Source of the DNA: Candidatus Omnitrophota bacterium
GTDB lineage: Bacteria > Omnitrophota > Gorgyraeia > B26-G9 > JBDRCZ01
Length of the DNA: 64,000 nt
Assembly (NCBI GenBank): GCA_043821285.1
Contig: JBDRCZ010000017.1
Span: forward strand, 15,947-79,946
Direction: 5' to 3'
Shown here: positions 1-64,000 of the stretch, piece by piece
Position numbering within the stretch: the first letter of the stretch is position 1
How the letters are laid out: every line of letters begins with the position of its first letter
Position numbers and translations under genes: made by a program
The notes under the pieces: generated by a model
What the model was told of the DNA's origin: nothing
What the model saw: only the letters and a program-made list of their open reading frames with translations
Database searches by the model: none

Positions 1-1
1 G

Positions 2-982
2 GATACCCTGAGGATACTTTCAAAAATACTTGCTCATTCACCCGTTCCCGTTGGAACCGTACCGATATACCAGTCCGCGGTAGCGATGAAACAAAAGAAA
101 AAAAAGATTATCGATATGACGGCAGAGGATATGATCGCAGCGGTAGAAACCCATGCCAAAATGGGTGTGGATTTTATGACCATTCATTGCGGTGTCATTC
201 AGGAAACAGTAGCGCGGCTTAAGGCGGAAGGCCGGATTTTAGATATTGTTAGCCGCGGCGGGTCATTTCTCCTGGAATGGATGGTCCATAACAAAAAGGA
301 AAATCCTTTCTACCGGTATTTTGATAAAATATTGCAGATTGCCAGCAGATATGACATGGTTTTAAGCTTAGGTGATGGATTAAGACCAGGGGCAATTATT
401 GATTCTACGGATCGGGCACAAATCCAGGAATTAATCATCTTGGGAGAACAGGCAAAAAAGGCGCAGGAACGCGGAATACAGGTAATTATTGAAGGTCCCG
501 GACACCTCCCGCTTTCTGATATTGAAGCGAACGTTTTGTTGGCAAAAAAGATTTGCCATGATGCACCTTTTTATGTTTTAGGACCGTTGGTTACGGATGT
601 TGCTTTAGGATACGATCATATCTGCGGAGCAATTGGGGGAGCAATTGCCGCAATGCACGGGGCAGATTTTTTATGTTACGTAACCCCATCCGAACACCTG
701 CATTTGCCAGATGCCGATGATGTAAAAGAGGGGGTAATTGCTTCACGGATTGCGGCGCATGCAGCAGATATTGCCAAGAATGTCCCTGGCGCCAAAGACT
801 GGGATTTAAAAATATCTTTAGCCCGCAGAAAGCGGGACTGGAAAACGCAGATAAAACTATCCCTTGACAAACAACGTGCAAAGAAATACCATAATAAGTC
901 TTCAGCCAGCCATACGGATGTATGTACGATGTGCGGGGAATATTGTTCGATAAAAATAGCCGAAAAGAATTTGCGGGGATAA
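2..982 (+). CDS. thiC: phosphomethylpyrimidine synthase ThiC, C-terminal part (5' end off window)
   Basis: Frame is open from base 2 (DTLRILSKILAHSPVPVGTVPIYQSAVA...) and joins the listed ORF. ThiC-like blocks VPVGTVPIYQ and IIEGPGH, and a C-terminal Cys cluster CTMCGEYCS. Confidence 0.85.
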   Translation, partial: DTLRILSKILAHSPVPVGTVPIYQSAVAMKQKKKKIIDMTAEDMIAAVETHAKMGVDFMTIHCGVIQETVARLKAEGRILDIVSRGGSFLLEWMVHNKKENPFYRYFDKILQIASRYDMVLSLGDGLRPGAIIDSTDRAQIQELIILGEQAKKAQERGIQVIIEGPGHLPLSDIEANVLLAKKICHDAPFYVLGPLVTDVALGYDHICGAIGGAIAAMHGADFLCYVTPSEHLHLPDADDVKEGVIASRIAAHAADIAKNVPGAKDWDLKISLARRKRDWKTQIKLSLDKQRAKKYHNKSSASHTDVCTMCGEYCSIKIAEKNLRG

Positions 983-1047
983 TTCAGGGGCAGAATGCAA
1001 GCTTCCCAAGCTTGACGTCGCGGGTTCGAATCCCGTTCCCCGCTCCA
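973..1047 (+). tRNA. tRNA-Gly (anticodon CCC)
   Basis: Hand-folded cloverleaf: acceptor GCGGGGA/TCCCCGC, D arm ATTC-AGGGGCA-GAAT, anticodon arm CAAGC-TTCCCAA-GCTTG, variable loop ACGTC, T arm GCGGG-TTCGAAT-CCCGT, discriminator T, encoded CCA. The first 10 nt overlap the thiC stop. Confidence 0.85.
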
Positions 1048-1121
1048 GTAAAGATAGTGTACAATGAACTATTTATAGTTTACAGCAGGAGAACCAGAAA
1101 AAATGGTTTTTAGGGAAAAAG

Positions 1122-1343
1122 ATGCCAATATATGAATTTGAATGTTTTAACTGTCATAAAGAATTTGAGCAGTTTTTTCATTCGGCAAATCAAGAGTTGA
1201 GCATACAGTGTTCTCATTGTAATTCAAGAAAAATTAAACGAATTTTTTCAATTTTTGGATTTAAATCAAAAGATAAAAGCTCTGGTAGTAATAGTTCAGG
1301 ATGCACGTCATGTACCACTGGTAATTGTAGTAGCTGTCAATAA
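1122..1343 (+). CDS. FmdB-family zinc-ribbon protein
   Basis: N-terminus MPIYEFECxNC plus a second CSHC pair (two CxxC knuckles); Ser/Cys-rich tail. Confidence 0.7.
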   Translation: MPIYEFECFNCHKEFEQFFHSANQELSIQCSHCNSRKIKRIFSIFGFKSKDKSSGSNSSGCTSCTTGNCSSCQ

Positions 1344-1408
1344 ATTATTGCCTTCAGCACTAATTTATTGACTACCTTTTCTTTTTCAAAGAAAAGAAAA
1401 AATAAAGT

Positions 1409-1562
1409 AACGGATTAACACTGATTAAACACAGACCTCGCCTATGCAGAGCTTCGGCGGGTATTTTGGGTAGTATTACTGTTAAGCAGGGGTCCATTAA
1501 AAATCCGTGCAACATCTGTGGCTAAAAAATATATGAAATTCACGCATTATTCAGAATAATCT
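1409..1562. repeat. CAC[ATG]GAT word array pair plus shared 30-nt block
   Basis: AACGGATTAACACTGATTAAACACAGAC (1409-1436) faces AAAATCCGTGCAACATCTGTGGC (1499-1523). AAATTCACGCATTATTCAGAATAATCT (1534-1562) matches 16468-16498. Confidence 0.65.
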
Positions 1563-1593
1563 CCTATAAAATTGTGGAAATCTGTGTATAAAT

Positions 1594-3228
1594 ATGTTTA
1601 GCGAGCCAGTTATAAAAGAAAAATTTTTCGGGCGCAAGCTGCTTCTGGACTTATTGAAAAAACGAATTGAGGCTTTTAAAAATGACTATCGCCAGAATGT
1701 TGCGCTGCTTGGACCGGAATTAATTGGTAAAACTTCCCTGGTATTAGAATTACTTAATCAACATAACGACAAGACGATTATTCCGGTTTATGTAGAGGTT
1801 AAATCAGAACCCCTGCAGTTTTTTGTGCAAAAATTCATTGGTGTCTTTTTAAACCGCTTTATCACCACGGTTGAACATCAATCTCCCGAAGATCTAAATT
1901 TGCTGATTAAAAAATGCCGCCAGCATGCCAGCAAAACTTATCTTGGAATTAAAGATGTTTTTTCCCATTTAGAAAATAATAATAATAATGAAGCCTTTGT
2001 TCGGTTACTGCAATTGCCGGTAATATTTTATGCCGAGACAAATAAACGCTGCCTGATTGCAATAGATGAGTTTCAGAATTTGGAAACTTTAAAAATCAAT
2101 AATCCATTTAAGGTCTTAAGTAATGCAATTATGATGCAAAAGACAACGATGTATATCATTACCAGCTCCTGGGAGGCAAAGGCCAGGCAAATATTGTCCG
2201 AAAAGCTTAGTCTGTTATTTGGAAATTTTGAAACCCTGCATATCACTTCATTTGATATGCCGACCAGTAAGTTTTTTTTGGATAAAAAACTTATGGATAT
2301 CGAAATGCAGGACCTGTGCAAGAAATTTTTATATAATTTAACCATGGGGAAACCATTTTATTTAGATTTGATTGTCGAACGTTTAAAACGCCTTTTTGCC
2401 GCAGATAAAACAAAAAAAATGACCAGAGAATTAATTATCGATGCATTAAATGATCTCTTGTTTGACCCGCGTGGCATATTACATCAGTACTTTGAACATC
2501 ATATCGGAACGTTTTTACAGAATCGTACGTACTGCACATTTTCTTTAATTTTAAATGCGCTTGCCGATGGACAAAAAAGGACAGCCGGTATTTCAAAATA
2601 TACCAATCGGCCGGTAAAAGACATCACACAACATCTCTCGCAATTGATCAATATGGAAATTGTTCAACGTAGCGGAAGCTTTAACCGCTTGCATGATCCG
2701 ATGTTGAAATTATGGCTGAAATATGTATATAAAACACGGCAACAGAATTATTCGACTAATCCACAGATGCTTTCTACCGCATTCAATATGGCGATTGATG
2801 ATAATTTTACCGCTTTTTGTGATACGGACCGTAAAAATTTAGGGGAAATTCTCTTGACACTTTTTGAATCTTTTGGCAATGAAATTGTAGAAATTGGCAA
2901 AAAAAGATTCAAATTGTCAAAATTTAAAAAAGTTGAATTAAAAAATCAATCGGGGTTCTGCTATATTATTGCTACTCCAGCCTCATCACAAAAACAATGG
3001 ATCTGCCTCTTGGAAAATAAACTGATTACGGAACAGGATATTATCGATTTTAGTCAATATCTGCGTAATGCTAAACTGCGCCCAATACGCAAGATTATTG
3101 TTACAATTCGCACGTTGGATGTTAATGCAAAACTGAAAGCATTAGAAGATAAGTTTATAATCTGGGAAATTGAAACTTTGAATTCGCTTTTGGATTTATA
3201 CAGCCGATGCGGCGTTGTTAGGTGGTAA
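1594..3228 (+). CDS. AAA-type ATP-binding protein (archaeal-ATPase-like, C-terminal extension)
   Basis: Walker A-like GPELIGKTS and Walker B-like CLIAIDEFQ in a 544-aa ORF. The family call is tentative. Confidence 0.55.
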   Translation: MFSEPVIKEKFFGRKLLLDLLKKRIEAFKNDYRQNVALLGPELIGKTSLVLELLNQHNDKTIIPVYVEVKSEPLQFFVQKFIGVFLNRFITTVEHQSPEDLNLLIKKCRQHASKTYLGIKDVFSHLENNNNNEAFVRLLQLPVIFYAETNKRCLIAIDEFQNLETLKINNPFKVLSNAIMMQKTTMYIITSSWEAKARQILSEKLSLLFGNFETLHITSFDMPTSKFFLDKKLMDIEMQDLCKKFLYNLTMGKPFYLDLIVERLKRLFAADKTKKMTRELIIDALNDLLFDPRGILHQYFEHHIGTFLQNRTYCTFSLILNALADGQKRTAGISKYTNRPVKDITQHLSQLINMEIVQRSGSFNRLHDPMLKLWLKYVYKTRQQNYSTNPQMLSTAFNMAIDDNFTAFCDTDRKNLGEILLTLFESFGNEIVEIGKKRFKLSKFKKVELKNQSGFCYIIATPASSQKQWICLLENKLITEQDIIDFSQYLRNAKLRPIRKIIVTIRTLDVNAKLKALEDKFIIWEIETLNSLLDLYSRCGVVRW

Positions 3229-3229
3229 A

Positions 3230-3718
3230 ATGAAAATTGGTATTTTATCGGATACACACATACATCTGCCAAAAGATAAAATCCCGGCAGCTTTAATTGA
3301 TGGACTAAAAAACGTTGATTTAATTTTGCATGCGGGTGATATATTGGATTTGGCGGTGATTAGAAAATTAGAAAAAATTGCCCAGGTTAAAGCAGTACAG
3401 GGAAATATGGATACCCCAGTGCTTAAAGAGATATTGCCGGAGAGAGAATTAATACGCGCGGAACAGATTAAAATCGGGTTAATCCACGGCTGGGGGCCGC
3501 CGGTCGGCCTATTAGATCGGGTAAAAGAGCTGTTTTATACAATGAAGGTGGATGTAGTTATATTTGGACATTCACATACCCCGATGATAAAAAAAATAGA
3601 TGGAGTTTTGTTTATAAACCCGGGCAGCCCGACAGATAAAATTTTTGCCCCTTACAATTCATATGTTGTTTTAGAGGTCAAAGGGAATAAAGCAGAAGCG
3701 CAGATTGTTAAGATATAA
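3230..3718 (+). CDS. YfcE/MJ0936-family metallophosphoesterase
   Basis: Motifs ILSDTH, HAGD, GNMD, GHSHTP. ATG 3230 is preceded by AGGTGG and starts 1 nt after the upstream stop (the track ORF begins at 3215). Confidence 0.8.
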   Translation: MKIGILSDTHIHLPKDKIPAALIDGLKNVDLILHAGDILDLAVIRKLEKIAQVKAVQGNMDTPVLKEILPERELIRAEQIKIGLIHGWGPPVGLLDRVKELFYTMKVDVVIFGHSHTPMIKKIDGVLFINPGSPTDKIFAPYNSYVVLEVKGNKAEAQIVKI

Positions 3719-3832
3719 CAACAATTAACAGTTTACGGTTTACAGTGAGATCGTGATGCGTAACTGTTGGCCAGGCAGAAATAAGTTATAACTTATAGGT
3801 AGTGTCAAAAATAAAATGAAAAACCGGAAAGC

Positions 3833-3904
3833 AACCACAGATTACGCAGATAGTTATAAAGATTTTAAGAGGGGAGAAAATCTGTGGTGAATGGATCAGT
3901 GGTG
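3833..3904. repeat. CCACAGAT-type word array, inverted pair
   Basis: Forward words AACCACAGATTACGCAGAT (3833-3851) face reverse words AAAATCTGTGGTGAATGGATCAGTGGTG (3877-3904). Confidence 0.6.
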
Positions 3905-4103
3905 AAAGAAAGAGAAAAAGATTTTCCATATTCAAGGAGATAATATACAAGATAATTGGTGCGGCAATGGAAGTCCACAAGTAGTTAGGATGTGGAATTC
4001 TTGAAGCAGTAGATGAAGAAGGAGTAAGTAGAGAATTTAGAAGAAAATGATTATTATTTAACATAGGTAGAGTTTCTTTAGAATATAAGAGAGTAATAAG
4101 GTA
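3904..4103 (+). pseudogene. GxxExxY-family (PD-(D/E)XK-like) gene remnant
   Basis: Translation ...FKEIIYKIIGAAMEVHK*LGCGILEAVDEEGVSREFRRK*LLFNIGRVSLEYKRVIR* follows the N-terminal pattern of GxxExxY proteins (xIIGAAxEVHxxLGxGxLExVY-like). It has two in-frame stops and is truncated. Confidence 0.5.
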
Positions 4104-4117
4104 GAAAATACACTTAT

Positions 4118-4196
4118 AACCACAGATTAAATCACCACAGATTTATACAAATAATTTAAAAGAATAAAATCATTTTAATCTGTGAAATCTGTGGTT
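4118..4196. repeat. CCACAGAT-type word array, inverted pair
   Basis: AACCACAGATTAAATCACCACAGATT (4118-4143) faces AATCTGTGAAATCTGTGGTT (4177-4196). Confidence 0.65.
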
Positions 4197-4257
4197 GCTT
4201 TAAAAGATATACGAAAGATTTTTGACAGAACCAACTTATAAACAAGGGGTAGTCGTA

Positions 4258-5079
4258 ATGAATATAAATGGTAACATCCCGGTATTTTTGGTTCAGGGTG
4301 AGACTCTCCCTGAAGTTTGGGAGCGCGCGGTTATTAAAATCTGGGAAAATGGGGTTGATATTAAAACAGAATATGATAAAAAAGACGATCCGCCAAGTAA
4401 AGATGCAACAATGACAATGGTTGTCAATCAACCTTTTTCCGAGCCAAGAATTCACCGTGCGTTTCCCGCAGGGCTGGAGGACCTTGAAATTTACAAGCAA
4501 GAGGTCGTCTATGGCGTTCATGACCATTGGATAAATCCAGAAGAAGGTAAATGGACATATACCTACCATAAACGTTTATTTGAATATGAAATCGAGCAGG
4601 AAATAATCAGACAAATAGATTATATTATTAAAAAATTATCACAAAACGGCTATTCCCGCCGTGCACAAGCAATAACATGGAATCCAAAACTTGACCCGCA
4701 GACTGATGATCCTCCGTGTCTGCAGAGAATTTGGTGCCGGCTTATGACCAATAGCGATGGAAAAAAGGTATTGAACATGAACACCCATTGGCGAAGCCGA
4801 GATGCGTATAAAGCAGCATTTATGAATATTTTTGCCTTGACGGAACTGCAGAAGCTGATTGCCGATAGAATATCCGAAATATTAAAATTCGAAGTTATTG
4901 TTGGCCGCTATGTAGATATAAGCGATAGTTTTCATATCTATGGTTCTTATTATCAGGAATTTCAGAAATTTTTAAATCTTGTTAAAAACCGAACATTTGC
5001 CGAGCGCACCTGGACGACGGAATTTGCCCAGAGTTTTTTTGACGAAGCTGACAAAAAACTACATGATCGTGCGGTGTAG
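4258..5079 (+). CDS. thyA: thymidylate synthase (ThyA) family protein, divergent/archaeal-like
   Basis: Collinear with ThyA core blocks: SRRAQAITWNP, PPCLQRIW (catalytic Cys context), HWRSRDAYKAAFMNI, DSFHIYGS. ATG 4258 is preceded by AAGGGG; the track start TTG 4222 is possible. Confidence 0.7.
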   Translation: MNINGNIPVFLVQGETLPEVWERAVIKIWENGVDIKTEYDKKDDPPSKDATMTMVVNQPFSEPRIHRAFPAGLEDLEIYKQEVVYGVHDHWINPEEGKWTYTYHKRLFEYEIEQEIIRQIDYIIKKLSQNGYSRRAQAITWNPKLDPQTDDPPCLQRIWCRLMTNSDGKKVLNMNTHWRSRDAYKAAFMNIFALTELQKLIADRISEILKFEVIVGRYVDISDSFHIYGSYYQEFQKFLNLVKNRTFAERTWTTEFAQSFFDEADKKLHDRAV

Positions 5080-5112
5080 AACATCAAAAATAATAAAAAA
5101 GAAAAAGATAAT

Positions 5113-5201
5113 GCCACAGATTTTCACTGATTGAACACGGATAAAAAACAAAAGACAAATATTAAATAAAAATCCGTGTTTCATTCGTGTGAATCCGTGG
5201 C
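5113..5201. repeat. CAC[ATG]GAT word array, imperfect 30-nt palindrome arms
   Basis: GCCACAGATTTTCACTGATTGAACACGGAT (5113-5142) versus ATCCGTGTTTCATTCGTGTGAATCCGTGGC (5172-5201). 22 of 30 positions are complementary by hand count; words are phased 10-11 nt. Confidence 0.7.
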
Positions 5202-5313
5202 TAAAAAAATAGTTAAACTACGCGTAACACAAATTAACACGAACAGCAAAGGCTTTATTCTTAAAAGGGTAGGTAATTTTTGACAGAACTTGCTGTCACA
5301 GCGGAGAAGATAC

Positions 5314-5796
5314 GTGGATAGGCTTTGGGCACCATGGCGGATAGCTTATGTTAACAAAAGGGTAAAGAGAAAATGCATATTTTGTATAGAAGCTAAAAAG
5401 ATAAATCTTAGAAAAAACTATATTGTTGAAACAGGCAGGTACAGTTTTGTGATTTTGAATATTTTTCCCTATAACAATGGACATTTGATGATTGTACCAT
5501 ACCGGCACTTGCCTGACGTCTCTATACTGAGAACTGAAGAGTGGAATGAAATGTTAAAATTTATTAAAATATATAAATCTTATCTCTCAAAAATACTTAA
5601 TCCCGACGGCTATAATCTGGGTATAAACATTGGACGCGCGGCTGGGGCCGGTTTTGCCAACCATGTGCATTTACATATTGTTCCGCGCTGGATCGGGGAT
5701 AGTAATTTTATGCCCGCGATAACAAAGACTAAGATAATCTCTCAGTCACTCGATGAATTGTATAAGCAGTTAAAAAAATGGCAGAAAAAGAAGTAA
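5314..5796 (+). CDS. HIT-family (histidine triad) nucleotide hydrolase/transferase
   Basis: Histidine triad [10 protein letters not shown] and an N-terminal LWAPWR block. GTG 5314 is preceded by GGAGA; a longer ORF from TTG 5290 is possible. Confidence 0.75.
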
Positions 5797-7322
5797 TATT
5801 AATTCTTGATTTTGGCTCTCAATATACCCAGTTAATTGCCAGACGCGTGCGGGAACTGGATGTTTATTCAGAGGTCTTACCGGCAAATGCCGCATTTAAT
5901 CTTATAAAAAAACATAATCCTTGCGGGATAATCCTCTCTGGCGGACCGGCTAGTGTTTATAAAGATTGTGCGCCAGAGTGCCATAAGGAGATCCTGCACT
6001 TAGGAATTCCGATTTTAGGCATCTGTTATGGCATGCAGTTAATCGTAAAATTTTTTGGCGGGCAAGTAATATCAGGACATAAACGGGAATATGGGCCAGC
6101 CAAACTCAAAATTATAGATAAAACGGATTTGTTTTATAAAATTGATACAACAATAAGCTGCTGGATGAGTCATGGTGACCGGGTCAATACTTTACCGGAT
6201 GATTTTAAGGCGCTTGCTTACACGGATAATTCTCGATATGCAGCAATTGCTAATAAAAGGCTTAATATTTACGGCGTACAGTTTCATCCGGAGGTTGTCC
6301 ATACCCCCTGTGGAAAAAAAATTATTCATAATTTTTTATATAAAATCTGCAGCTGTCAAGGTGCATGGTCAGTAACATCTTTTATTAAGGAAAAAATAAA
6401 AGAAATTAAATCAACCGTAAAAAACTCAAAAGTTATCCTGGGATTAAGCGGCGGAGTCGATTCCGCGGTTGCGGCAGTATTAATCCATCAGGCGATTGGC
6501 CGACAGTTAACCTGCATCTTTGTCGATAATGGACTGTTAAGACTTGGCGAGCTGAAAAAGGTTAAGGAAACATTTACCAGAAATTTTAATATAAATTTGC
6601 ATTGTCTGGATGCCCGCAGGCAGTTTTTGAAGAAACTTGCCGGGATTACTGATCCGGAACAAAAACGGAAAATAATTGGTAAGCTGTTTATCCGCGTATT
6701 TGAACAGGAAGCAAGAAAAACCGGCAACATCGAATACCTTGCCCAGGGCACGTTATATCCGGATGTCATCGAGAGCCGTTCCGTGTTTGGCGGACCGACC
6801 GCTAAAATAAAATCCCATCATAATGTCGGCGGGCTTCCGGAAAAGATGCATTTAAAATTGCTGGAACCGTTTAAATTTTTGTTTAAAGACGAAGTACGGC
6901 AAGTCGGTAAAAAAATGGGACTGGCTGCGGAAATTATCTCCCGTCAGCCGTTCCCCGGTCCGGGGCTAGCCGTTAGAATTATTGGTGCGGTAACTGAAAA
7001 TAGACTCGATATTTTGCGAAAGGCAGACCGGTGTGTGCTCGAAGAGATAAAAGCCAGTGGCCTTTATCAGCAGATATGGCAGGCATTTGCCGTGCTCTTA
7101 CCAATAAAAACAGTCGGGGTAATGGGCGATGAACGTACATATGAGAATGTTATTGCATTAAGGGCCGTTACCAGTTTAGATGGGATGACCGCAGACTGGG
7201 CAAGATTACCGTATAATGTCCTGGAAAAGATTTCCAATCGTATTATCAATGAAGTTAAAGGTGTTAACCGGGTAGTATACGACATTAGCACAAAACCACC
7301 GGCAACGATTGAGTGGGAATAA
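5778..7322 (+). CDS. guaA: GMP synthase (glutamine-hydrolysing)
   Basis: GATase block [18 protein letters not shown]...CYGMQ, ATP-PPase SGGVDS, conserved C-terminus ...PPATIEWE. Overlaps the HIT gene by 19 nt. Confidence 0.95.
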
Positions 7323-7331
7323 GTAATAAAA

Positions 7332-7361
7332 AGTATTGCGTATCGAGCATTGCGTATTGCG
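7332..7361. repeat. heptad array TATTGCG/TATCGAG/CATTGCG/TATTGCG
   Basis: Four consecutive 7-mers, the reverse complement of the array at 7479-7522. Confidence 0.7.
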
Positions 7362-7478
7362 TTTCTTTAAGATAAGAATTTTAATTTTTTTGCTTTTACT
7401 GTTAGCTGCTTGCCCCCAGGATAGGGGTAAACTGAACAGCATGCTCTGTACCCTTTGCTTTATGCTTTGCGTTTTATT

Positions 7479-7522
7479 CGCAATACTCAATACTCAATAC
7501 TCAATACTTAATACGCGATACG
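7479..7522. repeat. heptad tandem array CGCAATA-(CTCAATA)x3-CTTAATA-CGCGATA
   Basis: Six consecutive 7-mers read directly from the sequence. The array ends 6 nt before the dnaE ATG. Confidence 0.8.
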
Positions 7523-7528
7523 AAAAAA

Positions 7529-10500
7529 ATGAAGCATTCCGATTTTGTGCACTTACATGTGCATACACAATATAGTCTTTTAGATGGGGCCTGTATGATC
7601 GATAATTTGGTCGATCAGGCTTATCAGCTGAAAATGCCGGCCTTAGCCATGACCGACCATGGTAACATGTTTGGCACAATTGAGTTCTATCAAGCCGCAA
7701 TGAATAAAGGGGTAAAACCAATAATTGGATGTGAGGTATATATTGCACCGGAAAGCCGTTTAAAAAAAACATCCAAGGCCGGGCGGGATACCGCATATCA
7801 TTTATTACTCTTAGCTAAAGATGAACAGGGATACAAGAATTTAATGAAGCTTGTATCAATTGGTTATCTTGAAGGATTTTATTATAAACCGAGAATAGAT
7901 AAAGAAATCCTGGGAAAATATGCCAAAGGTTTGATTGGTCTGAGCAGCTGCCTTAAAGGAGAAATTCCGGTGTTGATTGCCTCCGGATTAATTGAACAGG
8001 CAAAAAAAACAACCGCAGAATTTATTGATATTTTTGGTAAAGACGATTTTTATTTAGAGCTGCAGGATTCCGGCATCACTCAGCAAAGAACGGTTAACCG
8101 GCACTTACTCGAATTTGCCAGACAATTTGAAATTTTACCCGTTGCTACAAACGATGTGCATTATTTACTTAAAGAGCATGCGCAGGCACATGAAATATTG
8201 TTATGTATCCAGACACAAACAACATTAGCTGATCCCGGTCATATGCGTTTTCAAACCGAAGAGTTTTATCTTAAAAATCCTCAAGAAATGCATAGTTTAT
8301 TTTCGGATGTCCCGCAAGCGCTGAGAAATACCTTGGCGATAACAGAAAAATGCAATTTAGAACTGGATTTTAGCAAAGTTTATTTGCCGAAATATAAGGT
8401 TCCCGACGGAAAAAAACCAGAGATTTATTTATCGGAGTTATGCCACCACAATTTAAAAACACGCTATCCGGAGCCTACGGAGATTATCTGTAACCGCCTA
8501 ATGCATGAATTAAAAGTAATCAAAGATTTAGGTTATGCCAGCTATTTTCTTATTGTTTGGGATTTTATAAATTTTGCAAAACAAAAATCTATCCCTGTCG
8601 GGCCGGGCCGGGGGTCGGCCGCCGGAAGTATCGTTAGCTATCTCTTAGGGATCACGGATATTGATCCTTTAAAATATGACCTATTATTTGAGAGATTTTT
8701 AAATCCCGAAAGAATCAGTTTACCAGATATTGATATTGATTTTTGTTACGAAAGACGGGAAGAGGTTATTAAATACGTTACCGAGGTGTATGGAAAGGAA
8801 AATGTTGCGCAGATAATTACTTTTGGCACGATGGCCGCTAAAGGGGTAATCCGTGATGTTGCCCGGGTTATGGGACTACCCTACGTAGATGCCGACCGTA
8901 TTGCTAAACTTGTTCCTTATGATATCAATATTACCTTGCAGGATGCAATTAATAATGTTTCTGAACTAACAAATTTATATAAAACAGACCCAACCATAAG
9001 ACAACTTTTGGATACATCTTTATCACTTGAAGGGCTTACGCGTCATGCCTCAACGCATGCGGCGGGGGTGGTGATTAGCAGTGATCGTTTGACCGAGCAC
9101 GTGCCATTGTTTAAGCCTAATGACGCGGGCCAAATTTCCACAGGATATCCCATGGGGGCACTTGAAAAAATAGGCCTTTTAAAAATGGATTTTTTGGGGC
9201 TTAAAACTTTAACCGTTATTGATCAAACACTCAAAATTTTAAAACGTACCGGTAATCTTGAGTTAATAATAGAACATATCCCCCCGGATGATAAAAAGAC
9301 ATATCAGATGCTCTCTGAGGGGAATTCCACCGGAGTATTTCAGCTTGAGAGTTCCGGGATGAGGGAAATATTACGGAAGTTAAGGCCAGAAATGTTTGAG
9401 GATTTAATTGCCATATTAGCGTTATATCGGCCGGGACCTTTAGGCAGCGGAATGGTTGATGATTTTATAAAACGTAAACATAATAAGACAAAAATAAAAT
9501 ATGATCACAAACTGCTGGAACCTATTTTAAAAGATACATATGGGATTATTATTTATCAGGAACAGGTGATGCGGATCGTAAATATTTTAGCCGGGTTTAC
9601 CCTCTCGCAGGCAGATACCATCCGCCGGGCAATGAGCAAGAAAATACCGGAGGTTATCGATCAGCTTCGTAATTCTTTTATCGAGGGTGCAGTAAAAAGA
9701 AATATTAATAAACGGATTGCAGAAAAGATATTTAATTTGATTGAATATTTTGCCGGTTATGGTTTTAATAAAAGTCATTCTGCCGCTTATGCGCAAATAT
9801 CATATTATACGGCCTATTTAAAGGCAAATTACCCGGTTGAATTTATGGCCGCATTGCTGACCAGTGAAAAAGATAATACCGATAAGATTGCTTTGTATAT
9901 TGATGAATTGAAAAGAATGAATATAAAAATCTTGCCGCCTGATATAAACGAAAGTTTTGGTAAATTTACCGTAGTTGGCGGCGCAATAAGATTTGGACTT
10001 TCCGCGGTAAAAAATGTTGGCATCGTTGCGGTCGATGCAATCGTGCGTTCGCGTATTGAGAAAGGTGCGTTTACATCACTTTATGATTTTTCTGAGCGAG
10101 TTGATTTGAGAACGGTTAACCGAAAAGTTATTGAGAGTCTGATAAAATGCGGCGCTTTTGATAGCTTTAAAAAATCAAGGGCATGTCTAATAACATCTAT
10201 CGATAATGCACTGGAAGTGGCGACTTCCATGCAGAAAGATAAACAAAATGGACAATTGACCTTTATCGATAACTTCGGGTATAGTTTATTTAATAAAAAA
10301 GAGAATGACAATATCGAGGTTAAGGAATGGCCGCAAGGTCAGCTGCTTTCGTTCGAAAAGGAGATGCTCGGATTATATATCACCGGACATCCCTTAGCAC
10401 AATATGCCAAGATCTTAAGCAAATTTAATCATTGTTCTTTAAAAAATATTGCCGAATTCAATAATAATGACGTTATGCTTGGCGGTTTAATTGTAAAAGT

Positions 10501-10969
10501 TAAGTTTACGGTGACAAAAAGAAAACAGGAAAAAATGGCAGTAATTAAACTGGAAAATCTTGACGGAGCTATCGAAGTAGTGATTTTTCCGGAAACGTTT
10601 AAAAAGGTACAAAATAATGTTCGTGCAGACGCAATAGTATTTGTTAAAGGTAACGTAAACGTTCAGGAGGGATTACGTCCGAAAATCATTGCCCGTGATT
10701 TAATTCCGCTGGAAGATGTATCTTCTTCTCTTACTCAGTCAATAAGTTTACAGGTCGACCGGATAAACCATGAGGAATGTTTAATAAAAATAAAAAACAT
10801 TGTTAGAAATCATCCGGGAAAAGTACCCCTTTATTTAAATTTCAACAGTAGTGTACGCACCCCAACACAAATACTTACGGGAATGAAAGTTAAACCGACG
10901 GAAAAGCTGCTCAATGAGTTAGAAGACCTCATCGGAGCAGATAATATAAAATTCGAGCTCTCTCAATAA
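7529..10969 (+). CDS. dnaE: DNA polymerase III alpha subunit
   Basis: PHP domain FVHLHVHTQYSLLDGA, polymerase core GPGRGSAAGS and LPDIDIDF, 1146 aa. Confidence 0.95.
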   Translation: MKHSDFVHLHVHTQYSLLDGACMIDNLVDQAYQLKMPALAMTDHGNMFGTIEFYQAAMNKGVKPIIGCEVYIAPESRLKKTSKAGRDTAYHLLLLAKDEQGYKNLMKLVSIGYLEGFYYKPRIDKEILGKYAKGLIGLSSCLKGEIPVLIASGLIEQAKKTTAEFIDIFGKDDFYLELQDSGITQQRTVNRHLLEFARQFEILPVATNDVHYLLKEHAQAHEILLCIQTQTTLADPGHMRFQTEEFYLKNPQEMHSLFSDVPQALRNTLAITEKCNLELDFSKVYLPKYKVPDGKKPEIYLSELCHHNLKTRYPEPTEIICNRLMHELKVIKDLGYASYFLIVWDFINFAKQKSIPVGPGRGSAAGSIVSYLLGITDIDPLKYDLLFERFLNPERISLPDIDIDFCYERREEVIKYVTEVYGKENVAQIITFGTMAAKGVIRDVARVMGLPYVDADRIAKLVPYDINITLQDAINNVSELTNLYKTDPTIRQLLDTSLSLEGLTRHASTHAAGVVISSDRLTEHVPLFKPNDAGQISTGYPMGALEKIGLLKMDFLGLKTLTVIDQTLKILKRTGNLELIIEHIPPDDKKTYQMLSEGNSTGVFQLESSGMREILRKLRPEMFEDLIAILALYRPGPLGSGMVDDFIKRKHNKTKIKYDHKLLEPILKDTYGIIIYQEQVMRIVNILAGFTLSQADTIRRAMSKKIPEVIDQLRNSFIEGAVKRNINKRIAEKIFNLIEYFAGYGFNKSHSAAYAQISYYTAYLKANYPVEFMAALLTSEKDNTDKIALYIDELKRMNIKILPPDINESFGKFTVVGGAIRFGLSAVKNVGIVAVDAIVRSRIEKGAFTSLYDFSERVDLRTVNRKVIESLIKCGAFDSFKKSRACLITSIDNALEVATSMQKDKQNGQLTFIDNFGYSLFNKKENDNIEVKEWPQGQLLSFEKEMLGLYITGHPLAQYAKILSKFNHCSLKNIAEFNNNDVMLGGLIVKVKFTVTKRKQEKMAVIKLENLDGAIEVVIFPETFKKVQNNVRADAIVFVKGNVNVQEGLRPKIIARDLIPLEDVSSSLTQSISLQVDRINHEECLIKIKNIVRNHPGKVPLYLNFNSSVRTPTQILTGMKVKPTEKLLNELEDLIGADNIKFELSQ

Positions 10970-10996
10970 AAAATTTCTTTTACGAGAAATTTTTTA
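10970..10996 (+). terminator. putative intrinsic terminator after dnaE
   Basis: AAAATTTCT-TTTACG-AGAAATTTT followed by Ts. The stem is entirely A/T, so it is weak. Confidence 0.4.
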
Positions 10997-11082
10997 TGTA
11001 TTTTTTACTAAAACCTGTGTTCAAAAGGGCTTGACCAAGTTAGTAAAATCTGCGATCATCCTGTGTTATTGTGTTATTTAGT

Positions 11083-11111
11083 TTGACAAATTAACAGTAA
11101 TAACTTATTAT
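11083..11111 (+). promoter_or_regulatory. sigma70-like promoter upstream of the pilT leader
   Basis: TTGACA (11083-11088), 17-nt spacer, TATTAT (11106-11111). Confidence 0.5.
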
Positions 11112-11270
11112 AGTTATTGCTGAAAAACCCCAGCAATGACTTGATTACAGTGATATTCGTCCTTTACCTTTGCTGAAAGGTCATTGCTTGAACTAATGCC
11201 AAGTTACATCAAGGGAAAAAGCTGCAGCACTTAGAGAAAGCTTGAAAACCGTAGGTTCTAATATCACAAG

Positions 11271-11319
11271 CTGGACGAGTCAAAAGCAAGCATGATAAAG
11301 AATAATTTGACTCGTCCAG
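11271..11319 (+). promoter_or_regulatory. 14-bp perfect hairpin abutting the pilT start
   Basis: CTGGACGAGTCAAA (11271-11284) pairs with TTTGACTCGTCCAG (11306-11319), with a 21-nt loop. It ends 1 nt before TTG 11321. Confidence 0.6.
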
Positions 11320-11320
11320 T

Positions 11321-12718
11321 TTGAAAAAAACTACGATTATGAGAATTGAAAGTAGAAAATCTACGCGGCTCCGTACGCGCTTACGAATTAAATATCAGAT
11401 TGTTGCCAGTGACGACAGTTTATCAGGTCCAGTATATACAACTAACCGTGATATAAGCGCAAGCGGGATGCTGTTTGAAAGCCCGCGATTAATACCAATT
11501 GATACAGAACTTTACATAACTTTTAATATCCCGGGAATTGATCATCCCTCCCATGTTAAAGGAAGAGTTATCCGCATTGAAGAAAAAGAATTGGGTAAAT
11601 GGTTTTTAATTGGGGTAATTTTTACGGAAATAACGGATGATAATAAAAATGAGATAATCCGCCGCATCGAATTAATGGATATAATGCGGTTATTGCAGGT
11701 TACACATCAACGGCATGCCTCAGATTTACATTTAACTTATAATCGGCCGCCAATCTTGAGAATACATGGAAATTTAAAATTACTGGAGATGGAACCATTA
11801 GATTGTGATGATTTAAAAAACATGATCTATAGTATAATGACAGATGATCATATAGACAGATTTGAAAAACTTAAAGAATTAGATTTTGCATTTTCCCCTA
11901 ATCCGGAACTGCGTTTTCGCGTTAATGTACATCAGCAGCGCGGTAATATTGAAGCAGCTTTTAGAGCGATTATGCCAGAAATACGCTCGATCAGAGAATT
12001 AGGACTGCCATCGGTAGTTGAAAATTTAGCCAGAAAAAAGAAGGGAATTATTGTAATTGCCGGAGCAACCGGAACGGGAAAAACAACAACCTTAGCATCA
12101 ATGGTTGACTTAATTAACAAAGAAAGAGAAACAGTAATAATTTGCCTGGAAGACCCGATTGAATATGTGCATACTAATATTAATAGCATTGTTAAGCAAA
12201 GAGAAATCGGAACCGATACCCTGTCTTTTGCCGGCGCCCTAAAACAAGCGCTACGGCAGGACCCTGATGTGATTATGATTGGAGAGATGTTAGATGCCTC
12301 AACGGTTCGTACCGCAATAACCGCCGCAGAAACCGGGCATTTGGTAATTACTTCTTTGCATGCACCGGATACGGTACAGGCAATTGATCGATTAATTAAT
12401 ATCTTTCCGCCGCAGCAGAAACATCAATTCAGTTTTCAACTCTCTAATTGCCTCGAAGGAATTATTACCCAACTTTTACTCCCGCGTCGGGACAGGGAAG
12501 GCCGGGTGGTAGCAACCGAGGTTATGACGATTACAGATGCTGTGCGCAATCTAATCCGCGATTGTAATACCGTACAAATTCCTTCTGTTATCCAAACCGG
12601 GGCAAAATATATGATGCATACAATGGCCGAATCCATAAAAAGATTGTATGAAAATGGGTTGATTACCAAACGTGTGGCAATTGACCATTGTCCTGAACTT
12701 GAAGAAATTTTATCTTGA
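11321..12718 (+). CDS. pilT: PilZ domain fused to PilT-type type IV pilus retraction ATPase
   Basis: N-terminal PilZ motifs RKSTR and DISASG. PilT core ASDLHLTYNRPPILRIHG, Walker A GATGTGKTTT. ATG 11339 is an alternative start. Confidence 0.85.
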   Translation: MKKTTIMRIESRKSTRLRTRLRIKYQIVASDDSLSGPVYTTNRDISASGMLFESPRLIPIDTELYITFNIPGIDHPSHVKGRVIRIEEKELGKWFLIGVIFTEITDDNKNEIIRRIELMDIMRLLQVTHQRHASDLHLTYNRPPILRIHGNLKLLEMEPLDCDDLKNMIYSIMTDDHIDRFEKLKELDFAFSPNPELRFRVNVHQQRGNIEAAFRAIMPEIRSIRELGLPSVVENLARKKKGIIVIAGATGTGKTTTLASMVDLINKERETVIICLEDPIEYVHTNINSIVKQREIGTDTLSFAGALKQALRQDPDVIMIGEMLDASTVRTAITAAETGHLVITSLHAPDTVQAIDRLINIFPPQQKHQFSFQLSNCLEGIITQLLLPRRDREGRVVATEVMTITDAVRNLIRDCNTVQIPSVIQTGAKYMMHTMAESIKRLYENGLITKRVAIDHCPELEEILS

Positions 12719-12773
12719 CATATATAATTTTATTATGATATATTAATATAACAACTAATAAAATCAAAAGTTT

Positions 12774-13262
12774 ATGATAAGTAAAGCGCTAGAAAATAAA
12801 ATCCAGGCAGTAGAAGAATATTTGGAATTGTGGCTGCGTTTTCACGACTTGTATAAAGAAGTTACACAAACGCAGGTAGTTAACCCCACTAAAGAAAAAG
12901 AATTTATGGATTTAAAAAGCTTGCTAACCCGTAAATATCAGGGACTGTTGGATACTTTAAATATACAATTAACTACGGAAGACCGCACTTTTGATGTTGT
13001 ATCACAACTCCTTTCTTTAAAAGATGTTATAAATATTTCCGAACTGCAAATGCAGAAAATTGAAACAGAATGGCATAATTCATATATTTCCTTAAATAAG
13101 ATGCTCGGGTCATTAGAAAATAGAAAAACAGAACTTGCCAATATAAGCCATGTAAAAGTAATTATTAACAAAATATTTTCTGGCCCATTGGTTTCGTTAT
13201 TATCGGTAATTATTGCCATTATTATCTTTTACTTGATTTATACAAAATTTTTTAATTACTAA
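12774..13262 (+). CDS. hypothetical protein with C-terminal transmembrane helix
   Basis: 162-aa ORF with hydrophobic tail PLVSLLSVIIAIIIFYLIY. No recognisable family. Confidence 0.4.
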   Translation: MISKALENKIQAVEEYLELWLRFHDLYKEVTQTQVVNPTKEKEFMDLKSLLTRKYQGLLDTLNIQLTTEDRTFDVVSQLLSLKDVINISELQMQKIETEWHNSYISLNKMLGSLENRKTELANISHVKVIINKIFSGPLVSLLSVIIAIIIFYLIYTKFFNY

Positions 13263-13382
13263 TGGAGAACCACGAGTATAACCCGTGATTTATCCATATT
13301 CAAAAAATGTTTCGCATTTTTGGGTTAGCTTAACCAATAATTATACAGTAGCAAAAAATACAAGAAAGGAGGCGGGTAATCT

Positions 13383-13655
13383 ATGACAAAAAAAGATATT
13401 GTGATAAAAATCTCGAATGAAACAAAAATAAAACAGCTGGAAGTAAAAAGGGTTGTGCAGAAAATACTTGATGTGATTATTGAAAGTTTAGTAAACGGGC
13501 AAACAGTTGAACTGCGAAATTTTGGCGTTTTTAAGGTAAAGTCCCGCAGAGGACGCACGGGCAGAAATCCGCGTACTGGTGAAGTAGTACCGGTTCCGCC
13601 AAAAAAGATTGCGGTGTTCAAACCCGGGCTGGAAATGAAAAAACAGGTAAAATAA
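13383..13655 (+). CDS. HU/IHF-family DNA-binding protein
   Basis: Blocks VELRNFGVF and GRNPRTGEVVPVPPKKIAVFKPG; RBS AAAGGAGG upstream. Confidence 0.85.
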   Translation: MTKKDIVIKISNETKIKQLEVKRVVQKILDVIIESLVNGQTVELRNFGVFKVKSRRGRTGRNPRTGEVVPVPPKKIAVFKPGLEMKKQVK

Positions 13656-13770
13656 ATACGCGATATCGAATTACTATTTATTTATCAATAGGTTAAGATA
13701 AAAGATATTCGTAAAATATAAGAACCCCAATGCATTAATTGGTATGGCAATGGGGTATTTTTCTAATTAA

Positions 13771-15063
13771 ATGAAGGAAATTAAGCGGTTAAAAGGTATC
13801 AATGATATATTGCCAGGGGAGGCCGTTGCCTGGCAGTTTATAGAAGATAATGCCCGTACTATTTTTGAGCATTATGGATATGAACAAATCCGCCTGCCGC
13901 TCATTGAATATTTGGATTTATTTACCCGCAGTATTGGCGAAACTGCAGATATTGTCCAGAAGGAAATGTATCGCTTTACAGATCGTGCCGGTAGAGTTAT
14001 TGCCCTGCGGCCGGAAGCAACTGCGGGTGTAGTCCGGGCATATATAGAAAATGATCTAAAACGGGAAGGATTAAAAAAATTATACTATAGCGGAGCAATG
14101 TTTCGCGGAGAAAATCCTCAAGCCGGCAGATATCGTCAGTTTCATCAAATCGGGGTAGAGGCAATTGGGTCATCTAGTCCATATCTTGACTGTGAAATTA
14201 TTGTCATGCTGGATAACTTTTTGCAAAAAAATACCCTGACAAATTATGAAATCATTTTGAATAATGTTGGCTGTTTACAAGATCGAGAGAAATTTTCAAA
14301 GCATTTAAAACAGATTCTTAATCCACAAATTGATCTTCTTTGCATAGATTGTAGAGTCCGTCTTACAAAAAATCCCTTGCGAATTTTCGATTGTAAAAAT
14401 GCGCCGTGCAAAAAATTGCTGCAAAACCTGCCGAAAATTTCTGAAAATATCTGCCCTGACTGTGCCGCACATTTTACAACTGTTACAAAACTTTTGACAG
14501 ATTTAAATATTCGATATATTATTGACCATAATCTTGTAAGAGGATTAGATTATTATACAAAAACCGTGTTTGAAATTACCCATAAAGAATTAAGCGCACA
14601 AAATGCAATATGTGCCGGAGGACGTTACGATAATCTCATCGCAGAACTTGGCGGGACAGCAACTGGCGCATGCGGCTTTGCCCTTGGGGTTGAAAGATTG
14701 ATTATCGCACTTAAAAATACCGGTTTTGGTAAGTTAACGTACAATTATCCCAAAGTATATATTGCCACCTTAGGTGATCAGACAGTAAATGAAGGATTTA
14801 ATATCTGGCATGCCTTACATCAGGAAACTATTTCTACGACAATAAATTATGAAGGAAAATCATTAAAAGCTAAATTACGGCTGGCAAATAAACAAAATGC
14901 ATTATTGGTAATTATTCTTGGGGAAAATGAAATGTCCGCGGGAACCGTCATGGTAAAAGATATGCATACTAAATCACAAGATGTTGTTGCACGGGAAAAT
15001 CTTGTTTCTTATATAAAGGATCGTCTGAATATCCCCCCAATTTGCCGCAGTACTGGTGGATAA
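13771..15063 (+). CDS. hisS: histidine--tRNA ligase
   Basis: Class II aaRS blocks MYRFTDRAGRVIALRPEATAGVVRAY, RQFHQIGVE, GGRYDNL. Confidence 0.95.
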   Translation: MKEIKRLKGINDILPGEAVAWQFIEDNARTIFEHYGYEQIRLPLIEYLDLFTRSIGETADIVQKEMYRFTDRAGRVIALRPEATAGVVRAYIENDLKREGLKKLYYSGAMFRGENPQAGRYRQFHQIGVEAIGSSSPYLDCEIIVMLDNFLQKNTLTNYEIILNNVGCLQDREKFSKHLKQILNPQIDLLCIDCRVRLTKNPLRIFDCKNAPCKKLLQNLPKISENICPDCAAHFTTVTKLLTDLNIRYIIDHNLVRGLDYYTKTVFEITHKELSAQNAICAGGRYDNLIAELGGTATGACGFALGVERLIIALKNTGFGKLTYNYPKVYIATLGDQTVNEGFNIWHALHQETISTTINYEGKSLKAKLRLANKQNALLVIILGENEMSAGTVMVKDMHTKSQDVVARENLVSYIKDRLNIPPICRSTGG

Positions 15064-15111
15064 GACCGGGGATAAATTCTCTTCGCCAAAAAGCATAGCC
15101 GGTTATTAAAA

Positions 15112-16263
15112 ATGTTAAGTATCGATAAAATTTATAATATAGAAGAGTTGACGTTAGCGCCCTATGCGATGAAATCGAAAGACAGTCGCGGCCGGGGACA
15201 TAAGGAAAAAGAGCATGCCTACCGGAGTATTTATCAACGGGACCGAGACAGAATTGTCTATTCTACGGCATTTCGACGTTTACAGTATAAAACCCAGGTT
15301 TTTGTTAATTATGAAGGGGATCATTACCGTACACGCTTAACCCATACATTGGAAGTTGCTCAAATTGCAAGATCAATTGCCCGGGCACTACAATTAAACC
15401 AGGATTTAACCGAGGCGATTGCCATGGCACACGATATCGGGCACACGCCGTTTGGTCATGCTGGTGAAGCAGAGCTTCACGAATTAATGAAAGATCATCG
15501 CGGGTTTGAACACAACCGGCAAGGATTAAGAATCGTCGATCTGCTGGAAAAAAAATATCCAAACTTTACGGGACTAAACCTTACATGGGAAGTGCGTGAG
15601 GGGATAATAAAACACCAGACATTATATGACCGGCCGGAAGCAAAAGAATTTGAACCAAACAAGTTTCCTACACTCGAAACGCAAGTGGTCAATTGTGCAG
15701 ACGAAATTGCATATGACAATCATGATTTGGATGATGGGCTGCGCAGTGGTTTGATTTCGATTGCGGAGCTTAAAGATATCAGTCTCTATAAAGACATGTC
15801 AATGCAAATGAAGAATAACGATTTTGATGGTTCTTCGGATATATACCGGCATCAATTGGTACGTAATTTAATAGATTTTCAAATAAATAATCTCCTAATT
15901 TATTCTGAAAAAATATTAAAAGAACTAAAAATAAAATCTGTTTTAGATGTACGAAATGCAAAAAAAACATTAATTACTTTTACTCCGAATATGCTAAGTA
16001 AAAGAAAATATTTACAATCTTTTCTCATGGAAAAACTTTATAAAAATTATAAAGTAATGCGCATGTCTGATAAAGCGCGGCGTTTTATAAATCAGTTGTT
16101 TAAGGTGTATCTTGCAAAACCAAAACAACTCCCGCCAACTGTTCAGCAATGGATTAAGGCAGAATCAAAATACAGAGCAATATGTGACTATATTGCCGGA
16201 ATGACTGACCGTTATGCCCTTGATGAATACAAAAAGCTTTTTACCCCTTACGAGCGTGTCTGA
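15112..16263 (+). CDS. dgt: dGTPase-like HD-domain triphosphohydrolase
   Basis: YQRDRDRIVYSTAFRRLQYKTQVF, RLTHTLEVAQIAR, AHDIGHTPFGH. Confidence 0.85.
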   Translation: MLSIDKIYNIEELTLAPYAMKSKDSRGRGHKEKEHAYRSIYQRDRDRIVYSTAFRRLQYKTQVFVNYEGDHYRTRLTHTLEVAQIARSIARALQLNQDLTEAIAMAHDIGHTPFGHAGEAELHELMKDHRGFEHNRQGLRIVDLLEKKYPNFTGLNLTWEVREGIIKHQTLYDRPEAKEFEPNKFPTLETQVVNCADEIAYDNHDLDDGLRSGLISIAELKDISLYKDMSMQMKNNDFDGSSDIYRHQLVRNLIDFQINNLLIYSEKILKELKIKSVLDVRNAKKTLITFTPNMLSKRKYLQSFLMEKLYKNYKVMRMSDKARRFINQLFKVYLAKPKQLPPTVQQWIKAESKYRAICDYIAGMTDRYALDEYKKLFTPYERV

Positions 16264-16421
16264 TACACAGATGATCAGGAATAATGCGTGAAAACACTAT
16301 TTTTAATAGCCTTTTCAGACGACAACTGTGTAAAAGTTTTTAGCAAAAGTGTAGAATTTATCGAAACTTGATTTTTTGCATGCTCTTAAATGCAAAGGCT
16401 GATGAAACAGGGAAAGATAAA

Positions 16422-16498
16422 GCCACGGATTAACACTGATTGCACTCGGATAAAAAAAGACGAGGCCTAAATATTAAATTCACGTATTATTCAGGATA
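16422..16498. repeat. CAC[GT]GAT word array plus shared 30-nt block
   Basis: GCCACGGATTAACACTGATTGCACTCGGAT (16422-16451). The block AAATTCACGTATTATTCAGGATAATCT recurs at 1534-1562 with 2 mismatches. Confidence 0.65.
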
Positions 16499-16525
16499 AT
16501 CTGTGTTTTAAGTGGTTTAAAGGGC

Positions 16526-16554
16526 TTGACAAAATATATTGCAAGTGTTAATAT
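16526..16554 (+). promoter_or_regulatory. sigma70-like promoter of the PilZ/HD-GYP operon
   Basis: TTGACA (16526-16531), 17-nt spacer, TAATAT (16549-16554). Confidence 0.6.
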
Positions 16555-16738
16555 TAAAATATGAAGTATAAGTTGTAATTAAAGATTTAAAAAGTGTGTT
16601 GTATTCAAAAAAGGGGGATAAATTTCCCGTAAAAGGAACAGGGCGGATCATCAAAGAAGTGCGCGTGATATCCGCCTAACAAACTGGCGGATTAAATTCC
16701 CCGCCAAAAGACATGGCGGGTCATTTAAAGGAGGGGGA

Positions 16739-17125
16739 ATGAAAAAGGGAGGACCAATTGCAGAAAAACGGAAGTTTAACCGTATTATCACCGCGGATGT
16801 TGCTGTAAGCTATAAGCTGTATAATACACAAACACTTCCCATGTATCAAGAAATGATCGAAGAAGATGCAAGAAATATAAGTTTAGGTGGTATTGCATTT
16901 AAAACCCATGCGTTACTGCCTGTTGATACACCAATTGGTTTAACTATTCGTTTTGGAAAAACAGCTCCAATAAAAACTTTTGGCCGTGTTGCATGGATAA
17001 GTCAATCAGAAGGATTATCTCAATATAATGTGGGAATTCGTTTTTCCTGGTGGGTGTCAAATGAAGATCGGAAAATCCTGAACAACTATATTGACAAACA
17101 ATTGCCACCAGGAAGTTCAAACTAA
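16739..17125 (+). CDS. PilZ domain protein
   Basis: RKFNR and NISLGG motifs. The stop overlaps the next start (TAATG). Confidence 0.7.
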   Translation: MKKGGPIAEKRKFNRIITADVAVSYKLYNTQTLPMYQEMIEEDARNISLGGIAFKTHALLPVDTPIGLTIRFGKTAPIKTFGRVAWISQSEGLSQYNVGIRFSWWVSNEDRKILNNYIDKQLPPGSSN

Positions 17126-18621
17126 TGAGAAATAAATATCAGGAAGAATTATTTAATAAAATCTTTGAATTAAGTGAATGGAAAAAGACACAGCAGCTTA
17201 TTACAACCTATCTTGGTAAAGAAGGAAGATGGTGGTTCATTCCCAAGATTAGCAGAAAAACCCTATATTTGCTTAAAAATACGGTCTGTGTTCGCCAGCG
17301 GATTGCGAGTTGTATCACCAGATGGCTGCGATACCTGCAAACTGCAAAACGTAAACATACCCCGGTAATATTCACTTGTAACAATAGATATGTTTACTGT
17401 TTCCCCTTATGCCGCGGAGATAAATTATATGGCTACGTGGGCACTTGTAATGTCCGAGCAAAGATTTCAGACAATCTTCTCGAGTTTTTTGATCTACTTA
17501 TAAAAACAATCATTGAAAATGCACAAAAAGAGTTGGAACTTTCAAAGTTGTACGAAACAATTCGTCCGCGGGCAATTGCCCTTTCAACGATACATACGGT
17601 AAATCGTATTATCAGCGCAAATCTTGACCTGGATAATTTATTACCGCGTATTGCTAGATTAACTCTGCAGGTTATTAAGGCACAACGTTGTTCGATAATG
17701 TTACTGGATTCAGATAAAGATCAATTACGTCCGATGGCCGTTATTGATCTAAAACAAAAAATAGTAGATCTAAACAAAAAAGTTTTTTTAAAGAAGGGAT
17801 TGCCGGCAAAGGTTGTTCGAACGGGTAGGGCGATATTTAAAAATCAATATATATCAATTCCCATGGTCAGTGACGAAAAAATCATTGGGGTGATAACTGT
17901 TTCTAACAACATTAATAAAAAATCATTTAATTTGTTTGACTTTGAAATACTTTCAACCCTCACCGAACAAGCAGTTATTGCGATAAAAAATGCCAAACTT
18001 CATACGAAACAAAAAGAGATAACCTATGGCAGTATTAAAGCGCTGGCATCAGTTTTAGATATTGGCATGAATGATCGTTCAACTTCACCCGCGATTTTTA
18101 TAAATGTTACTATAGCAATCGCCCGGGAGCTAAGAATGCCAGAATCGGAAATGAAAATTTTGTATTTTGCATCTATGCTGCATCATGCCGGAAAAACAAG
18201 TATCCCGGAAAAAATAATCAAAAAAAGATCGCCGCTTACGGGGAAGGAACTGAACATTATAAAAAAACATCCTATTGTTGGCGCACAGATTATCCAGCCG
18301 TTAGACGACTTAGAGCCAGTGATCCCGATTATTTTACACCACCATGAACGCTATGACGGTACCGGATACCCGCAGGGATTAAAACAGAATGAAATCCCAT
18401 TTGGTGCAAGAATAATGTCGATTGCAGATTCTTTTGAAGCAATGATTTCAAAACGTCCATATCGTAAACCCATGACGGTTAAGCAGGCAATGTTGGAAAT
18501 CACCAGACATAGCGGAACACAGTTTGATCCGCAAGTGGTCGATGCATTTTGCCATGTTATTAAAAGAACCAATTACAAAAAAATATTATACAACGAGAAG
18601 TATTTTCAGAATTTTCTATAA
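17125..18621 (+). CDS. GAF domain + HD-GYP domain protein (HD dyad reads HH)
   Basis: C-terminal HHHERYDGTGYPQGL and FDPQVV blocks. The usual LHDIGK position reads LHHAGK (codons CAT CAT). The central region is GAF-like. Confidence 0.8.
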   Translation: MRNKYQEELFNKIFELSEWKKTQQLITTYLGKEGRWWFIPKISRKTLYLLKNTVCVRQRIASCITRWLRYLQTAKRKHTPVIFTCNNRYVYCFPLCRGDKLYGYVGTCNVRAKISDNLLEFFDLLIKTIIENAQKELELSKLYETIRPRAIALSTIHTVNRIISANLDLDNLLPRIARLTLQVIKAQRCSIMLLDSDKDQLRPMAVIDLKQKIVDLNKKVFLKKGLPAKVVRTGRAIFKNQYISIPMVSDEKIIGVITVSNNINKKSFNLFDFEILSTLTEQAVIAIKNAKLHTKQKEITYGSIKALASVLDIGMNDRSTSPAIFINVTIAIARELRMPESEMKILYFASMLHHAGKTSIPEKIIKKRSPLTGKELNIIKKHPIVGAQIIQPLDDLEPVIPIILHHHERYDGTGYPQGLKQNEIPFGARIMSIADSFEAMISKRPYRKPMTVKQAMLEITRHSGTQFDPQVVDAFCHVIKRTNYKKILYNEKYFQNFL

Positions 18622-18910
18622 GGACTTGTACGCCAATTATATCAATCGGCAAAAAAAATTTTTGGTGCTACCAGCTTGACATAATACCCTGCAGTTTTGC
18701 TGAGTGATAGTTAAGCTGAAGGAAATTTTTTATATCTATTTTAATGTTTTATTAAAAGCCTTATTATGATATACTAATAATCCGGGCATAAAAAGGGTAA
18801 TTAAATTGAGTGAGAATTAGAAAAACTTATTCCCAGATGCTTTCTAATGAAAGCAAAACCGTGGAACAAAATTCCCGCGAAAAGGCATTGTGGGAATTTA
18901 GGAGATTAAG

Positions 18911-19534
18911 ATGCATTTTTGGAAAAATGAAATCCAGCCTGATTTGTTTAAAAATGTAGATTCCTCAAAAAAACAGGGACTACGTAATTTTATTTTTAGC
19001 AAAAAAATGGAGTTGACAATACAATATGATTCTATTGTTGTTTTAGTTATCAGTTTTTTAATGATTAATATTGTTGTATATACGTTAGGCGTAGAACGCG
19101 GCAAGAGAATGTCAGGTATTCCTGATTACATTGCTGATTTAAAACATATTGTAGAAAATAAAAAAGATAAAAAAAATATTAATTGCAATCCAACAACGGA
19201 GCAAAAGGAAGATGCTATAAATATAAAAACAACACAACCAGTAGAAAAGAAGAAAATAAAAACAATGCCGGCTGATTCGATTACGGTTAAACAATCCGAT
19301 ACCTGCTACTCAATACAGGTTGCAACATATTTGTCGGATAACTATGCGCGGACAGAAGAATTAAATTGGCGGAAAAACGGGCATAAAACGTTTATTATTA
19401 AAAAGGGGAAATATTACGTGCTTTGTATTGGTGATTTTATAAGTAAAAATGTTGCATCGAACGAGCTTAAAAATTTTAAAAAACGCTTCAAAGATTGTTT
19501 TATCAGAACGATAGCAAAAGAAGATGAAGTTTGA
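18911..19534 (+). CDS. SPOR-domain membrane protein
   Basis: TM helix IVVLVISFLMINIVVYTL and a C-terminal SPOR-like YSIQVATY...YYVLCIGDF segment. Confidence 0.6.
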   Translation: MHFWKNEIQPDLFKNVDSSKKQGLRNFIFSKKMELTIQYDSIVVLVISFLMINIVVYTLGVERGKRMSGIPDYIADLKHIVENKKDKKNINCNPTTEQKEDAINIKTTQPVEKKKIKTMPADSITVKQSDTCYSIQVATYLSDNYARTEELNWRKNGHKTFIIKKGKYYVLCIGDFISKNVASNELKNFKKRFKDCFIRTIAKEDEV

Positions 19535-19778
19535 TTAAAAGCATGCAGCATTGACCCTGCCGAGAGTATGGAAGGCGTATCCTTTTAAGTACAGTTGTGT
19601 CGCAAATAACAGTCTGGAAAATACATTGCATATTATGTGTTTAGCCGTGTTAGGAATTATTTTCATAGGTAATACTAATTAGGGTCTGATCGATAAAATT
19701 TATGTTTGTTGTAAAAGTTTCTGTATGCTCCGTTATTTTTTGGTTTTAGCACGTCTATGTTAGGAGGTGTAAACAGTT

Positions 19779-20033
19779 ATGTCTATTCATACGAGTTTAT
19801 CGGCAAAAAAAGGCAGTAAGCACCGTAGTGTGCTGAAAAGATATGAGCGGATTCAATGTTTAAAAAAGAAAGAAAAATGGACAGAAGAAACTTCGGCATA
19901 TAATCTGCCAAAGATTAAAAATATTAAGGTAAAGATAAAGAAGACAAAGACCGCGGCAGCAAAAACAGAAACACCGGCAGCTACTGCCTCTACGAAAGAA
20001 GGCAGCGGGGCAAAAGCAGCAGGCAAAAAATAG
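19779..20033 (+). CDS. small basic protein (Lys-rich, 84 aa)
   Basis: MSIHTSLSAKKGSKHRSVLKRYERI... resembles the 'small basic protein' family seen in PVC-type bacteria. Recalled from memory, not searched. Confidence 0.5.
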   Translation: MSIHTSLSAKKGSKHRSVLKRYERIQCLKKKEKWTEETSAYNLPKIKNIKVKIKKTKTAAAKTETPAATASTKEGSGAKAAGKK

Positions 20034-20041
20034 CGGTTAAA

Positions 20042-20992
20042 ATGAAAAACAGTAAATCTTTAATTTTGGCATTAATATTTATTTTTCTTGATCCGGCGCA
20101 CCTGGTTGCCGCATCGGATAAATTTGCCGGTATGGTTTGTGCTGACCGGGTTAATGTCCGTGCCGGGCCAAGTACTAATTTTGAGCCGCTGTTTCAATTA
20201 GAGAAATCAGCAATTGTTAAGGTGCTGGGAGAAAATTCCGATTGGTACCGGATTGTCCTTCCAGAAGAGGCATCATGTTTTATTAGCGCTAAATATTTGG
20301 AAAAAATAGATAATAATTATTTTAGAATTACCGGTAAAAATGTGAATGTCCGAGGTGGCCCGAGCACAAACTATAATGTTCTTTGTCAGGTAAATACCGG
20401 TGATACAATTTTTGTTAGAGAAATTAAAGACGATTGGGCAAAAATTTATCCGCCGCAGGACTCAGCGGGATGGATACATAAAGACTATGTAAAGTATTAT
20501 ACTACGCTTGCCAGATATGCAATCGAAGAGCAGAAAGAGCAGGAAACTGTTCAACTGTTTGCTGCCGCTGAAGAAGAATATTGCAAAATGCAGAAAAAGA
20601 CAATGCTTGATGCAGATTTTTCCAGTCTGCTTATCAAATACAAACAGATTTTAGATAAATATAACCCTACGGCAGAACAATCAAGGCTTATCCAACAGAG
20701 AATAGACGAGCTTTGTAATAAAGCAAAAGAGATTGCCTTGCTTAAAAATGATTTATATACCCGTCATACGCCATTGGCGGTCGGGAAAATACAGGATTTA
20801 GGGTGGTATATTAAACGGCCAGGAACGCATAAATTAATTGATCATAATAAAAATACATTATATTATTTAAAAGGCGACCGGAAACTTTTAAATCAATATG
20901 CCAATGAATATGTAAAAATATGGGGCACATTAGAACAAGAAAGACGTTATAAACATTCAATAATTATTGTTGAAAAGATCGAACCAATGTAG
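20042..20992 (+). CDS. secreted protein with two bacterial SH3 domains
   Basis: Signal-like N-terminus. Two SH3b-like repeats (RVNVRAGPSTNFE...DWYRI and NVNVRGGPSTNYN...DWAKI). Confidence 0.6.
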   Translation: MKNSKSLILALIFIFLDPAHLVAASDKFAGMVCADRVNVRAGPSTNFEPLFQLEKSAIVKVLGENSDWYRIVLPEEASCFISAKYLEKIDNNYFRITGKNVNVRGGPSTNYNVLCQVNTGDTIFVREIKDDWAKIYPPQDSAGWIHKDYVKYYTTLARYAIEEQKEQETVQLFAAAEEEYCKMQKKTMLDADFSSLLIKYKQILDKYNPTAEQSRLIQQRIDELCNKAKEIALLKNDLYTRHTPLAVGKIQDLGWYIKRPGTHKLIDHNKNTLYYLKGDRKLLNQYANEYVKIWGTLEQERRYKHSIIIVEKIEPM

Positions 20993-20996
20993 CAAA

Positions 20997-21569
20997 ATGA
21001 ATAGTATTGCCAGATATATTACCACATTACCGGCCTTTTTAACCGCGGTTGTAATACACGAATATGCCCATGGCTGGATTGCTTATAAATTAGGCGATAA
21101 TACGGCAAAAGACAGCGGAAGACTGACCTTAAATCCACTAAGCCATATTGATCCGATCGGGACAGTAGTATTACCACTATTTTTAATACTAACACGTTCA
21201 CCGATTGTGTTTGGCTGGGCAAAACCTGTCCCAGTTAATATTTATAATTTAAGAAACCCAAAACGTGACATGATTTGGGTGGGATTAGCTGGACCGCTGG
21301 CTAATTTTTTAGGCGTATTTATTTTTTACAACTTTTTCCGCTTACAGATATTTCCTGAATTTAGTGCTGCGGCATATTTTTTAGAGACAGCTGTAGTGAT
21401 TAATTTAATTTTGGGGATTTTCAATCTTATCCCTATGCCTCCTTTGGATGGTTCAAAAATAGTAATTGGACTGTTGCCAAGGAGACTGGCTTATAATTAT
21501 AGCCGTATCGAACCATATGGAGTTGTTATCTTAATCCTGCTTTTGTTATTATTACAATCAATATTTTAG
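20997..21569 (+). CDS. M50/site-2-protease-family membrane metalloprotease
   Basis: HExxH as VIHEYAHGW, multiple hydrophobic helices. ATG 20997 chosen (the track ORF starts at 20967). Confidence 0.75.
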   Translation: MNSIARYITTLPAFLTAVVIHEYAHGWIAYKLGDNTAKDSGRLTLNPLSHIDPIGTVVLPLFLILTRSPIVFGWAKPVPVNIYNLRNPKRDMIWVGLAGPLANFLGVFIFYNFFRLQIFPEFSAAAYFLETAVVINLILGIFNLIPMPPLDGSKIVIGLLPRRLAYNYSRIEPYGVVILILLLLLLQSIF

Positions 21570-21672
21570 CTTGTGGAAACGAAATAGCATTTGACATTTT
21601 CGTGCTTTAAAAACCGCGTGAACATACCTTGTTATTTTTGATTATAATCTGTCCAAACATGGAGAGATAGCC

Positions 21673-22758
21673 GTGATTAGGGTTAAATTAAATAGCCGTA
21701 GTTATAATATTGTTGTTGAATCGGATAATTTAAAAAAATTTGCAAAAATTGCAAAAAGATTAAGCCTGGGACCGGATGCAGTCATTATAACTAATAATCA
21801 GATAAGACAGTATTATGGACAAAGACTTACAAAAGTATTAATGTTAGAAAAATTTAATACATTTTTTATAACAGTTTTGGATTCGGAAAAAAGTAAATCT
21901 TTGGACATATACAAAAGTGTTATTTCAAAAATTACCCGTTTAGATAAAAAACGAAAACTTTTTCTTATCGCATTTGGCGGAGGGGTAATTGGGGATCTTA
22001 CCGGGTTCATTGCCGCAACGTATAAACGTGGTATTCCATATTTACAACTTCCGTCAACCTTACTTGCCCAGGTTGACTCGGCAATTGGCGGTAAAACGGG
22101 CATTGATTTACCTGCAGGTAAAAATTTAGTCGGGGCAATTTACCAGCCACGCGTGGTATTTTCTGATATTTCACTGCTTAAGACCCTGCCACGAAGACAA
22201 ATTATCAGCGGGATGGCCGAGGTTATCAAATACGCAGTTATTTTTGACCGGAATTTATTTATTTTTTTGGATAAGAACGCAAAGGAAATCCTGAACCTTA
22301 AGCCAGATAAAATCTTATATATAGTTAAAAGATGCAGCCAGCTAAAGGCAGAAGTTGTATCGAGAGATGAATTTGAGAAAAAGGGCTATCGTACTCTGCT
22401 CAATCTGGGACACACCATCGGCCATGCAATTGAGGCGGCAGGTAGTTATTCCTCATCTTACAGCCATGGTGAGGCAATTGCGGTGGGTCTAATCTGCGCC
22501 GCAGAAATTTCACACGCATTGGGAATTATGGAAAAGGGAGAGCTTAACCGTATTGAGGAGTTAATCTTAAAATATAATCTACCAAATAAAATTAAACATT
22601 GTAGCATAAAAGCAATTATGCGTGCGCAGATGCATGATAAGAAATACATACACCGGAAAAACAGATTAGTACTACCGGCTAAAATCGGCCATACCATCGT
22701 CGTAGAAGACATTTCCGAGAAGCTGATTAAGAAAATTATTCAGCAACACAGAGTTTAA
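21673..22758 (+). CDS. aroB: 3-dehydroquinate synthase
   Basis: GGGVIGDLTGFIAATYKRGI, GGKTGIDL, LNLGHTIGHAIE blocks. Confidence 0.9.
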   Translation: MIRVKLNSRSYNIVVESDNLKKFAKIAKRLSLGPDAVIITNNQIRQYYGQRLTKVLMLEKFNTFFITVLDSEKSKSLDIYKSVISKITRLDKKRKLFLIAFGGGVIGDLTGFIAATYKRGIPYLQLPSTLLAQVDSAIGGKTGIDLPAGKNLVGAIYQPRVVFSDISLLKTLPRRQIISGMAEVIKYAVIFDRNLFIFLDKNAKEILNLKPDKILYIVKRCSQLKAEVVSRDEFEKKGYRTLLNLGHTIGHAIEAAGSYSSSYSHGEAIAVGLICAAEISHALGIMEKGELNRIEELILKYNLPNKIKHCSIKAIMRAQMHDKKYIHRKNRLVLPAKIGHTIVVEDISEKLIKKIIQQHRV

Positions 22759-22759
22759 G

Positions 22760-23155
22760 ATGATTAGTTTTGAAGTTTCAACTCGATCACGTATAGAATT
22801 TATAGATATCACTGCAAAGATCAATCAAATTATCCAAAAAAATAGCATCAGTGAAGGGATATGTGTGATATTTGTACCACATACAACCGCCGCAATAACA
22901 ATTAATGAAAAAGCCGACCCGGCGGTAGTAAAAGATATAATCAAATATTTAAATAAAACCATTCCTAAAGATGGCGATTATCGTCACATAGAGAGCAACT
23001 CTGACGCACATATAAAATCAACACTTATCGGCAACAGTCAATCCATCGCTATTCATAATTCAAATCTCGCCTTAGGTACCTGGCAGGGGATATATTTTTG
23101 CGAATTTGATGGGCCACGTCGAAGAAAGGTTTGGGTCGAGACTGTTTCTGTTTAA
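22760..23155 (+). CDS. yjbQ: YjbQ/UPF0047 family protein
   Basis: VPHTTAAITINE and DAHIKSTLIG blocks. Confidence 0.8.
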   Translation: MISFEVSTRSRIEFIDITAKINQIIQKNSISEGICVIFVPHTTAAITINEKADPAVVKDIIKYLNKTIPKDGDYRHIESNSDAHIKSTLIGNSQSIAIHNSNLALGTWQGIYFCEFDGPRRRKVWVETVSV

Positions 23156-23390
23156 AAAATTGTACCATAATTTCCTGAGGTAATTGATCAGTATTGTAAT
23201 GTGGCAATTAAAGACGGAGCATAGATATCCACCACTAAGATTGACGAATTAAATTCGTATAAATAATTTACGCCGCTTTTTACTCCGTAAATTATACACT
23301 CAATGAAGCTACCCTGCAGCAAGAGACGTGGTATCTTCATACACGGAAAATGCAAGCATTTTTCGGTCATCCGGCCTAGAGGCGATGCAA

Positions 23391-23439
23391 GCGAAATTGT
23401 CTTCGCCCCGCCACGGCGGCGGATCTTCGACAATTTCGC
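23391..23439. repeat. 11-bp perfect inverted repeat enclosing a GC-rich nested hairpin
   Basis: GCGAAATTGTC (23391-23401) pairs with GACAATTTCGC (23429-23439). The interior contains CCCGCC-AC-GGCGG and the word GGCGGATCTTCGA. Confidence 0.6.
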
Positions 23440-23505
23440 AAAAAACAAAAACCTTTTACCCTGTACAAGCTACAGGTAATACTCAAGTTTAAGGAGGTGA
23501 AAAAG

Positions 23506-23976
23506 ATGTCGCTTGCAATTAAGGAATTTGAATCATGTTATGGATTGGCGGTGAGAAAATTAATCCTGAAAATTTTATTATCGGAATTTCCAGAAACAAT
23601 GGTAGCCTATCCAAGTACAGATCTGGAAGATATTACTGGTAATTATGGCGGCAAACGGGAAAGATTTTTTATTGCATTAGATGAGGAAAAAGTAGTCGGA
23701 ACAATTGCCGTCAAAGAAGATGATAAAAAAAATGCACTACTCCGGCGTATTTATGTACATCCTAATTATCGGAACAAAGGCTACGGCAAAATGCTGCTTA
23801 AGACCGCCATAGATTTTGCTAAAAGCCAAGGTTATCGCCGAATCGTTTTTCGTTCCACAGATAAAATGTCACTTGCTAATTTACTTTGTAAAAAAAACGG
23901 TTTTAATGAAGTATCTCAGGTAGGTTTTGGGGGAATAAAAATCGTGGAATTTGCCCATATTTTTAAGAACAAATAA
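23506..23976 (+). CDS. GNAT-family N-acetyltransferase
   Basis: RRIYVHPNYRNKGYGKMLL acetyl-CoA-binding block. AAGGAGG lies 8 nt upstream of ATG 23506. Confidence 0.8.
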   Translation: MSLAIKEFESCYGLAVRKLILKILLSEFPETMVAYPSTDLEDITGNYGGKRERFFIALDEEKVVGTIAVKEDDKKNALLRRIYVHPNYRNKGYGKMLLKTAIDFAKSQGYRRIVFRSTDKMSLANLLCKKNGFNEVSQVGFGGIKIVEFAHIFKNK

Positions 23977-24064
23977 TTACGATATAACTGGCCTGACCAA
24001 AAATCCCCAGTTTTCCCGTACAAACCAACGTAATCAAATTAACAGGTTATGCACAGGAGATATA

Positions 24065-24107
24065 TAACTGCTATAACTTATTTAAAATAAACAAGTTATA
24101 GCAGTTA
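24065..24107. repeat. 15-bp perfect hairpin
   Basis: TAACTGCTATAACTT (24065-24079) pairs with AAGTTATAGCAGTTA (24093-24107). Confidence 0.6.
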
Positions 24108-24200
24108 ATCGCTAATATTGTAGTTAACATAAGATACATTATAGGAAGTTAAGGATGGGCCAAGCAAGGCTGGGTTTGCTTGGGTATTTCGGAGTTTTGA

Positions 24201-25373
24201 ATGAAAAAATATTTAAAAACCTGGTCAAAATCACTGCCAGAACTCCTATTTTCCATAATATTCTTGGCCGGCATCATATTTCGGCTCTTAATGCTGCTAA
24301 AGTATAAAAATGTCCCACTGACATTTGATGCTAAAGGATATTATGACATGGCAGTTAACATGACCAATTTCTATGCAGCAAGCTTTCGGGAGCCTTTTTA
24401 CATTTTAATTGTTAAAATGTTTGTTAAGTTAACCGGATTAGGTGAGTTTGCTGTGCGCATTCAATCTTTTACCTTTTCTGTTTTTAGTATACTAATATTG
24501 TATTTATTAGGGCTAAGATTATTTAACCGTTTTGTCGGTATATGTTCTGCTGTATTCCTGTCCTTAAACCCCTTTTTAATTTACAATTGTACCCGCGGCC
24601 TGCGTACAGAAATTACAATTTTTCTATTACTTATTTTTACCTTTATTGCATTTCCCCTGAACTTTTTGTGCAATAACGCAAAATTAATAATTCTGACATT
24701 TATTGCGGCCGCCTTATCCCTTATAAAAATTTATTATTTACCAATTATGATTTTGCTTATATTTTATATATTTTTTAAAGAAAAATGTCCCGCTTGGTTT
24801 TTAAAAACAATGATTGCATTTATTGTCGTAATTTTATTAGTTATGCCGTTTCTTATCAGCAATAAAAATACATATAATGACATGTTCTGCATTTCTAATA
24901 TGAATGCTGTTTTTTGGCGTAATCAGGAATTTGCTGGTAAACCCGGGTTCCCCACTATTGCAGAAGTCAAAAAAAATCCTTACATTGGGCCAAAAATAAC
25001 TACATTTGATTATTTATTTAAACTGCACAGCATTAGGGAAGTTATTATGCGGTTTATACAAGGGTATTATTTTTGCATCTTTAAATATATTTATCAAACA
25101 ATGTGGATTTTTAGCCCGCTGGTTTATTTTGGTATGATCGGCATAATTGCTATGCTTTTTACCGACAAAAGATTATTTGTTTTATTAATGCTCATTGTAA
25201 TTTTGCCGAATGTATTTATATTACCAATCAATACGATTGGATATATCAGAGTCGACCGTCGTTTTGCAATGGTCATGTACCCATTTTTTTCCATATGTAT
25301 CAGCTATGGGATTTATTTTGTGTTTACAAAAATAAAGAATTTTAGGGATAGCAATGCTAAATTAAAAGCCTAA
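24201..25373 (+). CDS. polytopic membrane glycosyltransferase (GT39/ArnT-like)
   Basis: 390-aa ORF with many hydrophobic helices and layout like PMT/ArnT-type enzymes. The family call is tentative. Confidence 0.5.
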   Translation: MKKYLKTWSKSLPELLFSIIFLAGIIFRLLMLLKYKNVPLTFDAKGYYDMAVNMTNFYAASFREPFYILIVKMFVKLTGLGEFAVRIQSFTFSVFSILILYLLGLRLFNRFVGICSAVFLSLNPFLIYNCTRGLRTEITIFLLLIFTFIAFPLNFLCNNAKLIILTFIAAALSLIKIYYLPIMILLIFYIFFKEKCPAWFLKTMIAFIVVILLVMPFLISNKNTYNDMFCISNMNAVFWRNQEFAGKPGFPTIAEVKKNPYIGPKITTFDYLFKLHSIREVIMRFIQGYYFCIFKYIYQTMWIFSPLVYFGMIGIIAMLFTDKRLFVLLMLIVILPNVFILPINTIGYIRVDRRFAMVMYPFFSICISYGIYFVFTKIKNFRDSNAKLKA

Positions 25374-25575
25374 ATTTTCATCGCTTTGAGGATTAAACTT
25401 GATTATTCCCTGTAGTTTGGCTATATGGTGATCTATTGGATGGAAAGTTTGAAAACCGTAGGTTTTCAAATGGATAAAAAATTTCCGTTGCTGCATTGCC
25501 TCATCAGCTTGGCAAAAGACCCTGTAATCTTGCTACAGGGATGGTCAAGCTAATGGAAATTTTTTATTAACCGAT

Positions 25576-26667
25576 TTATTTAGATTTTGTCATTTGGATT
25601 TTGGAATTAGTTTGTGGATTTTCCTGCGTTTCATTAATTGCCCTTATTGGATATGGTATAATTATGCCTTCTTTGGCATAGCGCGCGTGCAGCGCCTTGA
25701 TAAATTCATGTTTTATCAGGTAATTATCGACAAATTCCTTTGCCCGCAGGATGACGGTAAAATCAATACTATAGGCATTAAACGTGTGATAGCGGATAAA
25801 CGGCTTAAAATCAGCAACTCCGCCGGTAACCGTTTTCATAATTTTCTCCCCGACTTCAATCGTAACCCGCTCCACCTGTGTTAGGTCGGAGTCATAATGC
25901 ACGCCTACCTGTACAAGCACCGCCAAGTCAGTTGACGGATAATAATAATTGAGCACTTTGGAGTTGACCAAGACCTTATTCGGGATAACCACAATATTAT
26001 TTGGCAGCATTTTCACCCAGGTAGACCTCCACCCGATCTTTTCAACATACCCCTCTTCCCCTGAGTCAAGCTTAATAAACTGCCCTTTTTGTATTGGCTT
26101 ATCAATAACAATTTGTACCCCCGAGAAAAAATTTTCCAGTGTTGGCTGAAGCGCCAATGCCACGGCTAAAGAACCAATACCTAAAGAAGCAATCAGCGGT
26201 GTAATCGATATACCAAAACTATCCATTAATATAAGAATACCAATAACAATGACAATTGCGCGGACAACTCCCTGGGTAATACTCCCGGAGGTTTTTAATA
26301 TTTCTACTTTTTCAGAATATAGCTGAATTAAGTTTTTAAGTAATTTATCTAAAAAAATAATTACCGCGACAATGGTTGTTGCCTTAAACGCAACAAAGAT
26401 ATATTTTGTAAGTTCGGCGTCTTTTGCCAGTGGGGAGAACTGTTGCAACACCAGTCCCCCGCTAACATAGATAAATAGTGTCAAGGGAAATTGTAATGCG
26501 GCAATAAAGATATCATCAAGCTGGGTATGCGTTCGTTGGGCAAAGCGTTGAATACGGTTGAATACAATCCGGCGGACAATAAAAAGTCCACTTACCCAGA
26601 CAAAATAGATTACTGGTGCATATATCCATGCCGGCACGGAAATTCCAAATAATACTAAGTTTTTCAT
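25576..26667 (-). CDS. MscS-family mechanosensitive channel
   Basis: FSGVQIVIDKPIQKGQFIKL...GYVEKIGWRSTWVKMLPNNIVVIPN block after N-terminal TM helices. Confidence 0.85.
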   Translation of the reverse strand: MKNLVLFGISVPAWIYAPVIYFVWVSGLFIVRRIVFNRIQRFAQRTHTQLDDIFIAALQFPLTLFIYVSGGLVLQQFSPLAKDAELTKYIFVAFKATTIVAVIIFLDKLLKNLIQLYSEKVEILKTSGSITQGVVRAIVIVIGILILMDSFGISITPLIASLGIGSLAVALALQPTLENFFSGVQIVIDKPIQKGQFIKLDSGEEGYVEKIGWRSTWVKMLPNNIVVIPNKVLVNSKVLNYYYPSTDLAVLVQVGVHYDSDLTQVERVTIEVGEKIMKTVTGGVADFKPFIRYHTFNAYSIDFTVILRAKEFVDNYLIKHEFIKALHARYAKEGIIIPYPIRAINETQENPQTNSKIQMTKSK

Positions 26668-26700
26668 TTTTTTAGAATAATATATTTGCTGACGCGGTTT

Positions 26701-26970
26701 TCATGGACAATGGGTCAGGTCGGGTTCTAGTTTTAACGCTAATTCCTCGATCTTAGGAAGAATTGCATTCAAATATCCTGCTATTTCTGAGTGTTCAGCC
26801 CGGGTTATCATGATCAAGAGATTTTCCCGTGGGATAGGATTAATATTTTTAGTGTCATACGGGGGGATCAGCGGCTGAACATGGTCTATACTAAAAAAAA
26901 CACCCTGCGCCTGGGCTACCAGAGGTATAAAAACAAATACAAACAGTAATACAAGGGATATCTTTTTCAT
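26701..26970 (-). CDS. small secreted hypothetical protein
   Basis: Signal-like MKKISLVLLFVFVFIPLVAQA; RBS AGGAGGGG upstream. Confidence 0.35.
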   Translation of the reverse strand: MKKISLVLLFVFVFIPLVAQAQGVFFSIDHVQPLIPPYDTKNINPIPRENLLIMITRAEHSEIAGYLNAILPKIEELALKLEPDLTHCP

Positions 26971-27147
26971 TTTCCCCTCCTATTATTTTTTGGGGTTCTG
27001 TCAAAACTTACCTAAACTTTTAATAAGCAATGCAGATTACAAACGACTAATTATATTATATACTTATTTTCAATGGAAAGTCAAGAAAATAATGCCCTAC
27101 GTGACTTAGGAATATCAAATGTTTAATGACAAATCTCAAATGAATTT

Positions 27148-27954
27148 TTAAATAACTTCAAAGCTAAGCCCCCAGCATAGCTGGGGGCTTAGCTTTGAAG
27201 TTATTTTTTTCTTTTCCTTATCAGATATGCTATTTTCTTCAGTTATAAGTTTCAAAATTAACTGAGAGGGCTTAACGGATTGTTTTAATTTTCTTAGATC
27301 CGGCAAGTCACGTACCTTTTTATTTGTATCTACATATTTATTTTTTATTTTCATGGCAAACGCTTCATCTCCCAGAATACAGCCTTTTAACGTCAGTTTT
27401 TGCAAAGGGAATTTTTCTTTTAACATTCCTGCTGCAACAAACTGCCGATATGATTTTTTGCTCTCAAAAGAAGCCATTATGGTTTTTGTTTCCATGTAGT
27501 TAGGCAATATTTTTGAACCAACATAGTAATGATAACTGCACCAGGGATATTCATAAGGTGTATTAGATAATCCGGCAGCGACGGCGTTAAGATGTATGTA
27601 GCGTGACAGTTCATTAAGGTATGCATCTTTATCAACAACAATTGCTTTATATCTGCCTTGAAAGAGGTGTCCTACCCTCTTTTGTGCTTTATTATAATAT
27701 GTGGTGTAGCTTGAATTTATATACTGCATGCACCGGCTTAAATTAGCATATGGAGTTTCCATAAGCAAGTGATAATGATTAGGCATTAAACAATAGGCAT
27801 GAATTATAAAGCTAAAACGCAGGTATGCATTTTTAATATAAAATAAAAACTTATCTTTATCATAATCAGTAGTAAATATTTCATTTTTATCATTTCCTCT
27901 GGCACTGATATGATAAAAGGCTCCTGGATATTCAATTCTTAATGGTCTAGCCAT
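27148..27954 (-). CDS. IS200/RAYT-like Y1 (HUH) transposase family protein
   Basis: YHISARGN, HUH motif PNHYHLLMETP, and GHLFQGRYKAIVVD with the catalytic Tyr context. The last ~18 codons are encoded by the hairpin at 27151-27205. Confidence 0.75.
   Translation of the reverse strand: MARPLRIEYPGAFYHISARGNDKNEIFTTDYDKDKFLFYIKNAYLRFSFIIHAYCLMPNHYHLLMETPYANLSRCMQYINSSYTTYYNKAQKRVGHLFQGRYKAIVVDKDAYLNELSRYIHLNAVAAGLSNTPYEYPWCSYHYYVGSKILPNYMETKTIMASFESKKSYRQFVAAGMLKEKFPLQKLTLKGCILGDEAFAMKIKNKYVDTNKKVRDLPDLRKLKQSVKPSQLILKLITEENSISDKEKKKITSKLSPQLCWGLSFEVI
27151..27205. repeat. 26-bp perfect hairpin (3-nt loop)
   Basis: AATAACTTCAAAGCTAAGCCCCCAGC-ATA-GCTGGGGGCTTAGCTTTGAAGTTATT, followed by a T-run on the plus strand. 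Confidence 0.85.
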
Positions 27955-28035
27955 AACCTCTCTTTCTGATGATAATAACCTTCGTATATATTATAGGCGT
28001 TATAGTCAATTTTGGCAAATGGCGAGGTCTGACCC

Positions 28036-28449
28036 CTACTTATTTTTATTTACTACTGATACCAGCTTTTTATTATCATGGGAGTCAATAATTATCATAC
28101 AGGTGTTAGAGTTTGTACATTTACAGGTTGTACCGTATATGTAATTAATATTAATTCCCGCGGCCTTTATTTTTCCGGCCATTTGTGCGGCTTGTCCGGG
28201 TTTATCTTCCAACTGTATTAAGACTACCTCCTGTTCGCTGATCGCATAATCTTTGGCTTTTAATGCGGACGCTGCTTTTCTGTTATCAGAAGTAATTAAG
28301 TAAAAATGTGCTTTATCTTGCATTGCGTAGGCACAGATTGCGGATATATTTGCACCAGCTGCGGATATTGCCAGACTTACCTCTTGCAGTATGCCAACCT
28401 TATTTTCCGTAATTACCGTTAGTTGTTTTATAATTTCTGCCTTAGCCAT
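28036..28449 (-). CDS. ACT-domain protein
   Basis: Two ACT-like halves (LTVITENKVGILQEVSLAISAAGANI; VVLIQLEDKPGQAAQMAGKIKAAGINI). Confidence 0.65.
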   Translation of the reverse strand: MAKAEIIKQLTVITENKVGILQEVSLAISAAGANISAICAYAMQDKAHFYLITSDNRKAASALKAKDYAISEQEVVLIQLEDKPGQAAQMAGKIKAAGININYIYGTTCKCTNSNTCMIIIDSHDNKKLVSVVNKNK

Positions 28450-28633
28450 ATCTCTCCCCCCTTATTTTTTGCTCCGCAAAAAATAGAGCAATTGAAAATA
28501 GATAATGGAACATAGAGAAATTTTCTATTGTGGTCTATTGTTCAATTTTCTATTTTCAAAACCCTTTTCATGACCTGCCACAATATTATCAGATCTTCGA
28601 CTTGTTAATCAGAAAATGCAACGCATTTTCTAT

Positions 28634-28930
28634 CTATTGTTTAGTACTACTATATAAGTCATCATACCTAAGCTTAAAATCCGCGTTAAGATTTCTAAAT
28701 TCTAAGATAATTGCTCTTAGAGGAATTCTTGCTAAATTACTATACGCAGAGAAGCTATCGGATAATTTTCTCAGTATGGTCCGTTCATCGCCTTTATAGC
28801 TAAGCACGTTACCTTGCTCATTCACTTGAAGCCCCTGAATTTTTAAAACAGCATTGAACGTTTTTTCTTCTCCCAGTAAACGCAGTTCTCTTTGTATCAC
28901 CGCCGTAAAAAATGCCTTATAGTCAGTCAT
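28634..28930 (-). CDS. hypothetical protein
   Basis: 98-aa ORF co-oriented and closely spaced with the H-NOX-like gene. No recognisable motif. Confidence 0.3.
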   Translation of the reverse strand: MTDYKAFFTAVIQRELRLLGEEKTFNAVLKIQGLQVNEQGNVLSYKGDERTILRKLSDSFSAYSNLARIPLRAIILEFRNLNADFKLRYDDLYSSTKQ

Positions 28931-28968
28931 TATCCTAACCCTTTTTTTATTTTTCCGGTACTAAATAA

Positions 28969-29508
28969 TTATTTATTAAACTTGATTATGACCTTACAAT
29001 AATCGTCGCCTTTTTTTATACATAAAGGTTCTTCAATCGTTCCTTCTTCCTGATAAGCGTCAAGGGTGAACTGGACAAGGGATTTTAAAAAAACACAAAG
29101 TTTATTTGGCGAGTTATACATATAGGTTAGCTCATTCTCTGTTTCTTTTAAAATTGTAAGTTTTGCGGTTGGTGTGCCGGCTAACGTTGGCAGTTCAATA
29201 TGATGCCCGGGAACACGGCGCAGCGCCTCTTTAGCACTCCCGGCATCTTCAAAATATCCGGGAAAAGTATTGCTGATCACTTGTCCGGCAAATTTGCCAA
29301 ATTTATCTTCAACTACTTCCGGTGCTTCGCTAAAACATGCCGCGGCTTCTCGATAAAGTTTTTGAAACTCTACTTCCGGATATATTCTTTCATCCTGATA
29401 TTTATCAGTTATCCCTATTTTTTTCATCAGGTCGTTTTTTTTATCCGGTCCCTTTTCTTTTTCCACAAAGGCAAGCAATATATTATTGACTATTCCCATC
29501 ATCAGCAA
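28969..29508 (-). CDS. H-NOX (heme NO/O2-binding, HNOB)-like domain protein
   Basis: Collinear with the HNOB pattern: MGIVNNxLLxFV..., FGKFAGQ, a His-containing segment RRVPGHHIEL, YxSxR-like YNSPN (R not conserved), and C-terminal GDDYCKVIIKF. Confidence 0.5.
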   Translation of the reverse strand: MLMMGIVNNILLAFVEKEKGPDKKNDLMKKIGITDKYQDERIYPEVEFQKLYREAAACFSEAPEVVEDKFGKFAGQVISNTFPGYFEDAGSAKEALRRVPGHHIELPTLAGTPTAKLTILKETENELTYMYNSPNKLCVFLKSLVQFTLDAYQEEGTIEEPLCIKKGDDYCKVIIKFNK

Positions 29509-29628
29509 TCCCCCCTTTGTACATGGTTTATTAGATTTTAACAGGATTAGAGGTGATTGTCAAGGATATATCGTGAAAAAGTAAGAAAAATCGTATTGTG
29601 TATTGAGTATTGTGGTTAAGAAATCTAT

Positions 29629-29794
29629 CCACGAATGGTACAAAAAGCAGCGTTAATGACGAATGACGAAATCAGAACATTAAAATAAAAAACTCAAAAA
29701 AAGAAAATTAAATTTTAGCCACGAAATACACGAATCGCACGAAAAAAGAAAAGAGAATAAAAAGAAAAATATTTAACCACGAAGATCACGAAGT
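29629..29794. repeat. CCACGAA/CACGAA word arrays
   Basis: CCACGAA (29629), GACGAATGACGAA (29658-29670), GCCACGAAATACACGAATCGCACGAA (29718-29743), AACCACGAAGATCACGAAG (29776-29794). Phasing is 9 nt. Confidence 0.65.
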
Positions 29795-29832
29795 TTTTTT
29801 GTGAGAATAATTTTTTGTCATAAGACAAAAAA

Positions 29833-32820
29833 TTATATTGCTTGCTCTATAAATGTCAGGTTTTGGAATTGCGGTTTTGGAATTGCTGTTGTACTAGGGG
29901 GAAAATTAGGAAGTGGTGGATATCCAAAAAATTCTCTGGCAGTTGGATTTTGAATAGATTCAAAAGTAATCATACTTGGTGTCCCTCTATAAGTAGCTAT
30001 TTCTCCATTTAATTTTATTGTATTTTCATTATAATCATATGTAACAATTACCTGCAGTCTCTTACCTCTCTCTCCGCTTCTTGTGAGAACTAAGACGACA
30101 TTTAGTTCTGTAATTCTGCTTTGCATGGTATAAACTTGTATGCTTCCAATACTTTCAGGTATTTTAAGCTCTTTACTCCCAATTTTTTTACTCTCACTTA
30201 TAACTTCTTCTTCAATAATCTCTAAGCCTTCTGGCGCGTGAATTTCTCGTATCGCTTTCATCACTTCTTGCTTTAAATCTGGTGACAAATTTTGTACTAC
30301 TTCACTATTTTCTATAAATCTTATTTCCCTTGGATCAGTCCTCCGGCGTTCTTTGCCTTTTTTATCATCAAGTTCAAGAAATAGATATCCCCCGGTCGCG
30401 GAATTCCACGAAATCCTTGTTTGACCTTTATCATTGGCAGAAAAATTAATAGTAACATAGTTATTCGGACTGATTGTTAATATTGTTCCTTCACCAAATG
30501 ACGCGTGTTTCACCGTATCCCCTGCCCGCAATAGTGTTCCGTCAGGCAAAATAAGAGTAGGTCGAGCTAAGTTATTAATTACACTTCGTAACGCTATTTG
30601 TAGGTTTCCCTGGGAATTATTTTCAATATCAGGATAATTTTCAAAAAAGTCGTTTTGTGCCTTTTGTATTGCATTATAATGGCCTAATACTGAACAAATA
30701 GCTCCGTGATAGATGTATTCCTGGCGAATTAATGGATTATCCTGTTCACAAATTTGCCTTGATAACACTAAAGCCGGTTCAGGAAATAATTCGTTAAATT
30801 TCGCCTCACCTAAAATATTAATAATCTCTTGTTTTGTTTCTTCTGCATGTGAATAGAATTCAAGCACATAATCATCTTCTTGATTAAACACAACAGCATC
30901 AGTTACAATAATGCGTAATGGTATCTCACTTCCTGCAGTAGTATGCAAATACTTCCTTATTCTTTGTTCTATTTGTTCTATATCTTGCTTAAGATCATCA
31001 GTTTCATCGCGATACTGCCTATGGGAAAGATTATAGAGCATTTGTTTAAACGCACGGTCACCTTTGCGGATAAAGCCGCCTTCATTGTCTGTCGGATTAT
31101 TTTCTTTTGATCCTTCTCCTAATTCAGGAAGAAGGTGATATTGTTCAATTATTGCGGCTATTTCTTCAGGGTCATTTAGATTTCTGTTCCTAATTTTTTC
31201 ATAAACATCCGAATGCCAATTATCAATAGCATCACCTATAGCCTCATTTGACAACTCGCTACCTTGCGTTCGGGTAACTAAAAACATATACGATAATAAT
31301 GATAGTTTCATAGAATTTGGCAGAGTAGGTTCTTTGAGCATTTCTAATGGGGGTAACATACGGTTTTCTAAAACAGTTTTTACTTGTTCTGGAAAATCCT
31401 TCATAATAATAGGCCACAGCTTTAAAAAATTAACCAATGCTTCTTGATTTATTCTTTCAGGTGGAAACGCCTGGGAGTTTTTTTCAACTATTCTTTCTAT
31501 AAAATACAAAACTGCTCTGAGAGAGAAAATTTCTATGTTTGCATTTTGCGGAATTTCAACAGAAGAATTAACCCGTTCTCCATTAACAAGAATTATTGAT
31601 TTTTCAAAAGATAAGTCGTTTGCCTGGTATGTGGCTGAAATATAAGTAAGTAGTTCTGCTACAGTACTGCCTTTAGCAGGAATTCTAATTAATTCGTCAT
31701 TCCTACTGCCAATAAGTGAAGCAGAGATTCCTATTGTGTAAGGTAAAAGACAAACACTTATCCTTTCTTGATAAATTTGGCGTGTCTGTTTAGTTATAAT
31801 TATAGGTTTGCCAGCATTATCCCTTACTTCTACCCTACCCTCGTGTACGGCATGAAGAAGATTAAGAAAATCATCTGTGCTTTTAATTAAATTTTTATCT
31901 TTAGAAGCTAAATCATTCATAAGGCTAAGGGCATTAAGAAGATTTGCCCTATCATAAAGAGGAATCAAGCCTTCATTAATGCAGCGCTCGAGGTCTTCTG
32001 GTGTTTGAATAAATCTTGTATTAACATGAATCTCAAGTATCTTTTTAAGCGGGGCCCCGAGCGGTTCGTATTTACCAAAGATAAAGTTAAGCCCGCTTAT
32101 ATTATACATAGGAATATTCTTTGATATTCTAACTAAAGCATTACCGTATCCAATAAGACAGATTTTGGTCTCTTCAAAATCTTCTCTAGCGATTAAATCC
32201 TGAACCTGTATTAACCCCCTAAGCACCGCCTCTCTCCGAATATCTTGAATGTGTACTATTTCCTCGCGGATTTGCCGCATCGATCCTATCTTGCGCAAAA
32301 TTTGAGTTAATATTTTGGTATAAATTATAAAATGTAATAATTGGTCATCAGCTTCAACAATACCTTGTTTTTCCATTAAATACTGGATTAAAAATGCCCC
32401 ATGTTCAAACACATACTTGTCTTCATCAGAAACGCTATAAAATCTAACCAACCATTTATTAAGCGAACGCTTAAAAGACGATAAGGTATCAAAGCGTTGT
32501 ATAACATTTTTTGTTGCTAACAGGGCACTAAAGATAAGATTATGGATAATGTGACTAATGCCAGTTCTCTTGTTTTCTTGTAAAAGTTTATCAGCATCGA
32601 CTATTATTTTAGCTTCAGCAGATTCTTTTGCTAAAGTATCCGTTGCTTCGCCAGGATCACTAATATCTTTTGCAAAAATATCGCTATTTATGCTTAAGGG
32701 AGGGGCAAGATGGGTGTGTAGGCCTTTTAAATTGTTGCCGGCGGCCCAGGAGAGGTCGAGGCAGAAAAAAGCGTTAATTAGCATAATAACTGTTAGTTTA
32801 AACCAAATACTGCGTTTCAT
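29833..32820 (-). CDS. giant-family protein G1 (995 aa), function unknown
   Basis: N-terminus MKRSIWFKLTVIMLINAFFCLDLSWAAGNNLKGLHTHLAPPL; C-terminus ...NLTFIEQAI. Internal beta-grasp-like ILVNGERVNSSVEIPQNANIEIF and Tudor/UvrD-C-like AGDTVKHASFGEGTILTI. Confidence 0.8.
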   Translation of the reverse strand: MKRSIWFKLTVIMLINAFFCLDLSWAAGNNLKGLHTHLAPPLSINSDIFAKDISDPGEATDTLAKESAEAKIIVDADKLLQENKRTGISHIIHNLIFSALLATKNVIQRFDTLSSFKRSLNKWLVRFYSVSDEDKYVFEHGAFLIQYLMEKQGIVEADDQLLHFIIYTKILTQILRKIGSMRQIREEIVHIQDIRREAVLRGLIQVQDLIAREDFEETKICLIGYGNALVRISKNIPMYNISGLNFIFGKYEPLGAPLKKILEIHVNTRFIQTPEDLERCINEGLIPLYDRANLLNALSLMNDLASKDKNLIKSTDDFLNLLHAVHEGRVEVRDNAGKPIIITKQTRQIYQERISVCLLPYTIGISASLIGSRNDELIRIPAKGSTVAELLTYISATYQANDLSFEKSIILVNGERVNSSVEIPQNANIEIFSLRAVLYFIERIVEKNSQAFPPERINQEALVNFLKLWPIIMKDFPEQVKTVLENRMLPPLEMLKEPTLPNSMKLSLLSYMFLVTRTQGSELSNEAIGDAIDNWHSDVYEKIRNRNLNDPEEIAAIIEQYHLLPELGEGSKENNPTDNEGGFIRKGDRAFKQMLYNLSHRQYRDETDDLKQDIEQIEQRIRKYLHTTAGSEIPLRIIVTDAVVFNQEDDYVLEFYSHAEETKQEIINILGEAKFNELFPEPALVLSRQICEQDNPLIRQEYIYHGAICSVLGHYNAIQKAQNDFFENYPDIENNSQGNLQIALRSVINNLARPTLILPDGTLLRAGDTVKHASFGEGTILTISPNNYVTINFSANDKGQTRISWNSATGGYLFLELDDKKGKERRRTDPREIRFIENSEVVQNLSPDLKQEVMKAIREIHAPEGLEIIEEEVISESKKIGSKELKIPESIGSIQVYTMQSRITELNVVLVLTRSGERGKRLQVIVTYDYNENTIKLNGEIATYRGTPSMITFESIQNPTAREFFGYPPLPNFPPSTTAIPKPQFQNLTFIEQAI

Positions 32821-33140
32821 ATTACATATATGCTTTCATTCTCGTATTGAGTATCGCGTATTAATGTTTTAAATTCGAAATCCGAATATCTAAATGTTTA
32901 GAATTTGCCATTCGTCATTATAAGTGTTTTATTTTATCTATCTAGTTGATCCTGTCTAATTCGTTCTCGTATTGCGTTTTTTTATTGTCGTCTACTTGTT
33001 TTTATACTCAATACTCGATACACAATACACAATGCGTTGTTTAATCATTTCTCTCCGTGTTCTCTGCGGCTCTGTGTGATAAATTTTAGCTTTTATTTTC
33101 TGTCTTCTGAATTCTGATTTCTGTTTTCTGCTGTTAACTG

Positions 33141-36100
33141 TTAGATTGCTTGCTCTGCTATAAATATATTAGGTACTGTTATTTCTCCGGCACTTGGTAT
33201 ATCTTCAAGTAATGTGTCCGGTGCAAATACATTTTCATTAGCAGGATTGGCTCTTGTGGCTATATCTTTAGCGTTTATAACACGTTGTGAGCGTCTGTCC
33301 TTATGAGCACTAGTGTCATTCGTTTCCTTTTGTAATTTTGCAAGAAGAACCGGATTATCTTTTATTTCACGGTGATTTTTGACGTTGGGAAAAAAACCTG
33401 TTGTCAGTTTTCTTGCGGCGGTTAAATCATCAACAGTTTGAATAATCATTCCTAATTCACCATTTAAATCTTCGCTATGAACAACACCAGCTTCTAATCT
33501 TACCTGCATGCCTAATTCTGAAATCACTTCATTAACTTTGATTTCGATCGCTTTCAAAGTAGCGGCAATTTTTTCCGAAGTAATTATCCCATCATCTTCT
33601 CTATAAGCTCCTGCAAATTGATTATAAACATTGTTATTAATTGATAGAATTACATCATTTCCAACATTGTGGCCAAATACATCATTAATAACCTTAAATC
33701 CAAAATGCAATTGTGCAAATTGTGCATCTCCATTTAAGTCTGTTTCTCTGTAAAACTCTCTGTTGCCGCTTGCTCTTATGAAATCATTTATATTTATGGA
33801 TGTAGAACTAACTATATAATGTGCTGATAGTTTTATCAGTTGTACACGGTTATTTTCTCTTTTTATAACGAGGTAGAACTTATCAGGCCGTTCATGTACA
33901 ATACTGATTGAAACAGCAGATTTGCCGTCTAAAATGTTTTGAATGGTTTTGCCCAACTTATCTCTTTCTATTACCGGGTAAAACTTGTCTAAATCTTCTT
34001 TCGAAATACCCGCATCTATCATTTCCTGACGTATTCTTTCTCCTTCAACTCCTAATTGAAATTTTTTATCGTCAGCTATTTTAATCGGTGATTTTCTCTC
34101 TTCGCGCTCAGGATCTGGGCGTTCGGATAATCCTATTCCTACTAACTTGTTGGCATATTTAGTCCTGCGCTGGGTGTATTCCGCCTCATCTCTAGCAATT
34201 CTTAGTTGTTCCAATAGACTCATTTGGGAAATATTAGGTATATCACTTATTTTTACTGCTCCTACCGGGGCAAAGGGAACATAAACAGGAAAATAAATCT
34301 TACCATTAATATCAATGTCAAGACATTTAAGATTAGCGAGTATCTCGGATAGAACAGTGTTTTCATCCTCTTCTACATCTTTAGTGAACAGTATAAATGT
34401 TTCCTTAGAAGCCTTTTCTTCTTCTGGCGTTAAAAATACTGATTTTGTGACCGTAGTAATGTTTCTTTTTTTATTTTCTCTTAATTTTTCTATCAACGCA
34501 TCTCTGTTACTATCATTTATATTTTTTAGGATTGCAAAAACGTATTTTCCTTCAATCCGTTCTATGACCTTGCGTTGAATTTGTACGAGAAAGTGCTCAA
34601 TAACTTCTTTTGGCAACATAGGTGGTAACAAACCAACAACCTCATCACCACTAACATGATAAACTGTTCTACCTCTTTCTTCAATTTCTTTACGAGCTGC
34701 CTCAATTAATGTGTTAATTGCAAGTATATTCACATTTTCCCAGCCATATACATCATTTCTACCCCTTAGTTCGCTGATGTCAAAGAATATCACCCAAGCA
34801 TTGTCGTCGTGTCTACCTAAAAATACCACTGCTTCTTTTTCCCATTTTTGTGCATTTTCTGGATAGGCTTCATTAAGAAAGTTTCTTACGCGTGTTGTAT
34901 TATCAAATAAAGTGGTTAAATACATTATAAACTCTTGCAGTTCGTTATAGGGTTCGTCAGTATCTTTTCTACTTAAAAGAACATCTATCACCTTAGTAGC
35001 CGCGTCCCTAAATTGCTGATCATTAATATTTTGGTTAATAATTTTTCTCCACTTCTCACCTAAACGCTTTATTTCAGCCTTCAGAAACATTTCTATTGCT
35101 TCCTCATCTTCGCCTTGTTCTTTACACCTATCTACTTCTAATATTACTTTTTCTACATCTGCGCCCAACTCAAAAGCAAAAAATTCCCCATCTCGTTCCT
35201 GACTGGAATTTTCTCTTGGCAAAATGCTTGCCATACCTAAGCTAAATGCTGCGATTAAACCTGCGGTTCCTCCTCCCATCCCTGATTGAAGCATTGATGC
35301 TGCGGAAAATTCTGGTTGAGATGGGAAATAACCAAGTGCTCGCATTAATGTTCCAATAGATGCTGCTAAAAGCACGATGGATATTTTAGGTTTATTTCCA
35401 AACCATGCAACTAACCTCCTAATTAGCGTACCTAACCTGTTCTCATGGGAAGGACTTTTGTTTAATGCCCTCCAACCAGTTGGATGCATAAATGCTACAT
35501 TAGTTGCTTTGCGTCTACGATGAAGAAGTCCGCTTATATTTGCAGGAAATATTATTTTTCTGCTTATCCACTTTTTTACCTCATAAGCAATATATATTAA
35601 TGTTAAAATTATGCCCAAACCAGGTATTACCATACAATCGCTAATAAAATTATTCCACTGTTTAACACGAGCATAACCTTCTCTTACAGTAAAACTATCA
35701 ATAAAAAACTCTTCTCCCATCGGTGGCATGATACCAAACTTAGCAATAAAATCTGCCTGGTTTTTAAATGCTTCTGTTGTTTCTGGATTGATATCAAAAA
35801 AAGGAATAACTAATCGAGCAATGTTAAAAATCAACGTTACTGGGTTATGTTTTATAAGAAATTCCATTGGGTTTTTAGGCAAATTATCGACATGATGACT
35901 TAAACGCACTAATGTAACAGCGTATTCAAAAATTCCTCGCTTAGTAAAGAAATTTAATCCAATATTAGGATTACCCCATGTTCCATTCCATCTTGAACCA
36001 TAGACAATATCAAAATTGCTTTCACGGATAGGTGGATTATTTGTCATAAGAATTTGGTAAGTTTCGGGAGAAACTAATTTTATCAAAAATAGCGCTGGTC

Positions 36101-39100
36101 CAATATGTTCTGCTCCTTCAGTTCCATCTCTTCGCTCAATAAAATCGTCCAACATGCCCGCAGCTTTATATTCATTGTAAAGTTTAATTACGGCTGTATC
36201 GATTTCCTGAGCTCTTTTTCGTGCTGTTGATTCTATAAATGATCCCGTGTTTTCATCAATTTTTGATGCAAGTGGAGAGTTTTGAAATGTTTCAATTAGA
36301 TTATGGAATTCATTTAAAGCTATTTGTAATTCTCCATTATTTTCTTGTAATGATACAGGTTGTGGTAATTCATTAAGTTTTAAACTGTCAGCTGGTGTTG
36401 GCTGTACTAATCCACTTTTTCCAACTGGTTCTAAAGATACAATGTTTAATGGTGCAGCAATTCCGATTGGTGCTAATATGGTCTGTGATCCGATAGCGAG
36501 GATAGTGAGTAAAGGCAATACTACCTTACGTGCAAAAGAGAAGTTAACACTGTGTTTAAAACCCCAGCCAAAAATAGCTAATCCTATCAGTCCTATTGCC
36601 GCAATTACAGCACCTGGCAAACCAAAAAATAACCCTGCAAACCCAATTGCCATAATTAACCCATCGATTGAAAGTGCTGTGGTTCCATTAGGTAACCTAC
36701 GGCTGGAATTATTATCCGGCGCAGTAATCTCTACATTATCTCCATGATTAAACGTCTGTTCTAAGTCTTCTACGCTTCTGGGCAAGCCGTTAACTTTTAA
36801 CACCAACTCCCCAGACTGGAGCATTTTTTGTGTGGTTAGGATGGCTTTGCGATTACGATCATTATAATAAGAAATCTGTGAAGTAATAGTCTTAATAAAT
36901 AAATATGCCAGCAGATCATAGATATTTGTTGCGGGAATCTGTTCTGCTGATATCAGTTCTCTAATACCATCTTGTTGACTATTACTGGCTTCTTTAGTTA
37001 TTGTTAATTGGATTAATGCTTTTTGTTCTTCTTCTTGCAATTTTTGAGTTTGCTGAGTTATTTCATCCTCTAAAAGAGCTAATCCAGCCCTATGCTGCTC
37101 TAAGATATCTTTTTCAGGATCAAATTCCCCTTCAGCACAAATTATTAACCCATTTGGCATAATATAGTAGACTATATTGAGATAGCCATGTGTGCTTTTG
37201 CCGATCATCAGTGAGTTTTTATTATTTAGCCAACCTTCGTACCTTTCCTTATGAAGCATAATTTGTTGGCTATGTGTATAATATCTTAACGTTGCATTAA
37301 TAAAACCTTGCGCATCGGCTTCCTCTTCTTTACGATAAGTAAGTGTTGTTCCATGCCCAATGAAACCATTTTTATAATGTTCAGGTAAGTTCTTCCATTC
37401 TTTGTTCAAACCACTTTCAATCCTTTGATGCAGTGATTTGTTTCCAGGAGCCGGTATGACACGTTCTGGCTCTGATGCTAATATCTCAAAGCTCGTGAAG
37501 GCATAAAAAATATTTTCTCTATCTGTCGCAATACCCATGCGTGTTTGACCCAAATTATCAGTTACTACCTGCCAGGTTGTTAATCCTATTTCTCGAGTAT
37601 ATGCAATTAGCGCCAGTTCGTATATTTCTTCTGTTAATAGTCCATCATTTACCATCCGCACAAAAAGCTTAAGAAATTCGTTGCTGTGATATATAAACCC
37701 GACCAATATTACTAAAGAAATTTTTCTTAATCTTTCTGTTGCGTTCTCTTCCTTTTTGAGTTTACAATAGATTGCTTCTATTGCAGTAACACAATCACTT
37801 TTGTATTCTGAGCCTATTGGATCGTCTTCTAACAAGATATTCCCTAATATCTGAACCGCGTATTCTGTTCCAATATCACCTAAAAGGTTTTTAACAGCCC
37901 TTAGGCGTAAGTAAAGCGGGTTAGTTTTATCATTCAACGCATTTGTCACAAGTTTTTCTGCAGGTTCACCAATTCCTCTTATAATCTCCTCACCAAGCAA
38001 AAGTAAGTTGGTTAAGTTCATATTAATTATATATCTATTTGGTTGTTGAATTAATGTTCTCATTCGCTTAATACAAGATTCAATCACATGTGCTCCCAAT
38101 ATCTCTTTCCTGCCAATTTCAACTAAATAGTCCTTTAAAAGTTCTTTTCTTATGTTAGCAAGCTCATAAGCTGAATGAAAAAATAAAATTATTAAACTAT
38201 CAGTTATTTTATCAACCATTTGTTTAATAATATTGTTTTGGTTTTCTGCTCTGGGATTTATTTTTAATGCATTGGCAATTTCAGTTATAAACTGTCTATC
38301 TCTATCTGATAATTCATCCTGTTGAATTCTATTGTATAAGACGAATAAATATCTTATAAAATAATTGAGTACCTCAATAACAGTTCTAAGAAAATCTAGT
38401 TCAGTTTCGTTAAATACTTCTTTTTTTTCAAATTTTTCCTGTGTCATTTGCTCAAATATTTCTTTTATCAATATAACCACTCGTATTTCATTACGTTCTT
38501 TAAGTATGTTAATAAGTAAACGTCTTATCCTCAGGTCAGAAGATTGAAGCACGTATTCTCTTATGTGGGGAAATGCCCGCTCGACAATATTACCTAACAC
38601 CGAAGAGGCAATTGTAACACGTGTTCCGCGATATATTAATCCCTGTTCACTTAATTCTGTAACAGCAGATTGAAGATTATCTTCTGATTTTTTTGCAATC
38701 TCCGTCAAAATATCAATAATCACATCTTGTTTTTTTTCTCCATGATCAAGCAGGTGCCGGATAGCTTTTACGCCAAACCCTTTAACCAAAATATCTTTAA
38801 TATCAGATGTTATTTCACGATCTTCACTATGAGCTGATAAGGCATCTGTTAAAAGGTCCATTGCCGTTGCAATTGTATCTTCATCTCTATTAGCAAATTC
38901 ACCAAGTTCAGCCATATTATCAGTACGTGAAGCGCGATCTCTATACGTAGCTAACTTATTAATCACATCCTGTATGTAAGCTCTCGTTGTACTATTATAA
39001 CTATTTCTATTGCTAAAATGCTTTGTTGTATCTTCTCCCGGATTGCCCCAATCTTGTAAACTAGAAAAAGGTAACTTTAATCCACCTATTCCGGCAAATG

Positions 39101-39581
39101 TCAGTTTAGGGTTTATGCATTGCCAAAATAAATAAACTACCCCTGTTATCATTAACAATACATAAGGATTATTAAAATAACCATGAGGTATATTAGAAGA
39201 TAAGGAAATAATTATTTGCTTAAGTGGGTATAAGATTGTGCTTAGCGGTATTATATTGCTTATTACCAACACAGAAAATATTGCTAAAGCAGTTATACCG
39301 GCAATATAAGCTAATGTTCTGAATCTGTTTAAAAAGATTGGTGATTCTGTTGTAGGTTGTTTTGTTGTGATGGTAGCTGGGGCATGAGGTGTCATTTTTT
39401 CTCCTGAAATTATGAAAGCATGTTCCGTTACGGAATTAGCTATTTGCAATTCAGGGGCAAGGTGGGTGTGTAGACCTTTTAGATTGCCGCCGGCGGCCCA
39501 GGAAATGTCCAGGCATAAAAAGGCATTGATTAATATTATGGAAATTAGTCTAAAATAAATTTTACGTGTTAAATTATTCAT
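33141..39581 (-). CDS. giant-family protein G2 (2146 aa), multi-pass membrane, two GGDEF-like segments
   Basis: N-terminus MNNLTRKIYFRLISIILINAFLCLDISWAAGGNLKGLHTHLAPEL; C-terminus ...NIFIAEQAI. Several long hydrophobic stretches. Confidence 0.8.
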   Translation of the reverse strand: MNNLTRKIYFRLISIILINAFLCLDISWAAGGNLKGLHTHLAPELQIANSVTEHAFIISGEKMTPHAPATITTKQPTTESPIFLNRFRTLAYIAGITALAIFSVLVISNIIPLSTILYPLKQIIISLSSNIPHGYFNNPYVLLMITGVVYLFWQCINPKLTFAGIGGLKLPFSSLQDWGNPGEDTTKHFSNRNSYNSTTRAYIQDVINKLATYRDRASRTDNMAELGEFANRDEDTIATAMDLLTDALSAHSEDREITSDIKDILVKGFGVKAIRHLLDHGEKKQDVIIDILTEIAKKSEDNLQSAVTELSEQGLIYRGTRVTIASSVLGNIVERAFPHIREYVLQSSDLRIRRLLINILKERNEIRVVILIKEIFEQMTQEKFEKKEVFNETELDFLRTVIEVLNYFIRYLFVLYNRIQQDELSDRDRQFITEIANALKINPRAENQNNIIKQMVDKITDSLIILFFHSAYELANIRKELLKDYLVEIGRKEILGAHVIESCIKRMRTLIQQPNRYIINMNLTNLLLLGEEIIRGIGEPAEKLVTNALNDKTNPLYLRLRAVKNLLGDIGTEYAVQILGNILLEDDPIGSEYKSDCVTAIEAIYCKLKKEENATERLRKISLVILVGFIYHSNEFLKLFVRMVNDGLLTEEIYELALIAYTREIGLTTWQVVTDNLGQTRMGIATDRENIFYAFTSFEILASEPERVIPAPGNKSLHQRIESGLNKEWKNLPEHYKNGFIGHGTTLTYRKEEEADAQGFINATLRYYTHSQQIMLHKERYEGWLNNKNSLMIGKSTHGYLNIVYYIMPNGLIICAEGEFDPEKDILEQHRAGLALLEDEITQQTQKLQEEEQKALIQLTITKEASNSQQDGIRELISAEQIPATNIYDLLAYLFIKTITSQISYYNDRNRKAILTTQKMLQSGELVLKVNGLPRSVEDLEQTFNHGDNVEITAPDNNSSRRLPNGTTALSIDGLIMAIGFAGLFFGLPGAVIAAIGLIGLAIFGWGFKHSVNFSFARKVVLPLLTILAIGSQTILAPIGIAAPLNIVSLEPVGKSGLVQPTPADSLKLNELPQPVSLQENNGELQIALNEFHNLIETFQNSPLASKIDENTGSFIESTARKRAQEIDTAVIKLYNEYKAAGMLDDFIERRDGTEGAEHIGPALFLIKLVSPETYQILMTNNPPIRESNFDIVYGSRWNGTWGNPNIGLNFFTKRGIFEYAVTLVRLSHHVDNLPKNPMEFLIKHNPVTLIFNIARLVIPFFDINPETTEAFKNQADFIAKFGIMPPMGEEFFIDSFTVREGYARVKQWNNFISDCMVIPGLGIILTLIYIAYEVKKWISRKIIFPANISGLLHRRRKATNVAFMHPTGWRALNKSPSHENRLGTLIRRLVAWFGNKPKISIVLLAASIGTLMRALGYFPSQPEFSAASMLQSGMGGGTAGLIAAFSLGMASILPRENSSQERDGEFFAFELGADVEKVILEVDRCKEQGEDEEAIEMFLKAEIKRLGEKWRKIINQNINDQQFRDAATKVIDVLLSRKDTDEPYNELQEFIMYLTTLFDNTTRVRNFLNEAYPENAQKWEKEAVVFLGRHDDNAWVIFFDISELRGRNDVYGWENVNILAINTLIEAARKEIEERGRTVYHVSGDEVVGLLPPMLPKEVIEHFLVQIQRKVIERIEGKYVFAILKNINDSNRDALIEKLRENKKRNITTVTKSVFLTPEEEKASKETFILFTKDVEEDENTVLSEILANLKCLDIDINGKIYFPVYVPFAPVGAVKISDIPNISQMSLLEQLRIARDEAEYTQRRTKYANKLVGIGLSERPDPEREERKSPIKIADDKKFQLGVEGERIRQEMIDAGISKEDLDKFYPVIERDKLGKTIQNILDGKSAVSISIVHERPDKFYLVIKRENNRVQLIKLSAHYIVSSTSININDFIRASGNREFYRETDLNGDAQFAQLHFGFKVINDVFGHNVGNDVILSINNNVYNQFAGAYREDDGIITSEKIAATLKAIEIKVNEVISELGMQVRLEAGVVHSEDLNGELGMIIQTVDDLTAARKLTTGFFPNVKNHREIKDNPVLLAKLQKETNDTSAHKDRRSQRVINAKDIATRANPANENVFAPDTLLEDIPSAGEITVPNIFIAEQAI
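33400..33790 (-). other. GGDEF-like segment 2 of G2 (degenerate)
   Basis: LHFGFKVINDVFGHNVGNDVIL...AYREDDGIITS. The FKxINDxFGHxxGDxxL block is kept, but the signature is degenerate (EDDGI). Confidence 0.5.
34350..34830 (-). other. GGDEF-like (nucleotidyl-cyclase fold) segment 1 of G2
   Basis: VIFFDISELRGRNDVYGW...TVYHVSGDEVVGLLPP parallels DxDxFKxxNDxxGH...RxGGDEFxxxLP. The signature reads SGDEV. Confidence 0.55.
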
Positions 39582-40054
39582 AAGTTAATAGCCTATCAGT
39601 TAATTCCAAATGTTCCGCCTATCAAACCGGCGGACAGGCAAATAATAAAATCCAAATGACAAATGAATCATTTAATATCTCAATCTAAAAATCAAAATGA
39701 TATATTAAAATTCAAATATTTTTCTCTTTGACAGGATTTACAGGATTAACATGATTTTTTATCCAGTTAATCCTGTCTATTTTCTTATTTTCTCTGTGAA
39801 CTTTGTGTTCTCTGTGGTTATAAATTTTTTTATTTTTTTTAATCGTAATACTCAATACATGCTACTCAATACGCATTACTTTTTATAGTGTGCTCTCTGT
39901 GGTTAAAATATTTTTTGTTTTTTTATCTACATAATCATCCGTATTCTACGCTCTCTTTTATATGCACTATTTTCATTACAATCATACATATTGTAACCGC
40001 TAATAATTACAATCTGTTAAATATATTTATAACAATTTTAATATATACAAGTAA

Positions 40055-40082
40055 AGTATACCATATTTTTCTGATTTTTCAA
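40055..40082 (-). promoter_or_regulatory. sigma70-like promoter for G2(-G1)
   Basis: Minus strand reads TTGAAA, 16-nt spacer, TGG-TATACT (extended -10). Near-identical to 59561-59589. About 470 nt upstream of the G2 ATG. Confidence 0.6.
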
Positions 40083-40421
40083 GGATTTTGCTAAAAAAAT
40101 ATAGAAAATAACAGATTAAAAGATTCAGGTGATCACGGTTTTAAAACAGTATCAAGGCATTATTTATAACTTATTTATTTATAATATATTATAAAATAAT
40201 TATCGAATATGCCTACATGTTAATTATTCGTGAAATTCGTGTAATTTGTTGTTTAAAAATAAGCAGTTAAAGTTTTTCTTTGTGTGATAAATTTTATTTT
40301 TTACCGCAGAGAAAATCTAAAAGAAATCTCGTTCACAGATGTATGTAAGTTACATCCACTTTCTATTCTTAGTGCGTTACGTAAACGGTAAACTGCCTGC
40401 CTCCCGTTAGGGAGGTAAACT

Positions 40422-40446
40422 AAAAAATTGCCATAGGCAATTTTTT
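40422..40446 (-). terminator. terminator hairpin after G3
   Basis: Minus strand reads AAAAAATTGCC-TAT-GGCAATTTTTT then AGTTTACC. Overlaps the stop codon by 2 nt. Confidence 0.55.
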
Positions 40447-43400
40447 AAATTGCCCGTTCAATTTCAAACAAATCTGCTATCTCTCTCTTCTCCAGTTTTG
40501 TATCTGATCCATTTATGCCTACCCTATAGCCAGTGTGTCTTTCTTGGGGAGCAACTATTAGAGAATAAAGAGCGTGTAGTAACAGCATATCAGAATCAGA
40601 AATATGAGGGTCTATATTTTTTGCTTCTAATATTGATTCATCATCGCTTATTATTTCTTGTATAATTGTTTTTACTATATCTCTATCTTCAGCTCTGCAT
40701 TTTTCATGAATTGCATTCAGACATTGTTCAAAAAATGGTCTGAGCATCATAAGCTGAACATTATCTTCTTGTGTATATGCATTGGCAACTGCTTTTGTAA
40801 CTGTTTCTAAAACAGTTTGCCGGTAATCTGGTCTTACCGTATAGATATTATCAAAAAAGATAAAAGTCCCGGCTGCGGCTTGTGGCATTATTGTCTTGTT
40901 TAGTATCTCATTAATAACATTTCGAGGAAAATATACTAAAATACTTAATAATTTATCTATTGTAGTATTACTTGGGGTTAAACCTTGCTGCTGGATCAAC
41001 TCTTGATATTTTCTTCCTATGATTCTATGCATAGATTCAAGACTTCTTCTATTTGCATTTATCATTAAATTATTTCCTTTAACTGCTGTAACTAAGTCCG
41101 TTAATTCGCTTCGTATCATTTCTCGTTCTTTCTCAAATACATCCGTATCTTCGTTCCTCTGAGATATAAATAACCCTAAAAATTCAAGTTCTAATGCTTT
41201 TTTAAAGGCATCTTCCGAAGTAAATGCGTTTAATCTAACAGTAATATTTTCTAACAACATTAGCTCAAAGCTGGTACCTTGACGAAAAATATGTTTTAGA
41301 AATTTTTCTGCATTAGTAAATTCGGGTGAAAAGATGATTTCTCCACTGACACCATCTACTGTTTTCTCCATCACTTCATTTATCAAATTACCTACTGAAT
41401 CTAAGTTGTGAAACTCGTTTAATCTATTTTCATCTTGTATAACAGCTCTTAAATAAACCTCCATTCTTAAAAGGTAATCAGCCAAAAAAACACCATCAAT
41501 TGCAAAACGTATATTTTCATTCGTATCTTGAGTTCTTGCAGTCAAGGCTTGATAAAGAAAATCATCTATATCGGTCAACATTCTATAAAAGATTTCCATT
41601 GCTGTTTCCTTATCCTGTTTTAGAGCAAGTTCGAGGACATTATTAACATTTGAAAAATCTCGTGAAATATACTCCTTAATTACATCACATAACGCATTGA
41701 ACAGTGGTTTTTTATCACGACGGTAAATAGCAAAACTTAGCCTAATAAATGCTGCTAATATCTCATGGGAATTAAATCCTGAATTTATTAAATAACTTTG
41801 CTCCTTTTCTATATAGATTGGTATAATTTTAGAAACGTCATATCCCGCAATAACTGTGTAAGCAACTGCAGCAAAAATAAGATTATGTGTTTCTGCATCA
41901 TGTTTAGGAATGTTTATTCGTTGTAAGATTTCTCCTAATACTTCTCCTGCCTCAGTAGTTCTCTCCTCTTTTCCTTCAATCTGCGCTTTTATTTTATTAG
42001 TAAAAAATTCAAAAACAAAATCAGGTTCTGCCTTAAGATACGCTTCTATTGTTTCCCAATCTGCTGCTAATAAATTACGCAGTTTTTGGATTTTATCTTG
42101 AACCACGATTAAGTTATTTCGTAGATTGCTTATTTTTTTCTGATTTTTTCTCGTTTGTTTTTGCTCTTTGTTTATGGTTTGCTGAATAGTTCTTTCATTG
42201 CTTTGGCGACGATTAAGTGCCTGCGTCCTTGTAATAACTCCTTCTAAGAGGATTGTTACTTCAGAGAGTTTTTCTCTACGCGCTTTTACTGCCGGGGGCA
42301 TATCTAAAAGTAGAGGTTCCCTTGTTGTCACTGGAGCCTGCCATGCTGGAAGTTCTTCAGATGCTACTTGCATAGCAGCAGCGCCTTGAAGGACCTGAGG
42401 ATATAATGAATGTTTTTGCATTGGGTCTTCAACTAACATAAGCTCACAACTTTGAGGCGGTTTGAGAGCATTAATTCTATTTTGGATAACTACTCCCAAT
42501 CCCCAAGCCCATTCTGCTTGACTTTTATATAAATCAACTAAGGCTTCAATATCCTCACTTTCGTTTATAATTGCGGTTATTCTCTCTACCAGAGGAGCCC
42601 GGCTGTTTCTGTTAGGATAGGTATTAAGCATTTGATATAATTCAGGTATATTACTTAAATCATTATAACCGAGTAATCTTTTTCTCAGTACCTCTGCTAT
42701 TACCCCCCTTATTTGCTTACATCCGTAGGTATATTTATTTATAGAATTATCTGTAAGTAAACGAAGCAGGTTTTCGATATCTAAGGAAAACACTTGCCTG
42801 ATAATACCGAAAATAATATATATTTCTACTTCAGAGTGAATTTTTTTACTAAGTAAATTAGCTAATGCAGCAAGTGCCTCGCCCCCCCATTTACTAACCA
42901 TCTCCTGAGCAATAGCTTGAGCTTGTGTTTTGTCATTATTTTCTGCTTGCTGACGTTTAAATCTATCGGAAATTGCGGTTAATCGTTCAATGCCATCTTC
43001 AATCGAAGAAACAGTTAGGTGTATTTCTGATATTTTTCCTTGAGAAGCAATACTATTACTTAATTGTGCGGCTGCTGCTTGCTTTGTTTTCTGGGGTAAC
43101 CTTGGATTTCGTGACCACTCTGAAAGCAAGCGATCATTTACTTCTGCTAATCTTTTTGCAGTGCTTAACGCCTTAATTCTATACCAAAGATAATTATTCC
43201 AGTATTCATCGTCCCATTCTTGGCTTAGATACACATCAACTAAGGCAACAATATCTTGATTATTTTTTATTATATGTTTCATCCTTCTTCTTGCCAGATC
43301 TTTAATGTCTTCGTTCGGACATAATGTTTCATTATTAATAACATAATATAATGCAGAAATACTTGTTACGTTTCGAGGAATGCTAACAGTTTTTATGATA

Positions 43401-46400
43401 ATTATGCTTTTAATCATACCTCTGGTAACTTCAGCTCCTTTAGTTTCTTGCTGATTCATCGCAGTATATAAATAAAATATTTCTGTAACAGACATTGAGT
43501 TAAGACAATTACCAAGTGCCGACATAGTTATTTCTATTGCTTCTTCATTAAGAAGATTCGTATCAATTTGCTCAGCAAATTGTTTAATAATTTCTAAAAA
43601 CTCATCTTTATCCTTTGTGTTATACATTTCTGTTATAATATTTTTAACTTCTTGAGGAGCGGATGCAATAAAGGCTTGTATTTCTTCGGGTGTCTGATAA
43701 TAATCAGCCAACTCTTTCTCCAGCTTTTCTATTTGTGACGCAATTGTCGTATCTAGTTCTGGTTTATTAATTCGCAGCCACTCTATTATTCTTTTTCTTA
43801 CTGTCCGATCTTGGATGCCAATCAATAATCCTAGTACATGCACTACCTCGTTTTCTAAACACATGTATTGTGACAAGATGTCGTTAAGTTCCGTATTCGC
43901 TGCATTGCTAAAGAATAGGTATATAGTACCAGCAATATGTTTTTGTATGCCCGTAAGTCTAAGGATTTTTTCACTCAAAATATTTCTTATGCTCGAACCC
44001 CAGCTTCTTTCTAAATATAATTCTACTGCTGTCTTTAAATTATCACATTCATTAACCAGTTCTCTTATTCTCATCCTTAGCAGTGCCCGGGTTCCTTCAT
44101 GGTACTCTCTATCATTGAGCAAATCTTGCAGTGGTTCGATACTAGCAATGCCTTGATATTCAGCAAGGCGCTGTTTGATCGCTTCTATTAATTGACTACT
44201 ATTGTCCCCATGATTTAACCTACGCAATAGTTCCTCTAAGGTGAGAGTTTTTATGGGGTCAAAATCTGCTAGTAGTTCTGCAAAAGTTACTTGATTATCA
44301 GAAGGCGCTGCAACTTCTCTTGTCGGGGGGGCATCCCTGTTGGTGTCGGCTCTTTGATTAGCGTTTCGCCATGCTGCTCTTAAGGCACGTGTATCTGACT
44401 GTGATGGTGGCTCTGGAAAATGTACCACCTGAGCTGCATTCGACGGAGCTGTTGTTCGTACAAACCTATCTGGAGGGGATAGTGATAGATCGAAAGCAGC
44501 TGCTAGTTTTTCTAATGAGTTTAGAGTCAAAGGGTTATTGTTTCCTGATGGAGGAACTGTATCTTTTGGTAAAGCAACTTCTGCTGTGTCAGTCCCTTCC
44601 TTTTCTGGTTGTCGCAAGTCACCTGATTGTAATGGTACGGTGTATGCTTGAGGGTTATTTTCTTTTTCCCTTTCCCTTTTCCTTTTCTTTCTTGCAATAG
44701 GAGGACTATCTGCTCTATATTGTTTACGTGCTTTCCTTTTCATTAATACAACTTTATCTTCTTCTTCATCATCATCATATTGGTCACTATCATCTATTGC
44801 ATTTATTAACTCCTCTATTATGAGCATTAAAGCAATCCGTATATTTTCTTCTGATAATTCACCCGAACCCTCTTGCATCAATTGCTCAATTTCTTCCTCT
44901 GACAAAGTTAAATCGTTTATAACACCAATGAGCTGTTCAATGATTTGACCATTCTCGTGTGCGCTTTCAATTATATTATCTATAGCATCTTTTAACGCTT
45001 CATGATATGTATCTTCATCAAGTAGTAAATAAGTTTTTACTAAAAAACTAAGATCTATTTCTAAAGCACTATTTCTCGTTGATCTTACGCCGGTACTACC
45101 AAGCAAGCATAGTAAACTAAATCCCCAAGCCAACCCCTTCCAAATAAAAAATGCCAGTGCATCTGGTCTTGCGGCAACAAAGTGTACTACTGGATATAAT
45201 AATCCTTCATGTCGTGCAAGAGAATTTATGATTGTAAATTCGATGTAGTCGATAATAATGAGCATAGCTGATTTAGCACCAGTAACCGCCTTTTTAACTA
45301 ATTCCCAAACATTTGGTATAAATTGTATCTGCGGTTGTATATATAAAGGAAAGGTCATTATTAAGGAAAGACCTAATATAGCGTGTATTGGTAAATGCCC
45401 TAAGTTTACACTAACCGGGATGCCCGTGATATTACTGATTACCTCTAATATAAAAGGTGCAATCAATAATAAAAAGAGGCCATTTATTAATGGATGGGAA
45501 TTCAGGGTAACACTCTTACCAGCATTACTTTCTTGATAAAATTCTCTTACCGCTCTATTTGTTTTTATTAAAGCACGTAAATCAATAATGATATTTCCAT
45601 TTCTATCTTTACGAAGGTCATGTTTATTTTCCTTGTCAGATAAAAATATCTTATCATCTTCTTTCACAATTTTATATTCCACGTTACCAATCCAAATAAT
45701 ATCATTTTCCCTGAAAGTTACTTCTTTCCTTAAAATATCAATGATTAATTCCTTGCTGTTTGCTTCGTTACGCAGAAGAATAGTATTACCAGCTATTGCA
45801 TATTTTGTATTATCTATCATTCTGTCTTGATGCCACCATGCTATTCTGAGTTTGTAACCATCACCCTTTCCCTCAGTTTTTATTTTTTTTAGACCATCTG
45901 TTGGGAAAAATTCTAACCGTTCTCGTAAACGCTGGATTTTAGTATTGTATTGTCTTATATCTAAAATTCGCTTGTTATGAATGTTCTGAATTACAGCTAA
46001 TAACTCGTTGTCCTTAATACTTGCTAATAATGCGCCATAAAAGGCCAGACCTAAGCTATCTACTCTTAAAACTATTCTTTCTATTTCTGTGTGTTTGTTT
46101 TTGTTAAATAGAGTTGTTAAATAATTAGCCAATATCAGTACAAATTCCCCGCCCCACCACTTTATAACCTCAACCAATTGACCAAGAGACTGCGGTGTAA
46201 TATTTTGATGTTCATTCAGGAGATTTTCAATAATTTGTAATACTGCAGAAACTGAATATACACCAAATTGTTCGGCCAAAGCTTTGATTATTGCCAATCT
46301 TTGCGTTTCATCAAAATTATTAAGATTAGCTTCTTTTTCTTTCATCATCTTAATATAATTTTCGGCTGAATCCCAATCTTGAGTAGACTTATTAGTATCC

Positions 46401-47536
46401 CAATACTGTACTGGTTTGCGATACACTGCTTTTGCTGCTACTAATATATTTTTTTCTTTCTCTGTAAGTGCGGTGTCATCATTTGTCCATATCCTAATCA
46501 TTCCGTGTCTTGGTGCTGTTATATAAAATGAAATTTTTGACGCAAGAAACTCTTCCCATTCTTCTGGAGAAGGCACAGTTGATAAATCAGCACGTAAACG
46601 TATAAAACGGTTATAGTTTTTATTTTCGTTATTAATTATGTCTGCCGGAAGCAGCCGCCGGCCAACATGAATTTCTATATTAGAGTTTTCTGGTATTGGT
46701 TGGGTATAACGGCTTCGATCAGGGGTTGAAACATTCCAGTAGTTTTGTGTTGATATACCAAATCTCAAAGATTCGTTATCTATTTTTATGCTCTCGGGAG
46801 CAAAAAACATCATCATAATTGCATGCGCAGGTAAACGTATTGCATCAATCCAGTAGTGAATTCCTTTACGATAACTATACTCAAGGATAATTTTAATACC
46901 ACGTTCAAACAGAACTTTTAATCCGGGTAAAAAGGCAATATTATTAAATACGCTGTTGGTATTTAATCTAAAGACTTCCATATCCCTGGGGACAGTAAGC
47001 ACTATTCGCGGAGACGCACCTTTAATATCTATTTTTCCATAAGTAGTAATTTCACTTTGCAAATCACGCGCCAACCCAAGCAAACTTAGAAAGTCAATTT
47101 CTTTTAGAACCGGGGGTATTCTTTCAACCGTCTCATCATCTGGACAAGGTATTTCTGGAATTTCCCTAATATTTAATTGATTGTTTTTTTTAGAAATTAC
47201 ATAAGAACGTTGTTTACCAGCTGCGCCTGTTGTTACAAACAATACTATCGAACCATCATTCGCAAATCTTTTCTCGCATGCATCAAACTCAAACTTATCT
47301 TTAATATAACTTACGCCAACATGTCCTTCTGCCCAAGTATATGCATCACTTATTTTTTTGTAAAGCATAATATTTTCTGCAAATAGAGGGTCATTTACTT
47401 CCAAAGGCGGGGCAAGATGGGTATGTAGACCTTTTAGATTGCCGCCGGCGGCCCATGAGATGTCTAAGCATAGAAAGGCATTGATTAATATTATGGAAAT
47501 TAGTCTAAAACAAATTGTACGTGTTAAATTATTCAT
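40445..47536 (-). CDS. giant-family protein G3 (2363 aa), function unknown
   Basis: N-terminus MNNLTRTICFRLISIILINAFLCLDISWAAGGNLKGLHTHLAPPL; C-terminus ...DLFEIERAI. Contains a TM cluster and an acidic then basic/Pro-rich low-complexity segment. The C-terminal ~500 aa are paralogous to G6. Confidence 0.8.
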   Translation of the reverse strand: MNNLTRTICFRLISIILINAFLCLDISWAAGGNLKGLHTHLAPPLEVNDPLFAENIMLYKKISDAYTWAEGHVGVSYIKDKFEFDACEKRFANDGSIVLFVTTGAAGKQRSYVISKKNNQLNIREIPEIPCPDDETVERIPPVLKEIDFLSLLGLARDLQSEITTYGKIDIKGASPRIVLTVPRDMEVFRLNTNSVFNNIAFLPGLKVLFERGIKIILEYSYRKGIHYWIDAIRLPAHAIMMMFFAPESIKIDNESLRFGISTQNYWNVSTPDRSRYTQPIPENSNIEIHVGRRLLPADIINNENKNYNRFIRLRADLSTVPSPEEWEEFLASKISFYITAPRHGMIRIWTNDDTALTEKEKNILVAAKAVYRKPVQYWDTNKSTQDWDSAENYIKMMKEKEANLNNFDETQRLAIIKALAEQFGVYSVSAVLQIIENLLNEHQNITPQSLGQLVEVIKWWGGEFVLILANYLTTLFNKNKHTEIERIVLRVDSLGLAFYGALLASIKDNELLAVIQNIHNKRILDIRQYNTKIQRLRERLEFFPTDGLKKIKTEGKGDGYKLRIAWWHQDRMIDNTKYAIAGNTILLRNEANSKELIIDILRKEVTFRENDIIWIGNVEYKIVKEDDKIFLSDKENKHDLRKDRNGNIIIDLRALIKTNRAVREFYQESNAGKSVTLNSHPLINGLFLLLIAPFILEVISNITGIPVSVNLGHLPIHAILGLSLIMTFPLYIQPQIQFIPNVWELVKKAVTGAKSAMLIIIDYIEFTIINSLARHEGLLYPVVHFVAARPDALAFFIWKGLAWGFSLLCLLGSTGVRSTRNSALEIDLSFLVKTYLLLDEDTYHEALKDAIDNIIESAHENGQIIEQLIGVINDLTLSEEEIEQLMQEGSGELSEENIRIALMLIIEELINAIDDSDQYDDDEEEDKVVLMKRKARKQYRADSPPIARKKRKREREKENNPQAYTVPLQSGDLRQPEKEGTDTAEVALPKDTVPPSGNNNPLTLNSLEKLAAAFDLSLSPPDRFVRTTAPSNAAQVVHFPEPPSQSDTRALRAAWRNANQRADTNRDAPPTREVAAPSDNQVTFAELLADFDPIKTLTLEELLRRLNHGDNSSQLIEAIKQRLAEYQGIASIEPLQDLLNDREYHEGTRALLRMRIRELVNECDNLKTAVELYLERSWGSSIRNILSEKILRLTGIQKHIAGTIYLFFSNAANTELNDILSQYMCLENEVVHVLGLLIGIQDRTVRKRIIEWLRINKPELDTTIASQIEKLEKELADYYQTPEEIQAFIASAPQEVKNIITEMYNTKDKDEFLEIIKQFAEQIDTNLLNEEAIEITMSALGNCLNSMSVTEIFYLYTAMNQQETKGAEVTRGMIKSIIIIKTVSIPRNVTSISALYYVINNETLCPNEDIKDLARRRMKHIIKNNQDIVALVDVYLSQEWDDEYWNNYLWYRIKALSTAKRLAEVNDRLLSEWSRNPRLPQKTKQAAAAQLSNSIASQGKISEIHLTVSSIEDGIERLTAISDRFKRQQAENNDKTQAQAIAQEMVSKWGGEALAALANLLSKKIHSEVEIYIIFGIIRQVFSLDIENLLRLLTDNSINKYTYGCKQIRGVIAEVLRKRLLGYNDLSNIPELYQMLNTYPNRNSRAPLVERITAIINESEDIEALVDLYKSQAEWAWGLGVVIQNRINALKPPQSCELMLVEDPMQKHSLYPQVLQGAAAMQVASEELPAWQAPVTTREPLLLDMPPAVKARREKLSEVTILLEGVITRTQALNRRQSNERTIQQTINKEQKQTRKNQKKISNLRNNLIVVQDKIQKLRNLLAADWETIEAYLKAEPDFVFEFFTNKIKAQIEGKEERTTEAGEVLGEILQRINIPKHDAETHNLIFAAVAYTVIAGYDVSKIIPIYIEKEQSYLINSGFNSHEILAAFIRLSFAIYRRDKKPLFNALCDVIKEYISRDFSNVNNVLELALKQDKETAMEIFYRMLTDIDDFLYQALTARTQDTNENIRFAIDGVFLADYLLRMEVYLRAVIQDENRLNEFHNLDSVGNLINEVMEKTVDGVSGEIIFSPEFTNAEKFLKHIFRQGTSFELMLLENITVRLNAFTSEDAFKKALELEFLGLFISQRNEDTDVFEKEREMIRSELTDLVTAVKGNNLMINANRRSLESMHRIIGRKYQELIQQQGLTPSNTTIDKLLSILVYFPRNVINEILNKTIMPQAAAGTFIFFDNIYTVRPDYRQTVLETVTKAVANAYTQEDNVQLMMLRPFFEQCLNAIHEKCRAEDRDIVKTIIQEIISDDESILEAKNIDPHISDSDMLLLHALYSLIVAPQERHTGYRVGINGSDTKLEKREIADLFEIERAI

Positions 47537-47854
47537 ATGTTAATACCCTGTTAGTTAATTCCAAATGTTCTAATTCAAGATTTAAAAATTCCAAGATTCC
47601 AGATTCTAAAATTATAAAATTCCCCGCTACAAGGTCGAAGATCCGCCATCGTATTAGTGAAGAACGCTGGCGAACAGGCAAATTCTCTAACCTTCGGCAA
47701 GTAAAACGTTTTGAATCGTTAAATCTTAAAATATTCAAATTTTGGAATTGTTTGTTTTATTCTTCTGTCTTCTATTCTCTACCTTCTGTTTTCTGCTTTC
47801 AATCAGCTGTATCAGTAAACGGTAAACTGCCTGCCTTCCATTAGGGAGGTAAAC

Positions 47855-47879
47855 TAAAAAATTGCCGCAGCAATTTTTT
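47855..47879 (-). terminator. terminator hairpin after G4
   Basis: Minus strand reads AAAAAATTGC-TGCG-GCAATTTTTT then AGTTTACC. Confidence 0.55.
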
Positions 47880-50800
47880 AGATTGCTTGTTCTACTGCCA
47901 ACATTTCATTCCACTCTAACTCTGTAAGTGCAGGGGGTTGTTTAGGCATTGTTGTCAATTGTCCTGGGTTATTATCATGAGGATCCAGTCTTTGCTGCTC
48001 TACAATCTTTATTGCTGCTTCAATAATCGCTGCAGTGTCCATCTTATGTGCACGGTATAATATCTCGTGACTTCTTGCGGATTGTCCCCAACCTTGGATT
48101 CCTAACGAAGTTACAGTTGAACCAGTTGTAAGCAGAGATGAAGTTACTACCTTACTTACTGCTCCGCTTAATATTTTTGGAGAAGCGTCTTGAACAGTAA
48201 TTATTGGCACTCCCCGTTCAAGAAGAGGTGGTAAAGCTTCATCGATTAAATCCAATCTGGTCAAATTTATTACTTTTGCGGTAATATCTTGACTTTCCAA
48301 TTGTTCGCTCGCGGCAATTGCAAATTCCACCATTGCTCCGGCAGCAATAATAATAATATCGCTATTTTGTCCGTTTTCTCTTGGATCTTTAATTACATAA
48401 GCACCTTGTTCTGGACTGGGATTTTCTCCTCTATTTAAAACTGGAACATTTTGACGGGTAAGCTGAAGATAAGAAGGTCCTTTACCATCTAATGCCCTGT
48501 GCATAGCAAAATCTACTGCTTCTTCAGCCTCACGGGCATCTGCAGGTATAAAACCAGTCATTTTTTGCAAAAAAGAAATATAGCGAATAACGCCAGCAAC
48601 GATTACTGACTGATGAGTAGAACCGTCTGGCCCAACGCCTAAGCCGGCATGACTTAACGCAACAATTACCGGTAGTTTTGCCCGGGCAATCACAATTATT
48701 TGACTAATCATTCGGTTAGCAAAACAATCAAAGGTTGCGATAACTGGTATCTTACCATATAATGCTAATCCAGCAGCAATTCCTGCCATTGCTTGTTCTC
48801 TTACTCCGGATGGAACGTATCTTCCATTGGTGTTATGACGAGAAAAAATGCCAAAGTCCCTAGCAAACCAATTCAGTCTTGTAGAACTGGCAATGTCCGC
48901 GCAGAAAGCAATAATCTTTTCGACGCGTTTTCCCCAGTCAAGCATCCTGTTACCAAAACCATCACGTGTAGCAAAATTCCTATTTGCTTGGTATCTAATT
49001 TCTGCCGGTGTTTGTAGCATTGTCATTTGAACCGGCTCTGGCTCTTGTGTTTGTTTAATGTTGCTATAAATAAGCAGATTGAATTCCCCAATCTTATAAG
49101 GAACCATTCCATTCAATGCTTCCATAATTGTTGTGGCCATGATGTGTTCATCAAAACCCCGGGTAATAATTAAAACAGGTTTTCCTGTATTATCCTTGTT
49201 TAGCTGTTCAAAGGTTTGACCTAAGATTTCAGCCTGTTCTTGATTATTATTAGCATTGAGCTCAATCACTCTCCAACCATAAGCTTGCCAAATATTAACT
49301 AATTCCGTGTTTGTCTCTGAAGCTTGAAGGACTAAGCAGAGATTATCTATGCCATTGTGTGCGGCGAATCTAGCTGTTTCTGCAAACTGACCTTCTCTTT
49401 CTTCTTTTTCCGTGGCTAAAGCAATAACTCTGCCAGATGCTGTATCCATTTTAGCTCCAAAAGCTATACCTGCGGCCAGAGAAAGACGCATACCCGCAGG
49501 GAATATTTCTTGAGGACTAAAATCTATTTTCATAAGCCCGTCCGTGGGTTTTTCTTTTCCATCAACTAATTCTTTTGCTACTTCTATTATATTTTCAATA
49601 TCCTTGTCACTCATGGACCAAACAACGGAACCTGCGGTTTTAGAAGATGAAGTTACAGTCCTGCTTACCGCATCACCTAAACATACTGGCAATCCATCAT
49701 AAATTGTAAGAATACGGCTTCCTGGCTCAATATACTCTAAGAGCTCACTTCCTGCACCTAATGAGTCTAATTGCGTAACATTTATGATCTTAGTCATCGT
49801 ACCTTGTGATTCTAACTCATTACTGACTTTTATGGTTTGATGAAGACTTTTACCTGAAGAAATAAGAATAACCCTCTTTTTTGCCGTGTCCCACCCTTCA
49901 GATTGACTTATAACATAGGCACCTTGCTCTGGCTGGGGATTTTCTCCTCTATCTATAACCGGAAGATCTGCAGAACTTAAACGAATATAAGAAGCAGTGT
50001 ACTCATCTGGGATATTAAGTGATGTAGGGGCTTTATTTGTTATTTTAGCCAATAATAATGCATTTTTTATTGCCATATCAGTCAACTCATTAGTTTCATT
50101 AGGATCCCCTGGTTCTAACGCAATTACATTATGCATCAGGTCCATAACTCCTGGGGTAAAACTTAACTCTTCAGATTCAGCCGCTAAAATAAACGGTACC
50201 CTTGCCTGAGCATTTATCCTTAATTGGTCTAACATTTTCATCGCATCATTTTCCGGCAGAAAGACAATCGGCAGCATACCCGAATAACCAAACCCAGCAG
50301 CAAAACTGGCTAAGTGCTGTTCTCTATCCTCAACTAAGAAACATCGCTCGATGAGTTTATTTCTTATATCTTCATCAGTAATCTGTGCAATAAATTCATC
50401 AATAAATCTTTGTTTAGAATCGGAATTATTAAAAATAAATACTATCCGTTCATCTTTTTCTGCCCACTGGAGTAGTCTATTTTTAAATGCAACAGATGGA
50501 GAGACTTCCTCATCCTGTGCATAGTTGGTTCTATCTGGTATTGTTGTCGTGTCTGTTTTTTGTAGAGTACTCTCTTTTGATAAATTGTTTTCTTCTTGTT
50601 CTGTCATTTGGTTATCTGAAATAAATCTATCTACATCTGTTGAAAATCCATAAAAATTCATTTGTTGACTAATATTTTCAATTGTGTTTTCTATTTGGGG
50701 GATAGCTTCAGATAGTTCTTTATCATTTAATGCTCTACCGTGAAACGCGGTTGGATCATCTTCCATAAAATCTACGCCTTTACCTTTTTTTGTCTTGGCA

Positions 50801-53553
50801 ATAATTGCTGTTGGCTTGTTTTTAATGTTTCTTGCTTCTTCACAAGCCGCGATAATTTCTAATGGTTCATGGCCATTAATTTCAATAACATGCCAGCCAC
50901 AACCTCTCCACGAACCTGCGACATCCGCACTATCTACTTCTTTAGTCAAGCTATCAATTTGTGCGCCATTAGCATTTACAAATAAGGTAAGATTATCTAA
51001 CCCTAATTCCGCAATATGCCTGGCAGCCTCTGCATATTGTCCTTCCTGTTCTTCCCCATCACCGGCAATAGCAAAGACGTTGGAGTCACGTCCATGCATT
51101 TTAGCTAGAAGCGCCATACCCGCGGCATTGGAGAGTCCCATACCTAAGGAACCGGTCAAGGCTTCTATACCACGAGTACAAATCCAGTCAGTATGTCCAG
51201 GAAGTCCACTGTTTAACTCTCTTAAATGGGATAATTGCTCTTTTGAAATATAGCCAAGTTTAGCTAAAATAGAATAAACTGCTGGCGCTATATGCCCTTC
51301 AGAAATAACTAACCGGTCACGGTCTGGCCAGCGCGGGTCATTTGGTGTATGATTCATAATCCGCGTTCCATCGGAATATCGTCCAAGATATAAAGTGACC
51401 AGTATCTCAGCCGCAGAGAGCGAACCTCCTGGATGTCCTGAACCAGCTATATTAATCATCTCCAGAATATCATTACGGCACATTTCTGCGATTTTCTTTA
51501 ACATCAAGCTTTGGCGCTGCTGTTCTATATAGTCTTTTCGCCAAAAAGCACCAATTATCAAAACACCAACAAGAAATATAGTATATGCGATCAATAAATG
51601 TATTGGAGATTGAAACAGTGTCATTATTGGTATTGAAATGGTTTCAAAACGATGGCTAAATGTTTTTAGTAGTTCGACAAAAGCTAATAAAATCGCACCA
51701 ATTGTGCCCAATAAGGCATAGGGGTTGAATTGTCGAAGGGTTAAATCTTGAGGAAATATATCTGAATTGTGGGGTGAAACATTAGAATCATCCCCTTTCC
51801 TTTTTAAATATTCTATTGCTCCATTAACCACCAAAAGAGCCCTAAAATATGCCTCTAAATAATCTTCTGCTGTTGTAAGAATAATTTTTTGATCATCTAA
51901 TCCAGAACGTGCTATCGGGTGACCTAAAATGTTTTCGTTTTCAGCCATTCTTTGTGAAGCAATCTTCCGCATATGTGTCCAGTTATGAAGTTGATTTACG
52001 CCTTTCAGCGGTAATAAGAGAGGGTTTCTTATACCCTGTGAGGTATAAAATTTTTCAACATCCTCGTCTTTGAGACCTGTCTGCTCTGGCACAAAATGAG
52101 GAGTATCACTAGGATATGCAGCCTCTGCCAAAAAAACATTTGCTGTTATTCTCCCCGAAGAATAATGTTCTGTTACACATTTTAGGTAAAAAACCAATGT
52201 TCCATTTAAAGCAGAGTCAATAAAGCATACTTGCGATGTATTATTATCAATAATTCCTTCATCAATTAACTGCTCATAAGTTTGTTTTGCTTGTTCAGCA
52301 AAAACCGTGTTTGTTTTTAATGTTTCTTCAAAGGATTGTCTTAATTGTGGATAGAAATTTTCCGGATCTCCTTGTTCTGTAGTATTGCGGCGAACTTTTC
52401 GCAATGTGTCTTCAATAATCTTAAAATTGTCGCGTTTTCTTTTTTCCGGAGTAGGATGATCATCTCCTATATAACCTAACATTTTTCGATCAAGATAAAA
52501 TACAAAAGAATTATCAGGGGGAGCCCCTTTTGTCAAAAGACTCAAATAATACTCGGACTCATAGTAAATTGCTCCATCACGTGCTAAATAAACTCTTCGT
52601 CCTTCAGCAGGTAATTGTTCTAATAAATAAGGGATGATTTTAGCTGTGCCTATTAACCACATAAAAGAATCTTTTTTTTGTCTTGAAGTCAAAAAATGGC
52701 AAAGGCTTCTTAGCTTTATATTCAAACTTCCAGTAAATAAGCCTTGATTTCTTACACCTTGTTCTGTCATTACCAATAACTCTTGCTCTCTTCTTCGTAA
52801 TTCTTCTGCTATTTCTACGTTACTTCTCCATCTCAATTGGTCTGGTTTAAGAACTTGATAATGCGTGCGTACCTCATGCCCTTCGATCGGGCTTAAAAAA
52901 TGTATCGGAAATGTTGGACTTATTTCTGGTACATTAATAGAGGTTAACATCATTTCTAAATCCATGGCTATACCTTCTTCGCCGAGTGGATGTCTTAATA
53001 CTGATAATGCGCGCTCTTTAACTTTATCATTGGGGTCTTCCAATATTATTTTTTTCAAAAATTCAACAACCTTTGTTTTAGCTGTCTCACTTTTGTTCCC
53101 AACAATTCCCAAGAGCCGTATTAAATTACTGCGTGGATTGTCTAACACAACACCACCACGATAAAGAAGATCATCAGGGTCAATAATGGTTGGATCATCC
53201 CAAGCAGCGATTAAGGCATTTATCAGTATAATAGCATCGAGACTTAATAATTTTGGAGCTTCATTTCGTCTCCAAATATTAAACTGCGAAAAAGTTAATC
53301 TTAAAACTTGCGTTAGTTCTTCCCTTTTTATCTCTATAGGGTACTTATTTACTGATTGTGTAGATATACCAAGTGTATTTTGTTCAAAAGGCTCTGTAAG
53401 TGAAGACTTACTTATCTCTAAAGGAGGCGAGAGGTGGGTGGACAAATTTTTCAAATTACTATTTGCCGCCCATGAAATGTCAAGACATAAAAAAGAGTTG
53501 ATTAATATAAAGGCTGTTAGTTTGAATAAAATGTCCCGTTTTATTTTTTTCAT
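47878..53553 (-). CDS. giant-family protein G4 (1891 aa) with two tandem split-type transketolase units
   Basis: N-terminus MKKIKRDILFKLTAFILINSFLCLDISWAANSNLKNLSTHLSPPL; C-terminus ...EMLAVEQAI. TM cluster at aa 612-671, transketolase-like sequence from aa ~685 to ~1850. Confidence 0.85.
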   Translation of the reverse strand: MKKIKRDILFKLTAFILINSFLCLDISWAANSNLKNLSTHLSPPLEISKSSLTEPFEQNTLGISTQSVNKYPIEIKREELTQVLRLTFSQFNIWRRNEAPKLLSLDAIILINALIAAWDDPTIIDPDDLLYRGGVVLDNPRSNLIRLLGIVGNKSETAKTKVVEFLKKIILEDPNDKVKERALSVLRHPLGEEGIAMDLEMMLTSINVPEISPTFPIHFLSPIEGHEVRTHYQVLKPDQLRWRSNVEIAEELRRREQELLVMTEQGVRNQGLFTGSLNIKLRSLCHFLTSRQKKDSFMWLIGTAKIIPYLLEQLPAEGRRVYLARDGAIYYESEYYLSLLTKGAPPDNSFVFYLDRKMLGYIGDDHPTPEKRKRDNFKIIEDTLRKVRRNTTEQGDPENFYPQLRQSFEETLKTNTVFAEQAKQTYEQLIDEGIIDNNTSQVCFIDSALNGTLVFYLKCVTEHYSSGRITANVFLAEAAYPSDTPHFVPEQTGLKDEDVEKFYTSQGIRNPLLLPLKGVNQLHNWTHMRKIASQRMAENENILGHPIARSGLDDQKIILTTAEDYLEAYFRALLVVNGAIEYLKRKGDDSNVSPHNSDIFPQDLTLRQFNPYALLGTIGAILLAFVELLKTFSHRFETISIPIMTLFQSPIHLLIAYTIFLVGVLIIGAFWRKDYIEQQRQSLMLKKIAEMCRNDILEMINIAGSGHPGGSLSAAEILVTLYLGRYSDGTRIMNHTPNDPRWPDRDRLVISEGHIAPAVYSILAKLGYISKEQLSHLRELNSGLPGHTDWICTRGIEALTGSLGMGLSNAAGMALLAKMHGRDSNVFAIAGDGEEQEGQYAEAARHIAELGLDNLTLFVNANGAQIDSLTKEVDSADVAGSWRGCGWHVIEINGHEPLEIIAACEEARNIKNKPTAIIAKTKKGKGVDFMEDDPTAFHGRALNDKELSEAIPQIENTIENISQQMNFYGFSTDVDRFISDNQMTEQEENNLSKESTLQKTDTTTIPDRTNYAQDEEVSPSVAFKNRLLQWAEKDERIVFIFNNSDSKQRFIDEFIAQITDEDIRNKLIERCFLVEDREQHLASFAAGFGYSGMLPIVFLPENDAMKMLDQLRINAQARVPFILAAESEELSFTPGVMDLMHNVIALEPGDPNETNELTDMAIKNALLLAKITNKAPTSLNIPDEYTASYIRLSSADLPVIDRGENPQPEQGAYVISQSEGWDTAKKRVILISSGKSLHQTIKVSNELESQGTMTKIINVTQLDSLGAGSELLEYIEPGSRILTIYDGLPVCLGDAVSRTVTSSSKTAGSVVWSMSDKDIENIIEVAKELVDGKEKPTDGLMKIDFSPQEIFPAGMRLSLAAGIAFGAKMDTASGRVIALATEKEEREGQFAETARFAAHNGIDNLCLVLQASETNTELVNIWQAYGWRVIELNANNNQEQAEILGQTFEQLNKDNTGKPVLIITRGFDEHIMATTIMEALNGMVPYKIGEFNLLIYSNIKQTQEPEPVQMTMLQTPAEIRYQANRNFATRDGFGNRMLDWGKRVEKIIAFCADIASSTRLNWFARDFGIFSRHNTNGRYVPSGVREQAMAGIAAGLALYGKIPVIATFDCFANRMISQIIVIARAKLPVIVALSHAGLGVGPDGSTHQSVIVAGVIRYISFLQKMTGFIPADAREAEEAVDFAMHRALDGKGPSYLQLTRQNVPVLNRGENPSPEQGAYVIKDPRENGQNSDIIIIAAGAMVEFAIAASEQLESQDITAKVINLTRLDLIDEALPPLLERGVPIITVQDASPKILSGAVSKVVTSSLLTTGSTVTSLGIQGWGQSARSHEILYRAHKMDTAAIIEAAIKIVEQQRLDPHDNNPGQLTTMPKQPPALTELEWNEMLAVEQAI
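48004..49521 (-). other. G4 transketolase unit 2: truncated/degenerate PP part, intact Pyr + C-terminal domains
   Basis: The PP remnant has TEKEEREGQ where GDGExxEGQ is expected. The Pyr domain has ATRDGFG, VREQAMAGIAAGLA, GPDGSTHQ. The C-terminal domain has IIIIAAGAMV...AKVINLTRLD. Confidence 0.75.
49564..50511 (-). other. G4 transketolase unit 1, Pyr + C-terminal domains, degenerate
   Basis: Collinear with the unit 2 Pyr domain (shared DRGENPQPEQGAYVI / NRGENPSPEQGAYVI), but the GxDGxTHQ position reads ESEELSFTPGV. Confidence 0.6.
50719..51501 (-). other. G4 transketolase unit 1, TPP (PP) domain, motifs intact
   Basis: SGHPGGSLSAAEILVTLY, DRDRLVISEGH, GSLGMGLSNAAGMA, GDGEEQEGQYAEAARHIAELGLDNLTLFVNANG. 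Confidence 0.8.
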
Positions 53554-53751
53554 GATTTGTAGATATGTTTATCCATTCCAGATTTTAAAATTCCCCGCCA
53601 TAATGCGTTGACAGGCAGATTCAAAATTTAAATATTTTCTTTGAAACAAGTGTCACATGATTAATCTGATTTTTTATCCTTCTTTATCCTATTAATCCTG
53701 TCTATTTTTTCTGCTTTTTTGTCTTCCAAATTCTGACTTCTGTTTTCTATC

Positions 53752-55232
53752 ACAGTACTTTGTTAAAAATCAGGTCTTTTCAAAAAAATCATTTACGTAA
53801 GTCGTGAAAACTCATAACTTATGTAATTTCAATACTTTACGTTAATTTTTTCCTTGACAATATCCACAACTCCTGCTATGGTATATAGTTGTAATCAAAC
53901 CACCGTAACACACAACAGGAGGTGGATATGGGTATTTTTAATCTCACTATTTCGGTAATCAATAATTTCTTATTTCGTTTTAAACCTGCCTTCTCAAAAA
54001 AACAATTTATCGTTTTCTCCTTCCTGATCTATGCTTTGTTTAAAGACTACAAGAGAAATTCCCTTTATGCCCTCGCCTCTAAAACTCCAATCAACTATCA
54101 GGCTTGTCAGTACTTCTTATCTGAAGGAAAATGGAGTATCGATGATCTTAATAATATAAGGTTAAAAATTATTGAACATCAAAGAACTACTTCTGCTACT
54201 TCCTCCGGCGTCTTAGTTATTGATGATACTTCTCCTAAGCCTTTTGCTAAAGCTACCGCCGGTGCTAAACGTCAACACTGTGGTGTCTTAAATCGTGAAG
54301 AAATCTGTAATGTTGCTGTATTCTCTGCCTTCGCCTCCAAAACTAAACGCTTCCCGATAAACCTTAAATCTTATCTCCCCGCTGAAAAATTCTTATTTGG
54401 CAAAGAGGATGTAGATTTTAAAAGTAAGCTCGATCTTGCCCAAATATTAGTCGATGATGCCTTAGAAAGAAAAATTAAATTCTCTTCCCTCGTCATAGAT
54501 GCATGGTATGCTCAGTCTTCACAATTCCTTGAGTTTGTTCACTGCCAGAGAAAACTGCCCTTCATTGGTGAATTAAAGTCCAATCGTAACATCTTCTTTT
54601 ACCATCCGCTAAAGCGGAAACACTGCTGGATCCAGCAGGATGAGCTGGTGAAACTCATCAAAAAACATTATCCGCATAAGTGTAGGTTTTTTACCTCCAC
54701 GAGCAAAGATGGTAAGAAGAAGTCTTGGGTCTTCTACACCTTCAAGGGACTGCTGAAAGATTGTTCTGTTCCCTTAAGCATAGTGGTGATCTTTGGTAAG
54801 TGGGATAATCAGGATGATAAGAATGTTCATATCCTTATCTCCAATCAGACCCGCCTGGCTACTAAGACCATCATTTCCACCTACCTGCTTCGTTGGGGAA
54901 TAGAGCTTATCTTCAGGGAGCTCAAGGATGTCTTCTCCTTTGACCAATACCAGGTTAGACATACCAAACAGATCGAACGTTACTAGACACTATGCCTTAT
55001 TGCATGGAGCCTGTTATATTGGGTCAAACAAAATGCCTATCTTACCAAAATCCTTGAGCATAAACCTGCTACCTTCTATGACTACAAACAGGCCATTGAC
55101 TCCTTACTCCTTTATGATGCTCATCAGTCTCTTTCAAAGAACAGTCATCTTGCTCAGAAATATTTTAAAATTAAATCGGATAATTTTAAACAGCAAATCG
55201 CTCGCGTTGCCTGATTTTTAACAAAGTCCTGT
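53752..55232 (+). mobile_element. IS4/IS701-like insertion sequence (1481 bp)
   Basis: 23-bp terminal inverted repeats ACAGTACTTTGTTAAAAATCAGG (53752-53774) and reverse-complement ACAGGACTTTGTTAAAAATCAGG (55210-55232), 1 mismatch. Direct 6-bp flanks TCTATC (53746-53751 and 55233-55238). Confidence 0.8.
53922..55214 (+). pseudogene. DDE transposase (IS4/IS701-like) interrupted by an in-frame TAG
   Basis: VLVIDDTS, LVIDAWY, YLLRWGIELIFRELK blocks. TAG at 54984-54986, after which the same frame continues 75 codons (TLCLIAWSLLYWVKQN...QQIARVA) to TGA 55212-55214. Confidence 0.65.
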
Positions 55233-55287
55233 TCTATCATTTAAAACATATAGTAGACAGCAAACTGTACACTGTAAACGGTAAACT

Positions 55288-55312
55288 AAAAATTGCCGAT
55301 GGCAATTTTTTT
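55288..55312 (-). terminator. terminator hairpin after G5
   Basis: Minus strand reads AAAAAAATTGCC-ATC-GGCAATTTTT then AGTTTACCGTTTAC. Confidence 0.55.
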
Positions 55313-58300
55313 AGATTGCCTGTTCCACGGCCAAAACCGTATTCAATCCTACTCCTTCAAGTAGCGGAAGTAAAGACATCAATTTCTGCATAGGCTTTTC
55401 ACCCTGCTGTCTGCAACCATCTGGAGTGTCTTTTCTTTCTCCATCTTCCATGAAACTCTGAGAAGCTAAATATCTCATTAGTTCTCCTGTTTGATTAGGA
55501 TTGGTTACTCTTACTATCGTAATATTTTCAACTTTAAGAACTAATCGATCATTACCTCCACTCCAAAATTCATCACCAATATATATGTCAGCTGCTGCAT
55601 CTATTACAGCCGCGGCTTTATCTTCTAAGTTTTCAGTATGTTCTTCTACAAAATCTCCCATTTTTTCATCATAGATGAATTTATGATACCCCGGTTCAGA
55701 GGATATGGTATAAAGAACAAGATTTTTTAATAAACCCTGCTTATCTTTCGGGATAGCAAATAATACCTGGCCTTTTACATTAAATATGTTTCCGCCAGTA
55801 ATTATTCTTAGCTTATATCCAACCTCAAGTAAGTTAAGGAATGCATCCAGATTATCTTCTCCGATTATTCCCCAGTAAGGAACAAGTGTGCCATCCATAT
55901 CTATTCCTATAACCTGAATTTCTTCTAACGGTACATGGCCATTTATAATATCATGGACATTTAATGGAGTATTTTGGGTTGTATCTACTGGGGATAGCGT
56001 GCCAAGTGTTTGTTTTGGGACAAAACTGTTTTCTTGCTCACGCTTTGCTATAAATTTACGGTGTGCAAGGACAATAAAGGTAGAAAGTGCAAGACCTTTA
56101 CCCTGCAATTCTTCTACTGTTTCACGGTTATCTTTAAGCTGCGGATCTAAATATGCCGCCAATAATTGCATAAGCAAAGGTTCATTAAGTAATAAATCTA
56201 CTCCCACGTTAACTTCTTGATAAAGTTTTTTTGCCTTTACATAGTCTGAAAAAAGTTCTCCTAATAACGAGGATTCATTGGTTAATTCCGCATACAAATT
56301 ATCGAATATTTCTTCTACAGATATTAATATATCATTGTACATTTCATCAGAAAGATGGCTTCTTAAAAATTCTTCTTGTTCTTGTACTTTCCACGGAGGT
56401 AGATATTTACTTCTCAAACCGTATTGATTTAAACATTGCTCTAACTTATAAAAGATTATTTGTTCAAGAACACTCTCATTATCAACTTTACTGATCAAAT
56501 TTTCTGGCAAGCGGTTTTTAATAAGATTTTTAAGCAGTGTACCAGTCGCCGATGTACTCAATCCGGTTCCATCAGCAAGTGAGTTTGGTGTCCATTCAAA
56601 AGGCAGCCATTCTGACACAACTATTCCGTGAAGATACTCTCTTCCAAAAGATATTCTTCCTCTTGTTCCTAAACCAAAAGTGTGAAGTTGAATGCCAAAT
56701 TGTTCGTTAAGCTTAGCATTTGTAACAGTGGAAGAGTCAGAATTTTTAAGAAGAGCAGCGAAATGTGCTTCAACCTCTGCTAATGAATCAAGCAAACACC
56801 TTGCTTTATGAAGAGTTACACCAGTTTCAACAATATCATCAATTATAAGAACGTTGCGGTGTTCTCTGAGATACTCGACGACCTTTGTATCATTTAGAAA
56901 TAACCGCAGGTCTTCAGGAGAATCTAAAGAGTATACATCTCTTTCAAAACCCAAACGCACCCTTTCAGCTTCTGTCAATAATGACCAAATTATTGTTGTT
57001 AAATTTAACTTTTGAGTAATAATCCAACTTTGGAATTCAGGTATTTCCTTATTAAATAAGTTATTCGCTTTTAACTGAGTAAGCAAAATTTCCAATGCTT
57101 TGGCAATTGGATCAGCTCCTTTTGAGGGAAAGATAACTAAATTTATATCGTGTTGGATTAAATATTTAACAATAGGAAGAAGTATAGGAGCAAATTGCAA
57201 AACTTGTATGTCTGTTCCTAAAGAATCTATGTCTCCAATTTCTTCACCTAATGCAGCTTCGACCGCCTGCCGAAGCTTTCCAGTATATCTGGAGCGATAA
57301 GGACTACGCAGATATCCTTCAATCGTTGGCAAGTTTTTTGCGATCTCCTTTTCAAGCTCTTCTTCAGCCCTCAAAAACATCTGATGCCCTGTTTCTGTCC
57401 TGAATAAAGTTTCACCCAGAAAATTGCCGTCATCTTTGCCTGATTTTTCATAAAGTCTATACTCTTCTTCAAGGCGCTCTTTATTAGTTTTAAATCTGGC
57501 TCGGATCTGTTCAGGTGTTATTTCTATTCCCGCAGCTTCTAAATCAGCAATAATCCCTTGATAAGTACACATAAATAATCTGTCTGCCTCACGCCATACT
57601 GTTATTAATCTATAAAAAGAAGAAGCATTAGCAAAAGGCCCTTCAAAATTAAACAAAAACTGTCCTTTTTCATATAAAGAAGTATCAACACCCATATTTC
57701 TAAGCTCTACTAAGGCCTGTTCAATAGAAGGATTATCATGAGCTTTTACCACACCACAGATTAAATTTACATTTACATCAGTTGCACTTAAAATACCGGT
57801 TGAAATTAATTGTTGGATTAATTCCCTAATCATTTCGGGGGCTTTTTTCATATGCGCAAGCCTAAACGCGATTGTGTTCTGCGCTAATTCTTTTGCCTTT
57901 AACGAATTTCTCTGTTCAATTTTCTTGCGTATTTGAATAATTCTTGCCCGTGAGCCTTCTAACTTGGCGTACCCAATATCATGTAATAAGGCTAATATTG
58001 CTGCGTTTTTAAATTCTTCATAGGTAAAATCTTCTCCTAATCCAATCTGCACCGCGTTCTCTAAGACTTGAGTATGATGATTTACAGGGTTGCCATTTGC
58101 TCCAGCTTTAAAATGAGGTAAGGCGCTCCAAAAAAGTGTGAAGAGAATATTTTGAATTTCTTGTTTTTGCTGGTCTGTAAATGTGCGGTCTTTTTCAATG
58201 CGGCTTAGTGCATTTTCCAAATTCTGAACTGCTAAACTTTTCTTACACTGAACAAGATAGTAGCCATTCTTTTCTTCAATTACTGCTTCTAATCCATTGT

Positions 58301-59036
58301 CTGTAAGAAATTGTTCAAATTCTGCTTTATTAGAAAAACTAAATCGACCACGTCCAGCGTTTATTGGTTCGGCAATCAATATTTCACCTTCTGAACTAAC
58401 TGCCCGAATATACTCCTTTAATAACTGATCACGTTCTTCACGATTACTAAACATGGTAAAGAACCGAATGCTGACCACTTTAGAAAAACTTCCGTCTTTA
58501 AACCGCATGTCCAAGGCACTGGCTTTTACCAAATCAACATTTTTGCTATCTTGCTTTCTATTTTGAGCAATGTTAAGTAAAATTTCATTGGTATCTAACC
58601 CTGTTATATGTTTGCAAAATTGAGAAATATAAAAAGTGAAATGTCCGGAACCACAACCTATTTCTAAAACTTCATCATCATTATCAATATTAGCTTCAAG
58701 CCAGTCTTTAGGGAAGTCTACAAGATAAGATGCAAGCGTACGATCATAAAAATAGGAAAAATATATCTTTTTGAGCCAATCAACGAGTCTTTCAGTCCAA
58801 GACCTGTGAGGAGAAATATCTCGTGTATCGTTAGGCAGCTTTAGCTGAGTTATATTTATTGTTTCTGCAACGTGTTCTTTAAGAATAGAATTATTTATTT
58901 GCAAAGGCGGAGCAAGGTGGGTGGACAAATTTTTTAAATTACCATTAGCAGCCCAGGAAATATCTAAGCATAAAAAGGCGTTAATTAATATAATCGCTGT
59001 TAGTTTGAATAATATATTTTTTTTAATGTTCAACAT
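55311..59036 (-). CDS. giant-family protein G5 (1241 aa): methyltransferase-HD-PRTase-HAD fusion
   Basis: N-terminus MLNIKKNILFKLTAIILINAFLCLDISWAANGNLKNLSTHLAPPL; C-terminus ...NTVLAVEQAI. GGAGA lies 8 nt upstream of the ATG. Confidence 0.85.
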   Translation of the reverse strand: MLNIKKNILFKLTAIILINAFLCLDISWAANGNLKNLSTHLAPPLQINNSILKEHVAETINITQLKLPNDTRDISPHRSWTERLVDWLKKIYFSYFYDRTLASYLVDFPKDWLEANIDNDDEVLEIGCGSGHFTFYISQFCKHITGLDTNEILLNIAQNRKQDSKNVDLVKASALDMRFKDGSFSKVVSIRFFTMFSNREERDQLLKEYIRAVSSEGEILIAEPINAGRGRFSFSNKAEFEQFLTDNGLEAVIEEKNGYYLVQCKKSLAVQNLENALSRIEKDRTFTDQQKQEIQNILFTLFWSALPHFKAGANGNPVNHHTQVLENAVQIGLGEDFTYEEFKNAAILALLHDIGYAKLEGSRARIIQIRKKIEQRNSLKAKELAQNTIAFRLAHMKKAPEMIRELIQQLISTGILSATDVNVNLICGVVKAHDNPSIEQALVELRNMGVDTSLYEKGQFLFNFEGPFANASSFYRLITVWREADRLFMCTYQGIIADLEAAGIEITPEQIRARFKTNKERLEEEYRLYEKSGKDDGNFLGETLFRTETGHQMFLRAEEELEKEIAKNLPTIEGYLRSPYRSRYTGKLRQAVEAALGEEIGDIDSLGTDIQVLQFAPILLPIVKYLIQHDINLVIFPSKGADPIAKALEILLTQLKANNLFNKEIPEFQSWIITQKLNLTTIIWSLLTEAERVRLGFERDVYSLDSPEDLRLFLNDTKVVEYLREHRNVLIIDDIVETGVTLHKARCLLDSLAEVEAHFAALLKNSDSSTVTNAKLNEQFGIQLHTFGLGTRGRISFGREYLHGIVVSEWLPFEWTPNSLADGTGLSTSATGTLLKNLIKNRLPENLISKVDNESVLEQIIFYKLEQCLNQYGLRSKYLPPWKVQEQEEFLRSHLSDEMYNDILISVEEIFDNLYAELTNESSLLGELFSDYVKAKKLYQEVNVGVDLLLNEPLLMQLLAAYLDPQLKDNRETVEELQGKGLALSTFIVLAHRKFIAKREQENSFVPKQTLGTLSPVDTTQNTPLNVHDIINGHVPLEEIQVIGIDMDGTLVPYWGIIGEDNLDAFLNLLEVGYKLRIITGGNIFNVKGQVLFAIPKDKQGLLKNLVLYTISSEPGYHKFIYDEKMGDFVEEHTENLEDKAAAVIDAAADIYIGDEFWSGGNDRLVLKVENITIVRVTNPNQTGELMRYLASQSFMEDGERKDTPDGCRQQGEKPMQKLMSLLPLLEGVGLNTVLAVEQAI
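55482..55919 (-). other. G5 HAD-superfamily phosphatase-like segment
   Basis: Motif I VIGIDMDGTL and motif IV-like IYIGDEFWSGGND. Confidence 0.6.
56637..57239 (-). other. G5 phosphoribosyltransferase-like segment
   Basis: PRPP-binding-type motif NVLIIDDIVETGVTL preceded by LVIFPSKGADPIA. Confidence 0.65.
57717..58094 (-). other. G5 HD-domain segment
   Basis: HHTQVLENAVQIG...AAILALLHDIGY. Confidence 0.6.
58242..58754 (-). other. G5 class I SAM-dependent methyltransferase segment
   Basis: VLEIGCGSGHFTFYIS (motif I), ITGLDTN, ALDMRFKDGSFSKVVS. Confidence 0.75.
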
Positions 59037-59560
59037 AATAAATATCTCCAGTTATTTAATTTTAAATGTCCCGCCTATCAAACCGGCGACAGGCAAATGA
59101 ATCATTAAATAATTCAATCTTTAAAATTTATTTATGTAATTTGTGTGATTTGTTGTTAATAAAATAAGTACTTGAAATCTTTCTTTGTGTGCTCCGTGTC
59201 TCTGTGTGACAAATCTAATATTTTTGTTTCGCTTGTCCGCCGTGCTCTGTTTGGCGGGTCATTCTGGTTTCGTTATTCGTTATTAAATTATCCTGTCTAT
59301 CATCCACAATGATTGGCGGATCTTCAATTTTTTATATTTTCTCTGTGAACTTTGCGAGCTCTGTGGTGATAAATTTTTTATTTTTTTTTACCGCGATACT
59401 CAATACTCATTGCTTTTTATAGTGTGCGCTCTGTGATGATAATTTTTGTTTTGTTTTTTTAGCCACAATGCTCAATACACAATACCCGATACTTAATCAT
59501 ATTACTTTTCATAATGCCTTGTTATAAATAAATTTATAACATCTTTTAAATAGTTTTATA

Positions 59561-59589
59561 AGTATACCATATAATTACGCAATTTTCAA
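59561..59589 (-). promoter_or_regulatory. sigma70-like promoter for G5(-G4-G3)
   Basis: Minus strand reads TTGAAA, 17-nt spacer, TGG-TATACT. About 520 nt upstream of the G5 ATG. The flanks match the G2 promoter region. Confidence 0.6.
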
Positions 59590-59935
59590 GGGTTTGGGGA
59601 AATTTTTTTTGATTTTGTGATTTCTATGCTTATTGTTTTAACTATTTGGTATTAAAAAAGATATGGCATAGAAAATTAACAACAGCATTATTTAGGCAAG
59701 AATTGATTATATTTTTATTAAAGAAATAAATTGTAAGAGAAAATAATTATTACGATTAGATTTTATTGATTCTAAAATTTTAAATAAATTTTAACTTTAT
59801 TTTTCACCACAGAAAACACTGAGCCCACAAAGAAAAACTTGATACAAATCATACAAATATTTACATGCATAGCCTTCTTCCGTATAATCTGATTCTGCCT
59901 GCCTCCGGTAGGACGGTAAACAGTAAACGGTTAAC

Positions 59936-59960
59936 AAAAAGTTGCCATAGGCAACTTTTT
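59936..59960 (-). terminator. terminator hairpin after G6
   Basis: Minus strand reads AAAAAGTTGCC-TAT-GGCAACTTTTT then GTTAACCGTTTACTGTTTACC. Confidence 0.55.
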
Positions 59961-62900
59961 AAATTGCCTGTTCTATAGCATACACCATATCTAATTCAAA
60001 CAAGTTAATCTCTGGCGCATCATCCGGTTGAGATACAATCATTAGAGCAGTGCTTGGTTTTATAGGAGGATTATTTTGATCTAACTCATCTGGGTCATTG
60101 CGGAAAGACCCATATTCATCTTCGCTCCAGGGATAACAATATATTGAAGTTCCCCCATCCTTTTTTTTCTCAAGAAGACCGTATTCTGATAATCGATTAA
60201 GAACTGTCCTTACCCTGTCTGTGCCCATATATCTATAATTGCGGAATTCATCTCTCAATACCTCAGCAACCTCTGATGCTTTAAACTCCCTACCGTTAGC
60301 AAAATTCGCCCAGACTGTACGAAGTATAACTTTTTCATTACCGGGCTGATTGTTCTCCTGTAGTGTAATATTGTCCCAGTAAGATAAATATGATTGGTCA
60401 AATTCCTCTTTTGACAAATCCCGCAATTCCCGTTTATGTTCTTGGTCAATTGCTGCCATCTCACGATATACAATGCATTTGTTTAAGTGTGCGAGTGACA
60501 GCAATAACGGCACATTTTTTATCTGCCCCTTGTTTATTCTTTGCGTTTCTGATATTCTTAAAATCTGTTTATAATATTCTATTGTTTTGTCATAACACGA
60601 TAGTGCTTTTATATATTCTTCTTTATCATTTTGCTCAAAACCATTTTCCGCATATTCAGCGCCTTCTTCAGCATACCATGCAGCTGCTTCTGTAAAAATA
60701 TCTACTGCACCAGCAAAATATTTTTCCTTAATATATTTACTAGCTAACGCTTTATAAACATTAGCGGACATTGGCATACTGCTATCTGGATAAAATTGTT
60801 TTCCTGTTGACTGGTTACTAGTTCTCGTGTGTGATGGTATTATCATTCTTGCAGGTGTGCTACTTTGGGGAGAAACTCCATTATATGTTGTATCAAAACC
60901 CCTAGTATATGCGAATTGCCATTTTTGTGGTATGATATTTCGTAATACCTCCGCGATAAAGGCAGGTGGGGTTAAAATCCAATTTGCTACCTTGATTAAG
61001 GCTTCAGAATATCTTTTACCTTCTAATTTATCCTCCATCCATTTTAGTACTGTAGCGCGCTGCCAGAAGCCAAGATATTCTCCAAAGAAATAGAAAAATA
61101 CTACTGCTGCCCATCCTCCCACACCCGCCAGGTCAAAAGGTATAATTAAACGGCCCGCACCTCTATTTCTGAGTCTATCTTGTATAACAAAATGCGGCAG
61201 TGGGACATTAAACCTTAATATCTGCCTTTCTCTACTTAATATTAAATCAGCATTGCCTAAATTTGCTTTACCGATAACTTCATCTATAATACTCCTCACA
61301 ATCACTTTTTCTCGATTATTACACCCGCGGTAAATCGCTCTAAAATATTCTCTTAGTAGAGAACGGATCATTATAAGCTGAACATTGTCTTGTCTTATGT
61401 ATACTTCAGCAGCTGAACGTACTGCTATTTCAAGTGCTTCTTGTTTGTGCGCTGGCAATATTCTGTATGTCTGATTAGCCACTGTGCCCCTATCTTGTGT
61501 GACATAAGGGGCTATCACTTTAAAAAGTACATGCCGTGCATCTGCTTGAGAAAGATATACTAATCCTTTTAATGTGTCATCCATGACCGCTTTAGTTAAC
61601 GGGTGTTGTCCTGGATTTTGAATAGAACTGTAAATTCTAGCGATAATTTCTATATTAATTCTCTCTATAGGTGTAGAATCTATTTTAAATTCATAGCTTC
61701 CTACATCGTCTTTTCTAACGGTCTGCACAATTTCATTTACTTTTTGAATAATCTCTTGTCTTTCATCTTTTAAAAGGCCTATATCTTCTCTTGATAAAAA
61801 GCTTGCTAAAAACTCCAGTTCTAATGCTTGCTGAAGAGCATTTTCTGGAGAAAAATTATTAATCCCTTGTTTAAGAGCATCCATCATGGAAACTTCTAAG
61901 TTTATACCAGGGCGATAAGTGTGTAAAAAAAACCTTTTGATATTGATAAATTCTGGCAAAAGAATAACCTCTTTAGTGTCTAAATTTATAGTCTCATTTA
62001 TAGTTTCTTCTAATATAGAGCTAAACGGGCGAAGAAGTACTAATCTTTCATAAAGAGTCTCATCTGAATGAAAAAATGTTAAATAGATCACAAGTCTTAA
62101 ATAATAATCCGCCAGAAAAACACCATCTACAGTAAACTCTATGTTACCATCTTTATCTCTACGGCTTACAGTTAAACATTTGTACAAAAAATTATCTATC
62201 TCTGTAAGCATCCGATATAAGATTTCCATCGCGGTTTCTGTATTCTGTTCTAAGGCAAGCTCAAGAACATTAGTGACATTTGAGAAATCTTGCAAAACAA
62301 CATATTCTTTAAGAACACCCCATAGACTATCAAACAACTCATGGTCTTCACGATGATAAGCAAATGCAGCCAGGCCAACAAATGACGCTAAGTTTGCTTT
62401 TAAATTTAAACCGGTATTTATCAAATAGCTTATTTCCTTTTCTATATAAATGAGTATAATTTTAGAAACATCACCTCCGGCAATAAAGGTATAAACAATC
62501 ACTGCAAAAAGGGCGTCGTGTAATTCCTCATCTTCCGGAGATATATTTAATCGTTGAAGTATTTCAGCCAACACTGCTATTACCATATCAATTTCTTCGA
62601 TATTATCTTGTATATGCACGCGCATTTTATTAATAAAAAATACCAAAACATGGCGAAGTTCATTTTTTAGATGACTGTCCAATTTTTCCCAGTCTCCTTC
62701 TTCCGTTTCTGTTAAACTTTGTATTTCAGCTTGGACACGGTCTAATTCTTCATTCAACGAGTTTATTCTTTCTGTATTTGAAGGGGCCGGACTTCTCTGT
62801 CTCTGTCTTTGTCTCTGCCGCCTTGAGCTTCTTGGTTCTGACCTACGCTGTAAGTTTTGTATTTCCCGGGTAATCTCTTGCTCTCGCCCTTTCAGCGCCG

Positions 62901-64000
62901 TTAGTTCTTTTCTGCTGGCAATAATATGCTCTAATAAATTGCTTATATCTGTTTGTAATCGGTCATCTGCTGGTCTAACGACCGATGGTTGCTTATCTTC
63001 AGCAGTTGGTTGTTCTGTAGGAATTAATGCTATTGATACTTTTATCGGGTCATCAAACGGCCAATCAATACTTTGGCTTAGCATTCTCTGAAACTCCACA
63101 AATAATTCTTTACTGTTTTTTTGCCCATTAACCTGCTCTGCAAAAATTTCAAACATATCTTCTCTGGTAAGACTACCTTCAATTAACGGTCTAATATCGG
63201 CTGTAGATTCTACAAGAATCATACTAACCGAGCGCAGTGAATTTTCGATTGTATCAGCCTTAATAACCCTATCTTCTTTATCTTGCAAATATTCTCTGAT
63301 TAAATATTGCAGTGCTTCTCGGTTAACACTAAGGGTTGAGCTGGCAAAATACATTACTATCTCTAAATAGTACATCCGCATCTCTTGCTTTCTTGCCCCG
63401 GCAATTTTTTTGATAATTTCTTCAAAATAATCTTTATCCTCCTCAAGTTTATCTTGCCAGAGATTTGCTAACTGGTAAAGAGCCGTCCTTCTTGTATTTT
63501 CATCTCTACTTTCTCTTAGTTTTCTGATAAGCTGTGCTTCGCGCTGTGTAGCAAGATTTTGATAGATTTCATCTATTTCAAACAATATCTCCAATTTTTC
63601 TCTTAATTTTATTCTTTCATTACCCAAACGGCCATCATCCGTGCCTTGGAGAACTAAATTCCCTAATATCTCAATGGCACATCTCTTGCGCATCTTATTA
63701 AGCGGTGTGAAGTTATTAAAGGATGCTTCTATTAATACTAAACCCATTCTTTCTAAAGAAGCGCCTTGAGCAAAAAGGGTTCTAAAATATAGACCGATAT
63801 TATAGTGGTCCGGCGGCAGTTCTGTAAACATCTCTATTTCAGAACGGTCAACAATCTCTTGAAACAATATTTCGATTAAGATAGTTAGCAATCTGTAACG
63901 TCTATTTTCAACCCCAGTAAGATAGAGTACTAAACTATTAGTAAACTCCGCTAGACCAATTATTACTTCTTCTGGTAATTCGGCTGTTTTCAGTTCGGGT
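59959..64000 (-). CDS. giant-family protein G6 (>=1346 aa, N-terminus off window)
   Basis: The reading frame stays open from 63891 to the window edge (...PELKTAELPEEVIIGLAEFTNSLVLYLTGVENRRYR-LLTILIE...). C-terminus ...DMVYAIEQAI. The middle is paralogous to G3. A TM stretch and a winged-helix-like segment lie near the C-terminus. Confidence 0.8.
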   Translation of the reverse strand, partial: PELKTAELPEEVIIGLAEFTNSLVLYLTGVENRRYRLLTILIEILFQEIVDRSEIEMFTELPPDHYNIGLYFRTLFAQGASLERMGLVLIEASFNNFTPLNKMRKRCAIEILGNLVLQGTDDGRLGNERIKLREKLEILFEIDEIYQNLATQREAQLIRKLRESRDENTRRTALYQLANLWQDKLEEDKDYFEEIIKKIAGARKQEMRMYYLEIVMYFASSTLSVNREALQYLIREYLQDKEDRVIKADTIENSLRSVSMILVESTADIRPLIEGSLTREDMFEIFAEQVNGQKNSKELFVEFQRMLSQSIDWPFDDPIKVSIALIPTEQPTAEDKQPSVVRPADDRLQTDISNLLEHIIASRKELTALKGREQEITREIQNLQRRSEPRSSRRQRQRQRQRSPAPSNTERINSLNEELDRVQAEIQSLTETEEGDWEKLDSHLKNELRHVLVFFINKMRVHIQDNIEEIDMVIAVLAEILQRLNISPEDEELHDALFAVIVYTFIAGGDVSKIILIYIEKEISYLINTGLNLKANLASFVGLAAFAYHREDHELFDSLWGVLKEYVVLQDFSNVTNVLELALEQNTETAMEILYRMLTEIDNFLYKCLTVSRRDKDGNIEFTVDGVFLADYYLRLVIYLTFFHSDETLYERLVLLRPFSSILEETINETINLDTKEVILLPEFINIKRFFLHTYRPGINLEVSMMDALKQGINNFSPENALQQALELEFLASFLSREDIGLLKDERQEIIQKVNEIVQTVRKDDVGSYEFKIDSTPIERINIEIIARIYSSIQNPGQHPLTKAVMDDTLKGLVYLSQADARHVLFKVIAPYVTQDRGTVANQTYRILPAHKQEALEIAVRSAAEVYIRQDNVQLIMIRSLLREYFRAIYRGCNNREKVIVRSIIDEVIGKANLGNADLILSRERQILRFNVPLPHFVIQDRLRNRGAGRLIIPFDLAGVGGWAAVVFFYFFGEYLGFWQRATVLKWMEDKLEGKRYSEALIKVANWILTPPAFIAEVLRNIIPQKWQFAYTRGFDTTYNGVSPQSSTPARMIIPSHTRTSNQSTGKQFYPDSSMPMSANVYKALASKYIKEKYFAGAVDIFTEAAAWYAEEGAEYAENGFEQNDKEEYIKALSCYDKTIEYYKQILRISETQRINKGQIKNVPLLLSLAHLNKCIVYREMAAIDQEHKRELRDLSKEEFDQSYLSYWDNITLQENNQPGNEKVILRTVWANFANGREFKASEVAEVLRDEFRNYRYMGTDRVRTVLNRLSEYGLLEKKKDGGTSIYCYPWSEDEYGSFRNDPDELDQNNPPIKPSTALMIVSQPDDAPEINLFELDMVYAIEQAI

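Follow-up and report, generated by a model that had tools for sequence, protein, structure and literature searches.

The spacer between the giant genes G5 and G4 of a Candidatus Omnitrophota bacterium very probably holds a single complete copy of an IS701-family insertion sequence (IS) that was inserted by a staggered cut and is now probably dead from a private TGG>TAG mutation in its transposase gene. In the proposed course of events, a DDE transposase with a Tn5-like fold would have made a staggered cut in the G5-G4 spacer, and the insertion would have duplicated 7-8 bp of the sequence TTCTATCA and left the IS antisense to both flanking genes. The TGG>TAG exchange at an invariant Trp, residue 353, would then remove the last 75 residues, which should correspond to the C-terminal helical domain. 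Judging from Tn5, the lost domain would be needed for dimerisation of the transposase, and the copy would be non-autonomous. The features of the insertion are collected in Table 1; positions refer to the window, that is, the whole 64-kb stretch of DNA that was analysed.

Table 1. Positions of the insertion sequence, its predicted parts and the neighbouring spacer elements in the window.
Feature	Position	Strand	Remark
Remaining G4 leader, TGCCTGTC...GGCGGGG module	53554..53744	-	module in three other G spacers
Left target-site duplication copy, TTCTATCA	53745..53752	.	same 8-mer at 55232-55239
Left terminal inverted repeat, CAGTACTTTGTTAAAAATCAGG	53753..53774	+	fits the IS701 end consensus from 53753
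Putative sigma-70-like promoter, TTGACA, 17 nt, TATGGT, extended -10 TG	53854..53882	+	10/12 matches
Shine-Dalgarno sequence AGGAGG, 5 nt 5' of the ATG	53917..53922	+	invariant in the alignment of relatives
Transposase 5' part, 352 codons, DDE and Y(2)R(3)E(6)K, premature TAG	53928..54986	+	
Site of private 3-nt in-frame deletion, after the predicted catalytic DD	54228..54233	+	
Premature stop TAG in place of the invariant Trp codon TGG	54984..54986	+	
Transposase 3' remnant, 75 codons and TGA, C-terminal helices	54987..55214	+	contiguous with the 5' part in tblastn
Right terminal inverted repeat	55210..55231	-	overlaps the TGA of the full-length frame
Right target-site duplication copy, TTCTATCA	55232..55239	.	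same 8-mer at 53745-53752
G5 terminator-like hairpin, AAAAAUUGCC-AUCG-GGCAAUUUUU	55288..55310	-	-13.1 kcal/mol, z = -2.9

The one outstanding inverted repeat that was returned by a repeat finder is the pair that brackets the IS. Its arms (53752-53774 and 55210-55232) are 23 nt long, 96% complementary with 1 mismatch, and lie 1435 nt apart, which reproduces the repeats that had been described in the first-pass annotation of this DNA. When up to 3 mismatches were tolerated, the arm sequence was found at just 2 sites in the 64-kb window and not at all in 100 dinucleotide-preserving shuffles. Both the arm search and tblastn detected 1 copy of the IS in the window. As target-site duplication, the first-pass annotation had named the 6-nt direct repeat TCTATC (53746-53751 and 55233-55238), whose chance of arising from the local composition is about 5e-4. 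This repeat is indeed present on both sides, but the identity spans 8 nt (the 8-mer of Table 1, with a chance of about 4e-5 from local composition), and the duplication is more likely 7-8 bp long.

The ends of the element were examined by comparison with 17 fetched loci that contain relatives, comprising L001-L012 with transposases 73-84% identical to that of the window and L013-L017 with transposases 53-54% identical. Wherever the contigs of L001-L012 reach it, the left end reads (CA or AT)G(T/G)ACTTTGTTAAAAAT and the right end ...ATTTTTAACAAAGT(C/A)CT(G/A), and the flanks diverge immediately beyond the element ends. The contig of L001, 1482 bp in length, stops at both element ends and has CA first and TG last, and the contigs of L016 and L017 begin at CATTAC. 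Three long contigs include both flanks from one insertion, and all three show CA...TG termini with duplications of 6, 7, and 6 bp, namely TTAGAG (6 bp) in Ca. Brocadia pituitae AP021856.1, TCACTAA (7 bp), and TCCTTG (6 bp).

As the relatives have CA...TG termini, we set the ends of the IS one base inward on each side. The element thus most likely extends from 53753 to 55231 (1479 bp), with CA...TG termini, 22-bp repeats, and a 7-8 bp duplication. In this case, A 53752 and T 55232 would be the last and the first base of the duplication, respectively, and one position of the 8-nt identity may be a chance match. The published consensus for IS701 ends, ---YACT-Y--YR (De Palmenaer, Siguier and Mahillon 2008, PMC2266710), is matched by CAGTACTTTGTTA at all specified positions with an element start at 53753, and the right end of the IS has a G where the consensus has Y.

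It is unlikely, albeit worth serious consideration, that the boundaries as first drawn are the true ones, i.e., an element of 1481 bp from 53752 to 55232 with 23-bp repeats, ACAG...CTGT termini, and the 6-bp duplication TCTATC. The complementary bases A 53752 and T 55232 would lengthen the inverted repeat, 6-bp duplications are known in the clade, and the left ends of L006 and L003 also read ACAG, but L003 has a C and not a T past the right CTG. Moreover, the duplications directly abut CA...TG in the three long-contig insertions, the contigs that stop at the element ends start with CA (L001; L016 and L017 with CATTAC) or end with TG (L001), and the end consensus fits only from a start at 53753, all of which argues for the 1479-bp element. 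Under either version, the boundaries are correct within one base: the originally drawn ends lie within 1 nt of those in the 17 related loci, although they are probably to be moved one base inward on each side. The first-pass annotation had reckoned with wrongly set boundaries if other copies showed different ends, and the 17 related loci agree with the ends within 1 nt. The 8-nt repeat itself is identical under the 1479- and the 1481-bp versions.

We used the cluster's own paralogous spacers as a substitute for an empty-site allele. The removal of the element together with one repeat copy gives a spacer of 270 nt, in line with the approximately 270 nt that had been expected from the sequence, and the other short spacers measure 341 and 320 nt. 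On the minus strand, the reconstituted junction ...AATGATAGA joined to AAACAGAAGTCAGAATTTGGAAGACA... can be aligned without gaps to the G4-G3 spacer (S43) and the G2-G1 spacer (S21), and the 11-mer AGAAAACAGAA, which is invariant in all three spacers, spans this junction. A gapless empty site with a spanning 11-mer is the prediction of a clean insertion with duplication.

Further copies of the IS were found neither by protein search of GTDB species-representative genomes nor with a 29-mer, written TRG at the stop to cover both TAG and TGG, in JGI metagenome contigs. Likewise, a 22-mer over the reconstituted junction detected no empty-site allele in JGI metagenome contigs, a search of GTDB genomes with the last 400 aa of G5 detected no host relatives and hence no orthologous uninterrupted spacer, and viral contigs contained no such IS by protein or inverted-repeat pattern. 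As neither a second copy nor an empty allele was found, the boundaries rest on the relatives, whose transposases are 53-84% identical to that of the window, and on the paralogous spacers. Rfam recognized tRNA-Gly alone in the whole window and nothing in the spacers or in the IS.

The sole long ORF between the arms is found on the plus strand and extends from a GTG at 53922 to the TAG that ends at 54986, which corresponds to 354 codons. This is the reading of the first-pass annotation, and its end at TAG 54984-54986 stands, but the true start is the ATG at 53928, as indicated by homologues, the deposited annotation, and the Shine-Dalgarno sequence. From this ATG, the frame has 352 codons up to the TAG and then continues for 75 codons to the TGA at 55212-55214, which falls in the right repeat. 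These 75 further in-frame codons had been noted previously, as had the orientation of the element antisense to the G genes, which holds with the transposase on the plus strand and the giant genes on the minus strand. Both hexamers of the putative sigma-70-like promoter upstream of the gene are kept in the relatives, and this site would presumably work as the IS's own promoter. Alignments of 19 and 42 sequences show no variation at DD99/100, D191, and E326 (window numbering), for which the Tn5-like fold suggests a catalytic role. The sequence YLLRWGIELIFRELK represents a complete Y(2)R(3)E(6)K motif that is invariant across the 42 relatives.

The description of the transposase as split by an in-frame TAG was confirmed by the relatives. 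At the TAG column, a Trp is present in 18 of 18 relatives (ERYW) as well as in all 42 relatives of the larger alignment. The four nearest relatives have CGTTACTGGAC with TGG and the window has CGTTACTAGAC with TAG, which is a single G>A transition. When an intact relative was used in tblastn, its residues 1-429 aligned contiguously across the stop with 83.7% identity. Among the best 120 database matches, only the window's own protein P0004 ends at the TAG position. P0004 (352 aa, 100% identical) has the NCBI entry 'MAG: transposase [Candidatus Omnitrophota bacterium]' on an 85,997-bp contig, which makes the host an uncultured Omnitrophota; an exact-sequence look-up of the window's truncated protein gave no record. 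It had been proposed that a TAG in all copies would point to programmed read-through, and the Trp of the relatives speaks for decay instead. These sequence comparisons indicate that the TAG is a private TGG>TAG nonsense mutation, reflecting decay rather than programmed read-through.

The age of the stop was addressed by substitution rates. Against L001-L003, the relatives closest to the window copy, dN/dS is 0.15-0.17 over the 75 codons past the TAG and 0.11-0.135 over the part upstream of it, and intact relatives compared pairwise have 0.07-0.17. As the dN/dS after the TAG resembles that of intact relatives, the stop appears to be young when set against the divergence from the known relatives, for which dS is about 0.6-0.8. 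The range of 0.15-0.17 fits a young mutation and would be in line with continued translation too.

A recoding of TAG in the host genome was considered and rejected, as TAG ends other genes and never breaks long ORFs. It is the stop codon of three further ORFs with 150 aa or more in the window, and in one of these, a fragment of a peptidase M50, the Pfam profile is matched through to its end at the TAG. With the standard code, no interruption is seen in any of the window's 28 long ORFs, among them those of four proteins of 1241-2363 aa, and there is no in-frame TAG in approximately 20,000 codons of long host ORFs. The 64-kb window contains no tRNA with a CUA anticodon, as tRNA-Gly is its only tRNA, and we found no literature on Omnitrophota with stop-codon reassignment in the library that was searched. 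We know of no genetic code in which TAG specifies Trp.

These data also bear on the idea that the TAG is read through, be it in a programmed manner, by a suppressor tRNA, or as pyrrolysine, with the consequence that traces of full-length transposase are made and transposition is throttled. We regard this as very improbable. The intact 75 downstream codons with their dN/dS of 0.15-0.17 would be in accordance with it, as would the full-length frame, whose stop has precisely the place inside the right repeat that it has in intact relatives. Yet the position is occupied by Trp in 42 of 42 relatives, only the window protein ends at residue 352 among the best 120 matches, and the use of TAG in the host, together with the lack of a tRNA-CUA in the window and of reassignment reports for Omnitrophota in the searched library, is that of an ordinary stop codon. 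If read-through did occur, by a suppressor tRNA or dependent on the codon context, the gene would mostly give a truncated, possibly inhibitory protein, with full-length transposase in traces only, and the stop codon would play a part analogous to that of frameshifting in the control of IS1 and IS3.

In addition to the stop, the private lesions of the window copy include a one-codon deletion and an amino acid exchange. Two residues past the catalytic DD, the window has DDTSPKP in place of DDTSSPKP, with ACT where relatives have ACATCT. The pattern DDT-xx-PK is present in 41 of 42 relatives, the 42nd has FK for PK, and none of the 42 has a gap at this place. In the AlphaFold model of P0001, an 84% identical relative, the deletion site is the start of a loop (residues 104-111) with pLDDT values below 50, and the deletion may thus be tolerated. 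The exchange, likewise private, replaces Asn by Tyr where the 18 other sequences show no variation.

We also considered whether the TAG arose through an error of assembly or sequencing, or represents a minority variant that entered the consensus, in which case the true element would be active, with an intact transposase of 428 aa. The source is a metagenome-assembled genome (the protein entry is labelled 'MAG'), the TAG is one base away from TGG, and the downstream frame is fully open and looks conserved. Nevertheless, the NCBI annotation of the deposited contig also stops the protein at residue 352, and the second private lesion (the 3-nt deletion) and the private Asn>Tyr exchange fit a drifting copy, which makes an artefact improbable, if somewhat less so than read-through.

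What the stop would mean for function can be estimated from the predicted structure. The P0001 model, which was based on the 42-sequence alignment, has a mean pLDDT of 86.6 and a pTM of 0.86. Trp354 of P0001 lies in helix 347-369, directly after the long helix 313-337, where the catalytic Glu and the YREK motif are located, and the helices 384-403, 407-414, and 419-428 follow thereafter. The best PDB match of this model is the Tn5 transposase-DNA complex 1MUH (E = 3e-12, TM about 0.55), with an alignment over the full length (approximately 434 aligned columns) at 12% structure-based identity. The next matches, the Tn5 inhibitor protein and piggyBac, are distant. A profile search of PDB sequences with the transposase found nothing, and the link to Tn5 is therefore one at the level of the fold only. 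In Tn5 transposase, the catalytic residues are D97, D188, and E326, which are nearly collinear with those of the window's transposase. Dimerisation in the Tn5 synaptic complex takes place through the C-terminal helical domain past the catalytic Glu, and synapsis is lost when the C-terminus is truncated.

The 352-aa product retains the D, D, and E residues as well as YREK. As the C-terminal domain serves dimerisation in Tn5, we infer by analogy that the truncated transposase is inactive. With regard to autonomous IS elements, the full-length ORF of the window copy is interrupted by the TAG at codon 353 of a 428/429-codon frame, and the copy is most likely non-autonomous. Since the ends of the element are intact, mobilisation in trans is conceivable, and an intact copy that supplies the transposase could mobilise the window element.

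The insertion lies in a cluster of six tandem giant genes on the minus strand, with the IS on the plus strand in the G5-G4 spacer. The 1.76-kb 'spacer' of the assembly is the 270-nt spacer plus the insertion. The IS follows the G5 hairpin after approximately 50 nt and precedes the start codon of G4 by 192 nt, and the first-pass placement of the element between the G5 terminator module and the G4 leader is thus correct (Table 1). A terminator-like hairpin follows right after the stop codons of G6, G5, G4, and G3 (spacers S65, G5-G4, S43, and S32), and so four of the five G-G spacers have such a hairpin and only the G2-G1 spacer S21 is without it.

On the minus strand, extended -10 sigma-70-like promoters (TTGAAA, 16-17 nt, TGnTATACT) occur only in the two long spacers (59589>59561 and 40082>40055), and neither the short spacers nor the 192 nt remaining ahead of G4 gave a comparable site on this strand; the counts of promoter-like sites are near the shuffle expectation, and Omnitrophota promoters are uncharacterised. 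As the extended -10 promoters are found in long spacers only, this spacer layout fits the idea that G5, G4, and G3 depend on a single upstream promoter, from which the insertion may uncouple G4 and G3. A candidate G4 promoter at 55278-55250 on the minus strand was rejected: it has 9 of 12 positions, is not kept in the short spacers, and belongs to a class of sites with counts about as in shuffles. A polar effect of the 1.48-kb untranslated antisense insert on G4 and G3 would be plausible from this arrangement, if weakly supported. A consensus scan of the region 53300-55500, which includes the IS, found no intrinsic terminator on either strand; with none found on the giant-gene strand of the IS, any polarity would need Rho or distance.

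Overall, the feature is ordinary and probably represents a dead single-copy IS. The analysis nonetheless has some practical consequences. The deposited 352-aa 'transposase' is to be annotated as a pseudogene whose intact counterpart is an IS701-family transposase of 428/429 aa, and the reading of the G5-G4 spacer as 270 nt bears on the repeated spacer modules and on the operon structure of the giant genes. For IS taxonomy, the consequence is minor: the 6-8 bp duplications and the complete YREK of the clade blur the published distinction between IS4 and IS701.

With respect to known systems, the assignment to the IS701 family is based on the homology of the transposase, the criterion of ISfinder and NCBI; the size and the end consensus of the element fit the family as well. 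The NCBIfam equivalog model NF033540 (transpos_IS701) matches residues 13-365, across the TAG, with 180.7 bits (E = 5e-53) at a curated cut-off of 150 bits, and Pfam DDE_5 (PF13546) matches with 78 bits (1e-21) at a cut-off of 27. Models of IS4, IS1634, and IS1380 all stayed far under their cut-offs; the best IS4 model, NF049925, reached 61 bits versus 250. Among 5.8 billion proteins searched, 497 relatives were retrieved; the nearest, at 73-84% identity, all have a length of 429 aa and extend over 100% of the read-through frame. The clade members that carry names belong to Omnitrophota, Patescibacteria, and the anammox genera Brocadia and Kuenenia, from metagenomes. Even the nearest of the annotated IS701 transposases in the plasmid collection share at most about 27% identity with that of the window, and in the library searched we found no literature linking Omnitrophota with IS701.

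Nonsense-mutated transposase genes in pseudogenised IS copies are a general and very common phenomenon. The window element, which is complete, has intact ends, and carries one point stop, does not notably differ from such copies. In its profile match, DDE residues, single ORF, and right repeat overlapping the ORF end, it is like the IS701 family, and its 1479-1481 bp are within the family range of 1400-1550 bp. Differences concern the duplication and the YREK motif. In almost all of 27 surveyed IS701 elements, the duplication was 'exactly four bps' (PMC2266710), whereas it is 6-8 bp in the window element and 6-7 bp in the relatives. The Tyr of YREK is absent from most IS701 elements and present in 4 of 27 (PMC2266710), leaving the motif usually incomplete in that family, whereas it is complete here. 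As family assignment by ISfinder and NCBI rests on the transposase, we treat the mismatch with the 4-bp rule as a subgroup trait. The 6-8 bp duplications and the complete YREK are common to the whole uncultured clade, which points to an undescribed subgroup. Both traits lean towards IS4. Duplications in the IS4 family are roughly 7-13 bp and typically about 9-12 bp long, and the 6-8 bp of the window overlap this range at its low end only (ISPepr1 and IS50 subgroups). With Tn5/IS50, the IS4-family member behind the 1MUH structure, the window element shares the DDE triad, the complete YREK, and CA-type ends.

The six giant genes of the window (G1 to G6) lie in tandem and encode proteins that all end in an IEQAI-like C-terminus (EQAI or ERAI in six of six). 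The N-terminal ~45 residues are nearly identical between G4 and G5 (MKKIK..ILFKLTA.ILIN.FLCLDISWAAN..LKNLSTHL.PPL), and a split transketolase is found within G4 and a methyltransferase within G5. The spacers between these genes are modular and paralogous. A terminator hairpin is followed by GTTTACCGTTTAC and then by purine-rich ACAGAA repeats, and four of the five spacers carry, ~40-130 nt upstream of the start codon, a conserved leader composed of TTTGCCTGTC, a GC-rich hairpin, and GGCGGGRAATTT. A search of the whole 64-kb window against Rfam gave no match for the spacers.

Features of the giant-gene array and of the IS701-family element in the G5-G4 spacer
Feature	Window position	Strand	Remarks
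Six tandem giant genes	29833-63891	-	995-2363 aa
G spacers (five)	59037-59958, 53554-55310, 47537-47877, 39582-40444, 32821-33140	-	
Inner repeat positions differing from relatives	53771-53774 and 55210-55213		
Several TTACGTAA-like palindromes (ACGTAA / TTACGT)	53777-53860		from left repeat to -35 hexamer

The inverted repeat of the IS is 4 bp longer than that of its relatives because the differences in its two arms complement each other: on the left, ...ATCAGG stands where the relatives have ...ATCC, and on the right, CCTGAT contains a TGA stop where they have a TAA stop. The palindromes inside the element are kept in the relatives and may be binding sites for a regulator or the transposase.

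Most database contigs with close relatives (L001-L012, L016, and L017) are 1.45-1.6 kb long, almost exactly element-sized. Such contigs are typically left by repeats that occur in many copies and interrupt short-read assembly. The copy in the window is embedded in an 86-kb contig, suggesting that this genome has few copies or was assembled from long reads.

One relative is carried by L011, a Logan contig of 1516 bp (SRR26701722). Positions 1-60 of this contig open with ~30 nt from the relative's right end; TTA (or TA) and the left end follow, reading ...AACAAAGTCCTA-TTA-ATGTACTTTG..., and the contig finishes with the right-end sequence seen at its start. The observation also covers L010:1-10. 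The arrangement in L011 indicates a right-end to left-end junction, which could stem from a circle formed by excision, from copies in head-to-tail tandem, or from a cycle in the assembly graph. Hairpin transposition like that of Tn5, the best PDB fold match of the transposase, is not expected to yield circles.

What the first reader, a model, noticed from the sequence alone, without database searches (positions are those of the whole stretch)
55311..59036. G5 strings four small-molecule enzyme folds (SAM-methyltransferase, HD, phosphoribosyltransferase, HAD phosphatase) behind the family signal module
Motifs read directly:
- VLEIGCGSGHFTFYIS (methyltransferase motif I, aa ~123-138)
- ALLHDIGY (HD, aa ~349-356)
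- NVLIIDDIVETGVTL (PRPP-binding loop, aa ~728-742)
- VIGIDMDGTL plus IYIGDEFWSGGND (HAD motifs I and IV, aa ~1042-1163)

I do not recognise this order of domains in one 1241-aa chain as a known architecture. It reads like a nucleotide or sugar-phosphate tailoring pathway condensed into one polypeptide and tagged with the N-module and EQAI tail.
Basis: partly seen in the sequence, partly recalled or inferred. Interest (0 to 1): 0.65.

Follow-up and report, generated by a model that had tools for sequence, protein, structure and literature searches.

The report
Exported four-enzyme ribose-phosphate tailoring protein
This gene from an uncultivated Omnitrophota bacterium does encode four enzyme modules in a row behind a shared export signal, and the "phosphoribosyltransferase" part is an undescribed 430-residue module whose closest structural match is the enzymes that add ribose to bacterial surface sugars.

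Summary
Window 55311-59036 (-) is an intact 1241-aa ORF, identical to a protein of a Candidatus Omnitrophota MAG, and all five quoted motifs sit at the stated residues.

All four fold calls are supported:
- **Methyltransferase:** strong Pfam match (E 1e-16).
- **HD, PRT and HAD:** each is below the Pfam cut-off for G5 alone. Each is confirmed once relatives are used to build family profiles, or by structure prediction.

Two calls need refining:
- **HAD:** it is a PMM/alpha-PGM-type HAD-IIB core with all four motifs, but its cap is deleted.

No other protein with this domain order was found.

Best reading (confidence about 0.4) is a ribose-5-phosphate-centred tailoring line. The module would transfer phosphoribose from PRPP, the HAD would remove the 5-phosphate, and the methyltransferase and HD would add further steps. 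The neighbouring transketolase gene G4 would be the linked supplier.

The main problem is location. The N-terminal signal peptide predicts export, away from PRPP and SAM.

This is a new variant of known kinds. Interest 0.5.

The parts
55311..59036 (-). G5, complete ORF of 1241 aa plus stop codon
58947..59036 (-). aa 1-30, Sec-type signal peptide. It has a basic n-region (K5, K6, K11), a hydrophobic core LTAIILINAFLCL and a c-region DISWA|A. This is the head shared with G1-G4 and P0005.
   Evidence: Hydropathy 2.19 over aa 8-26, and the only strongly hydrophobic segment in G5. Alignment A5 shows invariant F10, L17, I18, N19, F21, C23, L24, D25, W28, A29. The cleavage site and the N-in orientation are inferred from the -3/-1 rule and the positive-inside rule.
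58899..58946 (-). aa 31-46, conserved post-signal segment NGNLKNLSTHLAPPLQ (the 'LAPP' motif)
   Evidence: The same (F/L)LAPP motif follows signal peptides in another Omnitrophota MAG.
58242..58730 (-). aa ~103-265, class I SAM-dependent methyltransferase. Motif I is VLEIGCGSG, and the acidic residue after beta-2 is at GLD148.
   Evidence: Pfam Methyltransf_11/25/31 at E 1e-16 to 2e-11, above cut-offs. NCBIfam CpaM- and UbiE-like hits lie far below the equivalog cut-offs.
57342..58238 (-). aa 267-565, HD phosphohydrolase module (~300 aa) with invariant H320, H352-D353, H395, H433-D434 and D485
56037..57323 (-). aa 572-1000, PRT-fold module. Order: N-terminal helices, beta-alpha-beta, helical insert, PRPP-loop half of the core, then two C-terminal helical bundles.
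57108..57125 (-). aa 638-643, SKGADP loop after the first core strand (PPi-loop position). S638, D642 and P643 are invariant in the family.
   Evidence: The comparison with CriT loop 1 (S678-R679-D680) comes from the text of PMC10299916 and is an inference.
56811..56855 (-). aa 728-742, PRPP / ribose-5-phosphate loop NVLIIDDIVETGVTL. D733 and G740 are invariant, and position 734 is D or E.
55467..55925 (-). aa 1038-1190, HAD-IIB (PMM/alpha-PGM/Cof-type) core. Motif I is DMDGT (D1046, D1048), motif II T1080, motif III K1140, motif IV GDEFWSGGND. The C2 cap is deleted.
55314..55382 (-). aa 1219-1241, mildly hydrophobic C-terminal segment ending in the family tail LAVEQAI
   Evidence: The tail is encoded with different synonymous codons in G1 and G2, so it is conserved at the protein level.
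55288..55310 (-). Hairpin plus T-run directly after the stop codon (AAAAATTGCC-ATC-GGCAATTTTT), shared with G3, G4 and G6
   Evidence: The pattern scan did not call it, because it has too few G-C pairs.
59071..59097 (-). Conserved 5'-leader element TTTGCCTGTCGCCGGTTTGATAGGCGG (hairpin), shared with G2 and G3
   Evidence: No Rfam family matches it.
47878..53553 (-). G4, a neighbouring family member with a double transketolase. It is inferred to be the functional partner of G5.
   Evidence: Pfam and NCBIfam transketolase hits. P0006 is collinear with G4 aa 683-1840 and then continues into the G5-type module.

Best explanation
G5 is an intact gene of an uncultivated Omnitrophota bacterium. Behind a Sec-type signal peptide that it shares with at least four neighbouring genes (a sixth shares only the tail, because its start lies off the window), it carries four catalytic modules:
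- a class I SAM methyltransferase
- an HD phosphohydrolase with a full H..HD..H..HD..D ligand set
- a ~430-residue phosphoribosyltransferase-fold module
- a cap-less HAD-IIB phosphatase core

The most likely function is a ribose-5-phosphate-centred tailoring line. The PRT-fold module would bind PRPP through its conserved SKGADP and DDxxxTGxT loops and transfer ribose-5-phosphate to an acceptor. That acceptor is most plausibly a sugar or glycan hydroxyl, as in the glycan phosphoribosyltransferases gPRT and CriT. The adjacent HAD has an open active site because the cap is missing, and it would remove the 5-phosphate. The methyltransferase and HD modules would add a methylation step and a second phosphate-ester hydrolysis on the same or a related substrate. 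The transketolase protein G4 next door would belong to the same pathway as the supplier of ribose-5-phosphate.

**Shown here:** the ORF, the four folds, conservation of the catalytic motifs, the recurrent natural fusions of the module, and the uniqueness of the architecture.

**Inferred:** PRPP as donor, the nature of the acceptor, the order of the reactions, and the cellular location.
For: 1. **Folds and motifs.**
3. **Same domain plan as CriT.** The model's element order is helices, beta-alpha-beta, helical insert, PRPP-loop half, then two helical bundles, over 440 aa. This matches the published CriT plan HB1a-CAT1-HB2-CAT2-HB1b-HB3 of 438 aa (PMC10299916).
4. **Matching two-step logic.** Known Ribf-transferases pair the PRT module with a HAD phosphatase that removes the 5-phosphate (PMC11294581; PMC11194591; PMC11231755). 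G5 has a HAD 40 residues after the module.
5. **Open HAD site.** The HAD keeps all four catalytic motifs but lacks about 70-90 cap residues. By my own knowledge of C0-type HADs, this fits a bulky substrate.
6. **Fusions to ribose-5-phosphate suppliers.** The module is fused to a G4-type double transketolase in P0006 and to ribose-5-phosphate isomerase A in P0011. G4 is the adjacent family gene here.
7. **Related modules sit with sugar-activating enzymes.** These are a ROK kinase with the HD module in P0003, a guanylate kinase plus a stretch that looks by eye like a UDP-sugar pyrophosphorylase (not profile-tested) in P0005, and PMM/alpha-PGM-like HADs in 4.4-kaa proteins.
Against: - **The HAD differs from the known partner.** Domain order is reversed (PRT then HAD, against PRP then gPRT). 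The HAD is a different subfamily, with the IIB/C2 cap position and an intact DxD. CrpP has a cap inserted in the flap and only the first Asp.
- **The pairing is not general.** Only 1 of 7 module-bearing proteins carries a HAD.
- **Context does not fit glycan synthesis.** No glycosyltransferase, ABC-transporter or Wzx/Wzy genes lie nearby. Two other module genes sit next to SSF solute symporters instead.
- **Location.** G5 has an N-terminal signal peptide and no other membrane segment. It is therefore predicted to leave the cytoplasm, where PRPP and SAM are made.
- **Classical feature retained.** The module keeps the vicinal DD/DE of classical PRTs, whereas CriT splits these acids between two loops.
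- **Model quality.** The AF2 model rests on a 7-sequence alignment.
Confidence: 0.4

Rival explanations
1. **Envelope nucleotide scavenging.** G5 is exported to the periplasm or cell surface of a host-dependent nanobacterium. There the HD and HAD modules act as nucleotidases on nucleotides released from prey or host. The PRT-fold module binds or processes the ribose-5-phosphate moiety of nucleotides, for example N-glycoside cleavage or the reverse reaction, rather than using PRPP. The products are then taken up by transporters.
For: The signal peptide with no further membrane segment predicts export. All four superfamilies include nucleotide-acting members. NCBIfam near-hits include 5'-nucleotidase-type HADs and purine PRTs. 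SSF symporter genes flank module genes in two independent contexts. Omnitrophota are proposed to be predators or parasites (PMC10066038). From my own knowledge, periplasmic HAD phosphatases are an established precedent (AphA and e(P4)).
Against: A SAM-dependent methyltransferase has no cofactor outside the cell. Transketolase and RpiA fusions to the module make little sense for scavenging. The HAD family is PMM/alpha-PGM-like, that is sugar phosphate rather than nucleotidase. The structural best matches are glycan PRTs.
Confidence: 0.22
2. **Secreted effector.** G5 and its neighbours are delivered onto or into prey or host cells using the shared head and EQAI tail as sorting signals. There they use the victim's PRPP and SAM to deplete or modify its nucleotide and sugar-phosphate pools or its surface polymers.
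For: Cytoplasm-type cofactor-dependent enzymes sit behind an export signal. Six tandem genes share the tail, and five of them share the head, while their bodies are unrelated. The HD module belongs near Pfam HD-CE. There is a weak ShosT-like hit on the PRPP loop. Relatives of the modules occur in 3.6-4.4-kaa proteins with related signal heads. The literature reads Omnitrophota giant multi-enzyme proteins as extracellular, prey-directed machinery (10.1101/2023.11.21.568195; 10.64898/2026.06.07.730766).
Against: No secretion-system genes lie adjacent to the cluster. The only such gene in the window is a PilZ-T2SSE ATPase about 17 kb away. PADLOC hits are generic. The module is unrelated to PRTase-CE by hhalign. 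There is no evidence at all that the tail is a sorting signal.
Confidence: 0.18
3. **Largely non-catalytic mosaic.** The divergent PRT-fold module and the cap-less HAD are ligand-binding or structural remnants in a surface or membrane-associated scaffold protein, and only the methyltransferase is active.
For: HD, PRT and HAD all score below curated cut-offs for G5 alone. The HAD cap is deleted. Non-enzymatic PRT-fold proteins exist and appear among the hits: PyrR, PurR and PRPP-synthetase-associated protein.
Against: Every canonical catalytic or ligand residue that can be checked is retained in G5 and invariant in each family: HD ligands, the DD/DE and TG loop, and HAD motifs I-IV.
Confidence: 0.12
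4. **Assembly or gene-calling artefact.** The 1241-aa chain is a chimera of separate genes joined by MAG mis-assembly or a frameshift.
For: The protein is known from one contig only. An IS element lies immediately downstream, between G5 and G4.
Against: The frame is uninterrupted, with family-typical 5' leader, head, tail and 3' hairpin at its two ends. Module junctions of the same kind occur naturally in independent assemblies: P0006, P0011, P0003 and P0002.
Confidence: 0.03

Closest known systems
Dual-domain glycan ribofuranosyltransferases (PRP phosphatase + gPRT: Thermobacillus composti 7SHG, K. pneumoniae O4/O7, Salmonella STM0726) and the CrpP/CriT pair of the Hib capsule polymerase Bcs3 (8A0C)
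   Different: No detectable sequence homology. Domain order is reversed. The HAD is a IIB PMM-type core without a cap, rather than the PRP/CrpP type. The classical vicinal DD is retained. G5 has a signal peptide, whereas these are cytoplasmic enzymes. There is no polysaccharide gene cluster around it. G5 also carries extra MTase and HD modules.
Type I phosphoribosyltransferases and PRPP synthetase (HGPRT, XPRT, OPRT, APRT, PyrR)
   Different: G5 scores below the Pfam and NCBIfam cut-offs (22 bits against 26.3). It is 430 aa against about 180. It has no hood-type base-binding subdomain, but helical bundles instead. It is fused to transketolase or RpiA and to signal peptides.
HAD-IIB phosphatases and mutases (PfHAD1/Cof-type, eukaryotic-type phosphomannomutase, L. 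lactis alpha-phosphoglucomutase)
   Same: Motifs I-IV are present, including the PMM-like GDxxxxGGND spacing. The family profile scores 7e-11 to PfHAD1, 2.5e-10 to alpha-PGM over its full length, and 3e-8 to 1e-6 to PMMs.
   Different: G5 has only 59 residues between motifs II and III, against 126-151 in its own relatives. The C2 cap needed for sugar-bisphosphate handling is therefore missing, which makes mutase activity unlikely.
HD superfamily / Pfam HD-CE (PF24391)
   Same: H..HD..D ligands plus an additional H and HD. All four family members hit PF01966 and two hit HD-CE.
   Different: It is a ~300-aa module with its own conserved N- and C-terminal extensions. G5 itself is below both cut-offs. 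The only PDB sequence match is marginal (2pq7, E 0.09).
Long and giant multi-enzyme proteins of Omnitrophota ('Archaeovorin-type'; West-Roberts et al. 2023 preprint; 2026 complete-genome preprint)
   Same: Same phylum. G5 has an N-terminal signal peptide, strings of methyltransferase, HAD and other metabolic domains, and modules homologous to ones inside 3.6-4.4-kaa proteins with related signal heads.
   Different: G5 is 1.2 kaa rather than 10-100 kaa and has no internal membrane helices. It belongs to a tandem set of six genes with a shared C-terminal EQAI tail, five of which also share a near-identical head. The passages of those papers that I read do not mention such a head or tail.

Membership tests
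Class I SAM-dependent methyltransferase (Pfam Methyltransf_11/25) | Profile score above the curated cut-off | tested here: met
   60.5 bits against 21.2, and 58.5 against 27
Class I SAM-dependent methyltransferase (Pfam Methyltransf_11/25) | Motif I GxGxG and an acidic residue at the end of beta-2 for the SAM ribose | tested here: met
   VLEIGCGSG at aa 123-131 and GLD148, read from the sequence
HD phosphohydrolase superfamily (PF01966 / HD-CE) | Profile score above the curated cut-off | tested here: inconclusive
   G5 alone scores 15-17 bits against 22. Its 40-47% identical relatives pass: P0002 scores 42.8 bits on PF01966 and 32.3 against 27 on HD-CE.
HD phosphohydrolase superfamily (PF01966 / HD-CE) | Metal-ligand pattern H...HD...D | tested here: met
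   H320, H352-D353 and D485 are invariant in alignment A2, plus H395 and H433-D434
Type I phosphoribosyltransferase fold | Pfam Pribosyltran score above the cut-off | tested here: not met
   20.7-22.3 bits against 26.3. Only 2 of 7 family members give any hit.
Type I phosphoribosyltransferase fold | PRPP loop (four hydrophobic residues, two acids, xxx, T/S-G-x-T) | tested here: met
   VLIIDDIVETGVT at aa 729-741. D733 and G740 are invariant and position 734 is D or E in all 7 members.
Type I phosphoribosyltransferase fold | Parallel-sheet alpha/beta core superposable on solved PRTs | tested here: met
Type I phosphoribosyltransferase fold | Hood subdomain forming a nucleobase pocket | not tested
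   No residue-level superposition was possible with these tools. The model shows helical bundles where the hood would be.
PRPP-dependent glycan ribofuranosyltransferases (gPRT+PRP; CriT+CrpP) | gPRT architecture: PRT-like core with an inserted helical bundle and flanking helical bundles | tested here: met
PRPP-dependent glycan ribofuranosyltransferases (gPRT+PRP; CriT+CrpP) | Sequence homology to characterised members (members find each other by BLAST) | tested here: not met
   The family profile at E up to 10 does not retrieve 7SHG or 8A0C
PRPP-dependent glycan ribofuranosyltransferases (gPRT+PRP; CriT+CrpP) | N-terminal PRP-type HAD phosphatase with an invariant nucleophilic Asp | tested here: not met
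   A HAD with D1046 is present, but it is C-terminal to the module and of the IIB PMM/Cof type with no cap. CrpP has a cap inserted in the flap and only the first Asp.
PRPP-dependent glycan ribofuranosyltransferases (gPRT+PRP; CriT+CrpP) | Cytoplasmic enzyme encoded in a polysaccharide-assembly locus (GTs, ABC transporter or Wzx/Wzy) | tested here: not met
   G5 has a signal peptide and no other membrane segment. Its neighbours are other head-and-tail family genes and an IS. Other module loci show SSF symporters and unannotated genes.
PRPP-dependent glycan ribofuranosyltransferases (gPRT+PRP; CriT+CrpP) | Uses PRPP to make an O-linked ribofuranose-5-phosphate | not testable with these tools
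   This needs biochemistry
HAD superfamily, subfamily IIB (Cof / PMM / alpha-PGM) | Four catalytic motifs (DxDxT; T/S; K; GDxxxD/ND) | tested here: met
   DMDGT 1046-1050, T1080, K1140, GDEFWSGGND 1153-1162. D17, D19, T21, T51, K111 and G125 (fragment numbering) are invariant in A4.
HAD superfamily, subfamily IIB (Cof / PMM / alpha-PGM) | Significant profile or sequence match | tested here: met
   G5 alone scores 3.1e-5 to PfHAD1. The family profile scores 7.3e-11 and 2.5e-10. Pfam Hydrolase_3 for G5 alone is below the cut-off at 16.3 against 20.9.
HAD superfamily, subfamily IIB (Cof / PMM / alpha-PGM) | C2 cap domain between motifs II and III | tested here: not met
   59 residues in G5 against 126-151 in five relatives
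Omnitrophota long/giant multi-enzyme proteins | Omnitrophota origin, N-terminal signal peptide, serial metabolic enzyme domains, modules shared with multi-kaa proteins | tested here: met
   Literature.
Omnitrophota long/giant multi-enzyme proteins | Very large size (10 kaa or more) with many membrane helices | tested here: not met
   1241 aa, with one hydrophobic segment only

The most novel reading that the evidence does not exclude
G5 and its five neighbours may be cargo of an undescribed two-ended sorting system. The signals would be a conserved signal-peptide head with a 'LAPP' segment and a C-terminal hydrophobic-x-EQAI tail. The system would move cytoplasm-type, cofactor-dependent sugar-phosphate and nucleotide enzymes (transketolase, SAM methyltransferase, a PRPP-dependent ribosyltransferase with its phosphatase) out of the producer's cytoplasm. 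The destination would be prey cells or an extracytoplasmic compartment, so that a complete PRPP-dependent ribosylation and tailoring pathway runs outside the cell that encodes it.
Probability: 0.12. Interest if true: 0.85.

Novelty: new variant of a known kind. Interest (0 to 1): 0.5.

Why it matters
**A new PRT-fold family.** If the reading is right, the ~430-aa module is an unannotated branch of the recently discovered PRPP-dependent glycosyltransferase fold. It occurs in uncultivated Omnitrophota and is repeatedly fused to the enzymes that make ribose-5-phosphate. That would widen the known range of PRPP-dependent glycosylation well beyond pathogen capsules and O-antigens.

**A tractable test case for an open puzzle.** The Omnitrophota literature asks why proteins full of cytoplasm-type metabolic domains carry export signals. 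G5 is a 1.2-kaa example with no internal membrane helices, which makes localisation and activity experiments feasible.

**Annotation.** The work supplies seed alignments for three unannotated modules: the HD module, the PRT-fold module and the PMM-like HAD.

**If the reading is wrong.** The result is still a correct domain map of an orphan protein that is currently annotated only as 'methyltransferase domain-containing protein'.

Tried and rejected
**Searches and predictions that gave nothing**
- Single-sequence AlphaFold of aa 565-1241 was unusable (pLDDT 38).
- The word-indexed homologue search with aa 565-1241 returned nothing, not even the source protein. With the module alignment it returned only P0015. 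The exhaustive representative search was what found the relatives.
With G5+P0006 it found only the P0006 contig.
- Metagenome scans with the N-module and with the P0008/P0011/P0014 subfamily found nothing.
- Exact-protein contig look-ups for G5, P0001 and P0005 found nothing on record, so the DNA beyond the window end and G6's N-terminus were not seen.
- The afdb50 fold library was unavailable.
- Paper searches for HD-CE and PRTase-CE gave nothing usable.

**Hypotheses tested and rejected**
- The G5 module is not a member of Pfam PRTase-CE, the family present in relative P0007. hhalign gives probability 0.4%.
- G5 is not a member of a known defence system. PADLOC gives only a generic methyltransferase hit and a weak PRPP-loop hit.
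- No riboswitch (for example PRPP or SAM) lies upstream. Rfam finds only a tRNA in the window.

**Alternatives to a plain signal peptide, rejected by inspection**
- Lipoprotein signal: the residue before the invariant Cys23 is Leu or Phe, so there is no lipobox.
- Double-glycine or C39 leader: GG is not conserved.
- Prepilin-type signal: no matching motif.
- C-terminal tail-anchor: the tails of the paralogues are not hydrophobic.

**Other**
- P0012's 15 repeated matches were treated as compositional and not followed up.
- Pfam on six neighbouring genes of other module loci gave no hits.

Full report
**1. The object**

Window 55311-59036 (minus strand) is an uninterrupted ATG-initiated ORF of 1241 aa, with a GGAG 11 nt upstream of the start. 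It is 100% identical to a protein that NCBI names 'MAG: methyltransferase domain-containing protein [Candidatus Omnitrophota bacterium]', on an 85,997-bp contig.

G5 is the fifth of six large minus-strand ORFs:
- G1, 29833-32820
- G2, 33141-39581
- G3, 40445-47536
- G4, 47878-53553
- G5, 55311-59036
- G6, 59959 to beyond the window end

G1-G5 share a near-identical N-terminal ~55 residues. All six end in (I/V/A)E(Q/R)AI. Apart from head and tail their bodies are unrelated, except for one region shared by G3 and G6. A DDE transposase gene (53922-54986, + strand) sits between G4 and G5.

**2. Are the four folds real?**

*Methyltransferase: yes, unambiguously.* Methyltransf_11 scores E 2.6e-16, and several related families pass their cut-offs over aa ~103-236. 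NCBIfam finds only generic resemblance to CpaM- and UbiE-type enzymes, far below the equivalog cut-offs.

*HD: yes, through relatives.* G5 alone gives a sub-threshold PF01966 hit. However, aa 267-565 is a ~300-aa module that is 40-47% identical to modules in two metagenomic proteins. P0002 carries it twice in tandem, and P0003 carries it after a ROK-family kinase. All four copies hit PF01966 (best 8.7e-7) and two hit Pfam HD-CE. H320, H352-D353, H395, H433-D434 and D485 are invariant. This is the ligand pattern of metal-dependent HD hydrolases. I infer a two-metal site from the extra H and HD.

*HAD: yes.* G5 aa 1038-1107 matches the Cof-type sugar phosphatase PfHAD1 at 3.1e-5. Relatives found inside 3.6-4.4-kaa proteins (P0007, P0010, P0013) give a profile with these scores:
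- PfHAD1, 7.3e-11
- L. lactis alpha-phosphoglucomutase, 2.5e-10, over its full length
- eukaryotic-type phosphomannomutases, 3e-8 to 1e-6

G5 keeps DMDGT, T1080, K1140 and a PMM-spaced GDEFWSGGND. It has only 59 residues between motifs II and III, against 126-151 in its relatives. The C2 cap is therefore essentially deleted.

An exhaustive HMMER scan of 1.84 billion representatives with aa 565-1241 found six proteins sharing a ~430-aa module corresponding to G5 aa 572-1000. Pfam recognises nothing in these modules.

The invariant positions include:
- LLP..K
- S..DP, in the loop after the first core strand (G5 SKGADP, aa 638-643)
- D[DE]xxx[TSN]G (G5 DDIVETG)
- further G, DG and W positions

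The family profile hits PRT-fold chains in 27 of its 30 PDB matches, with PRPP synthetase best at 7.8e-4.

**3. What the module resembles**

The Bcs3 paper describes its ribofuranosyltransferase CriT as 438 residues arranged in this order: helical bundle, beta-alpha-beta half of a PRT-like core, inserted helical bundle, second half of the core, then two more helical bundles. S678, R679 and D680 lie in the loop after the first strand. E818 plus backbone amides lie at the 5-phosphate loop (PMC10299916).

The G5 model has the same order of elements over 440 residues. It has Ser-Lys-x-x-Asp in the corresponding first loop and Asp-Asp...Thr-Gly-x-Thr in the second. In the other family members the inserted helical segment is about 100 residues longer.

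Characterised enzymes of this kind work in two steps. The gPRT module transfers ribose-5-phosphate from PRPP to a sugar acceptor. A HAD-family phosphatase in the same polypeptide then removes the 5-phosphate. G5 has a HAD core 40 residues after the module, and its missing cap would leave the site open to a bulky substrate. That last point rests on my own knowledge of cap-less HADs.

**4. Links to ribose-5-phosphate supply**

P0006, from another Omnitrophota MAG, consists of a signal peptide, a double transketolase and then the G5-type module. The transketolase part is collinear with G4 aa 683-1840. G4 and G5 are adjacent here, separated only by the IS, so P0006 is a Rosetta-stone fusion of the two. 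P0011 consists of a signal peptide, ribose-5-phosphate isomerase A and the module.

Related modules keep company with other sugar-activating enzymes:
- a ROK kinase in P0003
- a guanylate kinase and, by eye only, a UDP-sugar-pyrophosphorylase-like stretch in P0005
- PMM/alpha-PGM-like HADs in the giant proteins

The common thread is sugar-phosphate, and specifically ribose-5-phosphate, chemistry.

**5. What does not fit**

- The domain order is reversed relative to known Ribf-transferases, and the HAD belongs to a different subfamily.
- Only G5 among seven module proteins has a HAD.
- The contexts of other module genes contain no glycan-assembly genes. In two independent cases they contain an SSF solute symporter next door.
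- The most serious problem is location. G5 has a basic n-region, a 19-residue hydrophobic core, an SWA|A c-region and no other membrane segment. By standard rules it is exported, yet PRPP and SAM are cytoplasmic.
- The same paradox is discussed for Omnitrophota giant multi-enzyme proteins. There, 94% carry signal peptides or membrane helices, and a 'metabolic cluster' reading was withdrawn on topological grounds (10.64898/2026.06.07.730766).
- Omnitrophota are proposed to be predators or parasites whose giant proteins act on target cells (PMC10066038; 10.1101/2023.11.21.568195). This keeps scavenging and effector readings alive.

**6. Verdict**

My best explanation (confidence 0.4) is a ribose-5-phosphate-centred tailoring line. 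Its core would be a gPRT-like transferase plus a phosphatase, with methylation and HD hydrolysis as added steps and G4 as the linked supplier. The rivals are:
- envelope nucleotide scavenging (0.22)
- a secreted prey-directed effector (0.18)
- a largely non-catalytic mosaic (0.12)
- an assembly artefact (0.03)

G5 is not a member of the characterised Ribf-transferase family by sequence, domain order, phosphatase type or context. It may nevertheless work like one.

I rate it a new variant of known kinds, namely Omnitrophota modular long proteins and PRT-fold transferases. It contains a module family that no curated library describes.

Noticed in passing
window 29833-64000 (-): There are six tandem large genes (G1-G6). 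G1-G5 have a near-identical ~55-aa head (signal peptide with invariant N19, C23, D25, W28, A29, then ...LKxLxTHLAPPL). All six share the C-terminal tail (I/V/A)E(Q/R)AI. Their bodies are otherwise unrelated. G6's N-terminus lies beyond the window. P0005, from another Omnitrophota MAG, has the same head and an ...LIEASI tail.
   Followed up: partly
window ~55240-55313 and the equivalent positions after the stops of G3, G4 and G6: There is a conserved 3' element: the stop codon, then the hairpin AAAAATTGCC-loop-GGCAATTTTT, then AGTTTACC...GGCAGTTTACCGTTTAC. The last codons of the EQAI tail (caG GCA ATc) repeat the hairpin's 3' arm, so an alternative pairing is possible. G1 and G2 encode EQAI with other codons and lack the hairpin.
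   Followed up: partly
window 59071-59097 and upstream of G2 and G3: A conserved 5'-leader element, TTTGCCTGT(C)CGCCGGTTTGATAGGCGG, forms a predicted hairpin about 40-60 nt before the ATG. It has no Rfam match.
   Followed up: partly
L001 (contig JBDRMW010000083.1, P0006 locus), 1202-24722: Another Omnitrophota MAG has an array of at least seven consecutive genes. Each has a signal peptide followed within about 4-10 residues of the predicted cleavage site by an (F/L)(L)(A/S/T)PP motif (FYLAPPSG, CLTPPG, FLAPPGG, LLSPPSQ, FLAPPGV, LLAPPAA). This is the same 'LAPP' as in THLAPPL here, and it may be a lineage-wide post-signal sorting motif.
   Followed up: no
L003/L004 8370-9737 and L005 9011-10492: A sodium:solute symporter (PF00474) gene lies directly next to the PRT-fold-module gene in two unrelated contigs.
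   Followed up: no
window 47878-53553 (-), G4: G4 carries about 570 residues of unknown function, then two or three hydrophobic segments (aa ~608-670), then roughly two transketolase units in one chain. P0006 shows the same unusual double-transketolase layout.
   Followed up: partly
window 40445-47536 and 59959-63891 (-): G3 aa 1734-2297 and G6 aa 324-910 are 36% identical (E 6e-98). This is the only body-to-body similarity within the cluster. G6 also has SNAP/TPR-like and winged-helix (Penicillinase_R-like) hits near its C-terminus.
   Followed up: no
window 53922-54986 (+) and 27148-27954 (-): There are two transposase genes: a DDE_5 type between G4 and G5, and an IS200-like Y1 type downstream of the cluster, beyond G1.
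   Followed up: no
window 11321-12718 (+): This gene encodes a PilZ domain fused to a type II/IV secretion ATPase (T2SSE). The 2023 giant-gene preprint reports PilZ and type II secretion genes near Omnitrophota giant genes.
   Followed up: no
P0010 and P0013 (4.4-kaa proteins from the representative search): Their N-termini (…ILIQSFLIYDFAWAG…, …TLIISFLSYDLSWAG…) are recognisably related to the head of G1-G5. This suggests that the FLxxDxSWA(A/G) signal is older and wider than this cluster. Each carries three or more PMM-like HAD copies.
   Followed up: partly
tool behaviour: The word-indexed protein search with aa 565-1241 returned no hit at all, not even the identical source protein. Negative results from that tool for this sequence are therefore weak.
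   Followed up: yes
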